Below, in pieces: positions 1 through 64,000 of a DNA stretch of 64,000 nucleotides. How positions within the stretch are numbered: position 1 is the first letter of the stretch; each line of letters begins with the position of its first letter. A program made the position numbers and the translations under genes. Source of the stretch: a virus (lineage: Duplodnaviria > Caudoviricetes); the IMG/VR virus record IMGVR_UViG_3300035522_000179, positions 96,001-160,000 of that record. The stretch is one strand, 5' to 3'. The notes under the pieces are model-generated. The model ran no database searches and was not told where the DNA came from. It saw only the letters and a list, made by a program, of their open reading frames with translations.

Positions 1-366
1 ACAAAAGATCCGGATAACATCGATAAGAAAATAAAGATTCCAATGATTCTAACTTGGCAGGAAGAAAAATCGGTTCTTCTAAAAGGAGAAGAAACTTATT
101 CCACCTTTTTCCAAAAGTGCATCTTCAATCCCTACATGTTTGATTTAAAGATTCAAAAATCTCTTTATCAATTAGGATTCTTTTCCATCTATCAATGGTT
201 GTATTCTAATATGTATATTTACGAACCCTTAAATCAGGATTTGTATTCTGGAGTATTTTCGGAAAAGTTATCCAGAGGATATGAAGATGATAGTTATAAC
301 GAATTACAAATCGAGTTGGATTCCTTTGGGTTATTCAACCTTTTGTATGGAGGGACGATAAAATAA
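1..366 (+). CDS. hypothetical protein, 5'-truncated by window edge
   Basis: Frame is open from base 1 (TKDPDNIDKKIKIPMILTWQ...) to TAA at 366 and is followed by a terminator. Confidence 0.7.
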   Translation, partial: TKDPDNIDKKIKIPMILTWQEEKSVLLKGEETYSTFFQKCIFNPYMFDLKIQKSLYQLGFFSIYQWLYSNMYIYEPLNQDLYSGVFSEKLSRGYEDDSYNELQIELDSFGLFNLLYGGTIK

Positions 367-407
367 AGGAAGAGATACATAACTATCTCTTCCTTTATTT
401 TTTTTTT
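361..407. terminator. bidirectional intrinsic terminator
   Basis: AAATAAAGGAAGAGATA-cataac-TATCTCTTCCTTTATTT plus T tract between converging genes. Confidence 0.8.
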
Positions 408-1674
408 AGTCGAAATTGACAACCAGACTAAATGTAAGTTGATCATCTACATCGATGGTTAAAAGTTCTCGTTCTCTCATTTCTTTTTCTTCCAAACTAA
501 GACCAAAGACTTTATCCGGATCGGTATCCGATAAGAACAACAAATATTTATGTCCTTCATATTCAATGATCGTAAGCATATCACATTCGTTCTCAGATCG
601 TTTCAAATTCACAATCATCATTTTACAGTTTAATTCTGCTTTCATATACATTTTAAACTGCTCAGGAACAGAGAAAGATATCTTTACATCGTCTCCTTTG
701 TGAAGATAAGACTTAATCGTATCAATATTCAAATGAAGCAATTCTTCTTCCAGTAGTTTCTTATCCATCTCTGGATTATAAGAATCTGGAGTAAGCGGAT
801 CACCGAATACTTCAATAGAACGATTTCCATATCCAATGGTATCTTCACTTTCTTTTATCATCACTTGGTTGATCGCGTCTAAGTCATCTACAACGTTGAT
901 CAAAGCATCTCTTCCATGCTCTTTGAGCATATTGAGTTTTGCTTTCAACATATTGGAGTACAACTCAAACTCTCTAAAGTAAGATTGATCGCCAAGATTC
1001 GCGTTGTTGCATAAAAACTTAAATACGAAGACATCGTTTTTATCAATGGTTTCAATTGGAATCACATTCCAATCAATCTTGTAACTATCGTAGAAAGAAT
1101 ACAGTGTTCCTGCAAGAGCATCCGTATTATACTTTCCAAGTAAGTTCGCTGCATACTCCAACTTACAAATGGTTTCATATAATCCTTCTTCAATTGTCGT
1201 ATCAATATCACAACTTACTTTCGTATAATGAATACAAGCGGAAACATACGTCTTGTAAATATTAATGAATAAATCTGCTAATCGGTTGAATAATTCTTTT
1301 CTCTGAATCTTTGTAAGTTCATCGACATATCTTCCTAAGAACTTTCCAAGTTCCGTATAAACAGCAATCATACTAGAAGTATCGGACGTTGCTGTAAGAA
1401 CTTTTAAGAAGTTACAAAAGCTATTACGCAATTCCTCGTTTAAATAACCAAAGGGAACGGATTGAAAGGTATGGATCCATTCCTTCTTATAAATATCATC
1501 AATCGTCATAATCGACGGAGACATAACTCCATTTTTAGAATAATGAAGTCTGGAGGGATCCACATAATCCCGGATGTTCATTAAGATCTGTGACTTTATT
1601 TTTGATGGATAAAACTCATAGTATTTTCCAATCTTTAATTTATTCTCATTCTGAAAATAATTCATAGCATTCAT
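406..1674 (-). CDS. hypothetical protein (422 aa)
   Basis: Long ORF directly downstream of 1681..2502; no recognised motif. Confidence 0.8.
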   Translation of the reverse strand: MNAMNYFQNENKLKIGKYYEFYPSKIKSQILMNIRDYVDPSRLHYSKNGVMSPSIMTIDDIYKKEWIHTFQSVPFGYLNEELRNSFCNFLKVLTATSDTSSMIAVYTELGKFLGRYVDELTKIQRKELFNRLADLFINIYKTYVSACIHYTKVSCDIDTTIEEGLYETICKLEYAANLLGKYNTDALAGTLYSFYDSYKIDWNVIPIETIDKNDVFVFKFLCNNANLGDQSYFREFELYSNMLKAKLNMLKEHGRDALINVVDDLDAINQVMIKESEDTIGYGNRSIEVFGDPLTPDSYNPEMDKKLLEEELLHLNIDTIKSYLHKGDDVKISFSVPEQFKMYMKAELNCKMMIVNLKRSENECDMLTIIEYEGHKYLLFLSDTDPDKVFGLSLEEKEMRERELLTIDVDDQLTFSLVVNFD

Positions 1675-1680
1675 CCCTTT

Positions 1681-2502
1681 CTAAGGCATAAATATTTTTT
1701 CGGTTTCCCCGTTTTGAAATTTCTCTTTTGCCACGTTTAAGTAGTTTAAGAATTTCAAATGATTCATATTCTCAATCTTGATATAATTAAATGTATTTTT
1801 ATTGGATCGCATTACGTCGTCTTTTAATTTCTCTTTTACTTTATCCACTGCTTGAATTTTCTCATGCATGTTTGGATTGTCTCCACCGTCTTTGATCTCC
1901 ACCTCTAAATTTAAAGAAGGGATAAAAAAGTCGGGAATATAAAAATGGGTTTCTCCTTCATACTGATAATAGTATGTATGAGGACTTGGAGCAATGATAT
2001 CGGTTGCATCGAAGTTTAAATCCAGATCCAAAAACTCCAAGAATTTCTTTTCATAACTTCCTGTGTATGGAATCTCTACATGGAAATCTTTTGACCACCG
2101 ATATACTCCAGAGATTTTTCTATTTGCAAGCATTTTCTTTTGCTGTTCAGGATCATTCAAAAGAGAAACTTTTCCGTACTTTCCGATCATTCTCTTTTTA
2201 AAGATCTCTCGGTAAATCTCTTTGCATTTCGGGTTATCACAAAAGCGATTGTATTTATGAGTAGAGGTGTTCCACCTTGTTTTCTTCTTACAGATAATGC
2301 AACTGCCGTTCATCTTACCTGTTTTTAGATAGTAGTAATACTGCCACCCGTCCATATCTTCTGGGATCATATCTCCATGCACCTCTTCTAAGTGAAGAAC
2401 ATAAGCATCTACATCTATAAAAAAGGTATCGCAATATTTGCAGCGTGTTTTCGATCTCATTTTTTGCATTTCCCTTATTACCTGCCTTCCTGCAAATTTC
2501 AT
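1681..2502 (-). CDS. zinc-finger protein with C-terminal PD-(D/E)XK TnsA-like nuclease domain (true start possibly 2469 or 2460)
   Basis: CKYC..HLEEVH C2H2 finger; CIIC..CDNPKC; SYEKKF..YIPDFFIPSLNLEVEIK nuclease signature. Confidence 0.65.
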   Translation of the reverse strand: MKFAGRQVIREMQKMRSKTRCKYCDTFFIDVDAYVLHLEEVHGDMIPEDMDGWQYYYYLKTGKMNGSCIICKKKTRWNTSTHKYNRFCDNPKCKEIYREIFKKRMIGKYGKVSLLNDPEQQKKMLANRKISGVYRWSKDFHVEIPYTGSYEKKFLEFLDLDLNFDATDIIAPSPHTYYYQYEGETHFYIPDFFIPSLNLEVEIKDGGDNPNMHEKIQAVDKVKEKLKDDVMRSNKNTFNYIKIENMNHLKFLNYLNVAKEKFQNGETEKIFMP

Positions 2503-2572
2503 TAAGGTATTGTCAAATGTATTTAAATAACGATTTCTTATATTAATTTATAATCAAAAATACACTTTTGTA
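2503..2572. promoter_or_regulatory. divergent pair of late-type promoter variants: GACA-N6-TA (-, 2503-2514) and TACA-N6-TA (+, 2561-2572)
   Basis: One-mismatch versions of the AACA-N6-TA motif that recurs upstream of late genes. Confidence 0.5.
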
Positions 2573-2596
2573 AGGAAAGGCGGGTGAAATAAGCAT

Positions 2597-3016
2597 ATGT
2601 CAGTAGATCCTGCATTTGGCGTTGGTGAATTTGGTACACCAAAGTTGTATTCTGAATCAGAAACCCTTGCGAATAATATTATAGCTAGTTTGTTTGCTGT
2701 ACCTGGGTCTTACCCAACAATGCCTAACTTTGGGATGGCAATACAAGATTATTGCATGGGAATGATGGATGACATTGATATTGATGACCTAAAATCAAGA
2801 CTTATTGATTGCTGTTCCGACTTTAGTCAAGTCGTAAATGACGGACAATTCGACGTAATCAAAACAACAAAAAAAGATAGTAATGGGGACGACGTCCCTT
2901 TATTATTGCTTGTAATACCAACACAGTATCAGTCCAAAAGCAAAAGCTTAATTATTGGAATTACAAAAGATACAAAAAATATCGCTTATAATTTTAAGTG
3001 GATTGACGAAGATTAA
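2597..3016 (+). CDS. baseplate wedge protein, T4 gp25-like
   Basis: LANNIIASLFAVPGSYPTMPNFG matches the gp25 pattern L..L.T..GER...P.FG; size 139 aa fits. Confidence 0.65.
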   Translation: MSVDPAFGVGEFGTPKLYSESETLANNIIASLFAVPGSYPTMPNFGMAIQDYCMGMMDDIDIDDLKSRLIDCCSDFSQVVNDGQFDVIKTTKKDSNGDDVPLLLLVIPTQYQSKSKSLIIGITKDTKNIAYNFKWIDED

Positions 3017-3036
3017 AAAAGAAAGGAAATAAAACA

Positions 3037-4743
3037 ATGTCAGATATTCAAATAACACAGGATGAGAATTTGGATGTTGCTGCACTTTTCGAAAGTGCAA
3101 AATCAAGTACATCCACTCCCACTACCGAAGCCGTAGTAACACCTAGTGAGGTAAAGACTCCTCTTCAGAGAATGAGAGAGCAACAAAATCAGGGGGTAGT
3201 GATTCAGAATGTAAACGATGATGGTCCAAAGCTTGGTGGTCAGATGATGAAAGAAGACACCATCAGCGGCGTTCAGAAAACACTCGATGAAATGGATGAC
3301 CTTGCTGAGAAAGCAAGACAGGTAAAACTTGTTTCCAAACCGAAGAGTGATCTCGAGATGGCTCAGATGATTGATGCTCTTGACAACATGGATATTGATG
3401 AGCTTAAGAGTGCAAAGGCAATTGCCAACAACGAAACTGGTAATGATACGATTAAAGAAACAGATCTGATTGGTTCTGATATCAATTCTGGTACAGAGGT
3501 TCTCACTTCTGGTGAACTCCAGGGAAATAAGTTTTTCGTTCCTAGAACGGATGATGAGACCACGGTTACTAAAGAAGCTGCAGAAACTCCCACAGAGGAG
3601 AAACCGGAAGTTACTGAAACAACTGTCACCATTGAGAAAGCAGAAAATCCGGAGGGAACCTCTATCATCGAATTTACCGATGAGGAAAGAGAGAAACTTC
3701 AGAAGTCTTCTAAGATCAATCTGGTTTCTATTAAGAAGATCAATATCAATACTGGAAAGGTGATGAAGCCGGTTCAGAACTTTATGGCAGAGTACACCAC
3801 TCAGATGTACAAAGCAATCGGTGGAAGTGTCAACATGACCTTCGTTGCATCCAGATTTCGTGGAACCGTTCGTGGTCTGACCTTTGGTGAGTACCTGGAT
3901 CTTTCCTTGTCAAATACCATGACTGATGTGGATCAGGTGACGAAAAAGCTTAGTGTGATCTATAAAGCACTGGTAAATACTTCTATTGGGGAGTTCAAAG
4001 ATTTTGATGATTTCCTTCAGAACTTTGCATTCATGGATCTTCCTTTGGGAACCTATGCAGTTTACATTGCTACCAATCCGGAAGTACTTGAGATGGGTCT
4101 TAAGTGTGGTGTAGAAGAGTGTAAGCAGAACTTCACTGTAAACTTCTCTGCAAGAAACCTTCTTGACTATGAGTCCCTTAGCGATTACTTCAAAGAGGCA
4201 ATGGAGCAGGCTGGTACCAAGAGTGGTCCGGAAGCAAAAGAATACCATGAGACTTCTTCTGTGGTAACCCGTCAGGTAATTGAACTTCCCGGAACTGAGG
4301 TTGCTTGTGAGATCGGTCTTCGTTCTTGCTACGAGATGATTCACAACGTCCTTCCGTTCATTAATGGAATTGAAACAACCATGGCAGATAAGTATCCGGA
4401 TGATACAAATAAGGTAAGAGAAATCATCTCTTATGTAACAAATTATGTTTCCGCAATTTATTTGAAGGATGAGAACGGCGAATATACCATTCGTGAGGAT
4501 GATCTGGAGAATATGGTAGACATGATTTACAATCTTCCGATTACGGCTTATGGTGTTATTGCAGCGATAATGAATCAGACCGATGCAGATTACAACGTAC
4601 AGTTTGGTATCAAGGAAGTTACTTGTCCGAACTGTGGAAACGTAACGAAGTTTGTAACGGTAAATATTGATGAAGAGGTTTTTCTGAGATTTCAGGAGCT
4701 CGGAACCTTGCAAATAAATCAAGAAACCTTACCTCGACTTTAG
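3037..4743 (+). CDS. baseplate hub / tail assembly chaperone, T4 gp26-like, with acidic N-terminal extension
   Basis: Two Cys pairs (LKCGVEECKQNF; VTCPNCGN followed by VNIDEEVF); adjacent to gp25-like gene. Confidence 0.55.
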   Translation: MSDIQITQDENLDVAALFESAKSSTSTPTTEAVVTPSEVKTPLQRMREQQNQGVVIQNVNDDGPKLGGQMMKEDTISGVQKTLDEMDDLAEKARQVKLVSKPKSDLEMAQMIDALDNMDIDELKSAKAIANNETGNDTIKETDLIGSDINSGTEVLTSGELQGNKFFVPRTDDETTVTKEAAETPTEEKPEVTETTVTIEKAENPEGTSIIEFTDEEREKLQKSSKINLVSIKKININTGKVMKPVQNFMAEYTTQMYKAIGGSVNMTFVASRFRGTVRGLTFGEYLDLSLSNTMTDVDQVTKKLSVIYKALVNTSIGEFKDFDDFLQNFAFMDLPLGTYAVYIATNPEVLEMGLKCGVEECKQNFTVNFSARNLLDYESLSDYFKEAMEQAGTKSGPEAKEYHETSSVVTRQVIELPGTEVACEIGLRSCYEMIHNVLPFINGIETTMADKYPDDTNKVREIISYVTNYVSAIYLKDENGEYTIREDDLENMVDMIYNLPITAYGVIAAIMNQTDADYNVQFGIKEVTCPNCGNVTKFVTVNIDEEVFLRFQELGTLQINQETLPRL

Positions 4744-4931
4744 AAATTTATTTGGAGATCTTCAAAGAAGAATTAACCTTTGATGATATCATGAATAAGG
4801 TTCCTTATAAAATGCTGATAGAGCTCCGGGATGCGAGAGCATCTCGCATGGAACGAGATAAAGAAAAAGCGGAAAAAGATGCTGCGAACATGAAATCAAA
4901 TAACATACAAAATTCCATATTGAGAATGTAA
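4674..4931 (+). CDS. -1 frame extension of 3037..4743 (putative programmed frameshift product, gp51/GT-like tail)
   Basis: -1 frame is open from just after TGA 4671-4673 to TAA 4929-4931; slippery G GTT TTT at 4677-4683; encodes IYLEIFKEELTFDDIMNKVPYKMLIELRDAR; no RBS-backed start of its own. Confidence 0.6.
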   Translation, partial: RGFSEISGARNLANKSRNLTSTLEIYLEIFKEELTFDDIMNKVPYKMLIELRDARASRMERDKEKAEKDAANMKSNNIQNSILRM

Positions 4932-4957
4932 AAAAATATGATGTTGAGGTGTGACCA

Positions 4958-5275
4958 ATGGAAAGAAAAATGACCACTTTTGCAAGAGAGATTAGTGGGT
5001 GTGATATTGATTTACTCTACACAATCATTTGCAAAAAGTATAAAAACTTCATCCAGTTTTATCGACTGGTTGAAGACATGGCAGAAAACATTGATTCCCT
5101 GAAATACGAATTTTCTTCTGACTCCTCTTTGTATGTTTCTATGACAATGAAGAAAGGAACAGATATCAAAGATACCGTATCTAAGCTGGAATCAAAGATT
5201 GATTCAACGGGACTTTATACCTATAACATCATGTCTGAAGGAAAGAAAGTAAAAATAGAAGTCAATAAAAAATAA
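4958..5275 (+). CDS. hypothetical protein (105 aa)
   Basis: GAGGTG RBS; ORF ends before a terminator. Confidence 0.75.
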   Translation: MERKMTTFAREISGCDIDLLYTIICKKYKNFIQFYRLVEDMAENIDSLKYEFSSDSSLYVSMTMKKGTDIKDTVSKLESKIDSTGLYTYNIMSEGKKVKIEVNKK

Positions 5276-5280
5276 CAAAA

Positions 5281-5320
5281 AAAGAACCAACTGAGAAGAA
5301 GTCTCAGTTGGTTCTTTTTT
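5281..5320. terminator. bidirectional intrinsic terminator
   Basis: AAAGAACCAACTGAGA-agaag-TCTCAGTTGGTTCTTT with A and T flanks. Confidence 0.85.
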
Positions 5321-5352
5321 AAGATAGGATGTTAGATATGAATTGATGTTTC

Positions 5353-6639
5353 TTATTCTTTCCAATATTTTGCAGTATCGAAATTGTGTGCTTTGGACAA
5401 CTCAACTCCAGAGAAGAATGCTCCTCCAGGAGTAAGATTCCCATCATAGAAACGAACTCCCATTTTCACTTCGTCATGTTGATGAATGTATTTAGCTAGA
5501 TCTGTAAACAGCTCCCACCCATTTGATTCTTCTTTGGTTAAATAGATAACTCTGGCATATACTACGTCATCCCCTCTAAGACCAGATGACTTCTCTCTGT
5601 AGAATAACAGTTCTGCCTTGTAAATGGTTCCATCAGAAAGATCTTTCATATTTGTTTTGTAAAGATATGTAGCATTATACTTCTCAATGATTCTGTCAAT
5701 CAAAGGAGCTTCTACATCTTGATCAAAACAGGAAATGACTTCTTGTCTTTCAAATCCACCATTCGGATTGTGGTGCATTGCAACTAAGTTTGTTTTCATT
5801 TCAGTGCAGACATGCACTAAAGAACAGAGAGGCATTTGCAAACCAGATAAGTAAACGATTAATTCTCTTTGCGGTTTTCCATCTTTGAAAGGAATGTTTT
5901 TCGTGATGAATTCACGGCAGATACGTTCCTGATCTTCAAAGTCATCGAATCCATGAATGTCAAAATAATCCGCCTCAAAGATATAATCTTTCACTGGCAT
6001 GTTATGCCTTTCTGCAATCAGACCAACCTTTACAGAAGATTGTAAATCGTTGGCGTCAACAGCTCCCTCAATGATTGGAACAACCTTCATCTGGAACTGC
6101 CCAGTTGGTTCAGGTTTCTTTTCTACGGATACCGGAGAAGGATTGCCAATTTTCCTTTCCTGGATCATAGAAATCTGAGACTTCTTCTTGGGTGCTACAA
6201 CTGGTTCGGGTTCAGGAACTTCCTCTACAACGGTTTCCTTCTTAACCCGTGGTTGTACCAAACCAAGATCCTTCTTGATTTTGTTTACCCGATAAGACGT
6301 TGTATTCATTGTTTTCACAATCTCTGCAACAGATCTCCCCTCTGATAGAAGGTCAATAATTACACTGACATCATCCTTCACTTCTTCTTCAACGATTGTA
6401 GGAATCTCTTCTTCAACCTCTTCTGCTACCTCAACCGGTTTCTTAGAAGCGAGTTCCTTACTCTCCTGAATCAAAGCTTGATGAATTAGTTCCTTGTTCT
6501 GGTTTGCAATCTTGATCACATTTCCAATCTTCATGTTGTTTAGATTTGCGATCTCCTTCTTGCTTAATGTACCAGCTTGCAATTGTGCTACGATGATGCT
6601 TGTCTGTTCTTTGGATAAACTCTTTGATGATTTTGCCAT
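5353..6639 (-). CDS. early protein with two N-terminal HTH-like segments and a central Rossmann-like domain
   Basis: LSKKEIANLNNMKIGNVIKI and RSVAEIVKTMNTTSYRVNKI helices; KVGLIAERHNMPVKDYIF..LIVYLSGL; early motif upstream. Confidence 0.7.
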   Translation of the reverse strand: MAKSSKSLSKEQTSIIVAQLQAGTLSKKEIANLNNMKIGNVIKIANQNKELIHQALIQESKELASKKPVEVAEEVEEEIPTIVEEEVKDDVSVIIDLLSEGRSVAEIVKTMNTTSYRVNKIKKDLGLVQPRVKKETVVEEVPEPEPVVAPKKKSQISMIQERKIGNPSPVSVEKKPEPTGQFQMKVVPIIEGAVDANDLQSSVKVGLIAERHNMPVKDYIFEADYFDIHGFDDFEDQERICREFITKNIPFKDGKPQRELIVYLSGLQMPLCSLVHVCTEMKTNLVAMHHNPNGGFERQEVISCFDQDVEAPLIDRIIEKYNATYLYKTNMKDLSDGTIYKAELLFYREKSSGLRGDDVVYARVIYLTKEESNGWELFTDLAKYIHQHDEVKMGVRFYDGNLTPGGAFFSGVELSKAHNFDTAKYWKE

Positions 6640-6684
6640 AATTAAATTCCTCCTTTTTTATAGATTTTATTCATTTGGCAAGAA

Positions 6685-6737
6685 AATAATATATCACTGA
6701 CAGAAGGAAGTATACGATATTTGATTTATATATTATT
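6685..6737. promoter_or_regulatory. divergent pair of early-type promoters TATATTATT (- at 6685-6693, + at 6729-6737)
   Basis: Exact motif about 35-45 nt upstream of both divergent genes. Confidence 0.65.
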
Positions 6738-6770
6738 CCTTTGAAATAAAGTAAAGAAAGGAGAAACATC

Positions 6771-6965
6771 ATGATACCTATTACAAAAATGAATTTGGAG
6801 AATCAACTTATGGATTTGAATTATAAGTGGAGAGAGGTATTAGCAAAAATCGACGATCCGAACATACCCGAAGAAGAAAGGAATCGGGCAAGAGAAGAGA
6901 GTAATAAAATCCGCCTGGAAATGCGTGAGACTCTTCATCATTTAAATGATTATGAAGTAAAATAA
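6771..6965 (+). CDS. small helical hypothetical protein (64 aa)
   Basis: AAAGGAG RBS, early motif upstream, terminator downstream. Confidence 0.75.
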   Translation: MIPITKMNLENQLMDLNYKWREVLAKIDDPNIPEEERNRAREESNKIRLEMRETLHHLNDYEVK

Positions 6966-7007
6966 TAAAAATAGGAGTTGTGAACTTAATCACAACTCCT
7001 ATTTTTT
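6966..7007. terminator. bidirectional intrinsic terminator
   Basis: AAAATAGGAGTTGTGA-acttaa-TCACAACTCCTATTTT. Confidence 0.85.
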
Positions 7008-8257
7008 TATTGCAGATTTTCCAACTGTTCTTTGTACTTCTTTATTTTTTCGTTTAACTCATCCACTTCATCCGATGTCTGAGCGTCTGATTCAAACCCT
7101 CTGGTGTTCTTCTTTTCAATGTTTGCAAGACTTTCCTCGAGTTTGTTAATTTTCTCTTCCAACATCTCTTCTTTTTCTGCTTCTGAGTAGAAATCATTTA
7201 TAGTCGGTCTTCGTTTTCTACTGTTCATCTCATCTCTATTCATTTTTATTATCCTCCATAGTTCTTTCTCTATGTCTTGACTGAGAAATCCGACATCTAG
7301 ATACATGCAAATTCTATAATAATCTTTGAACTTTGCATATTTACCAAAAACATTATATTTTGCTTGAAATGATTTTCGTTTTTTATAGTAATTATCTGTT
7401 GTTTTTTCAGTATACTCAATTTCACAAATTTTATGTTTTCCATCAAAATAAGTGGTTTTACTATTTTCTTGCTCTAAAAGTTCAAGGACAACTCCAGTTC
7501 CTTTCTTCACCTCATTTCCATACTTATCGAAATAGATCTTTTCTTTTTTCAGTGAAGAAAACTTTGGAGCTAAATCTCCGATGAACAACTCGTGATATTG
7601 CTTCATAGCTGATTTATAAATAAAAATCATTGAGACATCATCAGAATCAGCCGATTCATTATATTCGTCTTCGTCATTATATAAATCATCTTCATATTCC
7701 GCTGACTCTTTTCTCGGCTTCACACCAATTAATTTATTGATATCATTTTCAAGTTCTTTACTTATGAACCCACAGTCAGCTTTCATATTGTATAAATAAT
7801 ATTTTTCGAATTCTTGATATTTTGGAGATACTGTCCATATTGCGTATGCATCTTCTTTTTCATTTTGATTTTTTCCCACTTTATAGCGATACCATACCTC
7901 ACAAACTTTTTCATCTCCGTCATACCATTCTCTTTTCTTTCGAGTATCATTTTTTAAATATTTAAGTTTCATTCCCGTTAAACGCTTTTCACCTTTTCCG
8001 TCAGAGTTTATATATTTTTCTTCTCTTCGTAATGTTGAAAAGTTAGGATATTTCCCTTTCATATTGGTTTTCCAATATCCGCGTAACCACTTTTTATATT
8101 CATTTCCTATAGATTTTCCCATTCGGTCATGATATATTTGTTTTCCAGGAGTGGTGTCAGCAGCTAGAGCAGTACCAATTAGAATTCCCCCTGCAATAGC
8201 ACTAGCACTAGCTTCATTTATATAATCATCATCAAGAGATTCATAATCCTCGTACAT
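7007..8257 (-). CDS. putative virion protein with two tandem related domains
   Basis: FSTLRREEKYIN..YDGDEKVCEVWY versus FSSLKKEKIYFD..FDGKHKICEIEY; acidic linkers with xES/xEA; late promoter upstream. Confidence 0.7.
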   Translation of the reverse strand: MYEDYESLDDDYINEASASAIAGGILIGTALAADTTPGKQIYHDRMGKSIGNEYKKWLRGYWKTNMKGKYPNFSTLRREEKYINSDGKGEKRLTGMKLKYLKNDTRKKREWYDGDEKVCEVWYRYKVGKNQNEKEDAYAIWTVSPKYQEFEKYYLYNMKADCGFISKELENDINKLIGVKPRKESAEYEDDLYNDEDEYNESADSDDVSMIFIYKSAMKQYHELFIGDLAPKFSSLKKEKIYFDKYGNEVKKGTGVVLELLEQENSKTTYFDGKHKICEIEYTEKTTDNYYKKRKSFQAKYNVFGKYAKFKDYYRICMYLDVGFLSQDIEKELWRIIKMNRDEMNSRKRRPTINDFYSEAEKEEMLEEKINKLEESLANIEKKNTRGFESDAQTSDEVDELNEKIKKYKEQLENLQ

Positions 8258-8293
8258 TACTTATCTCACCTCTTTTTATAGGAGTTTCAAATT

Positions 8294-8340
8294 TAAAATA
8301 TTGTTTTCTTAGCGGAAACATGTGGGAAAACATTAATTTA
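8294..8340. promoter_or_regulatory. divergent pair of late-type promoters AACA-N6-TA (- at 8294-8305, + at 8329-8340)
   Basis: Exact motif on both strands, each upstream of a gene start. Confidence 0.65.
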
Positions 8341-8363
8341 AATTATCATTAAATAAAGGAGAG

Positions 8364-9722
8364 ATGAAAAAGATGTTCGTTGACGAAATCTTTTCCCTAA
8401 TGAGGAAAGGCAGAGAATTGACGAAAGACTTTGATGAAATCAGCAAAGCAAATACAAAAAGTCTTTCGAAGAGAGCAAGCGACTCTACGTGCCAATTTCC
8501 TTGTATTATTGCGGACTCTATTCCTTTGGCAATGGCAGCTGCAGTTACAAAGAATATGGACAGGGTCTATGCGTCCTTTGTACAAACGGTAATTGCGTCT
8601 GACCCGTTAATTGATATTACGATTGATCGGGGTCCGCTCGATTATATGAAACGCCTGCATCAGAATCTGAAGTTAGAGTCAGTGATTGATGAAGAGGCTC
8701 TTTATGAATCCAAAAGAAAACAAGAGGAAATAAAATCCTTTATGGAATCGGAGTGTTCCAATCTCATGGTTCCAGATGATTTGTATGGTTCCGTTATGGA
8801 GAAAGCATACAATGGAGAATATAAGTTGTATTTGGATAAGACAGGTTCTTATGGTGTTGCTATTAAAGAATCGGTTCTTTCTTCCGATGCAATGAAATCT
8901 CATCTAAAACAGTTGGAGTCTCATTTGAATTCCTTTGATACCAGACCCTTTGCAGTAACCGAAGCAGATACTACAAAGTCAGATCTGATTCGAGGGATGT
9001 TGGATCAACCAAACTTAAGTAAGATGGATATTGATATCAAAGCAAGCAAAGAGTTGTCTACTCCAAAGCTGTTAGATAGAGATATCAAAAGATACAATGA
9101 GTTACAGCCTTATGGAATTTCTGTAAGACTGATGGCTGTCAATGATAAAAAAGAATTCGTACAGTACATGGACTTCGTTGTTGGAATCAAAGCCATCATG
9201 CATCCTGTAAAGAGTGCAGAGTTGGTAAACAGCGTTGGTGATGTACTAAAGAATCGAAATGCCGTATTTAACTTCATTCGCTGGACCACTGGTGAGATCT
9301 CTTTGGTAAAAGATTTGATTCTTCATATTGATGAGTTGAAAACCGATGCCAGTTACAAAGCGAATGGAAAGAATCCTTTTATTCCCAGTTTGAAGAGATT
9401 AAAAGAAAAGAAAGTGAAATTCTCTAGTTCTGGAATTACAAAGTTGGTTCCCAATGCAACTTTGGTTCTTTCTTCTTTTGAAGTAGAAGACCTGAAGAAT
9501 CAGTTTGGTGTGGATGTAAGAGATACTTATTTTGCAAAGAAAGTAATTAAGGATTTATTCTTACTTGCTTTTGTCGTTGTAGATGAGGGATCCGAAACCA
9601 TCGACATCTTGTATGAGTCTTCCGATGCATTTGAAACTTATACTTTGGAGACTCTAGAGAGAGAAGTTTCTTTGTCTTCGAATAAACTTGGAAAAGAAAT
9701 TGGAAGAATGATTTCCCAGTAA
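8364..9722 (+). CDS. putative virion structural (head) protein, 452 aa
   Basis: First gene of a long late operon; several xES/xEA sites in the central region. Confidence 0.7.
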   Translation: MKKMFVDEIFSLMRKGRELTKDFDEISKANTKSLSKRASDSTCQFPCIIADSIPLAMAAAVTKNMDRVYASFVQTVIASDPLIDITIDRGPLDYMKRLHQNLKLESVIDEEALYESKRKQEEIKSFMESECSNLMVPDDLYGSVMEKAYNGEYKLYLDKTGSYGVAIKESVLSSDAMKSHLKQLESHLNSFDTRPFAVTEADTTKSDLIRGMLDQPNLSKMDIDIKASKELSTPKLLDRDIKRYNELQPYGISVRLMAVNDKKEFVQYMDFVVGIKAIMHPVKSAELVNSVGDVLKNRNAVFNFIRWTTGEISLVKDLILHIDELKTDASYKANGKNPFIPSLKRLKEKKVKFSSSGITKLVPNATLVLSSFEVEDLKNQFGVDVRDTYFAKKVIKDLFLLAFVVVDEGSETIDILYESSDAFETYTLETLEREVSLSSNKLGKEIGRMISQ

Positions 9723-9743
9723 ACACAGAAAGGATTTAGAAAA

Positions 9744-10748
9744 ATGATTGGATATGATTTTTTCAAAGAAGCATCCAACATCTTAGCAGAATCCGATGAC
9801 TCTGTGAGATTACAGGATGTAAGAGCGGTTCTGGAAGATACCCAATCTCCCGTAACCAATAAGTATATTGAAAATCTGTATGAACAGATTGTGAAAAAAT
9901 CCCATGTAGACTTCGATAATATTCCCCAGTCCAAAGGAAAGATTACCAGCTACCGTGGGTATGCAACTATGATGGAGACTTTAAATACCTTAAAGACTTT
10001 ATCAAGTGAAGAGAGAAATTCCGATGCGGATGGATCCATTGATACTATCCTTACTGCAATTGGTAACATCAAAAATCTGTCTGATCTTTATGAAGAAGGA
10101 TATCGACAGAAAAATGAATATGTGATGTTAGAGTACAACACCTTTGTATTTTGTTGTGTGGAAGCAACCACTGCAGTACTGTCGGAATACGTAGAGTTTA
10201 TCAAAGGGTTTGACTTAGAGGGATTTAAGTTAAAACTAAAGAATAGCAAATATAAAGCAAACGCTTTGTATATCGATAACTTAAAGAAATTCAATAATAT
10301 CGTAGCAAGTTCCAATTATCGTACTTATCTTTCTTCGATGTTAAATACGGAGAGAGATAATTTCATTGGTGCTACCACCGTTGGAATCGCTACGGTTGCA
10401 GCAACGGTTGTAGTTGCAATCGTTCCCGTTACCAGAGAACTGATTTATCAGTTTTATCGACTTAGAAGTAAATTGTCGGACGCTCTTATGTTACAGGCAT
10501 ACTTCTTGGAATTGAATAAAGCTTGTGTAGAAGCAAATAAAGAATTTTCTACGGAGAAGAAATCAAAAATCTTGAAAAAACAAGAGTATACAAGAGCATT
10601 GTTTATCCGTCTCGCAGATAAGATCAAAGTAGCGAATGCTCATGCGGAGAGAGATTCTGCATCGGATCGAAAGAAAGACAATGCAACCCTTACCCTTGGA
10701 GATACAAGACATGATGTGGATTCCTCCTCGTATGATGTTCTTTTATAA
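9744..10748 (+). CDS. putative virion protein with a hydrophobic segment, 334 aa
   Basis: N-terminal KEAS..LAES; hydrophobic IGATTVGIATVAATVVVAIVPV. Confidence 0.7.
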   Translation: MIGYDFFKEASNILAESDDSVRLQDVRAVLEDTQSPVTNKYIENLYEQIVKKSHVDFDNIPQSKGKITSYRGYATMMETLNTLKTLSSEERNSDADGSIDTILTAIGNIKNLSDLYEEGYRQKNEYVMLEYNTFVFCCVEATTAVLSEYVEFIKGFDLEGFKLKLKNSKYKANALYIDNLKKFNNIVASSNYRTYLSSMLNTERDNFIGATTVGIATVAATVVVAIVPVTRELIYQFYRLRSKLSDALMLQAYFLELNKACVEANKEFSTEKKSKILKKQEYTRALFIRLADKIKVANAHAERDSASDRKKDNATLTLGDTRHDVDSSSYDVLL

Positions 10749-10760
10749 GGAGGTGCCAAG

Positions 10761-11459
10761 ATGATAGAAGCCGTAAATTTGGCAATTGTAAGTGATTTAT
10801 ATACACGGTTTGAAGATATCAAAAACGGTGCATTAGCGTTTGGAACTGCAAATCAGGATCCGGAAAGTGAGTTTAATTACGAAACCGATTTGCATGACTT
10901 TTTGGAATATGTAAAAGACAGTATCAAAAATTTCTTTTATTTGGATCAGGGTGGAAAGAGCATCAAAGATATGGCAGACTTCATTGGAACAAATCCAAAC
11001 AAAGAAGTATCTGTAGTAAACTTTGAATATGCCCTTACCCAGTATTCGGAATATTTAAAAGGAATGAATACTTACATTGGAAAAGCAAAAGAAAATGGAA
11101 CGCTTTCTGAGGAAGCAAAAGCACAACTCGATGAGGTAATCGGTAAGGATGAAAAATTCATAAGATCTTTGTTTGACATTGATGTTTGTAGTGAAAATTC
11201 ACCGGAAAAAATTACTGCAAGAGAGGCATTTGGACTTCCTGCGTTATTGCTTGAGATTAAAAATACTTACATCCCTTCTTGGGAAGAAGTAAATCTTACA
11301 CAGACAGATATTGATAAGCTGATCTTTTTATCTATCATTAGAGTTGCTTATTATTCCACCACTGGAATTATGAAATCCATCGATAGTGTAACAAGTCAGC
11401 TTAACCAAAACGAGACTTCTCCTGAAGTGGAAGAAGATAGAAGCTACGGAGTATTTTAA
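10761..11459 (+). CDS. hypothetical protein (232 aa), late operon
   Basis: AGGAGGT RBS; co-oriented within operon. Confidence 0.75.
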   Translation: MIEAVNLAIVSDLYTRFEDIKNGALAFGTANQDPESEFNYETDLHDFLEYVKDSIKNFFYLDQGGKSIKDMADFIGTNPNKEVSVVNFEYALTQYSEYLKGMNTYIGKAKENGTLSEEAKAQLDEVIGKDEKFIRSLFDIDVCSENSPEKITAREAFGLPALLLEIKNTYIPSWEEVNLTQTDIDKLIFLSIIRVAYYSTTGIMKSIDSVTSQLNQNETSPEVEEDRSYGVF

Positions 11460-11477
11460 AAAGGAGGTAGCAGATTC

Positions 11478-12473
11478 ATGGATTCCACACTTTTTATCGA
11501 AAGTATCGATTTTGAATATAGACAGATCAAAATGGAATCTGATGCAGAATGGAAATATTTAATGGATCGATTTGAAGCAATTCAAAATGAAGATCCTTAT
11601 ATGTTTGAAGCAAAGAATGATGAAAAGAAATCCGGCGGATTAGTTGGAGTCATCGGAAGTATGATTCAAGGAATTATTAAATTTCTTGGAAGCATCGGGA
11701 CGAAGATTAAAAATCTTCTTCTTGGTGAGAAAACAGACGAAAAAGGAAAAGAGAATGAACAGGTAAAATTGGATAAAGATCCAAATATGCTCATTAAGTT
11801 TATCAACGGTGATATCAAATCATCGAAAGATATGCTTGCAAAGTGTCAGCGTGGTGAGGTTCCTCTGGATGAAGTCAAAGGATTTATCACAAAGCAGAAC
11901 ATGAATTTTGATGCATTGAAAGGAACTGTTTTAACTCTTGGTGGACTTTTCGTTTCCATGGGGATCATGGATAAATCCATTGCAAAATGGAAAGCAGAAG
12001 CAGAAGAACTTTATAATTCAACAAAAGCAGATGGATCCAACCAGATTGCTCACAAAGCTTCTATGCATATGACCGCAGAAGGACAGCAAGCCGCAATTGA
12101 TGAAGGAACCAAGCTTTTAGTAAATCATATTCGCGATACCACTGCAAAGGGACCTAAAAAAGCAATTGAGATGGCGAAAATTCTTTATCAAAGAAACTAT
12201 TTACGTCAGCGAAGCGAAGAAGACCTTCAAGCTTATCGCGATCCGAAAATGGCGAGAACGTTAAAGAAGAGAGAAAAAGAGCAACTCAAAAACCAGAAGA
12301 AGATGAAGAGACAAGAAGAGAAATTTGTTGGTAAAGATGGTAAGGGCGGAACTCGTGAGAAAACAAAGAACAAACAAAACGAGAGAATGCAGAAAATCGA
12401 TAAAGCAACGAACGAACTTCGAGAAACTCAGAACAAGGGTTACGTTGACTCGAATCAATATGTAAATAAATAA
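11478..12473 (+). CDS. putative internal head protein (paralog family)
   Basis: Acidic pro-region ending MFEA, then amphipathic GLVGVIGSMIQGIIKFLGSIGTKIKNLL. Confidence 0.6.
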   Translation: MDSTLFIESIDFEYRQIKMESDAEWKYLMDRFEAIQNEDPYMFEAKNDEKKSGGLVGVIGSMIQGIIKFLGSIGTKIKNLLLGEKTDEKGKENEQVKLDKDPNMLIKFINGDIKSSKDMLAKCQRGEVPLDEVKGFITKQNMNFDALKGTVLTLGGLFVSMGIMDKSIAKWKAEAEELYNSTKADGSNQIAHKASMHMTAEGQQAAIDEGTKLLVNHIRDTTAKGPKKAIEMAKILYQRNYLRQRSEEDLQAYRDPKMARTLKKREKEQLKNQKKMKRQEEKFVGKDGKGGTREKTKNKQNERMQKIDKATNELRETQNKGYVDSNQYVNK

Positions 12474-12491
12474 TAAGTGAGGTAAAAAAGA

Positions 12492-14153
12492 ATGGTAAAC
12501 GTATTTGCAATGAGCGACGTTGGTCGCGAAATAGCAATTGCTGAAAAGCAATACGATATCGCTGCAAAAGAAATTGCTTTTTTGGAAGCTATGTCCGATT
12601 CCAAATTGCAGATCAATATTGCAAAAAGCGAATTGAAAGTTATGATGGAATCTACAGAAGACCGTATGGTTTCTGATTTTGTCTATCTTGTAAAAGAAGC
12701 ATCTAATGATAATAAGCAGGGTGATGAAAGTCTGATTCAGAGAATCGGAAGAACAATTCATGAGCTCTTTACAAAAGTATGGAATGCAATCCAGAAGATT
12801 TTTACTGGAAAAAATACAGAAGCTTATAACAAGCTGAAACAGAGTAAAGACCAGATAGAGTTAGGATTCAATCTACAAACTCTGGAAAAAGCAATAAATG
12901 AAATATCTGAAGGTGTCAAGCAACCTGCTTCTTGGCTTGCTGCAAATGGAACAAAACTTATTGGTCTTGTAACTGGAACTGGAATTGTAGCAGTTGCTAT
13001 TGACGTTTTACACAAACCTGAAAGAGCAAAAGAGAGAATAACATATGCGAAAAGTTATGTTCTCGAGACATTCGAAAAAATAAAAGAAAAAATTCCGTTT
13101 ATCAACAAAAAATCGGAAGAGATGGAGAAAAACCCTCCTGCAACAGATGAAAACTCCAAGGAAGGTGCAAGCATTTTCCAGAAAATTACTGCTCCAATTG
13201 CTAGTGTTGTGGGATCACTCGGAAATCTGATCGACTCTTGGGTCAAGAAACTTACCGGAAAAGGATCTGATGAAGAAGGTGCTAAGCCGGATGAAAATCA
13301 GGGAAACGGTGATGGAAATGGTCCCACTACTGGAAATAATGGACAGAATGGTAATAATGGTAATACCGGTAACAATGGACAGAATGGTAATAATGGTAAT
13401 ACCGGCAACAACGGGCAGAACGGGCAGAACGGGCAGAACGGAAAAAACGGCAATAACGGCAATAACGGGAAAAATGTTCAGAATAATGGAAAGAATGGAG
13501 AAAATCCTGGAAATGAAAAAGAGTTTGCTCAAATTCGAAAGAACGGGTTGGAACCCAAAGTATTTAACGGAATAACTTATGCAGTTGATAAGACTACTGG
13601 TAAAGTTACCTTTAAAGACAAAGATGGTCAGTGGAAAGATTCAAGACCTGATAAGACTCCTGATCCAATCAAGGGATTCCAAAAAGGAGTTATGGGCGAT
13701 GTGGCAAAGCAGAGAGATGCAGAAAATGAAGCTAAGAACGCCGGTAAACCCGAGGACACGCTTTGGACGAATAGTAAAGGACAAAGCGTAATGTACAGTG
13801 CAAAGAAAGGAAAGCTTGTTGTAAGGACCAAAAACAAGAAAGGTGAAGTAACACAACAAGAAGAACGTCCTGTAAGTGAGATTGGTAGTTTCTTTAAGGC
13901 ACGTAAAGATAAAGAAAAATGGAAACAGATTCAGGATTGGGCAAAGACCAATAATGTTAATCTAAACGAGAGTGTTGAATTGAATGAGTATGGATATCCA
14001 GATGCAAATTCATTAGCATCTTTCCTGGAATCATGTGGTATCGAATCTAAGGTAATTGGTAATATAGCTTTCTTTAGAGAGTCTGACGAGTTTGATGTTA
14101 TGGCAGAGCTTCAGGCATTAAGAGAGGCTGGATTTGATGTGATACTTGTTTAA
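12492..14153 (+). CDS. putative internal head protein with Gly/Asn repeat linker
   Basis: Pro-region ending VKEA, then SLIQRIGRTIHELFTKVWNAIQKIF; GNN/GQN repeats. Confidence 0.6.
   Translation: MVNVFAMSDVGREIAIAEKQYDIAAKEIAFLEAMSDSKLQINIAKSELKVMMESTEDRMVSDFVYLVKEASNDNKQGDESLIQRIGRTIHELFTKVWNAIQKIFTGKNTEAYNKLKQSKDQIELGFNLQTLEKAINEISEGVKQPASWLAANGTKLIGLVTGTGIVAVAIDVLHKPERAKERITYAKSYVLETFEKIKEKIPFINKKSEEMEKNPPATDENSKEGASIFQKITAPIASVVGSLGNLIDSWVKKLTGKGSDEEGAKPDENQGNGDGNGPTTGNNGQNGNNGNTGNNGQNGNNGNTGNNGQNGQNGQNGKNGNNGNNGKNVQNNGKNGENPGNEKEFAQIRKNGLEPKVFNGITYAVDKTTGKVTFKDKDGQWKDSRPDKTPDPIKGFQKGVMGDVAKQRDAENEAKNAGKPEDTLWTNSKGQSVMYSAKKGKLVVRTKNKKGEVTQQEERPVSEIGSFFKARKDKEKWKQIQDWAKTNNVNLNESVELNEYGYPDANSLASFLESCGIESKVIGNIAFFRESDEFDVMAELQALREAGFDVILV
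13332..13512 (+). repeat. intragenic tandem repeats encoding (G-N/Q/K-N)n
   Basis: 36-nt-period duplication AATGGACAGAATGGTAATAATGGTAATACCGG at 13338 and 13374; AACGGGCAG x3 at about 13410. Confidence 0.9.
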
Positions 14154-14252
14154 TTAAATCCTTTTAAGATAGAACTTGAGGAGGGAATCCTAAATGGATC
14201 TAACTCTTCAAGTTCTTCTTAATTTGAATTTTGAATAAAGGAGAAATTTCAT

Positions 14253-15227
14253 ATGGAAACGAATGTATTTCAGGCAGATATGGATTTCTTTTTGGAAAAT
14301 AGAAATCAGATAGATATTATCAAAGAATGCACGAAGGAAGTAAATCGAATCGATGTAATCTATTGTTTCGAAGCCGGAGGGAAGAAAGAAGAAAAAGAAG
14401 GATTTATTATGAGAGCGATTAACACTATTAAATCCATTATTGAAACCGCATTTCAAATGATTAAGAAAGCCCTCGGAACAATCGATAACAAAATTCGATA
14501 TGGACTCCTTAGTAAAAAGAAAAAAGAAGAGTTTAATAAATTTCAAGAATATGTGAAAAACAATCCGAATGTAAAAAACAAACAGATCAAAGTAAAAGAC
14601 TGGAATCGGATTAATCGAGAATATGATAATGTGGAAAAGAAATTGGTTGCAATGATGAACGATGATTCCGTAGATGCCAACGGGTATAATGCAAAGTCGT
14701 TGGATTTGTTTAATAACCTTGCAGCATTAACAAACACTGCAACTGCATCTATCTCAGTAGATATGGCGATGGTACTTGCAAGAAAATCACCAGAGATGGC
14801 AAAAAAAGTAGAGTTGAGTTTACAGCATTCCCAAGCGGCTCTTCAGAACATTCAAAACACTTTGGGTGAGAAAGAAGTTATGAAATTACAAAATAAAGTT
14901 CATAAGTTGACCAAAGAAACAATGGCTCAAAAAATCATGGCAAAGTTTTATGTTCGGAAAGAGGAATCCATTAGTGATTGCTTGCATGAGATGTATGACA
15001 GCTTCGGCAAGTTGATGGGTACTGGAACGAAAACTGAACAAATAAAAGCTGGTATTGAACATCGGGATTTGATTCGTAATGGTGCAAAGAAGTGGGTTAC
15101 CAATAAAGATGTACGAAAAGGAATAAATCAAGCTTGGACACTGAAGAATAAAATTGGTGAGGAACTTAACACTCCTGGTACCCTCGCAAATACTGCAAAA
15201 GAATTCATTAACCCTAGTACACATTAA
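14253..15227 (+). CDS. putative internal head protein (paralog family)
   Basis: CFEA, then GFIMRAINTIKSIIETAFQMIKKAL. Confidence 0.6.
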   Translation: METNVFQADMDFFLENRNQIDIIKECTKEVNRIDVIYCFEAGGKKEEKEGFIMRAINTIKSIIETAFQMIKKALGTIDNKIRYGLLSKKKKEEFNKFQEYVKNNPNVKNKQIKVKDWNRINREYDNVEKKLVAMMNDDSVDANGYNAKSLDLFNNLAALTNTATASISVDMAMVLARKSPEMAKKVELSLQHSQAALQNIQNTLGEKEVMKLQNKVHKLTKETMAQKIMAKFYVRKEESISDCLHEMYDSFGKLMGTGTKTEQIKAGIEHRDLIRNGAKKWVTNKDVRKGINQAWTLKNKIGEELNTPGTLANTAKEFINPSTH

Positions 15228-15249
15228 TTAGACTTAAAAATAAGGGGAA

Positions 15250-15261
15250 AACAATTTCCTA
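15250..15261 (+). promoter_or_regulatory. late-type promoter AACA-N6-TA
   Basis: AACAATTTCCTA in the intergenic gap. Confidence 0.6.
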
Positions 15262-15277
15262 AAAACGGTATGGAAAG

Positions 15278-16288
15278 GTGGTTAATAGTAGAATGATTTC
15301 AACCAATTATTTGCATGAATATGCCCCATTTGACCAGTTCATGTATGAGTCTTACTATCTTCTACTTGATATGAAGGATGCAGAAAACCAATTGATCGCA
15401 TTAGAGTCTACCATTCAGGAAAAGATTTTCTTTGGAGAGAGAGTAGACGGAGAAACATTGGTGTTAGAATCCGAGAAACAAAATATATTCGCAAGAATTG
15501 GAGAAGCGGTAATTTCTCTGTTCGAATCTTTTGTGGATTTCTTAAAGAAAGTTGGAAATACCATAAAAGAAAGTGTTGGAAACATAAGAAAGAAAACTTC
15601 TTCTGATAAAATAAAAGAAGCAATGAACAAAAACCCCGAGTTAGCAGATCAATTCTTACAAGGGGTGATGAGTGGAAAAGTGAATGCTCATACGGTAAAA
15701 GATCTGGATGAGCTTTTAGATGAAGCAACGAAAATATCAAATGAGCTTGCTACAGGAAAGATTGATAAAAAAGATCATGCTAAGAAGATTGATGAAGCAT
15801 TAGAGAAATTTGGTAACAGAGCAAGAAATATTGCATCAATAGTCGGTCTCGTTGGAGCGGTTGGTGGCGCGGTTCAAGCAATCGATAAATTAGCATCTAG
15901 AAAAAGTGATAAGGAAAAAGAGAAACAGGAGTGGGAGTGGAAACAAAAGAACCAGAAAGCAAAGGAGAAAGAGAAATCTAAGTTTTATGCATCGGCTTCT
16001 GATATAGTGGATGGAGACTATGTTTCTGAGTCGGTTAATCCCATCAACGCTATCAAAAAGGTTGTGGATTACTTCTCTGATTATTTGGGATTTTGTGATA
16101 AGACCGTATCAAAAGTCAATAAGACAAAAGAAGATCTTGTTCGAAAAGTGCAGTCTTCCCAGAACGCAGATGATGCTTCGAATGTAAGTGCGATCACTTC
16201 TGGGTTTAATAAGGTTTTGTCAGCGATTTCCAAAGATGTAAATACCGTAAAGAATGCTTCCAAATCTTTAGAAGCAAAACTTGCATAA
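15278..16288 (+). CDS. putative internal head protein (paralog family)
   Basis: VLES, then NIFARIGEAVISLFESFVDFLKKV; later hydrophobic segment IASIVGLVGAVGGAV. Confidence 0.6.
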   Translation: MVNSRMISTNYLHEYAPFDQFMYESYYLLLDMKDAENQLIALESTIQEKIFFGERVDGETLVLESEKQNIFARIGEAVISLFESFVDFLKKVGNTIKESVGNIRKKTSSDKIKEAMNKNPELADQFLQGVMSGKVNAHTVKDLDELLDEATKISNELATGKIDKKDHAKKIDEALEKFGNRARNIASIVGLVGAVGGAVQAIDKLASRKSDKEKEKQEWEWKQKNQKAKEKEKSKFYASASDIVDGDYVSESVNPINAIKKVVDYFSDYLGFCDKTVSKVNKTKEDLVRKVQSSQNADDASNVSAITSGFNKVLSAISKDVNTVKNASKSLEAKLA

Positions 16289-16309
16289 TCATGAAAGGAG
16301 GAAATCACA

Positions 16310-19036
16310 ATGGACGTTTTAGATTATCAATATCGTATTATTACAGAATCTTCTGAGAATGTATTTAATTACGATAAGAATTGTGCAAGACTTCTTCGTG
16401 AAAAAGCAACGATTGACACGGTAGAAGACAAAGGAATTGTTCCTGTAATTCCAATTACAACCGAAGGGTATATGAAAAAGATTGATGACTCGTTTTCTTT
16501 GTTGGATAGTGTAACACTTGACAATGATAAGATTGCAGAGTTTTTCTCATCGATTCATCAATCCTCTATTTTTTCTGAGATTCCTTTGAATACTCCAGTG
16601 AGGGATATCAATGATATTGGAAGAATCAATCCAGAGTATTTGACTCAGTATGTAAAAGACATGGCAAATACCATCAATGATATCGTCAATGGAAAAGTAA
16701 CGATGCGGAATCTGATGAATTATTATTCGAAGTCTCCCGCAGTAAAGATTAAGAAACAAATCGTCATTCGAACTCCTGCAGCGCTATCTGGAACGAATGA
16801 TATCAAAGAGTACTTTAAATCACAACCGCAAGTAACCATCATTCAGATTGATGGTCAATCTCTTGATAACACTTGCATTCCATTTCTTCGTTCTTTCCCT
16901 ATAAAGAAAAAAGAAATGGCACAGGAAGTTGGATTGGTAAAGAATGCAATTACGGAATCTTCTAACTTGCTCAATAGTTACACAGATACCATTGTTGCAT
17001 TGAAGAACAAAGGGAAGTTAACACCCGATGTGGTAAATACCCTTAACTATTATCTCTACAACCAGAATCGCGTGGTAGAAGAGTTAATCACTTATACCAC
17101 ATTTATGTTGGTAACAAAGATTAATGCTTATACCTTCAACATCAATTCTTACAATGAACTTTATACCAAAGTAGTGAATTATGTTCCAGAAGGAGAGAGG
17201 GCATTTCATGAATCCGTATTTGAGTATTCCTTGGCATCTGCAGATATCAATGATATCACAAATGATTTGATTCATGGAAATGGAACGGCGATTATTGACT
17301 GGGCACAAAGAGTTTATGATTCCGTACTGAGCCAGTATAACTTCAATTCTGGTTCTTCTGCAGTTGAGTTTTTGGTGGATAAGTATACGGGATATGCAAA
17401 TCCTTATGGAGGGATTAGCAATTCCATTACAGAAATTTCGGAAGGATTAAAACAGATTCCTATGGTAATGAGAGATCGGTTTTCTTCTCCTGTTGAGATT
17501 ATGAAAAAGATTGGATTAGATAACCAGTTACTCGACAGGTTTAACGCGATCCTCAATACCATCACAGATATTTCCGAGTATCAAGACAATGATCCAAATG
17601 AGAAAACTCTCTTAGCTATTTTAGGAGAGTTGAAAGATGCTCCTGAGGCTTGTGAGAATTTAGCTTCTGTTATCGGAAATTGCTATGGGGCAATTGGAGA
17701 TCTTAAGAGATTCATTGATGCAAATATTTCTGATGAAACTCTGAACCCTGTCTCTATGAAAGAGATGAAGGAACTGTTGGAGAGTACGGAAAGAGATTAT
17801 TGTAATCTCGTAGGAATCATTGCTCAGAATGTGATTCAGCGATACAAAGCGCTTGAAAACTTAGCAACTTCTTTGACTCATGACTTACATGGATCAGAAG
17901 AGATCGACTGTACGGATATTGCTCCTACCATGAAACCTGATTACAACAAGACCGCTATGGAGTCTTGCATGGATATTCAGGATATTGTAAATATGTTCAT
18001 GATTGAGTCTGAGGTACTTAGATTCAAAGAGGATAAATATGCAAAAGAGTATGGAGTTCCTTTGTTTGAAGAGGTTACTAATAACTCTGGTGGTGATACA
18101 AACAATAATGGAGGTACCCAACAGGAAGAAAAGAAAACTCCTGATGTAACGGAAAATCCTTCGGAACAAACTGGAACGGATAAGAAGCAAAATGAAGATG
18201 CTGCTAATCAGGTGAATGCTCAAGATAATAAGAAGTTATCTGAAAGAATCAAAGATCTTTGTAAAGAACTTAGTAAAAAAGTAGAAGATTTCTTTTCAAA
18301 AGTAATTCCTGATTTTACGAAGTATATTTCCACAAAGCTTAGTGATAACAGTAAATTCTTGAATGAGAATAGAGATGCGATTGCCAACAGAAGCTTCACA
18401 GGAATCAACGTGAAAATCTACAATTACTTTGGATTACCTGCTGCTTCTATTCTTTCAGATATTCAGAAGGTTTCCAGTGGAATATCTTCTCTTACCGCGC
18501 AAGATCTCTCTAGTTTCAAAGATGAGAAAGCACTTCAAAAGAAGCTGTTTCCTTTTCTTACTCCGGCATCTGGGATGGAATTTGATGAGTATATGAAGAA
18601 TTACTACAAGGTTGGTCCGAACTCAAAAGCACCTGAAAAGGTTACTCTTTCTGGAGCTCAGTTGAAAACAAGAGTTCAGGAGATGATTACCTTCTGTGAT
18701 GATTGCTATACGAATAACGGTTATACTCAGATTTCTGATGCAATGGAAGCTCTTCGAAATGCAACGAAACAAAAGTTAAAAGCTTTTGAAAAAGAGCAGA
18801 ATATAAGTGATGATGCGAAGAAGAACCTGAGTCTCATATCAAGAGAAATTCAGGTATTCGCATCGGCAGCTTTGATGGGTTATAGAGATCGTGGAACTCA
18901 TTTCATGTTTACTCTTCGTAGACTTGTTCCTAAGAATGCGAATAAGGGAAAGTCAGATAAGGGTAATAATACCGAGACCGGACAAACGACTGATCAGGGA
19001 ACAACCGATCAGAACACAGAAACAGAAACCACTTAA
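16310..19036 (+). CDS. large putative virion/internal head protein (908 aa)
   Basis: AAGGAGG RBS; several xES sites; LSERIKDLCKELSKKVEDFFSKV helix after a low-complexity linker. Confidence 0.65.
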   Translation: MDVLDYQYRIITESSENVFNYDKNCARLLREKATIDTVEDKGIVPVIPITTEGYMKKIDDSFSLLDSVTLDNDKIAEFFSSIHQSSIFSEIPLNTPVRDINDIGRINPEYLTQYVKDMANTINDIVNGKVTMRNLMNYYSKSPAVKIKKQIVIRTPAALSGTNDIKEYFKSQPQVTIIQIDGQSLDNTCIPFLRSFPIKKKEMAQEVGLVKNAITESSNLLNSYTDTIVALKNKGKLTPDVVNTLNYYLYNQNRVVEELITYTTFMLVTKINAYTFNINSYNELYTKVVNYVPEGERAFHESVFEYSLASADINDITNDLIHGNGTAIIDWAQRVYDSVLSQYNFNSGSSAVEFLVDKYTGYANPYGGISNSITEISEGLKQIPMVMRDRFSSPVEIMKKIGLDNQLLDRFNAILNTITDISEYQDNDPNEKTLLAILGELKDAPEACENLASVIGNCYGAIGDLKRFIDANISDETLNPVSMKEMKELLESTERDYCNLVGIIAQNVIQRYKALENLATSLTHDLHGSEEIDCTDIAPTMKPDYNKTAMESCMDIQDIVNMFMIESEVLRFKEDKYAKEYGVPLFEEVTNNSGGDTNNNGGTQQEEKKTPDVTENPSEQTGTDKKQNEDAANQVNAQDNKKLSERIKDLCKELSKKVEDFFSKVIPDFTKYISTKLSDNSKFLNENRDAIANRSFTGINVKIYNYFGLPAASILSDIQKVSSGISSLTAQDLSSFKDEKALQKKLFPFLTPASGMEFDEYMKNYYKVGPNSKAPEKVTLSGAQLKTRVQEMITFCDDCYTNNGYTQISDAMEALRNATKQKLKAFEKEQNISDDAKKNLSLISREIQVFASAALMGYRDRGTHFMFTLRRLVPKNANKGKSDKGNNTETGQTTDQGTTDQNTETETT

Positions 19037-19039
19037 AAA

Positions 19040-19081
19040 TATAAATCCAAGATACTAAAAATAGTATCTTGGATTTATTTT
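19040..19081. terminator. bidirectional intrinsic terminator
   Basis: ATAAATCCAAGATACT-aaaaat-AGTATCTTGGATTTAT. Confidence 0.85.
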
Positions 19082-19736
19082 ATTTAACGATAATTTTACG
19101 ACCACTCTTGAAATACTCTGTCAATTCATCCACATGGCTTGCATCGACAATCTGATTGAAACTAACCGGAAAGCTATGAGAGTTTTTATTGGTTGTTTCA
19201 TGAATGAACAAAGTATACAAACCATAAAGTTCCATATACTTTGTGGGAAGAGCTTTCAATCGATCAATCATAGTCTTTTCTGTGATTCCTCTTCTGTCTG
19301 CTTCTGCTTTTACAAATCCTGAACCAATCACAATATCATCAGTTGTATCCAGATCCAAAACAGAAAGTATCGAAGAAACAAACTTAATATCTGCAAAAAA
19401 CTTATCATTGAACTTCTTTTCTACAATACGAACTCCAGTCCCTTTGTAATGCGCAAAGATCTGGTTTAACAAAGTCTCATTGTAATACTTCCCATCTGTA
19501 GGAACGTCAGTATTAAACGTGACTTTCTCATCACTTTTGATTGCGATGGTATCTTTCGTGATTTGACCTTCCGTTATGGTAACACTAACCGCATCTTCTA
19601 TTGGGATATCTAATTTTACAGGAGCACCGAAATTCGGATCAATTGACTTGTTAGACGTTGCTGATGGTTTACTTTCTGGTTTCTTTTTTGAACTAGCAAA
19701 TATATTCGTAAACGCATTAATCAGTGATTTAATCAT
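19080..19736 (-). CDS. hypothetical protein (218 aa)
   Basis: AAGGGGG RBS; early motif at 19757-19765. Confidence 0.75.
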   Translation of the reverse strand: MIKSLINAFTNIFASSKKKPESKPSATSNKSIDPNFGAPVKLDIPIEDAVSVTITEGQITKDTIAIKSDEKVTFNTDVPTDGKYYNETLLNQIFAHYKGTGVRIVEKKFNDKFFADIKFVSSILSVLDLDTTDDIVIGSGFVKAEADRRGITEKTMIDRLKALPTKYMELYGLYTLFIHETTNKNSHSFPVSFNQIVDASHVDELTEYFKSGRKIIVK

Positions 19737-19835
19737 TTTATTTCCCCCTTATTTAAAATAATATAAAAAAATTAAAGGGTTATAGAAACCCTTTAATTTT
19801 TTGTTAATAACATAATTAGTCAATCTGAGAATGAA

Positions 19836-21341
19836 TTACATATCGTCGTCGTCATCATCCTCATCATCGATTTCCCATTCGTTCTCATCCTCGTCGTCAT
19901 CCTTATCTTCATCGAAATACGAAGCAGGTGCATAGTTAAACTTACGAGGCTCAGCGGTACCAATGAAACTATCCAGTGAATTACGCTTGAGAGTAACCGT
20001 GCCATCATCATCAGATTCCTTTACTTCTTCAGGTTTCTCTTCCTCCTGCAGACCGAGCTCCTCATAACTAGCCACATTCTTCTTGAGCATGTTGTTCTTT
20101 TCAAGCACATTCTGGATGATTATCTGCTCAAGCTCTGCAGGATTCACAGGGAAGGTAATACCCTTAAGAACTTCCTTCGGATCGCCACCGCGATTCTCAA
20201 CCATCACCTTTGCATACTCCTCAGACAGGTCATCCATATCTATGCAGATATCAAATCTTCCAGATCTTCTAAGAGCGGGATCAAGCTTCTCCGGATAGTT
20301 AGTAGTTGCAACAACGATTGCACAGTTGTCCATGGTATCCATTGCTCTAAGAAGCTGTAACAATCTTCTGGAATGAGTCAGTGCATTGGTAATCTCTTTC
20401 TGAGAAGTCTCTGCACGATTGATCAACTGAGAGTCAATCTCATCGATGACGAACACAGTGTTCGGTTTGTTGAACTGGTTATCTCCCTCCTCCTTATCGA
20501 AGTAGTCCAGGTTCACAGAAACACAGTTCATATCCAGATGCTGTGCAAGAGAGAATGCAAATGCAGTCTTTCCTGTTCCAGGCTTACCGGAAAGAAGGAT
20601 TCCCAAACGATAAGGAACACTGAACTCTTTGTAGATTGCTTCCTTTGCAACGAAGTCAGAAATCTGTGCAAGGAGTTCCTCTTTTGCAGGGAAGGTAAGG
20701 AAGTTCATCGGGCGAATGCGAAGATCATTAGAAGCCTCACCTGCGGAAGAGATGGACTGATAACGAAGTCTGTTATTTCCCTGGGAGGACTTACTTACTT
20801 CAGATACCAGATCATCAATCTCTTTTCTTACTTTGTTATACCACTTCTCTCTGTGAGGACCAACGAAGAACATCTTTGTGGAGAAGTTCATCACCACGCC
20901 GGAAATGCCGTTGGAAGAACGATCGTCATCATTTAAGATCGGCTCTTTCACCACAATCATTCTGGTTCCGTCTTTGTCCATGCGAAGGCTGTAAAGTCCA
21001 GGAGCAATGGTTTTGTTTACCAGTTCCGGGAAGCAAGATACTTTCTTCTTTACTCTCTCGATAGATGCAGAGCAAAGTGCGAAGGAAGGATCCACATCCA
21101 TCAGGGTGGAGCCATACTTCTTGGATAAGTACTTGTTCTCAAGAACACTCACGCAGGACTTGGAGATATAAGTATCATAGTGACCGCTCACCTCAAAGAA
21201 GTTGCAGACATTCTCTTCCACTGCCTTCTTCAGACTCAACTTAATCGGGTCGATAATACGCTGTACTGAATAATGGGTGGCGTCAATTACTTTCTCGGTA
21301 ATTTGATTTGCAATAGCGAAATTTACTCCGTTAAAATACAT
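19836..21341 (-). CDS. AAA+ ATPase (BCS1-like) with acidic C-terminal tail
   Basis: PYRLGILLSGKPGTGKT Walker A; FVIDEID Walker B; ATTNYPEKLDPALRRSGRFD sensor-1/Arg finger. Confidence 0.9.
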   Translation of the reverse strand: MYFNGVNFAIANQITEKVIDATHYSVQRIIDPIKLSLKKAVEENVCNFFEVSGHYDTYISKSCVSVLENKYLSKKYGSTLMDVDPSFALCSASIERVKKKVSCFPELVNKTIAPGLYSLRMDKDGTRMIVVKEPILNDDDRSSNGISGVVMNFSTKMFFVGPHREKWYNKVRKEIDDLVSEVSKSSQGNNRLRYQSISSAGEASNDLRIRPMNFLTFPAKEELLAQISDFVAKEAIYKEFSVPYRLGILLSGKPGTGKTAFAFSLAQHLDMNCVSVNLDYFDKEEGDNQFNKPNTVFVIDEIDSQLINRAETSQKEITNALTHSRRLLQLLRAMDTMDNCAIVVATTNYPEKLDPALRRSGRFDICIDMDDLSEEYAKVMVENRGGDPKEVLKGITFPVNPAELEQIIIQNVLEKNNMLKKNVASYEELGLQEEEKPEEVKESDDDGTVTLKRNSLDSFIGTAEPRKFNYAPASYFDEDKDDDEDENEWEIDDEDDDDDDM

Positions 21342-21386
21342 GGTTTTAATCTCCTTTTTGTTTAATAATGTTTCATAAGGTATTTT

Positions 21387-21423
21387 GATGTGGTAATGAA
21401 ATGAATCATTACCACATCTTTGT
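21387..21423 (-). terminator. hairpin, probable terminator
   Basis: GATGTGGTAATGA-aatgaa-TCATTACCACATC. Confidence 0.6.
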
Positions 21424-21932
21424 TAAACGATCTGATGCTTACGTACTCGTTTTTGCATCCGTTTGATTTTTAGGTGTCTCCATTTGATAATATCTTTTTC
21501 TTCAATCATCTTTTTATGACAAAGATACTCGATACTTAATTCCACACCTACAATGGCATCAATAATATCTTTCTTATTATGACGCCCTCTTCCTTTTTTG
21601 CAAATGACTTTTTGAAGATTTGCAAGTTCCCAAATACAAGAGTTCAAGATTTTTCTTTCTGAGCAAGCGTCACAATACTGCTTGTGATCTTTTCTCATTT
21701 TCTCTTTCTCCTTGTCAATGGTTTTTCGTTTGATGGTGAAAGTGTTCATGATTAGAGAAGACATGATTTCCACATCTGCAATCTCTTCACATAAGTCTTC
21801 AATGTTTCCCGTCTTTTCTAAGATATTCGAAAATTCGGTAATGAGTTCAGAGATCTCTTCTAACGCTAAAATACACGCTTGAGATTTTCTGAGACTTTTT
21901 GTTACTTCGTTTAGAACCTTATTCTCCTTCAT
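21423..21932 (-). CDS. MazG-like NTP pyrophosphohydrolase with duplicated helical module
   Basis: LEEISELI..LCEEIADVEI motif; degenerate second copy WELANLQKVICK..IIDAIVGVEL. Confidence 0.65.
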   Translation of the reverse strand: MKENKVLNEVTKSLRKSQACILALEEISELITEFSNILEKTGNIEDLCEEIADVEIMSSLIMNTFTIKRKTIDKEKEKMRKDHKQYCDACSERKILNSCIWELANLQKVICKKGRGRHNKKDIIDAIVGVELSIEYLCHKKMIEEKDIIKWRHLKIKRMQKRVRKHQIV

Positions 21933-22627
21933 ACCGCAATTGTCTCAATCCTTTCATTGACTACCAAATTGTTCAGACTGCCGGAAGTAAGAAATGAATT
22001 CGAAGATACAAGTCCAAAATCCCGTGCAGCCTTTCTCTCCATCTCTTCTTCTTCCTCATCATCTTCTTGGTACATCAGAACTTCGATATCCACATCTCTT
22101 AAATCTGACTCCTCCCGTTTCTTACTAAAATCCATTAATACAAATTCGGGTCTTAGTATTTTTGCTTCTCGATATAATAATGTATCAATTAATTCTGTTT
22201 TAGTAATGTTAAATGAGAGGTCGCATGGAGATATTCCAAACTCCGATTCAAACTGATCCCACCGTTTAACCAGATCATCATGTATTATGCTTGTCTGATT
22301 ATCCTTCACATACCGATACTTTAAATTCCCAAGCGAGTTGGAAGAAGTGATTGTCAGATCAGAAAATGCAAATGAAGTGGACGTTTCAAAACCATCGTCA
22401 GAAACTCGAAACCAATGATTGGTATCAATCAAATTCCAATTTTGAGAGGAAACCCAATCTTGCGCAGTACCAGCCGTATAGAGGAATTCAAAAGGTCTAC
22501 TAAGAAATTGATCTTCCTCGTTGTGCTCTCTTTTTACCCAAGGAATACGTTGACTGCGCGAGATTGAGAAAGGTTCGTTAAAGTCACGGTCTACCGTTAA
22601 GTCAATATCTGCCGGTAAGCTTTTCAT
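21929..22627 (-). CDS. hypothetical protein (232 aa)
   Basis: ATGA start/stop overlaps with both neighbours. Confidence 0.75.
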   Translation of the reverse strand: MKSLPADIDLTVDRDFNEPFSISRSQRIPWVKREHNEEDQFLSRPFEFLYTAGTAQDWVSSQNWNLIDTNHWFRVSDDGFETSTSFAFSDLTITSSNSLGNLKYRYVKDNQTSIIHDDLVKRWDQFESEFGISPCDLSFNITKTELIDTLLYREAKILRPEFVLMDFSKKREESDLRDVDIEVLMYQEDDEEEEEMERKAARDFGLVSSNSFLTSGSLNNLVVNERIETIAV

Positions 22628-23379
22628 GCATTCATCCCCTTAGAGAAATCTTCCTTCGTCTCAACTGGTGTTACTCGAACTACCGGATTTACGCCTGTTT
22701 CAATCACCATTTTACCAACGAGTTTCTCGAAGGTAAGATCACAGTATTCATCCACCCAGTCTGCAATGCAGAAGAGTTTCTCATACATATTTCCAGCCAT
22801 GCTTTTACGGGAGCTGTCTACTTTCAGAGCACCAAACAAAATTGGGTCTTTCTCTTTACGAGTTTTCTCGACCTGTTTTTCTGCCTCTCCTGTGTAATCC
22901 GTAAACACAATGTAGCCTTTGTCAAATTTATCTTTGATTGCCAGCCACTTATCTGCAACATCATCTGGAATCTCTCTCGGATAATCTTCAATTGCAATAA
23001 TCTTAATACATCTGCCGGATACATTCTCGATGAAATTGCGGACGTTCTCCGCATTCACGTAAATATCGTACCCAAGATCCAGAAGCTCTAATTCTCTTCT
23101 TAACACTTCCATGTGAAGCTTTGCTTTTGTCGCTGCTGGCACCTGACCGAGCTTTTCAAATTTCTCAATCATCTGCTTGCAAATATCATAAGCTTTCTTC
23201 ACATATTCAGAATTCGTTGTCTCTTTCATCCCTTTTACATAATCAAAATACTCCTTGGGAGAAAGAGTTGTGACGTCTACTTTCTTCGTCTCTTCGGTAG
23301 TGGTTTCCTCAGTTACTTCCTCTGCCGCTACCACTTCTTCGGTGAGTTCTTCACTCTTTTTCTTTCTAGGCATTTTCAT
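22624..23379 (-). CDS. hypothetical protein (251 aa)
   Basis: GGAGG RBS; motif-like KDPILFG..IADWVDEYCDLT. Confidence 0.8.
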   Translation of the reverse strand: MKMPRKKKSEELTEEVVAAEEVTEETTTEETKKVDVTTLSPKEYFDYVKGMKETTNSEYVKKAYDICKQMIEKFEKLGQVPAATKAKLHMEVLRRELELLDLGYDIYVNAENVRNFIENVSGRCIKIIAIEDYPREIPDDVADKWLAIKDKFDKGYIVFTDYTGEAEKQVEKTRKEKDPILFGALKVDSSRKSMAGNMYEKLFCIADWVDEYCDLTFEKLVGKMVIETGVNPVVRVTPVETKEDFSKGMNA

Positions 23380-23725
23380 TTTCCTCCTGATCTTCCTCTA
23401 TAAAACTTTTTGCAAAGGATTCCAACTCTTCGTAGAAATCTTTATCAGTATCTGTTTCTTTATCGAAGTCATCGATTTCCACGCCGTATCCATCCACAGC
23501 CTGCAGCTTCGAAATGGTTTTCTTCTCAGAATCATCTACCATGAAGGTAATCACAACTTCATTATTCTCCGAAGGAAACTCCATCTCAATTTCATAGAAA
23601 TCCTTCGGTTCACGATTCGGGGAATCCGAAGAATCAGAAGGGACTGCACTAAACTCTCTGTAAGAGACGACACAATCCTCTTCATCAATCTCTTCTCCCA
23701 AAATCAATTGATCAAACAGTTTCAT
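23366..23725 (-). CDS. acidic hypothetical protein (start revised to ATG 23725)
   Basis: AGGAGGT RBS precedes MKLFDQ; the longer start would overlap the upstream gene. Confidence 0.7.
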   Translation of the reverse strand: MKLFDQLILGEEIDEEDCVVSYREFSAVPSDSSDSPNREPKDFYEIEMEFPSENNEVVITFMVDDSEKKTISKLQAVDGYGVEIDDFDKETDTDKDFYEELESFAKSFIEEDQEENENA

Positions 23726-24047
23726 CTTCTTTACCTCCTGTATGTGACTTATTGTATTCGGTTTTACTAATACTAGTAGCCCATAAAGGATCCAGTAAAT
23801 CAATTTTGCTAGAGCAACTAATACACGTGGTACTTGTATCCAGTGCATTTTGAAGGGTGACGATTTCAAAATGCGTTCCACATCGTTTGCAAGTGCATTT
23901 GTAGTATCTTGTCATTTTAGTAGGGGAACCATTACGATTCCCCTTTTTGTTTTCTCTGCAGCGAAGTTCCATATCGACTAAAACAAAGCCGATAAGCGCT
24001 ACAATGAACACGAATAAGCAGGACACGAATATTTCTTTTGTCTTCAT
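23712..24047 (-). CDS. membrane-anchored zinc-ribbon protein
   Basis: N-terminal TM IFVSCLFVFIVALIGFVLV; CKRC..CISC. Confidence 0.7.
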   Translation of the reverse strand: MKTKEIFVSCLFVFIVALIGFVLVDMELRCRENKKGNRNGSPTKMTRYYKCTCKRCGTHFEIVTLQNALDTSTTCISCSSKIDLLDPLWATSISKTEYNKSHTGGKEDETV

Positions 24048-24076
24048 GTTAGTTTGTCTCCTTTTCTACTCATTTC

Positions 24077-24613
24077 TTAATCGTTCTTCGCTTCTTCTAA
24101 AAACATGCGAGAATCAAGGAACTCGTTAATTCCTGCATTAACTCCCTTGCTAAGATATTTCCCATCCGACCAGTTATCTCTGATATGATACCACGAAATA
24201 TTCATGTAGCAACGAAAGTTGGCAGGATAACCGGTGCTACCAAGGACTTCTGTTTCAAATCCCATGTTTTTGAAAACTTCCTCAATCGGTTTAATAGTAT
24301 CACCATATGCAATCGATGACGGGATTTTTAACCGCAACTGAAAATTTTCGTCAATAACTTTAACGTCATTTGTTTCAGCACCAATGAATATGATATCTGC
24401 AGAATAATTCCCCTGATGTTTCATTTTGCTTAAATATGACATGATATGAAATCCTATTTTCGTGCCATATTTAAAACCCTCCTGTTTATAGTCAGAATTA
24501 ATGCAAATACCAGGGTTTTTATTCCAAAATTCTTTGATCAATGTTTCAATCCTATTCAGATCGTTTGTAAGACTATTACTCATGGTAACCGGAGCCTGCT
24601 CTTTTTTCTTCAT
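24077..24613 (-). CDS. hypothetical protein (178 aa)
   Basis: GAGGT RBS; coupled to the upstream gene. Confidence 0.75.
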   Translation of the reverse strand: MKKKEQAPVTMSNSLTNDLNRIETLIKEFWNKNPGICINSDYKQEGFKYGTKIGFHIMSYLSKMKHQGNYSADIIFIGAETNDVKVIDENFQLRLKIPSSIAYGDTIKPIEEVFKNMGFETEVLGSTGYPANFRCYMNISWYHIRDNWSDGKYLSKGVNAGINEFLDSRMFLEEAKND

Positions 24614-24614
24614 A

Positions 24615-26519
24615 TTATTCTACCTCTTCATCGTAATCAATGAAAACGGGATTGTAAGGACTCTGATCTCCAGGAGTAATCCAATCAATATGGATATTGT
24701 AGAAGAAGTCTCCATATCCGTTATATTCAGTCTTTTCGAAGATCACCCGAAATCTTTTGCTTGTATATCTATAATAGATGAAAGCCATGATATCATCAAA
24801 GTTCTTCTTGTACTTATCCGGGATAATCAGTTTCACTAGATTGTCATCTCTGTTGTACTTCTCGGTCGTAGCAAAGATGTTGATTCCATCATACCCATTC
24901 GTAGCGCAGGAAACCATATACTTGTCGATGATCTCTGCAAACTGATCTATCAGATCGTGACAAGGCAAGGGAATTGCATGTTTTGCATAGAAGCTCGTAT
25001 CCTGCAAATACTCCAGAGTGATAGGACCTTTGGAAACCTCCTTTTCATTGTTTTCTTTCTTTTCAATTTCTTTCTCTTCCATTGCTTTCTCCTCTTCTTT
25101 CTCGGTATTGGATTTTCTTGTGATTGAACATTTCACACGATTATTGATTCCTATAATATCCTTTTTATCAACTACAGAGAATCCTAAGTCGTTGATCTCC
25201 GAAATAATAGCATCTACCTCAGAAGACAACCCAAGTTCTGTAGGAATATAGATGTTTGCAAAGTCTGATTTCGCATAACAACTTCCATCTTTAATCGGTC
25301 CCACTCCTACATACTCGCGGAAATTGATAGGTACTTCCGTCTTTCCAAGGTCCATTTCTTCTTTTGCATATTCAACGATTTCCCGAGCTATATTAGATAC
25401 ATACAGATTCTTTTCAGGAGTAGGGGTGGTTCTCATGTTTTTATCAAGAGAATCAAATGTTTGAATAGGAATACTCATCTTGTAGTAATCGTCTCCGGAA
25501 AGATTTCCTGAGAGTTCCTTCGTTTCTTCCTCAGATTTCCTTCCCCAAGTGAATGCCAGATGAGCATATCCAGCACTCGGGCTATTAAAGCATCCGATCG
25601 TATATTCATAGTTGCATATAGATGAACTGATATATCTCCGTATAGCATCCACGATAAAATTAACACTAACGGGAGTCTCAAACGGTATTTTCAAAGCATG
25701 TGTAGCTTCAGTATATGCTTTTACTACTCTCGGATCTTCCGGGTCTGATACAAGGAAAACTTCTGCCGTGGAAAATCCACTGTCATTACATCTACAAATA
25801 AAACTCTTAATTTCATGAAGAATGCGATGCACCTCATACTCTCTCTTATGTCTGTTCATCAGGGTATCTCCTTTCACCTTGAATAAATTGGAATAACTAA
25901 AATCCTCTCTAGAGGATGAGTAGTAGGGATCATTCTTCACTCGTACCATATCTTCTTCCTCTTCCTCGCAGTAATTATCCCTGGAAAGATTTCCCAGTTT
26001 GCCGTAGTTCTCGTTCAATTGAATCGTTATTATAACGGAATACGGGTTGACATCTGTGGAGATAGTAATAGAAAATCCGCATGGGTTTATAGATTGTATA
26101 TAATCCCGCACTTTACCTATGATATAATCCGTTTGCTCATTCGTAAATGCTGACGGAATTTCAAAGGTTACGTCAGGGTTGTACCGCTTCAAAACTCTCT
26201 GATTTTTCACGTCTGTTAAAAGTAAAATTGTTACCGGTGAGGTTTCTTTACTAAAATGCTCAATGAAGAAACTCTCAATTTCATAAATAACGTGATGCAC
26301 CTCATACTCGGTCTTATACTTCTCCATCACTACATCTTCTTCCCCATCATCTGACACCGCCCGGACATAGTCCATATAAGCCTGCTCATTTTTTACGTCT
26401 TTTGCTTCTTTCTCCTTTGTCGTTTTTGCCTTTTTGGTCTTCTGGTTTTCTTTCTTACCAGATTCCTTCTTCGTGGTTTCGACCTTTTCTTCTTCTCCGG
26501 GCACTTTCTTTTTCGTCAT
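24615..26519 (-). CDS. early protein with internal tandem domain duplication (634 aa)
   Basis: EYEVHHVIYEIESF versus EYEVHRILHEIKSF, 156 aa apart; early motif at 26596-26604. Confidence 0.8.
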   Translation of the reverse strand: MTKKKVPGEEEKVETTKKESGKKENQKTKKAKTTKEKEAKDVKNEQAYMDYVRAVSDDGEEDVVMEKYKTEYEVHHVIYEIESFFIEHFSKETSPVTILLLTDVKNQRVLKRYNPDVTFEIPSAFTNEQTDYIIGKVRDYIQSINPCGFSITISTDVNPYSVIITIQLNENYGKLGNLSRDNYCEEEEEDMVRVKNDPYYSSSREDFSYSNLFKVKGDTLMNRHKREYEVHRILHEIKSFICRCNDSGFSTAEVFLVSDPEDPRVVKAYTEATHALKIPFETPVSVNFIVDAIRRYISSSICNYEYTIGCFNSPSAGYAHLAFTWGRKSEEETKELSGNLSGDDYYKMSIPIQTFDSLDKNMRTTPTPEKNLYVSNIAREIVEYAKEEMDLGKTEVPINFREYVGVGPIKDGSCYAKSDFANIYIPTELGLSSEVDAIISEINDLGFSVVDKKDIIGINNRVKCSITRKSNTEKEEEKAMEEKEIEKKENNEKEVSKGPITLEYLQDTSFYAKHAIPLPCHDLIDQFAEIIDKYMVSCATNGYDGINIFATTEKYNRDDNLVKLIIPDKYKKNFDDIMAFIYYRYTSKRFRVIFEKTEYNGYGDFFYNIHIDWITPGDQSPYNPVFIDYDEEVE

Positions 26520-26629
26520 ACGATATGTCTCCTTTCATTTATAAACTCAAGAAATTACTTTTTAAATTCCTCGAGTTATTTATTCAATTCTAATAAATAA
26601 TATATGGTTTAATTTTTAAAGTAATTCAG

Positions 26630-26770
26630 TCACCTACACGCCCATAAAAAAGCAAAGACAAATACATTAAGTATTTCCAATGCAGCTAACAAATAGTATT
26701 TATGTTCAAACATAATAATCAGTTGCAACGCCCAAATGATAGCGAAGCAAGCCGTCCAAAAAATCCTCAT
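26630..26770 (-). CDS. small two-TM membrane protein (46 aa), below the ORF-track cutoff
   Basis: AGGAGGT RBS; MRIFWTACFAIIWALQLIIMFEHKYYLLAALEILNVFVFAFLWACR. Confidence 0.7.
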   Translation of the reverse strand: MRIFWTACFAIIWALQLIIMFEHKYYLLAALEILNVFVFAFLWACR

Positions 26771-26782
26771 ACTGGATACCTC

Positions 26783-26938
26783 CTAATAACTCATCAATAA
26801 TATGACTATTATTAGAATTGCTATTATAATGGATCGAATAATACATCGGATAGATCTATTCATTATTTCTCCAATGAGGTCAAATACTAACATAAACATG
26901 ATTAAAGTCAGAATGCTAGTCTTTAACAATACTTCCAT
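26783..26938 (-). CDS. small two-TM membrane protein (51 aa), below the ORF-track cutoff
   Basis: AAGGAG RBS; MEVLLKTSILTLIMFMLVFDLIGEIMNRSIRCIIRSIIIAILIIVILLMSY. Confidence 0.7.
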   Translation of the reverse strand: MEVLLKTSILTLIMFMLVFDLIGEIMNRSIRCIIRSIIIAILIIVILLMSY

Positions 26939-26951
26939 CAATTTTATCTCC

Positions 26952-27116
26952 TTATTGATATTCTCCTTTGAGTATAGAATATACTGCCCACACGAAAAAG
27001 CACAAGAGAAAACCTATAAGAAATCCTTTCTTACTCATTCTCATTCCTTCTTTTATACAAAGAATCATCAAAAGGATCTCTACTATAAGTGAAGCAAAAA
27101 TCTTAAATATGTCCAT
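26952..27116 (-). CDS. small two-TM membrane protein (54 aa), below the ORF-track cutoff
   Basis: GGAGG RBS; MDIFKIFASLIVEILLMILCIKEGMRMSKKGFLIGFLLCFFVWAVYSILKGEYQ. Confidence 0.7.
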   Translation of the reverse strand: MDIFKIFASLIVEILLMILCIKEGMRMSKKGFLIGFLLCFFVWAVYSILKGEYQ

Positions 27117-27201
27117 TTTCGTCCTCCGCATTTATTTCTGGTTAGACAGTAGTATTCGCCCAGAGAAACCAAATTCTTAAGACGAACACTACTGTTTTTT
27201 A

Positions 27202-29038
27202 TTACAGGGTACAGAAGTTATACAGATCAATCTTCTGTCCTTTGGTTACAGAAAAGTAATCATTTAACAAACCAGTATCTCTCGATGTAATCATATGCTT
27301 TACTGGATCATACTTACGAAACATCTTCTTTACTGATTCATCCATAATTCCGATGATGTTTAAAATATCTCCGTCAAACACGAGATCCCATATTTTTCAA
27401 TATGGCGTGGACTATATCTTCATCCTTAATCTATGTACACATTAAGGAGTCACGCGCTCCCACTCTAGCCCGCAAACTAGAATGTACCCTACTCAGAATC
27501 TTGATATCTTAGATATGATATTTCAAAATTCTTTTCAATAGTCTCTACACTTTATTATCTGTATTGCTAGATAATCTTAGCACGGTATTATCTGCTATCC
27601 ATTTCTGGACCGTAGGTTTTCTTACGAAGCTTATTCGCTCATGGATACTATATATATATATATAAATATAGCAGCTTATAATTGTCATATAAGCAATCTT
27701 AGTTCACTTCTACCGTTAGCAAGCTATATTATAACTCACACCGCTTGTTAGGCGTTCACGTGAAGCTCTGTATAGTATTACTACTATACACCGACAATGA
27801 CTTAGCTCATCGGCATTTAACCCACTAAGGATCGAGAGTGGAACCATCAATGTCAGGCACCCTTTATCTGGTCTAATCGTTCTTATATCCATCAGAATTA
27901 TGGAATAATAATTCAAAGTGGGGTTTCTGTTAATCACAACCGAAGGATGCTCGATATTAATGATCATCAACATAATCTCATAGATTCGTTGATCAAAATC
28001 GTATCCTTGTTCCCAAATGGTATTGGCTGCGGCTAACGAGATTCCATACATCTTCATTAAGTAATAAATGATTTTAAACTTAAACATGACATAGAAACAA
28101 CTGTATCCAAGATCTATTTCGTTATCTTTTAAACTAGGATCTGGACAAATGACATTTCGGGAAGTGAAGTTTAAAGATCCTCCAATCAACTGGTCTCTGA
28201 TCAAACCGTCTTTGGAGTTGATCAAATTAAAATTAAATTCCCAAATGGCATTGACTCTTTGTTGGATTCTTCCTAAGATCACAGGAGTTTCAATGTCTTC
28301 CGAATCCCTCAAATTCCTAGCAAGGTTTGTGAGGGTATTAATATCTTTATCAATTCCCGTAAAGTAAAAATTCTCACTGGTTACGGATTGTTGACGAAGA
28401 AGCGTAGTATAAACGGGAGCGTATGATGTAAATACTTTCAAACGCTCTTTGGAAATCAAATCAAAGGTACTGGCTTTGTTGGGTTTCTTCTTTCGATAAA
28501 AGTCTAAGACTTCATCAAAACGAAACCGGAATGATTCTAAGCCAATGCCACAAAACGGTGACTTGGGATCAAATTCTTTCATTTCCTCCGTAGTTAAATC
28601 CACTCTTCTTCCGTCTCGGTCTACTTTCTTCTTCGTATAAATAATTTCTGGGAATTCGTCTTTCCCAATCGCTGCTTGTAAGATGCGATAATAATGGGGA
28701 GCAACGATCTTCTTATTCCCAAAGGGAATCCATCCAGTCATTTTTGGATTCACGTCCTTAAACTCTACCTTTTGACCACACTTCGGACAAATCTCATCCT
28801 TAAAGGCAACCCCTGTGAATGCGCCACAATCACAAGAATACCGTTCTGCAAATGCCTGTTCGTCTGAAAATGTGGTACCAAACCGTGGGGACTGTGGACC
28901 ATTCAACGCTTTCTTTCGGGTTTCATCAATATCCACTTCCGGTGGATCTGTAATGAAAAACCCTCGTCCTTCGGCTACATCGGTGAATGCACAAACATCG
29001 AAGTTGAGCCTATTTACTTCTACTCTTCGTTTTCCCAT
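27202..29038 (-). CDS. rpoC: non-virion RNA polymerase beta' N-terminal subunit, spliced (exon1 29038-27809, exon2 27378-27202; 468 aa)
   Basis: Zn ribbon YSCDCG..CPKC; NRNPTL; exon1 ends GLNAD and exon2 starts FDGDILN, rebuilding the catalytic NADFDGD. Confidence 0.92.
27379..27808 (-). mobile_element. group I intron (430 nt, no ORF) within the NADFDGD motif
   Basis: 5' exon ends in U and intron ends in G; P1 GCCGAU/GUCGGU; R element GUAGAGACUA (27548-27539); S element AAGAUAUAGUCC (27420-27409). Confidence 0.92.
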
Positions 29039-29069
29039 TGTTTACTCCTTTCTTAGTGCATAACGAGAA

Positions 29070-29078
29070 AATAATATA
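29070..29078 (-). promoter_or_regulatory. early-type promoter TATATTATT for the nvRNAP beta' gene
   Basis: Exact motif about 30 nt upstream of the ATG, inside an inverted repeat (29059-29123). Confidence 0.6.
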
Positions 29079-29179
29079 TTAGTAAAACTGAATTTAGAAA
29101 AGAATTCACTATTTCTCGTTATGTAACACGTTTTTTAAAAAATGGTATTTCATCTGTTTCAAAAACACTGACAAAAAAA

Positions 29180-29191
29180 AACAAATTAATA
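29180..29191 (+). promoter_or_regulatory. late-type promoter AACA-N6-TA
   Basis: AACAAATTAATA upstream of 29239. Confidence 0.6.
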
Positions 29192-29238
29192 AATGATTTC
29201 AATAACCGAAAATTAAGAAAGATAAGAGGGTAAAAGAA

Positions 29239-29970
29239 ATGGCGCAAAATTACGGAACAAGGGACACACGTAAAGAATTAAAAGATACAAAATTTTTACT
29301 GAAAGATGTTGCAAAAAGAATCACGGAAGCAAAAAAAAACGGGGACGTGGATGAATTGGAAAAATGCACTCATGAAATTGATGCATTTATAGATCATCTG
29401 AAAAAGGTAAAATTGAATGGGTATGACCTTAGACTCAGTAAAGAATTATTTGAACAATTGAGCAAAGGAGCGATGCAAGCTGGAGCAATAATCGGTTTGG
29501 GATTTGGTGCATGTGCTGCTTTAACAAATAGGATGAAAAAAACGGACGCTAAATACCGGAAAATGTGTTATGATAACTTCCGTAATATGGATGGAAACAT
29601 GAGTACTAATCCGGATAAGTTGAGATACGGTCTGGAATTAACGAAAGTTGCCAATAAGTCGGATAGACGCATTAAAAGTGCTGAAGCGTTAACAAGATCT
29701 ATGGGAGCTAATGCAGCAGTGGCTATCACTGGTGGATCTTTATGTGGAATAAACAGTATGCGAATTGATCAATTGCAGAAGAATTTGGACAAGCAAATAA
29801 AAAAGTTAGAAGACATGAGTAGAGAGTTAAAAGCAGAAATCAAACAATTGAAATCTCAACAGCGTGCTATAAAAGAATCAGTAGAGGATATTAAGTTGGA
29901 GATTTATGAGTCCTGTCGGTATGGAGAAATCAGTGAAGAGGAAATGGAAATACTTTTAAATATGATATAA
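29239..29970 (+). CDS. helical protein with hydrophobic segments and conserved C-terminal KESVEDIKLEIYESC tag (copy A)
   Basis: Ends IKESVEDIKLEIYESCRYGEISEEEMEILLNMI; late promoter upstream. Confidence 0.85.
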   Translation: MAQNYGTRDTRKELKDTKFLLKDVAKRITEAKKNGDVDELEKCTHEIDAFIDHLKKVKLNGYDLRLSKELFEQLSKGAMQAGAIIGLGFGACAALTNRMKKTDAKYRKMCYDNFRNMDGNMSTNPDKLRYGLELTKVANKSDRRIKSAEALTRSMGANAAVAITGGSLCGINSMRIDQLQKNLDKQIKKLEDMSRELKAEIKQLKSQQRAIKESVEDIKLEIYESCRYGEISEEEMEILLNMI

Positions 29971-29988
29971 AGGAGAAAACGGATATGA
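29867..29988 (+). repeat. 122-nt dispersed repeat (tag + stop + RBS + next ATG), copy A
   Basis: First 31 nt and last 45 nt are identical to 37203-37324. Confidence 0.9.
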
Positions 29989-30161
29989 TTTCTTTAGATC
30001 TTGATTCAACTATAGATAACGAAAGATCGAATTCACTCAAAGACAAAGATTCACGGAACGCAGAAATCTGTAAGAATGAATCTGTGGAAGATTTTAAACT
30101 TTCTATCTTTGGAGTGAAATCTCTGAAAGGGAAAGGGATTTTCGTTTAGAACCTGATATAA
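29985..30161 (+). pseudogene. decayed tag-family gene remnant
   Basis: 54-aa ORF 29985-30149 contains KNESVEDFKLSIF; after a frameshift the DNA reads EISERERDF, the second half of the tag. Confidence 0.65.
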
Positions 30162-30169
30162 AAAATCAA

Positions 30170-30213
30170 AAAAAAAAGAGAGGGATTTTAAATCCCTCTC
30201 TTTTCTCTTTTTT
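30170..30213. terminator. bidirectional intrinsic terminator
   Basis: AAAAGAGAGGGATTT-t-AAATCCCTCTCTTTT. Confidence 0.8.
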
Positions 30214-30230
30214 TTGTTTACTTGTTGATA

Positions 30231-30803
30231 TTACTCTTCGATCTTCCTCGCAATTCCGAGTACTTCGCCATTCATGGAATCCACTACTTCAATTCCTACT
30301 GTAGGAAGACCAAAGGAAAGTGCGCGATTGTATGCTGCAGTCCTGTAGATCAAACCAGTGTTGATGTCCATAAAGTCAGCGTTCTGATACATTGGGGACT
30401 TTGCAATCTCATAGACGTCAGGTCCGTTTGAATTAGAATGATGCTTTTTAGGACTTCCAGTAGGTTCCGCAGACATCTTTGATTTTTCATCATAACGTAA
30501 CCTTTCATTCCAGTCCTTCTCACTACGCTCAATATTCCATGCCTTATACATCTTCTCGATGTAATCTTTTACAGCACATGCAATGTCATCAAACCACCCA
30601 AAGTGATCATATACAATCTCGTCATTAAGTACCCGTTTGCAATATTCCTTGAAATCATCCGACGAGTTAGAATAGAAAATGTTATCCAGTTCGGAAACAT
30701 CCTGGTTCTTAAGCCAGTCGCGAAACCCAATAGCATTAATCATCCAGGAATAATCATTACTCATGAGAAACGCGGATAACCGTTCACATCTTATTGTGAT
30801 CAT
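30231..30803 (-). CDS. hypothetical protein (190 aa)
   Basis: GAGGAG RBS. Confidence 0.75.
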   Translation of the reverse strand: MITIRCERLSAFLMSNDYSWMINAIGFRDWLKNQDVSELDNIFYSNSSDDFKEYCKRVLNDEIVYDHFGWFDDIACAVKDYIEKMYKAWNIERSEKDWNERLRYDEKSKMSAEPTGSPKKHHSNSNGPDVYEIAKSPMYQNADFMDINTGLIYRTAAYNRALSFGLPTVGIEVVDSMNGEVLGIARKIEE

Positions 30804-30828
30804 AATTCAATACTCCTCTCTCTTTGAT

Positions 30829-31254
30829 TTAGATCGTATAGAACTTAATTCCGTAATTCTTCTCTCTTCTGTCATAGAACACCCCGCAAACAACACCAGG
30901 AAGAGAATTGAGTTTGATTATCTCATCCACAGAAACGTTGTCAATGTCACGATTTCTGAACTCGCAACCAAGACTGAGATTGTACAGAAACATTGCTGCA
31001 GAAGGTGCATCATGAAATCTTCTCTTGTGATAGATTCTATTCAGAACGGTAACGGTTACTTCATCGTCCTTGCGTGCGTTCTCTTCTGCGTAGTTGATGC
31101 TAATTCCATACTCGTCCAAGTCGTACTTGCGGCACTTGCTGTTGAAAGCTCTGATTGTAATCATTATTCTTGATCTTTCGGAATCAAGATGCCTCTCAAT
31201 CTCTCTTACAGCATTTTTCATTTTAGCTTCTGTCAACTCTGTCAATCCGATCAT
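30829..31254 (-). CDS. hypothetical protein, paralog of 31498..31917
   Basis: GGAGGT RBS; shares FN..C, LNRIY and terminal FY.I with the neighbour. Confidence 0.75.
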   Translation of the reverse strand: MIGLTELTEAKMKNAVREIERHLDSERSRIMITIRAFNSKCRKYDLDEYGISINYAEENARKDDEVTVTVLNRIYHKRRFHDAPSAAMFLYNLSLGCEFRNRDIDNVSVDEIIKLNSLPGVVCGVFYDRREKNYGIKFYTI

Positions 31255-31450
31255 AAGTACCTCCAGGCTCTTGATATTATCTCCACCTAAAATGTTTTTT
31301 TTGTTTTTACTTTCGTCCGTTCATTCATACTAGGACCACAGTAAATTATATGAAGTTTTAAATCAGATTTGAGTAATTAAATTACTTTATTTATTCTGAT
31401 TCACGAAAATGATATATCATTAATAATATTGACTTTCCGGGACCGCGATA

Positions 31451-31495
31451 AAAAAGAAAGAGTTTGGATTATTCCAAACTCTTTCTCTTATGTAT
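31451..31495 (-). terminator. intrinsic terminator, near-identical to 31930-31967
   Basis: AGAGTTTGGA-ttat-TCCAAACTCT. Confidence 0.75.
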
Positions 31496-31497
31496 TT

Positions 31498-31917
31498 TTA
31501 GATATAATAAAATACCATCTTACAGGTACGGTCAATAAACTCTTCATGAAGAAACACCTTCTTACATACAATTGGGTATTTCTTGGATTTGTAGGTAGAC
31601 ATACTAAAAGCATATTCTTTACTAATTACAAAGCCTAAATCAAGTTTAGAGAGTTCTGACAACAAGTCGTAGTCATGTCCAAATATATGATCTCCATAGA
31701 TCCTATTCAAATTTTCAACTGTTTCTTTTATGGAACTTTCAACAGTCACCATAGAATTCGTGATACCATCATTTTTAATCCAAATCATTTTATCCTTGAA
31801 TCCAAGTTGTTCACATTCCTTGTTGAATGTTGCAATTGACTGTAAGAGGAAATCTCTCTTTACCTGAATAAGTCCTTTTGCATTTACTGAATTTTCTGTG
31901 TTCATAATTACCTCCAT
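31498..31917 (-). CDS. hypothetical protein, paralog of 30829..31254
   Basis: GGAGGT RBS (start possibly 31905); FNKEC, LNRIY, FYYI. Confidence 0.75.
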   Translation of the reverse strand: MEVIMNTENSVNAKGLIQVKRDFLLQSIATFNKECEQLGFKDKMIWIKNDGITNSMVTVESSIKETVENLNRIYGDHIFGHDYDLLSELSKLDLGFVISKEYAFSMSTYKSKKYPIVCKKVFLHEEFIDRTCKMVFYYI

Positions 31918-31929
31918 TTGTTGATAATA

Positions 31930-31967
31930 AAGAAGAGTTTGGATTTTTCCAAACTCTTCTTTATGTA
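31930..31967 (-). terminator. intrinsic terminator, near-identical to 31451-31495
   Basis: AGAGTTTGGA-tttt-TCCAAACTCT. Confidence 0.75.
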
Positions 31968-31971
31968 GGGA

Positions 31972-32292
31972 TTACTCTTCGTATCCCATCACTTGAATTC
32001 CGTACTCACGTGCACAGGTATTCTCGACTCTACATCCACGATAGTTCGACCATCCTTCGCAGAAATATGCAACATCTGCAGTTGAGAGAAGTTCCAGACT
32101 CTTTGCCAAAAACCACAGAGGTCTTGCATCATGAGGAGCATTCTCAAAGAAGCTGTCGATCAATTCGATATCATCTGTTCCAAGCTCCTTCTTTGCTGTT
32201 TGGATGGCGTCTGCTCTCTCTCGTTTAATCTCCTCATCTGTTTTGTCTCTCATTGGTTGACTAATAAAAAGTTTCATTGTTTCTTCCTCCAT
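31972..32292 (-). CDS. DUF4406 / nucleoside 2-deoxyribosyltransferase-like protein
   Basis: KLFISQPM..LLSTADVAYFCEGWSNYRGCRVE signature. Confidence 0.75.
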   Translation of the reverse strand: MEEETMKLFISQPMRDKTDEEIKRERADAIQTAKKELGTDDIELIDSFFENAPHDARPLWFLAKSLELLSTADVAYFCEGWSNYRGCRVENTCAREYGIQVMGYEE

Positions 32293-32319
32293 TTTTCTTT
32301 TATGTTTTCATACTGTTTT

Positions 32320-32526
32320 TCACTTTATTAAAATATAGAAATTTAACGATGCCAAAACGGTCATGATGAAGGATACAATCAGAATCGATATGAGAAGTGC
32401 TACATACGTAGAACTTTCTTTCTTCATTTTTGGAAGACCGTTTCCAATCACCAATCCAATTCCCATACTAAGTAAAAACATAATAAACAAACCTGATCCG
32501 TGCCAAACCCAAAGTATTGGACTCAT
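32320..32526 (-). CDS. small two-TM membrane protein (start revised to ATG 32526)
   Basis: AAAGGAG RBS before MSPILWVW; two hydrophobic helices. Confidence 0.7.
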   Translation of the reverse strand: MSPILWVWHGSGLFIMFLLSMGIGLVIGNGLPKMKKESSTYVALLISILIVSFIMTVLASLNFYILIK

Positions 32527-32682
32527 TTTTAATCTCCTTTCTTCATTATTTTTCTCTTTGTGATTTAATAGATCAATATAACGATAATACAAAATATCAC
32601 AAAGCAAAACCAAAACCAATCACTCACTTCATAGATCCTTTCTTTCCAGCTACAACTATGATGTCAAGAAAATAATATACGA

Positions 32683-33498
32683 TTAAAAATAATACAACTT
32701 AAAGTAAATGTCAAAGTATTCATGGTCGATATGAACCCAAGCATAGTAAATCTTTACTAACCCGGAATTTTCCACTTTCCCACACATAAACTCCATAAAG
32801 TTCTGTGTTTTCTCAGTAAAAAACGGAAACACTTGAACGTTTACCTCAATTTTTGGGTAATCCTTATATTGAATCGGAAAGATCTTTTTGATACTAAGTA
32901 TCTCTTCATCTGACAGATCAATCTCTAATGGAAGAAACTCATTACTATCTTTTTTCAGGTGTTCCAATTCTTCGTTCATATGTTGAAGAAGACTCGTTGC
33001 TTTTTCCTCTGGAACAACCATTAGAGTCTGAGAATCTTCTGCTGTTTTTCGTATCAATTCTTTTTGCTCTATGAGTTCATCTACCAGATTCTTCAATAAA
33101 GCGATATCTGGAATATAGAGCATTTCATTTTTTCCTTCGGATTGTAAAATGCTTTGAATTAAAGGAATCAAATCTTCTTTTACTTTCAAAAGGTATTTTC
33201 CTTTTAAGGATTCCGTAGATATCTTTCCGGGAATCAAAAAGGTTCCATTATAAAGATAGAAATCTTTCCGATAAATCTTTGTAAGCTTTACTAAGAAATC
33301 TCGGAAGGCTTTCGTATCTTTTGTTAACTCTTTCTTTTTTTCTTTTAATTCTTTTGCTTCATCCATGATTCTACGTTTTAATTCTTTTAAACTTTTTAAG
33401 TCATGGTCTGGGCTATGAAGTTCTTCGAAATCCTCATAACCCAAGGCAACCATTCGTTTTTCAATATCTTCTTTTAAAGATTCTATTGTATCTGCCAT
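32683..33498 (-). CDS. hypothetical protein (271 aa) downstream of DNA polymerase
   Basis: GAGGT RBS; co-transcribed arrangement. Confidence 0.8.
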   Translation of the reverse strand: MADTIESLKEDIEKRMVALGYEDFEELHSPDHDLKSLKELKRRIMDEAKELKEKKKELTKDTKAFRDFLVKLTKIYRKDFYLYNGTFLIPGKISTESLKGKYLLKVKEDLIPLIQSILQSEGKNEMLYIPDIALLKNLVDELIEQKELIRKTAEDSQTLMVVPEEKATSLLQHMNEELEHLKKDSNEFLPLEIDLSDEEILSIKKIFPIQYKDYPKIEVNVQVFPFFTEKTQNFMEFMCGKVENSGLVKIYYAWVHIDHEYFDIYFKLYYF

Positions 33499-33508
33499 AG
33501 TAATTACC

Positions 33509-35443
33509 TCAATCTAGTTTTGATTTCACTTTTTTATACAGGTCTTCAATAGATGGTAAGTTAAACCATTTATGTCCTGTATTCAACCAGTTCTTTGTTT
33601 GAAAGTTATCAAAGCATTCCTTTGCCACATCATCATGAAAGTCCGAAGACTCTTTTGGAAGAAGTGGTAAATGAGACATGGTATGAACGGGATGTTTTCC
33701 TCCTCGGATATCAAACTGAGCGGAATCCAGTAGGACTTTGAAATACAAAGTACTCGGGTCAATATTCATTGCAAATATGGTACTTGGATAAAACGAAGAC
33801 ATATCCATGTCAATTCCATATTGGAAAATATTATTGGTTGGTTTATCTCCATACAGAGCCATTCCCACTGGAAGATTTAATCTAGGGTCTCCAACCAATG
33901 CTCCTTCAAATCCTTTTTTCTTTTTTCCACTACTCTCTTCTTCGTCATCATCCTCTTCATCCGGTTCTTCTTGAGAACCGAAGGGTGTTACATTTTGGTT
34001 TTCGCCTGGAATCTTTCCACCCATTATGAAATCATAATACTGATAGTTTCGAAGTTTCACGGTTTGTTTAAACTCCGAATCATACGGTGTGATGTTTTGA
34101 TAAGCTGTCATGTAGTAGTTTTCCAAGTCTTTTGTCTTATCTTCGATTCCTTTTTGGAGAAGTACGTCTTTGATGTTATAAATGAAATACTTCTTGTAAT
34201 TTCGATAAGGGAAGAACTTAATACTTCCCTCTTCTCCATAGTCTAATTTGGAATCTTTTACGACTTTCTTACCAACGTAGTTTAAACTAAAGGAACGCAT
34301 TTCTGGCTGACTCTTTCGAATCGCTGCATACGTTCTCATTTGGCAGACATAGTTCGTATATCCGGTATTAAAAAAGAAATCCGTTTTGGATTTGATATCG
34401 AAATGAAAATTGTCTTTTTTAAACCAGCATTCTTTCACTTCGAAATCTTTATGGCAAAACAAATCTCTCGGGTCTAACCCTAAGACTTTCGCTCTCTCGT
34501 AAATATAGTTTACGTCGAACTCGAAGTTCCAAAACTCTACGAAATCAAATTTTCGTTTGTTGATTAATTCAAACAGATGCGTAATCATCTTTGCTTCATC
34601 TTTATAAAAGAAGAATTTATAGTCTAAGACACCATAAGATTCATCAAACATCTCATGAAGTTCTTTTTTCACTTCGTCTTGATGCTCGATGAAATCCATC
34701 TCCTGTAAATGTCTTTGTTCATGAAGCTCGTTTAAATAAGCTTGTTTTTCTCTTTGTTCTTGGGTCATGAAGGTAGTATCTTTTACTTGGTATTCTCTTC
34801 CTACCAAAGCAAAAGTATAACACTTCATCCCATCATTGTCAATTAACGTTACCAAATCAATTGGACAAGTATTTGGATCTGAGGAACCTTCCACATCTAA
34901 GAAGTCTACCTCGATGTCTGCAAATGCTTTGGAAATTGGTTTTGGTAAATCGTTATCATAGGTTGTAATCCATTTGTATCGATAATACGCTCGGATATCG
35001 TAATCTGCTCCATATACATATGGATACTTATAAAGTTCTTTTAATTCTCCAAATCGTTTTGTCTTATAGCAATCATCTGCAAATGCTTTGGTGGCATCTC
35101 CACCATCTTCAATAATTGCAGATAAAATATTCTTATACTCTACGGATTTCTTCTCTACCCTAGAGAGTAACTGATAATTTAAAGCATAAGGCTTCCCATA
35201 TCCATCCAAATGAGAAGTCCGATACTCTGGTTTCTCAAAATAAATATCCATCTTTGGATTCGGAACTGTGGTGACGTATTTTTCTAACGTCGTTAAATCT
35301 TTCCAGACGATATATAAAAAGTCTGGAGTTCCTTCTTTCTTATTTTCTTTTACGTATTGAATATCCACTAACATTGAATCTTCTCTACCAATTGACCGAT
35401 TCATAGTTTCATTCATCCTTTCTACATATAACCTTATACCCAT
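33509..35443 (-). CDS. polB: family B DNA polymerase, N-terminal (exonuclease + motif A) subunit of a split enzyme; probable start 35404
   Basis: ExoI FADIEVD, ExoII FWNFEFDVNY, ExoIII YNIKDV, motif A DMDMSSFYPS; motifs B and C absent. Confidence 0.88.
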   Translation of the reverse strand: MGIRLYVERMNETMNRSIGREDSMLVDIQYVKENKKEGTPDFLYIVWKDLTTLEKYVTTVPNPKMDIYFEKPEYRTSHLDGYGKPYALNYQLLSRVEKKSVEYKNILSAIIEDGGDATKAFADDCYKTKRFGELKELYKYPYVYGADYDIRAYYRYKWITTYDNDLPKPISKAFADIEVDFLDVEGSSDPNTCPIDLVTLIDNDGMKCYTFALVGREYQVKDTTFMTQEQREKQAYLNELHEQRHLQEMDFIEHQDEVKKELHEMFDESYGVLDYKFFFYKDEAKMITHLFELINKRKFDFVEFWNFEFDVNYIYERAKVLGLDPRDLFCHKDFEVKECWFKKDNFHFDIKSKTDFFFNTGYTNYVCQMRTYAAIRKSQPEMRSFSLNYVGKKVVKDSKLDYGEEGSIKFFPYRNYKKYFIYNIKDVLLQKGIEDKTKDLENYYMTAYQNITPYDSEFKQTVKLRNYQYYDFIMGGKIPGENQNVTPFGSQEEPDEEDDDEEESSGKKKKGFEGALVGDPRLNLPVGMALYGDKPTNNIFQYGIDMDMSSFYPSTIFAMNIDPSTLYFKVLLDSAQFDIRGGKHPVHTMSHLPLLPKESSDFHDDVAKECFDNFQTKNWLNTGHKWFNLPSIEDLYKKVKSKLD

Positions 35444-35485
35444 GTTTTTTGACGCTTAATTTACCATTCATTCAACAGATTCGTA
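35435..35485. promoter_or_regulatory. divergent pair of AACA-N6-TA promoters (- at 35435-35446, + at 35474-35485)
   Basis: Exact motif on both strands. Confidence 0.6.
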
Positions 35486-35517
35486 AAGCGAACTTATAAG
35501 AAAGGAGAAAGAACCTT

Positions 35518-36495
35518 ATGAGTAAAAAAGAACCTGACGAGTATGTACCGAAAAGAAGAAAGAAAGAAGACGTGTTAAAAGATCTGGATGATCTTGACAG
35601 TATTGAAAATATCTTTTTGGTTTCTTCCGTAAAAAAGAAGGAAGAAGAGAAAAAAGAAGAAAAGATAGAAGATGCTTCTAGTTATGATGGAGATTGGCTG
35701 GATACCTTAACGGCTCTTCGGACAGAGAAGAAAAGACACAAAGGAATTGCAGATCTGTTTGGAGATAGTGAATCGGATAAAAAGAAGAAAAAGAAAAAGA
35801 AGAAAGAAAACGGACCGGTCGATCATAGTGATGACTTTGAAAGAGAGATTATGCTCCTTCAGAGTATCTTAAATGATCAGACAAAACTCTCTTCTTCTTT
35901 ACAGAGTAGATACGACAGTTTGGATCGGCAGAAGTCTGCTGCTAGAGGAGTTGGTAAGTTTACAACAGATCTTATCACTACCTTAAACACTTCTAGAAGT
36001 TTGTCAAAAGATATCGTAAAAGAAATTGCAAATATCAAGAAGAATATTGCTGAACTGAACATGAAAGAAAAAGAGAAGTTTGCAAAAGATAGCATCTTTG
36101 ATGGAGAGAACATGGGTCAGTTTGCTTCCAGTTATTTAAAACAGATCATGGGAAATTCCAAAGAGTTTGGAGAAGGTGTTGGGTATGGAATTGACGATGT
36201 ATCCGACGGCGATGACTTCTTTGATGATATGGAGTTTAACATGAGAACTTCAGAAGGATATGAAGGAAGATCCGACAGTGCAGAGAAGTACTTGAAGTAC
36301 GAAGGATCCAATGTATCCGTAAAAGTGATGTATGATAAAGCATCCGATACCAAGACCTTTATTGCAGAAGACGAAGATGGAAACATCATTGATGATTATC
36401 CTCTTCCGAAAACGATTGACAGCATATCCATCAACCATTCTACTTTGGTTGCAACTGATAGATACGGAAAGAAGTATCCCGTAATTATGATGTAA
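35518..36495 (+). CDS. hypothetical protein (325 aa, charged coiled-coil)
   Basis: AAAGGAG RBS; late-type promoter upstream. Confidence 0.8.
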   Translation: MSKKEPDEYVPKRRKKEDVLKDLDDLDSIENIFLVSSVKKKEEEKKEEKIEDASSYDGDWLDTLTALRTEKKRHKGIADLFGDSESDKKKKKKKKKENGPVDHSDDFEREIMLLQSILNDQTKLSSSLQSRYDSLDRQKSAARGVGKFTTDLITTLNTSRSLSKDIVKEIANIKKNIAELNMKEKEKFAKDSIFDGENMGQFASSYLKQIMGNSKEFGEGVGYGIDDVSDGDDFFDDMEFNMRTSEGYEGRSDSAEKYLKYEGSNVSVKVMYDKASDTKTFIAEDEDGNIIDDYPLPKTIDSISINHSTLVATDRYGKKYPVIMM

Positions 36496-36498
36496 GAT

Positions 36499-36541
36499 AA
36501 TCGAAGATTGAGAACGTAACAATTCTCAATCTTCGATTTTC
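36499..36541 (+). terminator. intrinsic terminator
   Basis: AATCGAAGATTGAGAA-cgtaacaa-TTCTCAATCTTCGATT-tt. Confidence 0.75.
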
Positions 36542-36604
36542 ATTTCTTCTTTTAAATGAAAAGACATTTAAATAAGTATTTTTGATATAAGGAGGTGACT
36601 CTGA

Positions 36605-37306
36605 TTGAACATAGAGAAATTATCAGAACCTGTGAGTGCTAAAGTAGAAGGGGATATCTCTTATCTTGGAAATATAAAAAAAGAAATCAAAGAAATCAAA
36701 AATGATATTCATAGAGCAAAGCAATCAAATGATTTCAATTCTTTAAAGAGAGATGTAAAAAGAATTGATGGTATCATTTCTGATTTGGAAAGAATTAATA
36801 GTAAAATGGATTACAGTACAGATGTCAAGGAATATAGACAGATGTCTGCCGTTTTACTTTCTCTTGGTTCAGTAATCAGTTTACTGTGGGTAGTTCCTGA
36901 TGTGAAAAAGATGATTGACGAAGACAAGCATTACAATGATTCGTTGATAGAAAAATTCATGAGGGAACAGGAAGAAGAGGAAAAGAAAGCTCAGATAAAG
37001 CATCGCTATTTTAAGGAGAAATTATCAAAGCAAGCATATTCCTTAACGAAGTTTCTTGGAACTACCGCTATTGCTGGTGGTGCATACAATGCTTACAATG
37101 CACATTATGTGAATAGTGTAAAAAAGCAATTCAAGAAAACAATTGATACCTTAAAAGAGATGAGTAAAGAAACCAAAACGTATATCGCTACAAGAGGAAG
37201 ATCTATAAAAGAATCAGTAGAGGATATTAAGTTAGAAATTTACGAGTCTTGTAGATATGGGGATATCTCTGAAGAAGAGATGGAAATACTTTTAAATATG
37301 ATATAA
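36605..37306 (+). CDS. helical protein with hydrophobic segments and conserved C-terminal tag (copy B)
   Basis: AGGAGGT RBS with TTG start; GACA-N6-TA at 36563; ends IKESVEDIKLEIYESCRYGDISEEEMEILLNMI. Confidence 0.85.
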   Translation: MNIEKLSEPVSAKVEGDISYLGNIKKEIKEIKNDIHRAKQSNDFNSLKRDVKRIDGIISDLERINSKMDYSTDVKEYRQMSAVLLSLGSVISLLWVVPDVKKMIDEDKHYNDSLIEKFMREQEEEEKKAQIKHRYFKEKLSKQAYSLTKFLGTTAIAGGAYNAYNAHYVNSVKKQFKKTIDTLKEMSKETKTYIATRGRSIKESVEDIKLEIYESCRYGDISEEEMEILLNMI

Positions 37307-37324
37307 AGGAGAAAACGGATATGA
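37203..37324 (+). repeat. 122-nt dispersed repeat, copy B
   Basis: Matches 29867-29988, including the non-coding RBS region. Confidence 0.9.
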
Positions 37325-37950
37325 ATCATTTTGAAATGCTCGCAGAACAAGTTTCCGAGCAATGCTATGAGGAAGCAGAAGCTTATTTGGAAGGAGCAAA
37401 CACCGAAGTTTCTAGAATCGGTAAGAGTGCTCTGAGAGAAAACAAAGCATTATTAAAAGAAGCAAAAAGAGCTTATCGTTTAGGAGAAACGAAAAAAGCG
37501 AAATCTTTACTGGACAAAATCATGAAAAACTTGGATGATGCTCTTGATGAGATCGACAAGATTGACGAAACAACTGGATCTGCACTTATAGGAAATATCG
37601 TGCATTCGTTTATTATGTTTATAAAGTTATTTCTTATACAGCTACTCACGTTTGGTATCGGAACCGGTATTTACGCTATAAAGAAAATGATTGAAAATGT
37701 TGTTGGTACGTTGGATCAGTTTAAACGAGTAAAAGATGTATCTCCAGCAATCGCTAATGCTAAGAGACAATCCCTTAGGGGTATGATTATTAGCTTAAAG
37801 CAGGTTGTAAGTAAAGTGAAAAAAGAAATGGGTTCTGATGGAGAAGATGTAGAGGAATCCACAGGACTTCAACTCGATATTTATGAGTCTTGCAAAAATG
37901 GAAATATCTCAGAAAGAGAAAAAGAAATACTTCTAGATTTAGTACAATAA
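37321..37950 (+). CDS. helical protein with TM-like segment and divergent C-terminal tag (copy D)
   Basis: Ends EESTGLQLDIYESCKNGNISEREKEILLDLVQ; hydrophobic FIMFIKLFLIQLLTFGIGTGIY. Confidence 0.85.
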   Translation: MNHFEMLAEQVSEQCYEEAEAYLEGANTEVSRIGKSALRENKALLKEAKRAYRLGETKKAKSLLDKIMKNLDDALDEIDKIDETTGSALIGNIVHSFIMFIKLFLIQLLTFGIGTGIYAIKKMIENVVGTLDQFKRVKDVSPAIANAKRQSLRGMIISLKQVVSKVKKEMGSDGEDVEESTGLQLDIYESCKNGNISEREKEILLDLVQ

Positions 37951-38028
37951 TAACTTTATCCTAGGTGGAGGAGTACAATTCAAGTACCCCCCCCCCCTAG
38001 GATTTTTTATGTAAGGAGGATATAAAGA

Positions 38029-38571
38029 ATGAGTAGATTTGATGAATTATATGATGTAGTAATGGAAGCAAATGCATATAATAAATATGCAAATAAATTA
38101 CAGGATGCCTTTAATAAAGATCCATATGATGATAAAGTAACTGATGATTGGGAAGATTTTTGGCATGAAACCAATAAATTGATGAGGGTTGGTGGATCTC
38201 CTAGTGCTCACAATCCTATATATAACAGAAAAGGAAATCCTGATGACAGGGAGCACGCTAGACTCGGGAAGAAAGCCTGGATGAAAAATCATGGAGATGT
38301 TGGAAGATCTCCAGAAAATCGATACAGAAGAGGAAGATATTTCGACGAACAAAAAAGAATTGACAGCTCAAATAAAAACGATCCCTACCGCATCCGGCTT
38401 CGCTTTAAGGCTCCTGATGTTCGTGATATTAAAGATAGACTCGAGGAAAACAGGAAATCCTTAAATGGAACGAAGGAATCCGTGGATGATATCAAGTTGG
38501 AGATTTATGAGTCTTGTCGGTATGGAGAAATTTCAGAAGAAGAAAGAGATTTACTTTTGGAAATGATTTAG
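38029..38571 (+). CDS. hydrophilic protein with conserved C-terminal tag (copy C)
   Basis: AAGGAGG RBS; ends KESVDDIKLEIYESCRYGEISEEERDLLLEMI. Confidence 0.85.
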   Translation: MSRFDELYDVVMEANAYNKYANKLQDAFNKDPYDDKVTDDWEDFWHETNKLMRVGGSPSAHNPIYNRKGNPDDREHARLGKKAWMKNHGDVGRSPENRYRRGRYFDEQKRIDSSNKNDPYRIRLRFKAPDVRDIKDRLEENRKSLNGTKESVDDIKLEIYESCRYGEISEEERDLLLEMI

Positions 38572-38574
38572 TAT

Positions 38575-38615
38575 AAAAAAGAAGGAGTGATATTTTTCAC
38601 TCCTTCTTTTTCTTT
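38575..38615. terminator. bidirectional intrinsic terminator
   Basis: AAAAAGAAGGAGTGA-tattt-TTCACTCCTTCTTTTT. Confidence 0.85.
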
Positions 38616-38998
38616 TAGTCATCTACGATCAAAACTGACCGTTCTTTTAACTTGTTTCCACGGTATCCGATTACTTTGTACACATCATAGTTCTTTGTAA
38701 TGATTCGATCTCCTTCTGCGGCAAGAAGTCCGTCCATGATCGCCGGTCTTTCGTTCGTGCTATGGAAGTTGCTTTCCGGGAAATCGTATAAGGTTTCCCT
38801 TTGATCAACGAATCTTCCTTTGTTGGATTTCTGGAATCCCAACACATCATTCCATGTATCCATTGGATATTCCTTAATTAAGATTAAGTTCTTCGGAACA
38901 TCATCCACCAGGATTGCCAGTGTCTCAATTCCCAGTTTGTTCCTTTTTGGAAAAGGCTTTATTTTTGTAATCGGACTACCTTTCATGAAGTGTAACAT
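38615..38998 (-). CDS. hypothetical early protein (start revised to ATG 38998)
   Basis: AAGGAGG RBS before MLHFMK; early motif at 39037-39045. Confidence 0.75.
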   Translation of the reverse strand: MLHFMKGSPITKIKPFPKRNKLGIETLAILVDDVPKNLILIKEYPMDTWNDVLGFQKSNKGRFVDQRETLYDFPESNFHSTNERPAIMDGLLAAEGDRIITKNYDVYKVIGYRGNKLKERSVLIVDD

Positions 38999-39098
38999 TT
39001 TTGTCTCCTCCTTCAATATGTATTTTATTCCACAGGAATAATATATCACTCAAGAAAAGAAATCATCGTTTTTATAGAAGGTGTGAAATTAACCTGAA

Positions 39099-39110
39099 AA
39101 CAATTTTTTA
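39099..39110 (+). promoter_or_regulatory. late-type promoter AACA-N6-TA
   Basis: AACAATTTTTTA upstream of the virion RNAP gene. Confidence 0.6.
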
Positions 39111-39136
39111 ACGTTAAGGAAAGAAGGTGACAATTC

Positions 39137-42100
39137 ATGATATATACCAATGATGTCCCCGAACTTGTCTTGTTTTCAAAGAGGGTTTTCCTTCCCAAAG
39201 GAGAACCACCAACAAGAGGGACTCTGATATATCACTACACCGAATCAGTTTCAGATACCATTGCGGAAATAGAAAATCCGCTTAACTACACTCCACAGAG
39301 TGCTGCAATGTATCGATTCTATTTCTATACCATGACCTATTCTGGAAAGATTAAGAATCGAAGATTTTTTATTAAAGATGTAAAAGAGAAGAAAGACATT
39401 TATACGAAAATAAAAGACGAAACGAACTTAAAGACAGTTCCTACGATTACTTTAAGTGATTTTAATATGAACTGTTATTTTGAGATGTCTAAGTATCTTC
39501 AGATCTATTACAATATGACCGAAAAGATTGACTGTAAATCCAAAGTGCTTATCTTTTGGGATTATTTAACAAAGATTTTAGAAGACCCTACGACATCAAA
39601 TTATAAAACAAAAGTTCTTTTAATTAATGCAGATCGATATGATAATGCATTCAAAGGGAAATTAAAAGAGAAACTTAGAAATCCGTTGTTTATGATTTAC
39701 TATACCCTCTTAAAAGATCCTTCCATTTGTGCAAAGTTTGACCATGATATCTTCATTTATTATAAGAATCGATCTATTCGAATCAACCCTGCTCATGCAG
39801 AGAAATCAAAAACTGCTGCAAGATTTAAAACCTTGCTTTTACAGTTACTCTCTCATGTGTCAAGGGATATTGTTGCTTCTACGGATGAGACCTCGATTCA
39901 AAGTGATGAGAAAGAGGAAGTGGTAAAAGAGATTATCACAAAAGAATACAATCCTCATTCCCAAACAGTAATGAATCAGACCATGAATGTTGAAGCACTC
40001 CCTTCGGTCATCAATAAAGAAGAGGAGCAGAAGGAAGAACCAAAAGAAGATACCAAAGAAAAGAAGTTAGCAGAAGATATTGACAAATCTCTGAATAAGA
40101 AAGCAGAAGAGATTTCTGCGGATGTATCCAGTGAGGAAGAAGCAAAGAGATTAGCAGAAGAAGCCATTCAAAACGATAAAGAGCTTCTTTCCAAATTGTA
40201 CGATCAAGCAGTAGCAGATAACAAACCAACCTCTTCTGCTTCTACTGCAAGAGATAAAAAGATACGTGAAGAACAAGGAAAGATCGTCGTTGGAAATATG
40301 TCGATTGATAAAATTCGTTCGGTTCAGTCTACCCATATGCCGATTCCGGAATCTGACGTATCCAACGTTATGAAAACAACCAATGACAATATGAAGCATA
40401 AGAAGTTTTCAAACTTCGAGCAAACCTATACAGAAAAAGTATTTCCGAAAGATATGGTAAATGCATTTGCTTCCTTAAACGATAAATCCATTCCCATGAC
40501 GATTATTAAGTATGATGTGAAAGATACATCGGATGAGTTAAATTACAAAGATACTTATACGGTAGTACTAGAAGATGTCAATAGACAGCGTCATACCATT
40601 TCTGTTGATATTCCGAAGTTTATTGATAATCGTTATATGTGGATTGGTGGAAGTAAGAAGATGATTCTTTATCAGAACTTCTTATATCCTGTGGTAAAGT
40701 CTGGTCCGGATGAGGTTCAGATTGTAACCAATTACAACAAGATGTTTATTGCGAGAAAAGGAACCAAGTCCATTAGTTCCTTGGAAAGATTAAATAAGTT
40801 CATTCAGGCAGAAAGTCTTTCGGAAAAATACTTTATCCCTGGATATGCTGTAAAATTAAATGCTGAGTATATCACAACCGTAGAGTACGATGAACTATCA
40901 AAGCAGTTTCTTCGTTTCGAGAACGGAAATACCATTCTTTATTTTAGTCAAGCACAAGCAATTGAAGCGGCTGCAAAGAAAGGAATTACCATTGGTGATA
41001 ATGAGATCTTTATTGGGTTTTTCAAAGGAACTCCAGTAACGATTGATCAAAATACACAGAGAACTGGAAATGATAAATCCATTACGGATATTATTATTGA
41101 GTCTCTTCCAGAAGAGTTACAGATTGCTTATGAGAAAACGAAAGCTCCTAAGAGACTTCTGTATTCCGTTGCTACTACCATGAGACAGCCAGTAGCACTT
41201 GGATTGCTTCTTGGATTCTGGGAAGGATTATCCAGTGTGATGAAGAATCTTGGAATTGAGTATACCCTGGAGACAAAAGCTCCCAGTCATTTAAAGGCTG
41301 GTCAGAACTATTTACAGTTTGCTGATTGTACTTTGGTCTATTCCGAAACCATTGCGCAGTCTTTGGTAATGAATGGATTTCGAGCAATCGAAACGATTCA
41401 GTATAAGATTACCGAAATGGAAACCAAAGAGCCTTACATGGATTATTTGGTAAAGGTTTATGGAAAACGTAGTATCGCAAATGCACTTATGAACGTCTAC
41501 GAGTTTACCATTGACCCGATTACGAAAGAGATTTTGGAAGATTTGAATCTTCCTACTACTTTGGTTCCTTTGTGTATTTATGCAAACTCTTTGCTTGCAG
41601 ATTCTCAGTATACTCCGGACTATAACCAGAAATTATGTCGTATTCGTAGTTCTGAGATCGTTCCTTCGATTCTTTATGATGCAATTGCAAAGCAGTATAT
41701 TGTGTATAAGAACTCCAATGGGAAAAAGAAATTATCTCTTCCGAAGGATATCGTGATCAATCGATTACTAGAACTTCCTACAGTAGAAGATGTTTCTACG
41801 TTGAATCCTTTGTTGGAGATGGAAAGAAAACATACTACGATGTATAAAGGTTGGAGAGGAATTAACTCTGATCATACTTATACTCAGGATAAGCGAGTTT
41901 ATGATGATTCCATGATTGGCATTATTGGACTTGCAACATCCCCTGATGGTTCCGTTGGCGTACAGAAAGTATTGACTATGGAACCCAATGTTGTATCCGC
42001 TAGAGGATACTTAAAAGTAACAAATGATGAGAAGGAGTTAAAAGATGTCAATCTTTATTCTCCTGCAGAAATGCTCTGTCCTCTTGGTCCTACAAGAGAT

Positions 42101-44038
42101 GACCCTACACGAACAGGTCATGGTGTAAAACAGTCAAAGCACGTCATCCCTGTAAAGCATTCTTCTCCAGTCTTAATCTCAAATGGTGCAGAAGAATCCG
42201 TTCGATTTGATTTATCGTCTTCCTTTGTGATTAACGCAAAAGAAGATGGAACTGTTGTAGATGAAATCGTAGATAAGAATGGTGAAGTAACGATGCTTAT
42301 TTGTGAGTACAAAGATGGTACTCATCAAGCAATTGATTTGTCTCCGAAGATTGAGAAAAACGGTGGTGGTGGTTTCTACCTTTCAAACCGGATGCAATCC
42401 AATCTTCGTGTGGGAATGAAGTTTAAGAAGAATGATATGCTTGCTTGGCATAAAGATTTCTTCAAAGCGGGTCAGTATACTGGAAACCGAATGAACATGG
42501 GAACTATGGTAAAGATTGGAATTTTGTCTACGTACAATACGTATCAGGACTCCACTGTCATTACGGAAAAGATGTCCCATGAGATGGCAACGGAAATGGC
42601 ATTTAACCGACAAGTTGTAATTGGTAAAAATGCTACCGTGGACTTTATCGCAAACGTTGGAGATCGTGTTCAGATTGGATCTTCTTTGATTCAGTTTGAT
42701 ACTTCTTATGAAGACAACGAACTCAATAAGTTATTAAGTACTCTTTCCGATGAATTAAAAGAAGGAGTTATGGAGAATAGTAGAAACAACATCAAATCAA
42801 AAACCGCTGGGGTGATTGAAGATATCAAGATGTATTCTACCGTAGACTTAGAGGAGCTTAGCCCTTCTCTTAGAGCAATCTTTTCGAAGTATTATAAGAA
42901 AATCAACGAAAAGAAAAAGATGCTTTCGAAATATGACCCAAATGATTCCATTATGAAGTGTGGTGTGCTGTTTACCGAAACTACTGGTAAAGTAACTCCG
43001 AACAAATATGGAATGGTAAAAGGTCAGAAACTAGAAGATGGTGTGTTGATCGAGTTTTATATCAAGCACGAAGAGTATTTGGAGATTGGATCGAAGGTGG
43101 CGTATTTTACTGGTTTGAAAGCTACGATTGGTGAAGTGATTCCCGGAGGATACGAACCTTATTCGGAGTTTCGAAAGGATGAAGAAGTAAGTACTCTAAT
43201 CGCTTCCAACTCCGTATTGAAGCGTATGACCCCTTCCATTCTTCTTACCAGTTTTGGAAACAAATGTATTGTGGAATTGAAGAGATCTCTTAAAACCATC
43301 TTTGACCGAACACCTGATGATATAAAGTGTAAAGAAGAGATGTTATCTCTGATTTGTAGATTTTTCACTGCATTTGACAAGACAAAAACGAACACGAATA
43401 AGTATAAATCGATGTTTGAACCTATGACTCCTCCTGCATTTAGAAAGTGGTTTCGAGGGTTCTTTGAAGATGAAGATGCTTATTTGATTTTGGATATTGT
43501 AGATTACGAAAGAACGATTACCTTTGATGATATTGACCGCGCTGCGAAAGTAATTAACGTTCCTTTGTTTGAATATGTATATCTCCCTCATGTAACTATG
43601 GATAAAACCAGAATCATTCGTACAAGGGAGAAAGTTCCAGTTGGATATATTCACGTAAAGAGAACACAGCAAACGGTTGCAAAAAAGAACGGTATTTCTA
43701 CTTCCAGTAATATCCGTTCTGCGATGACAGGACAGGTAACTGGTGCAGATAAGAACGGACGAGAATCCGATCTGGAAAACTCCATGTTGGTTGCTCTGGA
43801 TATGCAAAACTGCTTAAAAGAGCTCAATGGTCCTCGAGCTGATGACATGGTTGCAAAAAGAGAAATGCTTTCGGATATTGCAAAACAAGGATATGTAAAA
43901 TATAGTGATTTGACTTATGATGTGAATAATAAGACAACACTTAATACGGTAGATACCTATTTCCTTGGAATGGGTATTAAAACAGATCTTGTGACAAAGG
44001 GACTTATGTTAAACTCCACTTTGAAGAAAGATATGTAA
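39137..44038 (+). CDS. rpoB: virion RNA polymerase beta-like subunit (1633 aa) with N-terminal extension
   Basis: TSPDGSVG, DDPTRT..KQSKH, YNTYQDS, EIGSKVAYFTGLK, RSAMTGQV..KNGRESDLE correspond to conserved beta motifs; late promoter upstream. Confidence 0.85.
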   Translation: MIYTNDVPELVLFSKRVFLPKGEPPTRGTLIYHYTESVSDTIAEIENPLNYTPQSAAMYRFYFYTMTYSGKIKNRRFFIKDVKEKKDIYTKIKDETNLKTVPTITLSDFNMNCYFEMSKYLQIYYNMTEKIDCKSKVLIFWDYLTKILEDPTTSNYKTKVLLINADRYDNAFKGKLKEKLRNPLFMIYYTLLKDPSICAKFDHDIFIYYKNRSIRINPAHAEKSKTAARFKTLLLQLLSHVSRDIVASTDETSIQSDEKEEVVKEIITKEYNPHSQTVMNQTMNVEALPSVINKEEEQKEEPKEDTKEKKLAEDIDKSLNKKAEEISADVSSEEEAKRLAEEAIQNDKELLSKLYDQAVADNKPTSSASTARDKKIREEQGKIVVGNMSIDKIRSVQSTHMPIPESDVSNVMKTTNDNMKHKKFSNFEQTYTEKVFPKDMVNAFASLNDKSIPMTIIKYDVKDTSDELNYKDTYTVVLEDVNRQRHTISVDIPKFIDNRYMWIGGSKKMILYQNFLYPVVKSGPDEVQIVTNYNKMFIARKGTKSISSLERLNKFIQAESLSEKYFIPGYAVKLNAEYITTVEYDELSKQFLRFENGNTILYFSQAQAIEAAAKKGITIGDNEIFIGFFKGTPVTIDQNTQRTGNDKSITDIIIESLPEELQIAYEKTKAPKRLLYSVATTMRQPVALGLLLGFWEGLSSVMKNLGIEYTLETKAPSHLKAGQNYLQFADCTLVYSETIAQSLVMNGFRAIETIQYKITEMETKEPYMDYLVKVYGKRSIANALMNVYEFTIDPITKEILEDLNLPTTLVPLCIYANSLLADSQYTPDYNQKLCRIRSSEIVPSILYDAIAKQYIVYKNSNGKKKLSLPKDIVINRLLELPTVEDVSTLNPLLEMERKHTTMYKGWRGINSDHTYTQDKRVYDDSMIGIIGLATSPDGSVGVQKVLTMEPNVVSARGYLKVTNDEKELKDVNLYSPAEMLCPLGPTRDDPTRTGHGVKQSKHVIPVKHSSPVLISNGAEESVRFDLSSSFVINAKEDGTVVDEIVDKNGEVTMLICEYKDGTHQAIDLSPKIEKNGGGGFYLSNRMQSNLRVGMKFKKNDMLAWHKDFFKAGQYTGNRMNMGTMVKIGILSTYNTYQDSTVITEKMSHEMATEMAFNRQVVIGKNATVDFIANVGDRVQIGSSLIQFDTSYEDNELNKLLSTLSDELKEGVMENSRNNIKSKTAGVIEDIKMYSTVDLEELSPSLRAIFSKYYKKINEKKKMLSKYDPNDSIMKCGVLFTETTGKVTPNKYGMVKGQKLEDGVLIEFYIKHEEYLEIGSKVAYFTGLKATIGEVIPGGYEPYSEFRKDEEVSTLIASNSVLKRMTPSILLTSFGNKCIVELKRSLKTIFDRTPDDIKCKEEMLSLICRFFTAFDKTKTNTNKYKSMFEPMTPPAFRKWFRGFFEDEDAYLILDIVDYERTITFDDIDRAAKVINVPLFEYVYLPHVTMDKTRIIRTREKVPVGYIHVKRTQQTVAKKNGISTSSNIRSAMTGQVTGADKNGRESDLENSMLVALDMQNCLKELNGPRADDMVAKREMLSDIAKQGYVKYSDLTYDVNNKTTLNTVDTYFLGMGIKTDLVTKGLMLNSTLKKDM

Positions 44039-44040
44039 AA

Positions 44041-44085
44041 TAAAAAGAACTACTTAGGAAAAATCCTAAGTAGTTCTTTTGTTTT
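44041..44085. terminator. bidirectional intrinsic terminator
   Basis: AAAAGAACTACTTAGGA-aaaa-TCCTAAGTAGTTCTTTT. Confidence 0.85.
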
Positions 44086-44552
44086 TATTTAGACTCTTCA
44101 GTAGTTGCTTCCTTTGTTGTTTCTTCTTCAGAAGCTTCTTTACTCTCTTCAGTAGTTGCTTCCTCTGAAGTCTCCTGATTCTTCATCTCTTCAGCGAAAG
44201 TCTTTCTCTTTTCAGCAAAGTAATCATACTGGTCTTTTCTGAAGATGGTAGGTTTTACGGTCTCCTCTTCTTCATCCGTAATAATCTTATCTTCTTCCAC
44301 ATCGTAGAACTTACCGACAAAGACCCTCTTTTTCTCTGCTACATAAATGTAGTCTTCATGAATTGTATAAACGTTATCACCAATTACAACTCTGGTGTAT
44401 CCTTTATCGTATGTCTGAAGTTCATAGTCAGAACTACAAACGTCAATCCATCTATCTTTGTTTTTCAATACATATCCCCAGGCAATGCATTCTCCTTTTT
44501 TGGATTCTTCCAATGTCAGGGGTAAAAAGTAGTAGTCATAAGGGACATTCAT
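44085..44552 (-). CDS. hypothetical protein with acidic tail (155 aa)
   Basis: ORF downstream of nrdD with AAGG RBS-like site. Confidence 0.75.
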   Translation of the reverse strand: MNVPYDYYFLPLTLEESKKGECIAWGYVLKNKDRWIDVCSSDYELQTYDKGYTRVVIGDNVYTIHEDYIYVAEKKRVFVGKFYDVEEDKIITDEEEETVKPTIFRKDQYDYFAEKRKTFAEEMKNQETSEEATTEESKEASEEETTKEATTEESK

Positions 44553-44584
44553 ACTTTTCTTACCTTTTCACCTTTCTTATATTT

Positions 44585-47500
44585 TTACATGGATTTTCTT
44601 TCCTTAATCTCAGCCATCTTCGCAGCGTTCAATCTTGTCTGACCATGGACTCTGGAATAGGAAAGATATCCATTCATTCTTTCAATGGATACGATATTCT
44701 CGCTTCCACACTTAGGGCAAACATCCGTATCCGTACTTTCATGTCCGCATTCTTCGCAATAGCAGAGTTTGAAGTTTACTCCTTCATAAAGACCCATTTT
44801 CATTGCTCTGCGTACATAAGTACGAATGGCTTCCAAGTTGTAGTTGCAAGTATATTTTACATATTGGATTCTTCCGCCCTGGAACAAATCCCAGTAAGAA
44901 GCTTCCTTATCCTGTTTTTCGATTCCATCCATTTCCTCTGTAACATGACAGTGGAAGGAATTGCTTACATAATCTCGATCCGAAACGTTTTCAATAATTC
45001 CATACTTTTGTCTAAACTGAGTAACCTGAGTTCCACAGTTATGAACCAGAACTCCAGCGTCACCAATTAAGAAGTTATGGGTATCCAGTACTTCCAAATT
45101 GTAAACATCACAAGGATCATCTAAGAACTTCACCGATTTTACATAAGTACATTTTGCTTCACTTGCAAAGTTTACGTAGAAGGTCATCAAAACATCATTC
45201 TCTTGGAGATACTGTGCTTCTACATATCCAATACAATCATTTCCTCTTACGGCAAAAGGATGATCGGAGGTACAAATAAATTTATCTCCATCCGAAGTTT
45301 CTACTTCTACAACTCTTGCTCCTTTTTGTGTTAGGGAGGAAGCTACTACCGTTCTTAACTTAAATCGATTTGCATCATGATCATAGCTATACACCAGATC
45401 CCCTGCTTTTACATCTTTGATACATTTCTTTACACTTCCGTCAGAATCAATTCCACTTACCCACACTTTGGTGTCTCCAGCAAAACACAAACTCTCTGCA
45501 GGAGTTCCATAAATACCGTAAGCAATGTGGTCTTCTTTCTTAAACTCCAAAGCTTTCTTGTTAATGTATTCCATAACCTGTCTCGGAAATTCACCGTCTT
45601 CACGAATGGATTTCTTATTGTAGATTCGGTTTAATTCATTTAACGCAGTAATACCAAAACTTGCAGTTGCCTGATCAAGTAACGGTTTGATCTTATCACT
45701 AGGATTCAAATGACCACCATGAATCCCACCCTGGCAAAATGCCAAAGGATTCGTGGATGCTCTCATCTCACCAAGGTATTCTTTTGTCTTCACATGAACG
45801 TCCCTAGCGAGTTCCAAATATTCATCCAAAACTTCATAGAAGTCTCGGCTTTCCTGTTGTGCTTTCATATAAATCATCGGAAGATTTAAAGAAACCACAC
45901 CCATATTGAATCTTCCTGTAAAGTAAGGACGATCCTCTTCATCTGCCGGTTCAAATCCTCCTCTTTCATAATAAGGAGAAAGGAAGGAACGACAGTTATG
46001 AGAATAGATTCCAGATACATCAAAATGATCAGAATCTGTTGTAACATCGTAACTATAATCAAAATAGTTGTCACGATGTTTGATTTCAATAACCGTACCA
46101 TCCACAAAGGGTTCTGAATTACTGGATGGCTTAGACGATACATAATTCTTCTTATCTTCTATTACAATATAATTCTTCAAATCATCGATCAAATGGGCAT
46201 GTACGGTGTACGTGTCCTTTCCATAGTTTACTTCTGCTTGCATTCCAACCGATTGCATCAAAGCCATAATTTGAAGAATCAATTCCTTACCAGAACTTGA
46301 CAAGGTAATAGAAACAGTGGAATCCAAAGTCCACTTCATAATCACTCCAGCATACTCAATAAGCCCTGCTAAAAACGCAAGTTTGCATTCTCTACTTGAC
46401 CTGAAGATAATACTAGGAATAATCCGCATCTCTACATTCTGAGATGCAAATAATATCATCAATTTAGCAAGAGATGGTCTGCTATCAAATTTATAAATCG
46501 TGGATGATCTTTTATGGGGATAAGGATAATAATCTGTTCCTATCTCCGGTCCAATTTTTGAAAAATTCTTTTCCAATTCATTGAAAAATTTTTCCGTATA
46601 CTCTTTGGGTACATTCTCCGGAACTGCTATAGAATCGGTACGCTCATCTAAAGCAAGCAACAGCGTTCCTAACATCCAAGAAAAATCCGGTGTTATATCA
46701 TAATCGTTTACCCAGGTATGAACGTCATCCGTGATATCATCAGACACTTCGTTGTATTGGGTTGTGATAACGGGTATCACATCTCCAATTGAAATCTGAT
46801 CTGCTCTTGTTCTTCCTTTTCCTTTTACGGGGAAGGGATGATCCGGTGTACAAGTAATAACACGTCCGTTTTCCAAGGTAAGAGTAATCCATGACCTTGT
46901 TTCATTACGAACCATTCGACTCACATTCACGAATCCATTTTTTGAATCATAAATCTGAACGTCCATCAAGTCCATATAAAGATGGGATTCCCCTTCAATT
47001 TGAGGCATTGTACTGAATACTTTACGGATTCGACTCCACATTCTGGAGATGGATTCCACATAAAGATTTCCCTCAAACTTATAAGTTACTATTTCTTTTC
47101 CATCTACACAACCCATAGGAGCAATGATTTCTCCATAGTTGTGATACATCTCTGCAATGGTGGTATTACCATCCAAAGACAAATAATCGGGATACATTGC
47201 TTTGGAACTACACTTTACAGCGAGTTCAAATAAATCTTCCAGAGGTTTTCCTTCTCCGTGAAGATCTTCGGTATAAGTGAAAACAAGTTTCGGGAAAAGG
47301 ACTGCTCTTTTCTTTCCGGGAGCTCCCTGTCCACCCATTCTTGTTTCCAAACATTTTCTTGCTGCTAATACAGCAAATTTATCTGTCGATGCACCGATAG
47401 TAAATGTAGTAAAAGGGTAATCCCCTCTACTACTTGCAACGGTGTTTAATTTTATTTCCAGACCCTGGAATCCCTGTTCCATATCTCTTTCCAAGGTTGC

Positions 47501-48346
47501 CCAGGCTTCTTCCTCAACCTGTTTCTCGATCTCAGAATGTGTCTGTTCTTTTACTTCATCGGAAACCAAATCAAGGACTTTTTCTTTCTTCTCAAGGTAT
47601 TCCTTTTTATATTTTTCATAACTCTTCTTCGCATACTTAGATAAGATCTCATCAATTCTCGGAACTGTAAATCCGCCATACTGCTGACTTGCTGCGGAAA
47701 GAATGATATCACCAATCACATCAAATGCAGTGTCAAGAGTTTTCGGTTCATTGTAAAAAATATTTCCCATTTCAAATCCGTTTTCCAAAACGGACTTTAC
47801 ATCAAACAGACAACAGTTAAAGCCATCTCTTCTAGAGGACATATCATGAACGTAGATATATCCATCTTTACATGCCTGTAAGGTTTTTACATTCATAAAG
47901 AACTTCTGGTAAAGCTCTTTGTTTAACTGACCGTAAATAAGGCATCTCTTGGTACTTGCCAAAGCAGAATCCGAATTGGCATTCTCCTTATCTCCAATAT
48001 ACATAATGGACTGAGATTTCTTATATACGGAATCCAAAATTTCTACAAAGCTCTGTTTGTAGTCTCTATAATCTCTATAAGATTTTGCAACAATGGGAGC
48101 AACGCTATCCAATGCCTTCTCCACAATATTGTGCATCGTGGGAACTGTCACGTACATGATGTCATCCTCTTCTCGTTCCCAATTGGATCGATTTAAAAGT
48201 TCTTCCACTACGAACTCCTGCAGTTTATCTAATTCTTCCTCAGTAAAGGTGTATAAACTTCGATACGCCGACTTCTTTACTGCGGTAATGACCTTTTGAA
48301 TGTCAAAGTCCTGCAGGGTTCCGTCCTTTTTAATCACTCTAACCAT
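44585..48346 (-). CDS. nrdD: anaerobic (class III) ribonucleoside-triphosphate reductase with two inteins (mature about 731 aa)
   Basis: ATP cone VIKKDG; FNCCL; QQYGG; FPKL; PMG|CRSFL; TPAESL|C; CEECG..CPKCG; RMNGYL glycyl radical loop. Confidence 0.95.
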   Translation of the reverse strand: MVRVIKKDGTLQDFDIQKVITAVKKSAYRSLYTFTEEELDKLQEFVVEELLNRSNWEREEDDIMYVTVPTMHNIVEKALDSVAPIVAKSYRDYRDYKQSFVEILDSVYKKSQSIMYIGDKENANSDSALASTKRCLIYGQLNKELYQKFFMNVKTLQACKDGYIYVHDMSSRRDGFNCCLFDVKSVLENGFEMGNIFYNEPKTLDTAFDVIGDIILSAASQQYGGFTVPRIDEILSKYAKKSYEKYKKEYLEKKEKVLDLVSDEVKEQTHSEIEKQVEEEAWATLERDMEQGFQGLEIKLNTVASSRGDYPFTTFTIGASTDKFAVLAARKCLETRMGGQGAPGKKRAVLFPKLVFTYTEDLHGEGKPLEDLFELAVKCSSKAMYPDYLSLDGNTTIAEMYHNYGEIIAPMGCVDGKEIVTYKFEGNLYVESISRMWSRIRKVFSTMPQIEGESHLYMDLMDVQIYDSKNGFVNVSRMVRNETRSWITLTLENGRVITCTPDHPFPVKGKGRTRADQISIGDVIPVITTQYNEVSDDITDDVHTWVNDYDITPDFSWMLGTLLLALDERTDSIAVPENVPKEYTEKFFNELEKNFSKIGPEIGTDYYPYPHKRSSTIYKFDSRPSLAKLMILFASQNVEMRIIPSIIFRSSRECKLAFLAGLIEYAGVIMKWTLDSTVSITLSSSGKELILQIMALMQSVGMQAEVNYGKDTYTVHAHLIDDLKNYIVIEDKKNYVSSKPSSNSEPFVDGTVIEIKHRDNYFDYSYDVTTDSDHFDVSGIYSHNCRSFLSPYYERGGFEPADEEDRPYFTGRFNMGVVSLNLPMIYMKAQQESRDFYEVLDEYLELARDVHVKTKEYLGEMRASTNPLAFCQGGIHGGHLNPSDKIKPLLDQATASFGITALNELNRIYNKKSIREDGEFPRQVMEYINKKALEFKKEDHIAYGIYGTPAESLCFAGDTKVWVSGIDSDGSVKKCIKDVKAGDLVYSYDHDANRFKLRTVVASSLTQKGARVVEVETSDGDKFICTSDHPFAVRGNDCIGYVEAQYLQENDVLMTFYVNFASEAKCTYVKSVKFLDDPCDVYNLEVLDTHNFLIGDAGVLVHNCGTQVTQFRQKYGIIENVSDRDYVSNSFHCHVTEEMDGIEKQDKEASYWDLFQGGRIQYVKYTCNYNLEAIRTYVRRAMKMGLYEGVNFKLCYCEECGHESTDTDVCPKCGSENIVSIERMNGYLSYSRVHGQTRLNAAKMAEIKERKSM
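45038..45487 (-). mobile_element. mini-intein (150 aa) in NrdD
   Basis: TPAESL|CFAGDTKV..CTSDHPF..VYNLEV..VLVHN|CGTQ. Confidence 0.93.
45995..47110 (-). mobile_element. intein (372 aa) with degenerate LAGLIDADG domain in NrdD
   Basis: APMG|CVDGKE..CTPDHPF..AFLAGLIEYAG..SYDVTT..YSHN|CRSFL. Confidence 0.93.
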
Positions 48347-48374
48347 TCAATAAAACCTTCTTTCATTTTGTGAT

Positions 48375-48459
48375 TAACAGATTGTTTTTTGGTGATATGA
48401 AATCAGAATTTTATAAAAAACTATACCCGAGTGAAAAGTGACCAAAAAACATTACTTTA
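48375..48459. promoter_or_regulatory. divergent pair of AACA-N6-TA promoters (- at 48375-48386, + at 48448-48459)
   Basis: Exact motif on both strands. Confidence 0.6.
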
Positions 48460-48486
48460 ACCCGATTAGAAAGAAGGTAAAATGAT

Positions 48487-51447
48487 ATGGAAACAAACAA
48501 TAATTCTTCTGGTTCTTATTCAGAAGAAGGTTTATTTCAAGAGTCTTATCTTTTGAATTATTTCTTTAATAAGGTAAAGTTAGCAAGAATTAGTTCGAAC
48601 CCTGAAATAGGTCGTAAGAACATGCTTGCATTGATTAAGATATTAAAAAAGAATTATATAAAACTTGGGAAAACCGACCGAGTAAAAAAGGTTCGTAAAT
48701 CAAAAGATGTTGGATGCTATTTATATCCAGCGGCTAGTTTTACATTTCCCGATAAAATGGAAGTAACGGTGTATATCTGCTTTGATGATAGTTCTTTTAC
48801 ACCAGGAGCAGCAAGTTATAATAAAGAGATTGGATATCACATCATTGTATATCCTGGTTTCTTTACAGATACAGAAGACCAAGCAATCTTTACGTTGTTG
48901 CATGAGTTTGGTCATATTCGTCTTGGGCACTGTAGAGGATACAATGCTCATCGAAATATTTTCGGAAAAGAAGATTATTCGGAGCACCGTGTAAGAACGA
49001 TGGCAAAAGGAGAAGTGATCTATCCTGAAAGTAATGCTGACTTGTATGCGGTATTAAACGGCGCAGATATGTATGCCATCTTAGGAATGTATACCCCAAT
49101 GGATCATGATGATAAATATGATTATCGTTATTCCAATGCAGAAGCGGCTGCAAGATACAAAGACGTATTTAAACGATATGGAAAACTGAGAGGATTTAGA
49201 GAAGGGGTGGAACTCTATCTTGGAGAGGATGAATCTCCTGTTACCGAAACACATATGGATACATTGGTCACCCGTCCGGAAGTTTATTTCAATAAGAAAT
49301 TTAAACTTTATCATTTCTCAAATTCAAAAAAAGATATCGTTGTTCCAATCACAGTAAATGCTGGAAACAAACTTGCAAAGCCAAGATTTTCTTCTTGGTG
49401 GACACCTCAAAAAAGTCAGATTGCTTGGGCGTTAGCAAATCAGCTTTTTGAAAAGTTCCCAGAGTGCAAATGGAAAAATGTTACCTGGGCGGTTTCCGAT
49501 TTTGATCAAGATGGACTAAAATACAAAGCCTTCAAAACCATAATAAGTGAAAGCTTTTTTAAGAAGCATGAAGACTTTATAAAGTCCATCGATATTTATA
49601 TGCATGAAAAAACCTTTAATGGGAAAGATCTTGGTCGAGGAAATGAATACAGTGTCGATGAGTTCACATGTGATTTTGCTGTAAAACCAGATAAAGTAAC
49701 TCGTGTTAGTTGGGACGAAATTATGGATTACATAAAGATCGTTCCGGATGAAGAAATGCCCGAATATATCAAAGTATTCAATGACATAAGACTGCATGAT
49801 AAAAACTGGCAGGATTTAATTCATCAGAAAAAAGAATGGCTTTATTGGGAATTTGATACGTCAAATGAAATCAGACGGAAATATTGCAAAGACCATAACA
49901 TTGAATGGTCAGTAGATGAAGAATACTTCCGATTCACTTACAAAGGAAAAGGGATCTATGAAGCTTTGAAAGAAAAAGTAGATCCTGAAACTTGGAAAAA
50001 ATTTTTAAGATCATCCATGTTTACATGGTTACCAAAGCCAGAGCAATATCCGAAAGGTTGTATATCGTACTTTACAAAAGAAGGAAGAAGACTTTTCACA
50101 AAAAGAGTATTACCAATTTGTGAGAGATATCTGGGAGAGGACATTGAATTCTCTAAGGTAAAGAATCTCACAAATATCGTATATAAAGATAAATATCAAG
50201 TGATTGTAGATACTTCTATAACAGAATCTGCATATGATGATATCTCTAATGAGCTTTTGGATTTCATTGTAGAAGCAACCGGTGATTCTCATTTTATCAT
50301 TGAAGGAATCTATCCGAAAGTATCGGAAGTATTAAAAACTCCAGTTGGAGATAAAGAGTTTAAAAGGGCAGTGGAAAACTTCATTGACAGAAACTCAGAA
50401 AAATTGCATGAACCTTGTCCGATTTCCATGATTGCTTTCACTGATGGTGATAAGAATCGATTCTATGATATTTTCAATGTCACAGAAAAAGAATTAAAAG
50501 AAATTGTATCGAAAGGAGTATCTGCAGTCTCAAGCCAAGCAAACTTCAAATTGGTAAATCAGAATCCCATTTTTAGTTTGTTTTACTGCGTTTTAAGATA
50601 CTATATTTTGAAAAATGATGAGCAAGGAATTAACGCTACCTTGGTAATTCATGCACTAGCATCTTACCCTTCAGTATTTAGTAAATACTTTAAGTATGGT
50701 GCAAATGCAGGAGTGATGCGTTATACAGCCGATCATCTTACAGAGAAGTTTATTTTCAAACAAGAAGGACATGTATTTGGAGCTCTTCGTGCAAGCATTT
50801 ACAGTTCTTATAAATTCTTAAAGCCTTACTTTAAGGATGGATCCGATAAAGAAGTAGTTCGTTATATTCAGCGTATTCGAAATGACCAAAACTCAATGAT
50901 CAAAAAGATTGCGAATGAATATAACAAAAACTACGTTGCTGGAAATACCATGACAACTCAAAACGAAACTTACGGTACGGGATCCTTAATCGATGATGCT
51001 GTAAATGATACCTCGAAAGTAGAGACCATTGGGCAAGCAGTGATCATCAGTATCCTTACCAATGGAATTAATCTGAATCTGTTAAATACTGCAGCCGCGA
51101 TGTCTCAGTTGTCTATTGTAGAACTTCGCTTGTATTTAACTCAGATTCTTACGGATAAACGATCTACAGAATTAGAAGATTTCATCAATGCGGTTTTGTT
51201 TGTTTATCTTTATGATGAAAAGCATCCCGTCAATGAAATCAAATCCAAAACGTTTTTGTCTTTTGGTATTGAATTATTTAGAAGAACCAATTCCAATAAT
51301 AAAAACATTGCTACGATTAAACGATTGCTTGATAAATGGGCGGAAGAAACTGGAATTCATTCTAGGTTCAAAAGAGAAGGTACGAGAATTTCTTATAAAA
51401 AAGGAATTTATTGGTACATTATGTTAACCATTCAAGCTGCAGCATAA
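48487..51447 (+). CDS. multidomain putative virion protein (986 aa) with N-terminal zincin metallopeptidase
   Basis: LLHEFGHIRLGH plus ESNAD; further domains separated by VTE/T and ITE/S; late promoter upstream. Confidence 0.75.
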   Translation: METNNNSSGSYSEEGLFQESYLLNYFFNKVKLARISSNPEIGRKNMLALIKILKKNYIKLGKTDRVKKVRKSKDVGCYLYPAASFTFPDKMEVTVYICFDDSSFTPGAASYNKEIGYHIIVYPGFFTDTEDQAIFTLLHEFGHIRLGHCRGYNAHRNIFGKEDYSEHRVRTMAKGEVIYPESNADLYAVLNGADMYAILGMYTPMDHDDKYDYRYSNAEAAARYKDVFKRYGKLRGFREGVELYLGEDESPVTETHMDTLVTRPEVYFNKKFKLYHFSNSKKDIVVPITVNAGNKLAKPRFSSWWTPQKSQIAWALANQLFEKFPECKWKNVTWAVSDFDQDGLKYKAFKTIISESFFKKHEDFIKSIDIYMHEKTFNGKDLGRGNEYSVDEFTCDFAVKPDKVTRVSWDEIMDYIKIVPDEEMPEYIKVFNDIRLHDKNWQDLIHQKKEWLYWEFDTSNEIRRKYCKDHNIEWSVDEEYFRFTYKGKGIYEALKEKVDPETWKKFLRSSMFTWLPKPEQYPKGCISYFTKEGRRLFTKRVLPICERYLGEDIEFSKVKNLTNIVYKDKYQVIVDTSITESAYDDISNELLDFIVEATGDSHFIIEGIYPKVSEVLKTPVGDKEFKRAVENFIDRNSEKLHEPCPISMIAFTDGDKNRFYDIFNVTEKELKEIVSKGVSAVSSQANFKLVNQNPIFSLFYCVLRYYILKNDEQGINATLVIHALASYPSVFSKYFKYGANAGVMRYTADHLTEKFIFKQEGHVFGALRASIYSSYKFLKPYFKDGSDKEVVRYIQRIRNDQNSMIKKIANEYNKNYVAGNTMTTQNETYGTGSLIDDAVNDTSKVETIGQAVIISILTNGINLNLLNTAAAMSQLSIVELRLYLTQILTDKRSTELEDFINAVLFVYLYDEKHPVNEIKSKTFLSFGIELFRRTNSNNKNIATIKRLLDKWAEETGIHSRFKREGTRISYKKGIYWYIMLTIQAAA

Positions 51448-51882
51448 AAAAAAGAAGAGTATAGAGAGAAATCTCTGTACTCTTCTTTTTATCAAGAAGG
51501 GGTAAATTTGGAGGATCAAACATTCCGGAGTCATCCGGGTGAAGTCAACCAAATTTACATTTCGCGATGGGCTATCAGAATCATTACTACTTGTTTCATT
51601 CAGAATAAAAGCGCACAAATCAAGTGCATGGATAGTTTCGTTATTATCTCCCTCATTTATCCTTTCATGTGATTCCTCATAGCAAAGACATTCTACGAAG
51701 TTTGTAAAACCAGCAGTACTAAAGAAGCGAACACAACTGTCGTTCACATTCTGAATAGGTGGATCCTCGGAATATAACTCGTCGAGTGCACGTGCAACCT
51801 CTCCGATGTTGTTTCCGTAATACTTAAAGCCGTTTAAATCTGTCATAGAATCGAACATCTTTTCAGAAAATGCCTTATGCAT
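51424..51882 (-). CDS. hypothetical protein; 3' end runs through the terminator
   Basis: AAGGAGG RBS; C-terminus overlaps the converging gene, so the end is uncertain. Confidence 0.6.
   Translation of the reverse strand: MHKAFSEKMFDSMTDLNGFKYYGNNIGEVARALDELYSEDPPIQNVNDSCVRFFSTAGFTNFVECLCYEESHERINEGDNNETIHALDLCAFILNETSSNDSDSPSRNVNLVDFTRMTPECLILQIYPFLIKRRVQRFLSILFFFLCCSLNG
51447..51490. terminator. bidirectional intrinsic terminator
   Basis: AAAAGAAGAGTATAGAGA-gaaa-TCTCTGTACTCTTCTTTT. Confidence 0.8.
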
Positions 51883-52099
51883 TTTTCTTTTGCCCTCCTT
51901 TACTTCTTTCGTTTTAAGAATTCGGTCGTACGTTAGTAATCATTCTCAAAACTACTTTGTATTTTTTGAGTAGAAATTCAGATGTTTTTCTGGTATATTT
52001 ATCTCGTACTCACTAATATAATATACAAATTGATTTTCTGATTTTTCAAAAAGACAAAAAAAGAAAGAGTACGTGATTTTTCTCGCGTACTCTTTCTTT

Positions 52100-52327
52100 T
52101 CATTTACACATGCATGAGTAAATTTCAACGATCGACTGCATAGACTCTGGCATAGATTCAATTACGGCTTTTAACTTAAAGTATTTATTTTCTGCGGAAA
52201 CCCGTCTTGCTTTCTCCTCTTCATATGCATTCACAAGATCTTGTTTGTCTCTTGTTAAAGAGACGATTTCATCTTTGTACTTTTTGGATACTTCTTCTCT
52301 AATACGTTCATATTCTTTTTGTGTCAT
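52100..52327 (-). CDS. small coiled-coil protein (75 aa)
   Basis: ORF followed by a hairpin terminator at 52056-52100. Confidence 0.7.
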   Translation of the reverse strand: MTQKEYERIREEVSKKYKDEIVSLTRDKQDLVNAYEEEKARRVSAENKYFKLKAVIESMPESMQSIVEIYSCMCK

Positions 52328-52432
52328 GTTTTCTTCTAGCCTTCCATTCTAGTATTTTTCGTTTGTAAAAATCTTAAATCAGATAGAGCGAATAAAACAT
52401 CTTCCAAATTAATGTTAACGTTTTCGTACCAA

Positions 52433-52729
52433 TTAAATCTCCGACATATAATCTGTGAAGTCTTCTTCTAACAATCGGTTATCAATTACACCCGTAGAAA
52501 TTCCAACCAGATTGGATGAAGATATGTCCTGAATCAATTTCTTCAGGGAAAGTGTTGCTGCACTAAACCGGTCTGAAGAATTGATTAATTTCTTTTTATC
52601 CTTTTTGGATATCGTTCTTTTTCTTTGGTCAACCCGGATTGGATTTACCACATCATTTAAATTTGCATTTGCTTTCATCAAAGACTTTTCAATCTCAATC
52701 AAAGCTTCTGCAATTTCTTCATGTTGCAT
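52433..52729 (-). CDS. hypothetical early protein (98 aa)
   Basis: AAGGAGG RBS; early motif at 52766-52774. Confidence 0.75.
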   Translation of the reverse strand: MQHEEIAEALIEIEKSLMKANANLNDVVNPIRVDQRKRTISKKDKKKLINSSDRFSAATLSLKKLIQDISSSNLVGISTGVIDNRLLEEDFTDYMSEI

Positions 52730-52894
52730 AAGAACCGTCCCTCCTTATCTTTATTTATACAAAGAAATAATATATAAATATATTTTTTCTTGCATTTCAC
52801 GCAAAATATTTTAAAAAACACTATTGTAAAGCAATATGGATAGTATATGAAGATGTACTTGTGATTCGAATGAAAAGAAAAGGGGATTTTTGTT

Positions 52895-53608
52895 ATGACG
52901 GATGTATCAGAATCTATTGTACTACAGATTGTCGATACGATAAGCAAAACTCGAGTTGGTGTATATGTTCTTTGTCTTTCTTTGTTAATTGTTGTGATCT
53001 TTCCTATCATCAAATGGACGTATCCCATTATCCAAGAAAAGAAAGAGAAGAAGAAAAAACAAGAAGAAGAAAACAAAAGATCCAAAGAAGAAGAAAAAGA
53101 ATTTCGTAAGAATATGAATCGTGTAATTGAACATCTTCCAGAATTGGATACGCAGGTGTCCGTTCTCGCATCTGAAGTCAATTCTTTAAATAGTTTGAAA
53201 ACGGATCTTGCAGAAACCACGGAAACGTTTAAGAAATCCATTGAAACCTTATCTCAGGATATTCAAAAGATTTCTTCCGCTTCCGATACTGGGGATGAAA
53301 AGATCACAACTGAATTAAAAGAAACAAGAGAAATGGTAAAAGAATTGGCTTCCACAACCATGACTATAAAGTCAAACGTGGATGTGATGTTAGAAAGTGA
53401 TGTCAATGAGTTTCGTCTTTATTTGACGCAACTTCATGATAAATATATCAATAACAACGAAACCATGCCAAGAGGCGTAAAACAAGAACTTCGGATTAAG
53501 TTCAATTCCTATCGGAAAAAGGGTGGAAACGGATGGGCAGAAGAGATGTATAACGAATTAATGAATATTCCGAATGAACCACTCAATATTCACTTAGATG
53601 ATTTCTAA
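52895..53608 (+). CDS. membrane-anchored coiled-coil protein, possibly holin-like/lysis-associated
   Basis: N-terminal TM; C-terminal YRKKGGNGWAEEMYNELMNIP; AACA-N6-TA at 52817-52828. Confidence 0.55.
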   Translation: MTDVSESIVLQIVDTISKTRVGVYVLCLSLLIVVIFPIIKWTYPIIQEKKEKKKKQEEENKRSKEEEKEFRKNMNRVIEHLPELDTQVSVLASEVNSLNSLKTDLAETTETFKKSIETLSQDIQKISSASDTGDEKITTELKETREMVKELASTTMTIKSNVDVMLESDVNEFRLYLTQLHDKYINNNETMPRGVKQELRIKFNSYRKKGGNGWAEEMYNELMNIPNEPLNIHLDDF

Positions 53609-53611
53609 AAA

Positions 53612-53655
53612 AAAATAAATGAAGTAGAGTTTAAATAAACTCTACTTCATTTTTA
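53612..53655. terminator. bidirectional intrinsic terminator
   Basis: AAATGAAGTAGAGTTTA-aa-TAAACTCTACTTCATTT. Confidence 0.85.
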
Positions 53656-55095
53656 AAGGTATAAAGGTACAATTTCTTTTGCAACCTTTTCCATGAACTT
53701 CTCATGCTCTTGTTGCGATTGGATCATATAAGGAATGGTCTTATCTACCAAATCATAAAAGTAGGTATCCTCTCCTTTGAATCGATCCAGTCTTCCTTTC
53801 AACTGATGAGTTGTAATCTTGGAAGAATGTGGCTCTGCGCAAATGATACATTGTAAGTTCGGCGGGTTAAATCCCGTACCGCAGGACTTGATTGTAGAAG
53901 AAATGATATCACAGTTTTGATTTCTGAAATTCACTTCTTTACTATTATTTGAATAAATCGTTCCTATGGTTTTTCCTTCAATGAATCTAGAAACCATTTG
54001 AGCAATCCAATCCACTGATTCTTTCTTCGGAGATACAATTAAGATTTGTCCTTCATGTTCCAATGCTTCTGATAATGCATACTTTAATGCATTCTCTAAT
54101 CCACAGGAATAATCAGAATAGAGTGCAAAATCAATAAACTTAAAACTCGAAAATCCATGAGAATCTTTCATCCCAATGATATATTTCTGGCTCAATCCTC
54201 CTTTGTAGATGACTGGATGATAATGGATTTTTCTTTCTTTCTCTTCCAGTTTATCGTTGTATTTCGCAGAAGAAGAGAGCATGATATTAAAGATTTTGCT
54301 TTCTCTTGCATTACTCCGACCCATCGTTGCGGTTAGATAAAATGTCTTTCTAACATTGGTGTAGGAATCAATAACGAAGGATGAATTGATAAACTCATGT
54401 GCTTCATCATAGATCTTTAATCCAATTCCTGCAACAGACATGAACTCATTCACATCATTCCATCCATCGGACTTTGCAAAGGATTGAATGGTTTGGTGAA
54501 GGATAATATACACATCTCCTTCTACTTCCATCTCAATCACTTTTCGCATCATCTCTGAAGAGACTTGAATGATTCTCTCTTCTGGAATATTTGTGAACTT
54601 CATGATTTCACTTTTCCAGTGATCAGACAGATAGCTTCTATTTACAATCACTAACGTTTTATATCCCAATTTCGTAAAGGAAGCAATGGCACAATACGTC
54701 TTTCCACCAGCTGTTTCCAAATTCAAACTGTACTGGCAGTATGCTCGATTCCCTATGAAATTTTCTTGGGAAGTTAGAAAGTTAATAGAAGATCTTTGAA
54801 TCTCTGATCTTGGGTCTACCAAAACTTCGTAAGGTTGACTCATTTCTTTATAAGGCGTTGGCTCGTAGTTTTTTGTTGCTAAAACGCCGAAGTGATCTTC
54901 CAACACCTCTAAGTTAATCCCTTTCGGTAAATACAACTTATCATCATCAATGAAATATCCAACGGGTTCGTACTTCCCATGACTTCTGGTAATCTGAACC
55001 CATTTGGATAATGCTTTTTCTAATTCGAAATACTCCCCTTTTTTGTAAGGGGAGATTTCGATATGGGTATGAAATACATCAATTCTCTTATTCAT
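53653..55095 (-). CDS. superfamily 2 DNA helicase (UvsW-like)
   Basis: LETAGGKT, IYDEAH, LTAT, GTGFN, QLKGRLDR, YDLVD. Confidence 0.88.
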   Translation of the reverse strand: MNKRIDVFHTHIEISPYKKGEYFELEKALSKWVQITRSHGKYEPVGYFIDDDKLYLPKGINLEVLEDHFGVLATKNYEPTPYKEMSQPYEVLVDPRSEIQRSSINFLTSQENFIGNRAYCQYSLNLETAGGKTYCAIASFTKLGYKTLVIVNRSYLSDHWKSEIMKFTNIPEERIIQVSSEMMRKVIEMEVEGDVYIILHQTIQSFAKSDGWNDVNEFMSVAGIGLKIYDEAHEFINSSFVIDSYTNVRKTFYLTATMGRSNARESKIFNIMLSSSAKYNDKLEEKERKIHYHPVIYKGGLSQKYIIGMKDSHGFSSFKFIDFALYSDYSCGLENALKYALSEALEHEGQILIVSPKKESVDWIAQMVSRFIEGKTIGTIYSNNSKEVNFRNQNCDIISSTIKSCGTGFNPPNLQCIICAEPHSSKITTHQLKGRLDRFKGEDTYFYDLVDKTIPYMIQSQQEHEKFMEKVAKEIVPLYL

Positions 55096-55742
55096 TTTCT
55101 TATTCCCTTCACAGCCGTTATGATGTTATCAGCTGTATTTTTAATCCCTTTACTCAAGTTGTTAAGGGCATCACTAAGTTTATATACATCTGAAATATCC
55201 GGAAGAGAATCTACCCATTCTTGAAGTTCTTCTAAGGCAGCTTCCCAATTACTACGGTCTGCCCGAATAACAAGACAGTTTTCTTTTAAATCTAGATTAT
55301 CGATATACCACGACAGGGGAAGATTCAAAGAAAACAAATCAAAATGTTCAAGATTCCTGAAATAGATATAGGGGTCACAACTTCCATGTCCTTCACAGCA
55401 GTATTCTGTAAGGTAACCTTTCTTGTTTAAGACAGAAATAATATCTGCGATGTTCGGATCCAAAACAATTAAGTCGAGATCTCTCCCTTCACATTCAGGA
55501 CATTTATCTATTCGAAAATGAAGCTCTGGGGAACTTACTACCACGTCAGCGTAGTTCTCCGAAACGGACGTTTGCCTTAAGAATACATATTGCTTTGCTC
55601 GTACGCGTGCCCGATAAATGTGATAACAGATCGGACACATAAATGCAATATCTCCCTCTTTTTGGTCAATATGATTATCAAAGCATAACGGTCCACATTC
55701 ATGTATATCGCAGAAATAATTTACTTTTAAGTTGTATTTCAT
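55092..55742 (-). CDS. Cys-rich hypothetical protein
   Basis: CPIC..CPEC; LNKKGYLTEYCCEGH. Confidence 0.75.
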   Translation of the reverse strand: MKYNLKVNYFCDIHECGPLCFDNHIDQKEGDIAFMCPICYHIYRARVRAKQYVFLRQTSVSENYADVVVSSPELHFRIDKCPECEGRDLDLIVLDPNIADIISVLNKKGYLTEYCCEGHGSCDPYIYFRNLEHFDLFSLNLPLSWYIDNLDLKENCLVIRADRSNWEAALEELQEWVDSLPDISDVYKLSDALNNLSKGIKNTADNIITAVKGIRK

Positions 55743-55811
55743 TTTTCGTCACCTCTTATTCATAATAGATTCCACTGTACTATCTTTCTAGCACAGTGGA
55801 ATCGAAAAGGT

Positions 55812-56033
55812 CTAGCACATAAATATGAAAGCGAATTTCATAATCAGGTATTTGTCTCCATCTGAAAATCCCTGAAGCAACTTATCGATATCAGCGGATC
55901 CTTTTGCGGAATCCTTTGCAACGCTAGCAGACATATTTCTAGCGATCTCCTTTGCTGCTTTCTTGATTGCAGCGTCCTTTTCCTCACGAATGTCATCCAT
56001 AGATGATTTCAGTTCTACAAAACTCTTTCCCAT
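55812..56033 (-). CDS. small hypothetical protein (73 aa)
   Basis: AAGGAG RBS. Confidence 0.7.
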   Translation of the reverse strand: MGKSFVELKSSMDDIREEKDAAIKKAAKEIARNMSASVAKDSAKGSADIDKLLQGFSDGDKYLIMKFAFIFMC

Positions 56034-56051
56034 TGTTTTAATCTCCTTTTA

Positions 56052-56651
56052 TTATTTTAATAATTCCAAAGCATTAAGTAAGCTTTTGCTCTTATAATGC
56101 TCTTTAAACATGGTATATCCTGCTCTTTCTTCGTAAAGACCTTCCAGAGTTTCCGGGAAGGCATCAATGTCTTCTTCAATATGAAGGAACTCGCTCTGGT
56201 CAGCATTCTCAAGAACATCTTTTGCCACCTTCAAGCAATAAGTCTTCAATCTTTTGATTACATCTTCATTATCGTAATTTGCAGATACCAATACGGAAAA
56301 CGCTACTTCGTGAACGATCCTGGGGCTTTCCGATATGATTGCGTCCTGATATGCAAACAAGACGTCCGCTCTCACGGTATAAACACCACCACCAAAAATA
56401 ATGGTGAAAGATATTTGAACCTCGGGTTTTGCAGATAATAACCCGGTCTCCAAAGTTGTTTCAAACAACTCCTTATAGGGGTTGTGGTAATACTGTATGT
56501 CACTACATTCGACTCTTAAGTCCTTAGCAGCATAAGTGTATTCCCCTTTGTTATCATTTAATATCTCACTCAATATTCCGATTCCAATTTTTCCCGGAAA
56601 TACTCTATCCTCCTCTTTGGGTTCTACTTCCTTTTTCTTAAAGATTGACAT
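56052..56651 (-). CDS. hypothetical protein (199 aa)
   Basis: AAGGAGG RBS. Confidence 0.8.
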   Translation of the reverse strand: MSIFKKKEVEPKEEDRVFPGKIGIGILSEILNDNKGEYTYAAKDLRVECSDIQYYHNPYKELFETTLETGLLSAKPEVQISFTIIFGGGVYTVRADVLFAYQDAIISESPRIVHEVAFSVLVSANYDNEDVIKRLKTYCLKVAKDVLENADQSEFLHIEEDIDAFPETLEGLYEERAGYTMFKEHYKSKSLLNALELLK

Positions 56652-56666
56652 AATTCCATCCTCCTT

Positions 56667-57392
56667 TTATTTATGAATTGCTTCATTTACATAAGTATCG
56701 ATATCAGATTCCTCCACAATATCCAGTCGGTCATTCTTGGATTTGTAACAAATGTAATTCCCAAAGGGACTTTCCGGATCTCCACCATTGTCTTTTACAA
56801 TGATGACACAATCCACTCCAAGAAGTTCAATGACCGTTTGCCAAACCACGGTAGAGATTTTTGTATCTCCATTGATGGTCTGAAAGATATTGGAGAAAGC
56901 ATAAGGTTTTGATAACTTCTTTCGATATCTTGCAGTTGAAGTTTTCTTAATAAGGAAGATGGTTTTAATAATCTTCTTTAAGAAATCATCCTCGGGTTTA
57001 ATCTCCGGCACATAAATCGAGGTAGAACTAGATGCCGGAGTAATCACCGTACTATCTACAAAGTTCATATCGTCAGTTGTCTTTGATAAAATCAAATTCA
57101 AACTGTTATTACACATTTCATCCACACTGATTTCGTCTTTGTTGATGACGCTGAAATCTGTTTCGATTTCATCATGTCTATCATATCGGATAGACGGGAA
57201 AATTGCATATCTCCCAATTCTAGCTCCTTTGGGATTATACATCCAAACACGGTTGTTATAGATGTATCCATAGCCATCCCGTAAAATCTCTTTTGGTGTT
57301 GAGAGAAAATTTCCCAATACCGTGAGCACATTTCCACAGCGATTTACATACTGTGGAAAGGAAACTTCACGTTCTTCTTTCTTCTTTCCCAT
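56667..57392 (-). CDS. hypothetical protein (241 aa), possible C-terminal DNA-binding domain
   Basis: GGGAG RBS; DDFLKKIIK..helical C-terminal region. Confidence 0.75.
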   Translation of the reverse strand: MGKKKEEREVSFPQYVNRCGNVLTVLGNFLSTPKEILRDGYGYIYNNRVWMYNPKGARIGRYAIFPSIRYDRHDEIETDFSVINKDEISVDEMCNNSLNLILSKTTDDMNFVDSTVITPASSSTSIYVPEIKPEDDFLKKIIKTIFLIKKTSTARYRKKLSKPYAFSNIFQTINGDTKISTVVWQTVIELLGVDCVIIVKDNGGDPESPFGNYICYKSKNDRLDIVEESDIDTYVNEAIHK

Positions 57393-57412
57393 TGCATTTT
57401 AACTCCCATTCT

Positions 57413-58096
57413 TTAATAATCATTACTCGGTATTTCGTCAAAGTAAGCATCTGGTGTGATTGCAAATTGATAGAGTAAGGGAATTATCATATTCATAATC
57501 TTTGGTGTTTGAAGATTATCCAAAGCTTCATACAATAATCTCCCCTCATCATATGTTACGTCCGCTACAGTACTAATTCCTGCAATCATAATTCGGAATC
57601 CTTCATAAGAAGGCATGATTACCGAGTTTTCGTTGTCTGTTCCAAATACTCTTCCCTTTACCACTACATATTCCATAGTCACCATCCGATTGTTAATCGG
57701 GCATTTCCTCGATAAAGAGAATGCAACATCTTTATTCAAGAGCAGTTCTCCTTTTGCGTAGTAGTAAAGATTTCTGGTTTTCATATTTTTTACCATATCG
57801 AAAACCATATCCTTTAAAAGCATTACTCCGATAGACGATAAAGACAAAGATGTTTGAGAATTAAATCTTCCTGTTTCATCTTTTAAATTGAAGCAGACAC
57901 TAAAGTTTGGAGATAAATTGACATAAGGTTCTCCAAGATTTCTAACTACTTGAGCCGTCGGTCTATCTACCATATGTCCAAACTTATTCTTCTCAGTTCT
58001 CAATAATCGCAATCGGATTCTAATGCTAATATCTGGATGAATGAAAGGGTAATCCATAAACAACTTAATCGGACGTTCCTTTTGAGGTTCCTCCAT
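57413..58096 (-). CDS. hypothetical protein (start revised to ATG 58096)
   Basis: GAGGAGG RBS before MEEPQKE. Confidence 0.75.
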   Translation of the reverse strand: MEEPQKERPIKLFMDYPFIHPDISIRIRLRLLRTEKNKFGHMVDRPTAQVVRNLGEPYVNLSPNFSVCFNLKDETGRFNSQTSLSLSSIGVMLLKDMVFDMVKNMKTRNLYYYAKGELLLNKDVAFSLSRKCPINNRMVTMEYVVVKGRVFGTDNENSVIMPSYEGFRIMIAGISTVADVTYDEGRLLYEALDNLQTPKIMNMIIPLLYQFAITPDAYFDEIPSNDY

Positions 58097-58481
58097 TTTC
58101 TTCTTCCTCCTCAACAGGTATGATTTCATTTACAATGTAGTTCGAATCGTTTGAATGAGTGACTCTATCCAATACATTGCAGATGCTTCCGACATACGCC
58201 ATAACAATTTCCGGAACTTTATCTGGAGTCTTTTCATCTAAGCATACCTGAATTGCATCATCTGTCCATTTTTTAACATATACCAATTTTCTTATCGTCT
58301 TTTTAATCAAGCGCTTCGTATATAGATTCAGGATGAAATAGAAGAACGTACATGCGATTTTGATGACAAATGTCACAATCAAATATGCCAGTACCGTAAT
58401 AATTATCGTAATCAAGATCGGATGAAAACCTGCATCTAATAAGATCAGTGCAAGATTTGCAATTTGATTAATGATATTCAT
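58065..58481 (-). CDS. membrane protein (138 aa)
   Basis: AAAGGA RBS; long N-terminal hydrophobic stretch. Confidence 0.7.
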   Translation of the reverse strand: MNIINQIANLALILLDAGFHPILITIIITVLAYLIVTFVIKIACTFFYFILNLYTKRLIKKTIRKLVYVKKWTDDAIQVCLDEKTPDKVPEIVMAYVGSICNVLDRVTHSNDSNYIVNEIIPVEEEEENGGTSKGTSD

Positions 58482-58516
58482 TTTTCTTTCCTTTCCTTTG
58501 AGGTAGAAGAGTATTG

Positions 58517-60695
58517 CTACTCTTCTACGCCGTCCTCATACTCTTCGGAATCTATGATTCCTGTTTCGTGCTCTGCTACCATATCCGGTTCTTTCTCGAA
58601 GATTACCGTAGGAGCATTCCTGTCTACTGCATAGACTCTGATATCATCGTCTAAGAAATGCTCTACATAACACATCACATCGTAGTAATCCTCTTTGGTT
58701 TCAAACTCCACCATGATAGCATCTTTTCCTTCTTCTTTAAAGACGCGGTTCAAATCCTTCATGAAATCAACCAAGAAGGAATCTGGTTCCCCATCGTTAT
58801 TGAAGTACAATCCTTTTATCTTACTAAAAGGTGATAAAATACCGCTTGTGCCTGGCAAATGTATTTTCTACATTTAGATTATATCTTCATCTACTCTAAT
58901 CTATTACCAATTAAAGTAGAGCTCTCCGTTTGGGATTTTTGATCTATACTATAAATATAATATATCTCTCACCTACATTTCGTCCTATGATTGGACCTAC
59001 TCGCTTCGTGTAAGTATTTCAACTTACCTTATTTTCAAACCACCTAGAATAATCTATTTCGATATTTCTATCAATATGGTTGTCTAGCTTTCCCTAATCG
59101 TTGAAGCCATATCTCATCATTGTGAGATACTTTCTTGCGTCGATTGTCTCTATTCTTTACCTTTTTACTATACCTTTGGAGTTACCCATTGCCACTAGAT
59201 ATGTTACCATTCTAGTTTAGTAGTAAAGACTTAACGAGTTCGTTCCCGCAATTAGAAGAGAATTGAAACTGTTATTCACATAACAGCCTGACCCTTTATG
59301 CTGATCAGAATTGCCACAAGTTAGTAAATCAAATTCACTGATATAACTCGGATGAAGTCCACGGTATCTTGCTGAAATATTATTTCCGTTTTTGTTACCA
59401 AGAGAGTGCTCACCCTTTGATGTCCATTTGAACTTCGAGAAGAAGTCCATGTCGTTAATACAGTCATTGAAACGAAGGATTCCACTGGAATGCATTTTGG
59501 AAATAAGTAGTGACCCCGGGAACTTGAATATATCCACAACGTTTTCCAATGTCGCTTTCGAACCCATATTAATGATTCGATTCAAGCGAATTGAAAACTC
59601 TTTGGTCAAAAGAGATGCAATCTGTTCGTTACAGCGTAATCTCTTATTATCCAAATCCAAGTTGTCTTTCATTCGAAGTTGATTGAATTCCATCATTGCC
59701 CATCGGATAATCGCATACACATCTTTCTTATGATATTTATTCACCATCAAGATTCTTCTTGTGGTTTCATCCAGCATTCGGTTGAACGACGTTAAGGTAT
59801 CCAATCCTTTCTCCAAGGTGTTCGATGGAGTCAACTTCTTAATGAACTGCTCTTTGTTATTCACCATAGAAAGATCAAATCGATTTGTCAGGATTTCCAT
59901 CACACCCGCTGCAACACCCTGGACATATTGATACTTATCAAACATCTCCTTATGTACTTCTAAGAAGCATTTGGAAGAGATTTGAAAGTAAATATATCCT
60001 TCTTTTCTATTATCTAACGAAGGAATCAGTTTCATAATGGAATCTACCTTCATATAGATTAGGGCGTATTCAATTCCCATTTGGGATGCAACGAATAGCA
60101 TAATGTCGGTCTCTCTATGGAAGACAAACGTTCGAAATACCGGGAGCAGATATCCTGTTCCATCTACATCTGTGTAGTAGATTGGTACTCGTTTGATAAC
60201 CACTGGCATCAGAGATTTCACAACGGTAGACATGGACGTAGTGTACGTTGATTTTTCCAGTAACTGGTAAATCAAATAATACTTTCTCCCGTTGATAAAC
60301 AAATATCCATCATCATCTGTGATGGGAATCAACATGTCTTTATTGATTCGTTTCTCTCTTACTTTTTCCAAGCCAGTCTTTGGATCTTTCTCTGTAATAC
60401 TGATTAAGAGATGTACCGTAAGAAGACCAACCCGATCATCGTTGATTAACTTATAATCGTATTGGTATTTCTTTGGTACTTTCTTGTTTCTTTTGAAGAT
60501 ATGACGGTTGATGTCAATCTCGGATTCTTTGGTATTGTATTCATAACCTAAGAACTTGATGTACTTTAACACTTCCAAAGACTTCCATGCGTCGACTACA
60601 TATTCGACTAAGTCTCCGTCTGCTTCTTTGTTCATCAGTTGGGTGTTTAGATTTTTCTCATAGTCACCAACGTAGTCTGATAAATATTCGAGCAT
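58517..60695 (-). CDS. rpoB: non-virion RNA polymerase beta N-terminal subunit, spliced (exon1 60695-59304, exon2 58855-58517; 576 aa)
   Basis: DGYLFINGRKY..Q; DLDNKRLR; KGEHSLG..RGLHPSY..DL; exon join gives CGNSD|PGTSGILSPF. Confidence 0.88.
58856..59303 (-). mobile_element. group I intron (448 nt, no ORF), IA-like
   Basis: 5' exon ends in U and intron ends in G; P1 UCUGAU/GUCAGG; R element UCAACGAUUA (59104-59095); S element AAGAUAUAAUCU (58887-58876); P9 AAAUGUA-gaaaa-UACAUUU immediately before the terminal G. Confidence 0.9.
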
Positions 60696-60849
60696 TTTAT
60701 TCTCCTTTCTTTTTGTTCTCCACTAAAATAATTTATCATTTCAAATATTTTTCCATATAAAAAATGAAAAATCATTAGAAGTTACGAAGATAACTGATTG
60801 CTAGAGAAATCGATCAATCAAATCTCTCTAGCAATCAAGTCCAGGAATC

Positions 60850-61569
60850 TTACTCGTTCGGCTTCGTTGCCTTTCCATCATCCTTGATGGTGAGCTTATC
60901 GTACACATTGGGTTTAAAGGATATCTCAACTCCATCCTCTAAAATCCTTGCGTAAACATCATAACATCCTGCCATGTTAATCCGATGCTCAAAGACGTCA
61001 AGTTCTGCTCTTTTTAACTTCATATACTCAACGACTTTGTCATGGATCAGACAAAATAAGGGCATAATAATCTCCGGATTCGCTGACTGAATATTCAGTC
61101 TTGACTGAAGCTTCTCCGTTGCCGCCTTGGTAATCGCTTTGATCGGCGTAATGGACTGGGTAATGTTTGCCTCGTTCCACTGGGTACAACGAACTACTGA
61201 ACTAGGCTCATTCTCATCCACATCCGTCAACTTGTTATTCTCAATATGTTTCATGTAAATCATGAAGTTTCCAAGTTTCTCCATGTCGGAATTTTCTTCG
61301 ACATCAAAACTTGTGGTGTAACCAATCTCCAGTCGATTTGCAATGTTGATCTTAAGAGTTTCTTTGGTTGCCTGAATCTCTTTTAAATACGCCATGATGC
61401 AATCGAAGATGGTTGCATAGATTGCAATCGGTACATAGCTGGCACCCAGCCGAATCTTCAACTTCTGATAGATTACCGGATTTGCCATTTCTCCTATGGA
61501 CTCGACTTCCTCTCTGTCTTCTACGACGATTTCATTAAATACCTTTTCTGCCTGAGTCATCCTCTTCAC
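60850..61569 (-). CDS. hypothetical protein (239 aa), possibly HU/IHF-like DNA-binding
   Basis: Two similar halves (KINIANRLEI / RINMAGCYDV); terminal ISFKP..K.TIKD. Confidence 0.6.
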   Translation of the reverse strand: MKRMTQAEKVFNEIVVEDREEVESIGEMANPVIYQKLKIRLGASYVPIAIYATIFDCIMAYLKEIQATKETLKINIANRLEIGYTTSFDVEENSDMEKLGNFMIYMKHIENNKLTDVDENEPSSVVRCTQWNEANITQSITPIKAITKAATEKLQSRLNIQSANPEIIMPLFCLIHDKVVEYMKLKRAELDVFEHRINMAGCYDVYARILEDGVEISFKPNVYDKLTIKDDGKATKPNE

Positions 61570-62168
61570 TCACCTTTCCTGATTCCGCCATAAATGTGAC
61601 GGTTCGAAATTTTCTCTGATGAATTGTTCGCATCGGCAGTCTGATAATATCCAGGAACGTGCTGTTTATAAGACGGAGAATGATAATTGTTTCCGTAAGG
61701 TTTCTTACGCTGACCTCCATTTCCATATTTCTTTCCGGAATTATGGTTGTCGAATTTCCTCTTCCCCTGGAATTTCTTCTTATACGCTTCTGCCTTTTTC
61801 TTCTTTGCTTCTTCTTCTGCCTTTGCGAACCATTCCATCTCATTTAATAATATATCTTTCAAATAGTGAAGTGAGATATCCGGTGAGTTCATGGTAGAAT
61901 TTTCAAACAAGAGAGAAAGGTTTCTTCCGTTAATGATAAAGGTGGTAATCGCCTGATGATTCTCAAAAACGTAAAGAGCAATCTTAGTATCTTTCTTTCC
62001 GGCTTTCTCATCTTTATGGGATACCCGGAAAATCACGGAAAAGCTTCCTGCAGATTCCTCTTTCTTATCATTTATTTCGGTAGTAATTTTCAGTTTCTCA
62101 TGGGTGTTTAAAACCTTCATCAAATCATTGAGCTTCTCCACCCATGCGTCTTTGTTCATAAGTTTCAT
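61566..62168 (-). CDS. hypothetical protein with basic low-complexity tail
   Basis: AAGGAAAG RBS; K/G/N/Y-rich C-terminus. Confidence 0.75.
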   Translation of the reverse strand: MKLMNKDAWVEKLNDLMKVLNTHEKLKITTEINDKKEESAGSFSVIFRVSHKDEKAGKKDTKIALYVFENHQAITTFIINGRNLSLLFENSTMNSPDISLHYLKDILLNEMEWFAKAEEEAKKKKAEAYKKKFQGKRKFDNHNSGKKYGNGGQRKKPYGNNYHSPSYKQHVPGYYQTADANNSSEKISNRHIYGGIRKGE

Positions 62169-62205
62169 AGTAATCTTTCCTTTCCTTATTTATTTTCTGT
62201 GGAAA

Positions 62206-62814
62206 TCAACTATCAAAAATAATGTCTTCCGTGTTAAACATGTCAACGGTTACCACGGTACTCTTGCTCTCTACTTTCGCTTTCGCTTCCGAAGGAGTGA
62301 TGTTCCAGGATTTCGCAATGGAATCATAAATGTCTTGCCCGGAAAGAAACTCAGCAAACTTAAGAACAACGTTATTTTCATCAACGTGTGAAAAAGATGC
62401 ATAAACAAGTAAGTTCTCGATGGCATATTCCACGTTGGATCCAAACTCATCCATGCAAGCAATATTCACTCGGTAAATTCCAGGAGGAGTATTTGTGTTA
62501 AGAAGATCTCCAATCTTTGAAGCATCTGTTTCATACCAGATAGCAAGATCTCCTTTCTTTTTCTTCCCTCCAAATCTCCTGTTCAATTCTTTCTCCAAGG
62601 AGGGAGATTTCTTTTTCTTCTTTTTCTTCTTCTTTGAAACATCATTAAAGAAGATATCATGTTTTTTGGATTTCTTTGAAGTTACTACTTTCGTAGATTT
62701 TCCAAAGACTTTGCTGTAATCACTCATAGATTTAATTCCTTTCGTGGTATTTTTATAGCTAAATAGTTGTCGTTTCATTAATGAAAATTTAGTAGGGGTG
62801 AAGATAAACTCCAC
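62206..62814 (-). CDS. Lys-rich hypothetical protein
   Basis: Poly-K tract; start uncertain (possibly 62727). Confidence 0.7.
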   Translation of the reverse strand: MEFIFTPTKFSLMKRQLFSYKNTTKGIKSMSDYSKVFGKSTKVVTSKKSKKHDIFFNDVSKKKKKKKKKSPSLEKELNRRFGGKKKKGDLAIWYETDASKIGDLLNTNTPPGIYRVNIACMDEFGSNVEYAIENLLVYASFSHVDENNVVLKFAEFLSGQDIYDSIAKSWNITPSEAKAKVESKSTVVTVDMFNTEDIIFDS

Positions 62815-62830
62815 CCCGCCGTATGGTCAA

Positions 62831-63391
62831 TCAATCTTCTTCGTTGTCCTCTTCCTCATCATCATCTTCCTGAGGAGAATCATTCATCATTTCTGCTTCC
62901 ACCCGCTCATTCACATACTCATCATGCAGGATGTAATTGATCAAGGAATCCTCCAGATCGGAATAACTTGCTTTCTTGATCTTGGATCCATACATGATCT
63001 TTGCGATCTCTTCCTTATCTGCAGATTTGGAAAGATCGTTCAAATAATCTCTGAAGGTTATGGAATCCTCACCGGGACGAAAAACCGTAGGAAACTGCTT
63101 TGGAGTCTTATACACCAGTACATCATGATCTTTTCCATCCTTACGAAACTCCAAGGAATAAATTCCTTTCGCATCGGACTTTAAGAACTCTCCATAATTC
63201 CCGACACTTTTCCCCTGCTCTTTCTTAGAATCATACTTCTTTAAGTGCTCCTTGTTTTTATTCGGGAACACCTTAGACTCTTTGGAATGAGCAGGTTTCT
63301 TCTTGTCTTTCTTTTTGTCTTTCTCCTTTCCCTTCTTCTTTTTCTTTTCTCCTTCGTTCATATCGAAGATTGACCAATACTCTTTACCCAT
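62831..63391 (-). CDS. charged hypothetical protein (basic N-terminus, acidic C-terminus)
   Basis: AGGAGG RBS. Confidence 0.75.
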   Translation of the reverse strand: MGKEYWSIFDMNEGEKKKKKGKEKDKKKDKKKPAHSKESKVFPNKNKEHLKKYDSKKEQGKSVGNYGEFLKSDAKGIYSLEFRKDGKDHDVLVYKTPKQFPTVFRPGEDSITFRDYLNDLSKSADKEEIAKIMYGSKIKKASYSDLEDSLINYILHDEYVNERVEAEMMNDSPQEDDDEEEDNEED

Positions 63392-63427
63392 TTTCTTTTC
63401 CTCCTATTTTGGGATTTTCTTTATAAT

Positions 63428-64000
63428 TTATTTGGAATACTTCTTAAGAAGTTCTTCCTTTAAATTATCAATTGGTATAATTTCTACTCCTCGTTTGATT
63501 GCCGCAGCGGTCTTCGAGGAAGATACGGATAAGTCAGGGACAACACAATAGGTGGTATCATTTGTAATCGAGTTTACCGTTTTACCGCCAAGGGATTCAA
63601 TAAACTCTTCCATCTCTTTATCCCTAATCTTTGTAAAGCAGACAGTGAATTTTGTATTTGCAGTATTCTCATGATAGATCTCCAATTCTTTCATTAAGAA
63701 CTTAATCAGAGATTTGTTGTCTTTGATTCCTTTGATTAATGCATTGGCTTTCTTTTCTCCAATACCATTGACCAACGTAAGAATCTCTTCATCTCCTGCT
63801 TTTACAATATCAAACAGATCATTGATCGTAAACATCTGAAGAATCTTTGCAAAGTTCTTCTCTGCAAGTCCGTCAATTCCAATTGCTCCAAGAAGTGCAT
63901 AATCCGGAACTCTTCTTTTACTTTCAATCTGGTTTACCCAGTTATCGAACGAAACTTCTCCAAATCCTGGATGATCTACGATCTCATCCTTATGATCTTT
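63428..64000 (-). CDS. ligA: NAD-dependent DNA ligase, C-terminal part (HhH + BRCT), truncated by window edge
   Basis: Frame open to 64000: PGFGEVS..LLGAIGIDGLA..NGIGEKKA HhH motifs; VCFTK..GGK..SSSK..A..GVEII BRCT. Confidence 0.88.
   Translation of the reverse strand, partial: KDHKDEIVDHPGFGEVSFDNWVNQIESKRRVPDYALLGAIGIDGLAEKNFAKILQMFTINDLFDIVKAGDEEILTLVNGIGEKKANALIKGIKDNKSLIKFLMKELEIYHENTANTKFTVCFTKIRDKEMEEFIESLGGKTVNSITNDTTYCVVPDLSVSSSKTAAAIKRGVEIIPIDNLKEELLKKYSK

Follow-up and report, generated by a model that had tools for sequence, protein, structure and literature searches.

A shared acidic C-terminal module on divergent proteins of an uncultured jumbo phage: a candidate capsid-loading address

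Tagged genes at two loci of the window

Four genes in the window (the whole stretch of 64,000 nucleotides analysed here) encode proteins that end in the same 32-residue tail, an acidic two-helix module with a Lys-Glu-Ser (K-E-S) motif ahead of the hairpin. The source genome is that of an uncultured jumbo phage of 249,613 bp, and among the phage's own ORFs the four tails match the tag profile with E-values of 1e-18 to 1e-24, at the positions named in the preliminary description. The first of them (29239..29970, + strand) encodes a class B carrier of 243 aa, in which a basic helical body (charge +14, pI 9.6, one hydrophobic Gly/Ala-rich segment) is followed by the tag (29872..29967, +), consisting of K-E-S and an acidic helix-Gly-helix hairpin. 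The gene lies 59 nt downstream of an AR9-type late-promoter-like word, AACAAATTAATAA (29180..29192, +), which together with its flanks also precedes a paralog of 29239 at genome position 33853. Behind it stands the decayed remnant of a gene of the 37321 type (29985..30161, +), rightly described before as a fifth copy: the start and an ESVEDFKLSIF piece are kept, followed by a frameshift, with the ORF at 29985-30149 reading ..KNESVEDFKLSIF and the next frame past the frameshift reading ..SEISERERDFRLEPDI up to a stop near 30161, where the segment ends in ..EISERERDFRLEPDI. The repeat extends beyond the stop codon of 29239 into the RBS and ATG, the same as at the junction between 36605 and 37321. 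A terminator-like site (30176..30202, +), made up of a GC-rich stem and a T-run, closes the 29239 unit.

At the second locus a promoter-like word, GACATTTAAATAA (36563..36575, +), is placed 42 nt upstream of another class B carrier of 233 aa (36605..37306, +; tag at 37208..37303, +), a distant paralog of 29239 with a TTG start, a good RBS, a basic body (+8) and one hydrophobic segment. Only 14 nt behind it starts a carrier of 209 aa (37321..37950, +), which belongs to the largest metagenomic body family and has six predicted helices, one of them hydrophobic, the N-terminal motif MNHFEMLAEQVSE and a divergent tag of the E-E-S variant (37852..37947, +; 43.6 bits against the broad profile). A terminator-like inverted repeat, CCTAGG..C-run..CCTAGG followed by a T-run (37960..38001, +), separates it from a class A carrier of 180 aa (38029..38571, +), whose body is hydrophilic, basic (pI 9.2) and mostly of low confidence or disordered, with the N-terminal motif MSRFDELYDVVMEA. 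In the model of the latter the hairpin of the tag (38473..38568, +) reaches a pLDDT of 81-85, while linker residues 144-149 stay below 50. Promoter words had been reported for both loci, and both are found; however, 37321 has none of its own, and 38029, which comes after the hairpin at 37960-38001, has no AACA/GACA word within 110 nt. The frequency of AACA-N6-TA genome-wide is 0.29 per kb per strand.

Comparisons with known proteins return little for these products. With Pfam and PHROG, the four window proteins and the proteins around them yielded nothing beyond coiled-coil noise below threshold. The ESM Atlas returned only unnamed viral clusters (scores 0.78-0.79), and Foldseek, run with the model of 37321 on PDB and BFVD, brought up only generic helical bundles, none at E <= 0.001. 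For 36605-38571 a look-up listed no sequencing run, and hence no RNA data set, that contains it. AhlC and Hbl-B, far down the Foldseek list, were not counted as fold relatives of 37321, and a pore-forming-toxin fold for class B and 37321 was dropped for want of a significant fold match.

Anatomy, distribution and partners of the tag

The tag has two parts, a linear motif of the form hydrophobic-K/R-E-S sited in a flexible linker, and a strongly acidic helix-Gly-helix hairpin. Across 130 C-terminal copies the residues of K-E-S are conserved to 69, 91 and 91%, respectively, and the hairpin Gly and the Glu of Y-E-S to 98% each, with a spacer of variable length between K-E-S and the hairpin; N-terminal copies of the tag lack K-E-S. 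In the models of both 37321 and 38029 two helices are predicted and the linker ahead of the hairpin has low pLDDT. The tags are acidic throughout, with a charge of -6 to -9 in 12 of 13, and in most representatives are followed by no more than 0-10 residues, although some relatives have two to three copies or internal ones. Where carrier genes share an identical tag residue, the same codon is used in only 55% of cases, which indicates purifying selection on the tag peptide; with synonymous sites largely scrambled, the peptide is under selection and not just homogenised. Among PDB sequences the tag profile found nothing but a 12-bit chance match to WhiB3.

Four carriers and one decayed copy turned out to be an undercount, since tag profile searches of the genome yield 12 clear carriers and two to three degenerate ones. 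Eight more tagged genes form a second array at genome 33-44 kb, which adjoins the tail sheath and tube genes and whose class A and C genes are preceded by 44-bp palindromes and not by clear late-promoter words, a point that weighs against a capsid address. Besides the tag, 10 of 13 carriers share an N-terminal motif, M-x-x-[FY]-[DENT]-E-L-[YL].., that is found in 10 of the 257 called genes, all of them tagged, and in 0 of 244 other genes; in some relatives a full copy of the hairpin occupies its position. The T4 capsid-targeting sequence (CTS) MKTYQEFIAE resembles this motif, the likeness spanning just ~8 residues. The larger array and the N-terminal motif had both been overlooked in the preliminary description, as had the basic nature of the bodies and the hairpins of the protease-adjacent protein described below.

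The profile search and count of partners suggested earlier were carried out against 1.84 billion representatives and place the tag in 178 protein clusters of uncultured phages, mostly at the extreme C-terminus, with 145 tagged representatives falling into 63 body clusters. By contrast, megablast and tblastn searches of 50,697 INPHARED records with the region, a class A protein and a typical tag did not detect it in cultured phages.

The portability of the module is supported by comparison of the bodies and of the tag DNA. Stripped of their tags, 38029, the 29239/36605 pair and 37321 show no convincing similarity in profile-profile comparison; class B and 37321-type bodies share a weak 45-column match, class A and the 37321 family align only over the 14-residue N-terminal motif (probability 19.5%), and class A and class B have nothing in common (probability 0.3%). 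The body of 38029 had been described as looking unrelated to the others, which holds for the tag-free window bodies, but it is not unique, being one of five paralogs. Moreover, the relatedness of tag DNA crosses body classes: the tags of a class B gene (33853) and a class D gene (36807, both genome positions) are 92% identical, while those of class B paralogs are just 64% identical, indicating exchange between genes. The bodies range from disordered and hydrophilic to six-helix bundles and a 446-aa HExxH protein, and some tagged relatives contain enzyme domains (GNAT, HAD, phosphoesterase, P-loop). The enzyme-bearing relatives examined do not join the enzyme domain directly to the terminal tag but have a further body segment in between, which in the GNAT protein is a helical unit also present in 37321; the mobile unit is therefore often larger than the tag. 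In 10 of 13 carriers the body is basic (pI 8.2-9.6, net charge +2 to +14). Seven of the 13 have a hydrophobic, membrane-like segment, a feature that would also suit proteins acting in the cell membrane and thus speaks against a capsid address.

The linker motif, the prohead protease and its acidic neighbour

The likeness of the tag's xES site to sites in head proteins, proposed earlier, is borne out. The pattern [ILVFMTA][KR]ES[VATE] occurs at 25 sites genome-wide, 14 of them outside the tags, compared with 5.5 +/- 2.3 in shuffles. Sites of the K/R-E-S kind are found at residues 64 and 107 of the major capsid protein, within its first 110 residues and near or before residue 89, where the family profile match starts, and, in a virion structural protein matched by its profile from residue 160 on, at residue 167.

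A prohead protease had been anticipated, and one of the S80 family is encoded at genome 205591-206529 (-), with 35.6 bits to Peptidase_S80 (cut-off 23.4 bits); it also matches a head maturation protease PHROG (E 1e-16), and its homologs occur in phiR1-37 and in jumbo phages of Staphylococcus. The S80 homolog of phage SPN3US cuts after Glu with Ser preferred at P1′, and itself has a cleaved C-terminal propeptide, for which a role in bringing the enzyme to the prohead core has been proposed (PMC10052503, PMC7411985). Of 14 mapped cleavages in that phage, 13 take off N-terminal propeptides. The tag junctions read (G/A/S)-(I/T/M/V)-K-E|S, so that Glu at P1 and Ser at P1′ agree with the SPN3US logo. 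However, the S80 proteases characterised so far require A/S/G at P3 and Glu at P1, with P2 free. In the tags P3 is taken by I/T/M/V, with the small residue shifted to P4, and the junction therefore does not conform to the canonical S80 motif.

The gene directly behind the protease gene encodes an acidic protein of 435 aa (pI 4.6, 23% D+E) that matches the broad tag profile (E 1.7e-8) and contains two to three internal hairpin copies, which are its best-conserved blocks among four homologs. The order of the two genes is retained in a second phage, and the protein has neither a family match nor a match among the 50,697 cultured-phage records. By gene position, acidity and helicity it is a candidate scaffolding or core protein. 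The tag, entered as a 12-row alignment, was co-folded without controls with residues 140-262 of this protein; the scores of 0.00, 0.34 and 0.00 against a mark of 0.32 speak neither for nor against binding.

Candidate roles of the tag

The reading that we prefer, tentatively and at a little short of an even chance, is that the tag serves as a cleavable address which directs internal and possibly ejected proteins to the prohead core. The carriers would then belong inside the head of an AR9-like jumbo phage, much as the internal proteins of T4 do, and their conserved termini would address them to the core. The acidic hairpin would act as the docking element and the K-E-S linker motif as the site at which the S80 prohead protease of the phage cuts, after Glu. 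Since the 435-aa protein carries the same hairpins, the simplest mechanism would be that cargo co-assembles with the core hairpin to hairpin; proteolysis would then free the mostly basic body, which would stay with the DNA and could be ejected. As most carriers also have the T4-type N-terminal motif, the address may be two-ended. From this arrangement of sequence features we infer the docking partner, cleavage, packaging and ejection of the carriers. A bolder version, a programmable loading system of uncultured AR9-like jumbo phages in which the protease-removable C-terminal address, often together with a T4-like N-terminus, docks on core hairpins and loads shuffled cargo, possibly including enzyme-bearing proteins, for ejection into the host, seems rather doubtful. 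If true, it would be the earliest described case among tailed phages of a portable capsid address at the C-terminus.

In T4 the CTS of IPI-III and Alt is an N-terminal peptide that directs proteins to the core and is cut after Glu by the prohead protease (Mullaney & Black 1996; PMC8442874, PMC3012670, PMC7411985), and the internal proteins are “highly basic” (PMC8442874). The tag resembles this system in that a short conserved terminal peptide sits on diverse, basic proteins (dispensable in T4) encoded in variable multi-copy gene arrays. However, the dominant element in the present phage sits at the C-terminus, has about three times the length, forms a hairpin and comes with its own K-E-S, and the protease is of family S80 and not S77 as in T4. 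A parallel in protease and position is the gp245 propeptide of SPN3US, likewise from a giant phage with an S80 protease, where a C-terminal segment is removed after Glu with Ser preferred at P1′. Yet that propeptide is found on the protease only and is no portable module, all other mapped substrates lose N-terminal pieces, and the motif is A-X-E instead of hydrophobic-K/R-E. A C-terminal cargo propeptide is thus without precedent in SPN3US, which speaks against a capsid address. In HK97-fold shells a small C-terminal element alone can load a protein, as with the basic helix-turn-helix domain of the P22 scaffolding protein, which binds coat protein, and the cargo-loading peptides of encapsulins, which are ~10 residues long and not cleaved; unlike these, the tag is acidic.

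Alternatively, though we hold this to be unlikely, the hairpin could be a SHOCT-like element for docking or oligomerisation in general, which would assemble the carriers, many of them with a hydrophobic helix, into complexes within the infected cell, e.g. at the membrane; it would have no role in capsid loading, and K-E-S would be a mere linker or helix cap. SHOCT (PF09851) comprises ~30 residues in two helices with a conserved Gly and Glu, lies mostly at the C-terminus, within 50 residues of the end, is occasionally N-terminal or repeated, and is joined to many unrelated domains; it has no known function (PMC3581485). The tag fits this description in its length of ~30 residues, in its two helices with a conserved Gly between them and (I/L)(T/S)xEE after the Gly, and in its mostly C-terminal position; the hydrophobic segments in seven of 13 carriers, the multiple or internal copies of some relatives and the accompanying enzyme domains, which SHOCT has likewise, point the same way. 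On the other hand, the tag is far more acidic and has the extra K-E-S motif, and the Pfam SHOCT model matches no tag: a six-frame genome search with PF09851 at E <= 10 returned one unrelated place of 14.5 bits (cut-off 27 bits), and a Pfam scan of the four window proteins at E <= 1 gave no SHOCT. Furthermore, a SHOCT-like role leaves unexplained that K-E-S is conserved while its distance from the hairpin varies, that its motif is enriched and placed at N-terminal boundaries of the capsid protein and of one virion protein, that hairpins recur in the protease-adjacent protein, and that the T4-like N-terminal motif is seen strictly in tagged genes. The sole experimental test of SHOCT oligomerisation was negative (PMC3581485).

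It is more improbable still that the carriers represent a single paralog family, old and rapidly diverging, whose ends are kept alike by gene conversion and a structural need, such as packing together, with the tag addressing nothing. Under this explanation one would expect what is seen at both termini, which the carriers have in common, including the full hairpin copy at the N-terminal position of some relatives, as well as the weak match of class B to the 37321 type, the segment that intervenes between enzyme and tag, and a repeat running past the stop into the next RBS, as conversion or duplication would produce. Against it, class A has only the 14-residue motif in common with the 37321 family and no similarity to class B, the bodies extend from disordered to six-helix to HExxH proteins, the synonymous sites of the tag are largely scrambled, and the hairpin recurs within an acidic protein that is unrelated. 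A signal for import into a phage nucleus was dropped, as phages of the AR9 group are, to our knowledge, not known to form one.

Giant-phage heads take up tens of megadaltons of protein, both internal and ejected, in ways that are little understood beyond T4, whose ten N-terminal residues are the sole portable address characterised so far. If the capsid-address reading is right, the tag would provide a testable rule for recognising injected proteins of uncultured jumbo phages, with a candidate docking partner in sight, a list of proteins likely to be early-acting, anti-defence or membrane-active cargo, and a new means of packing foreign proteins into large capsids. If the hairpin is instead a general docking element, the SHOCT-like class would gain its first phage-specific context. 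So far the tag has been seen in phage contigs only.

Tag carriers in the phage genome

A C-terminal module of about 32 residues (the tag) had been described on four late ORFs of the window, and the four were indeed found to have it in common, as a K/E-E-S motif that precedes an acidic helix-Gly-helix hairpin: 29239, 36605, 37321 and 38029, named by their window starts, carry it at window 29872-29967, 37208-37303, 37852-37947 and 38473-38568, respectively (all +). The decayed fifth copy of the preliminary description was likewise recovered, ORF 29985 being a wreck that reads ..KNESVEDFKLSIF, frameshift, ..SEISERERDFRLEPDI, stop. The DNA repeat extends beyond the stop of 29239 into an RBS and ATG identical to those joining 36605 to 37321, so that 29239 and 29985 represent a copy of the two-gene unit 36605-37321 with a collapsed second gene. 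Just 5' of 36605, window 35518-36495 (+) encodes a 325-aa protein with Lys/Glu-rich low-complexity runs and without a family match.

The source IMG/VR virus record, of which the window covers bases 96,001-160,000, is 249,613 bp long and rated complete. Searching all of it with a tag query revealed eight additional carriers at genome 33.1-44.2 kb (the first array), which adjoins the tail sheath and tube genes. The proposed profile search of the genome ORFs returned twelve ORFs at E 1e-9 to 1e-24, and a broader tag profile matched three further ones, namely a 446-aa HExxH protein within the first array (E 6e-8), a 372-aa protein at genome 162999 (E 0.008) and a 435-aa protein at genome 204267-205574 (-; E 1.7e-8). 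The module is confirmed and more widespread than first noted. By BLAST, the carrier bodies (the proteins minus the tag) fall into class A (five hydrophilic paralogs, including 38029), class B (29239, 36605 and 33853, the last named by genome start), class C (two genes), class D (one gene) and the 37321 type.

The 446-aa protein (genome 35297-36637 (-), L014:9300-10637) contains the motif HEIGH, begins with MKEFDVYQEA, and ends in a degenerate hairpin (..MESFNDGLITEQDRDELIMMI). It is possibly a metallopeptidase with a tag, and its PHROG match is phrog_2767, a family of unknown function (E 7.5e-17). N-terminal helices resembling half a tag were seen in the products of genome 57354-58841 (-), with ..KLLEIYEST.. 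and also IKES at residue 101, and 202644-203285 (-), with ..VKLMIYERGLDEDTDLIE...

A DNA-level search of the region against cultured phages gave no match. The 1,633-aa RNA polymerase subunit shares 28-34% identity with its counterparts in jumbo phages of the AR9/PBS1 type from Bacillus, Staphylococcus, Listeria and Yersinia, and the genome encodes a GroEL-like chaperonin (47518-49749 (+); phrog_5725, E 1e-65), the terminase large subunit (59211-61367 (-)), the major head protein (224018-225769 (-); phrog_20655, E 1.8e-38) and an S80 prohead protease (205591-206529 (-)).

Anatomy of the tag

In 130 C-terminal copies the residues of K-E-S are conserved at 69/91/91%, and a spacer that varies in length separates them from the hairpin D-D-(I/L)-(K/R)-L-x-I-Y-E-S-x-x-x-G-x-I-(T/S)-E-E-E-R-D-x-L-L, while N-terminal copies begin at the hairpin and lack K-E-S. 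The variable spacer and the absence from N-terminal copies indicate that K-E-S is a separate linear motif and not a helix cap kept at constant spacing. In AlphaFold models of 37321 and 38029 K-E-S lies within a low-confidence linker: the former has six helices, a linker at 173-183 (pLDDT <50) and two short helices, and the latter is mostly of low confidence, with a linker at 144-149 (<50) and a hairpin at pLDDT 81-85. The net charge of the tag is -6 to -9 in 12/13 carriers and -3 in the divergent 37321 tag, and 10/13 bodies are basic (pI 8.2-9.6).

A proposed capsid address and a rival docking-hairpin reading

The best-supported mechanism, although still tentative, is that the tag acts as a capsid address. 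The motif M-x-x-[FY]-[DENT]-E-L.. starts ten genes of the genome, all of them carriers, and none of the 244 other called genes matches it; it recurs in many body families, in at least 37 of the 153 tagged representatives, and a few relatives bear a full hairpin at this position. The motif is similar to MKTYQEFIAE, the capsid-targeting sequence of T4 that is cleaved after Glu and marks highly basic internal proteins (PMC8442874). On this reading, the tag system would be similar in kind to known capsid-targeting propeptides, differing from them as a variant.

The homolog of the S80 protease in the giant phage SPN3US cuts behind A-X-E and favours Ser at P1'; its own C-terminal 64 residues are a propeptide that is cleaved off and has been proposed to direct the enzyme into the prohead core (PMC10052503, PMC7411985). 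Sites of the form [ILVFMTA][KR]ES[VATE] occur 25 times in the proteome, compared with 5.5 +/- 2.3 in shuffles, and 14 of them lie outside tags, including positions 64 and 107 in the major capsid protein (whose family profile matches from 89 onwards), position 167 in a virion structural protein (profile match from residue 160) and residue 469 of a 511-aa protein upstream of the protease (genome 206639-208174 (-), L021:6642-8174). The last reads TEAKE|SAFD, followed by a 40-residue helical tail, and thus shares the layout of the tag, but the tail sequence differs. Directly behind the protease gene lies that of the 435-aa protein (L021:4270-5574), which is very acidic (pI 4.6) and has two internal hairpins, a third hairpin-like C-terminus and Ser/Asp-rich low-complexity runs. 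The hairpins are its best-conserved blocks among four homologs, and the gene order is retained in a second phage (279 kb), whose counterpart is only 37% identical. The 435-aa protein may act in the scaffold or core, and one partial homolog of it carries a Lactobacillus MAG label at NCBI. Also in keeping with a link to head assembly are the position of the first array beside the tail sheath and tube genes and the AACA/GACA-N6-TA promoter words, which are present upstream of 29239 and 36605, as described, and upstream of the protease gene too.

Several observations weigh against a capsid address. P3 of the tag junction is I/T/M/V, whereas known S80 sites have A/S/G, and 7/13 carriers have a hydrophobic segment. 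In the first array, each class A or C gene is preceded by a 44-bp perfect palindrome (cctgtataaaacaataatact..) rather than by a clear late-promoter word. A generic docking hairpin is a less probable, rather unlikely reading; the published description of SHOCT (PMC3581485) fits the tag in shape, although the Pfam SHOCT model (PF09851) did not detect the tag.

Portability and metagenomic relatives

The claim that the module is portable is supported by dissimilar tag-free bodies and by tag DNA that cuts across body classes. With tags removed, profile-profile comparison gave no match between classes A and B (probability 0.3%), a match limited to 14 N-terminal residues between A and the 37321 family (19.5%), and a weak 45-column match between B and the 37321 family (18.6%). 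Tag DNA relatedness does not track body class: hairpin DNA is 92% identical between 33853 (class B) and 36807 (class D), with the same codon at 20/21 shared residues, compared with only 64% between the class B paralogs 33853 and 125239 (window 29239), and the nearest tag DNA to the class A tag of the window is that of a class C gene. These body and DNA comparisons make it improbable that the tags are the conserved ends of one family, despite the weak matches to the 37321 family. Since only 55% of identical residues share a codon overall, the tag peptide itself is under selection. The class C paralogs have their upstream region and first ~34 codons in common and diverge thereafter. Long C-runs lie 5' of the palindromes of the first array, upstream of genome 42699 and 43620, and in the window an inverted repeat with a C-run, CCTAGG...(C)11 CCTAGG, occupies 37960-38001, between 37321 and 38029, with a T-run behind it.

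A profile search of 1.84 billion representatives identified 178 clusters with the tag at E <= 0.001. For all ten clusters with listed members the source is an assembly of a metagenome or a sequencing run (one member is also at NCBI), with contigs of up to 279 kb. The tag lies within 10 residues of the C-terminus in most representatives, and some contain it two or three times, N-terminal copies among them. Masking the tags of 145 proteins left 63 body clusters. Four long members bear enzyme domains as well: one a metallophosphoesterase plus a P-loop domain, the others a HAD hydrolase, a GNAT acetyltransferase or a P-loop NTPase. In the GNAT protein a 37321-type helical unit separates the enzyme from the tag, so that the mobile unit often exceeds the tag in size. 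The metagenomic protein P0019 (1369 aa) has eleven stretches matched by the tag profile, and may be a hairpin-built repeat protein or a low-complexity artefact.
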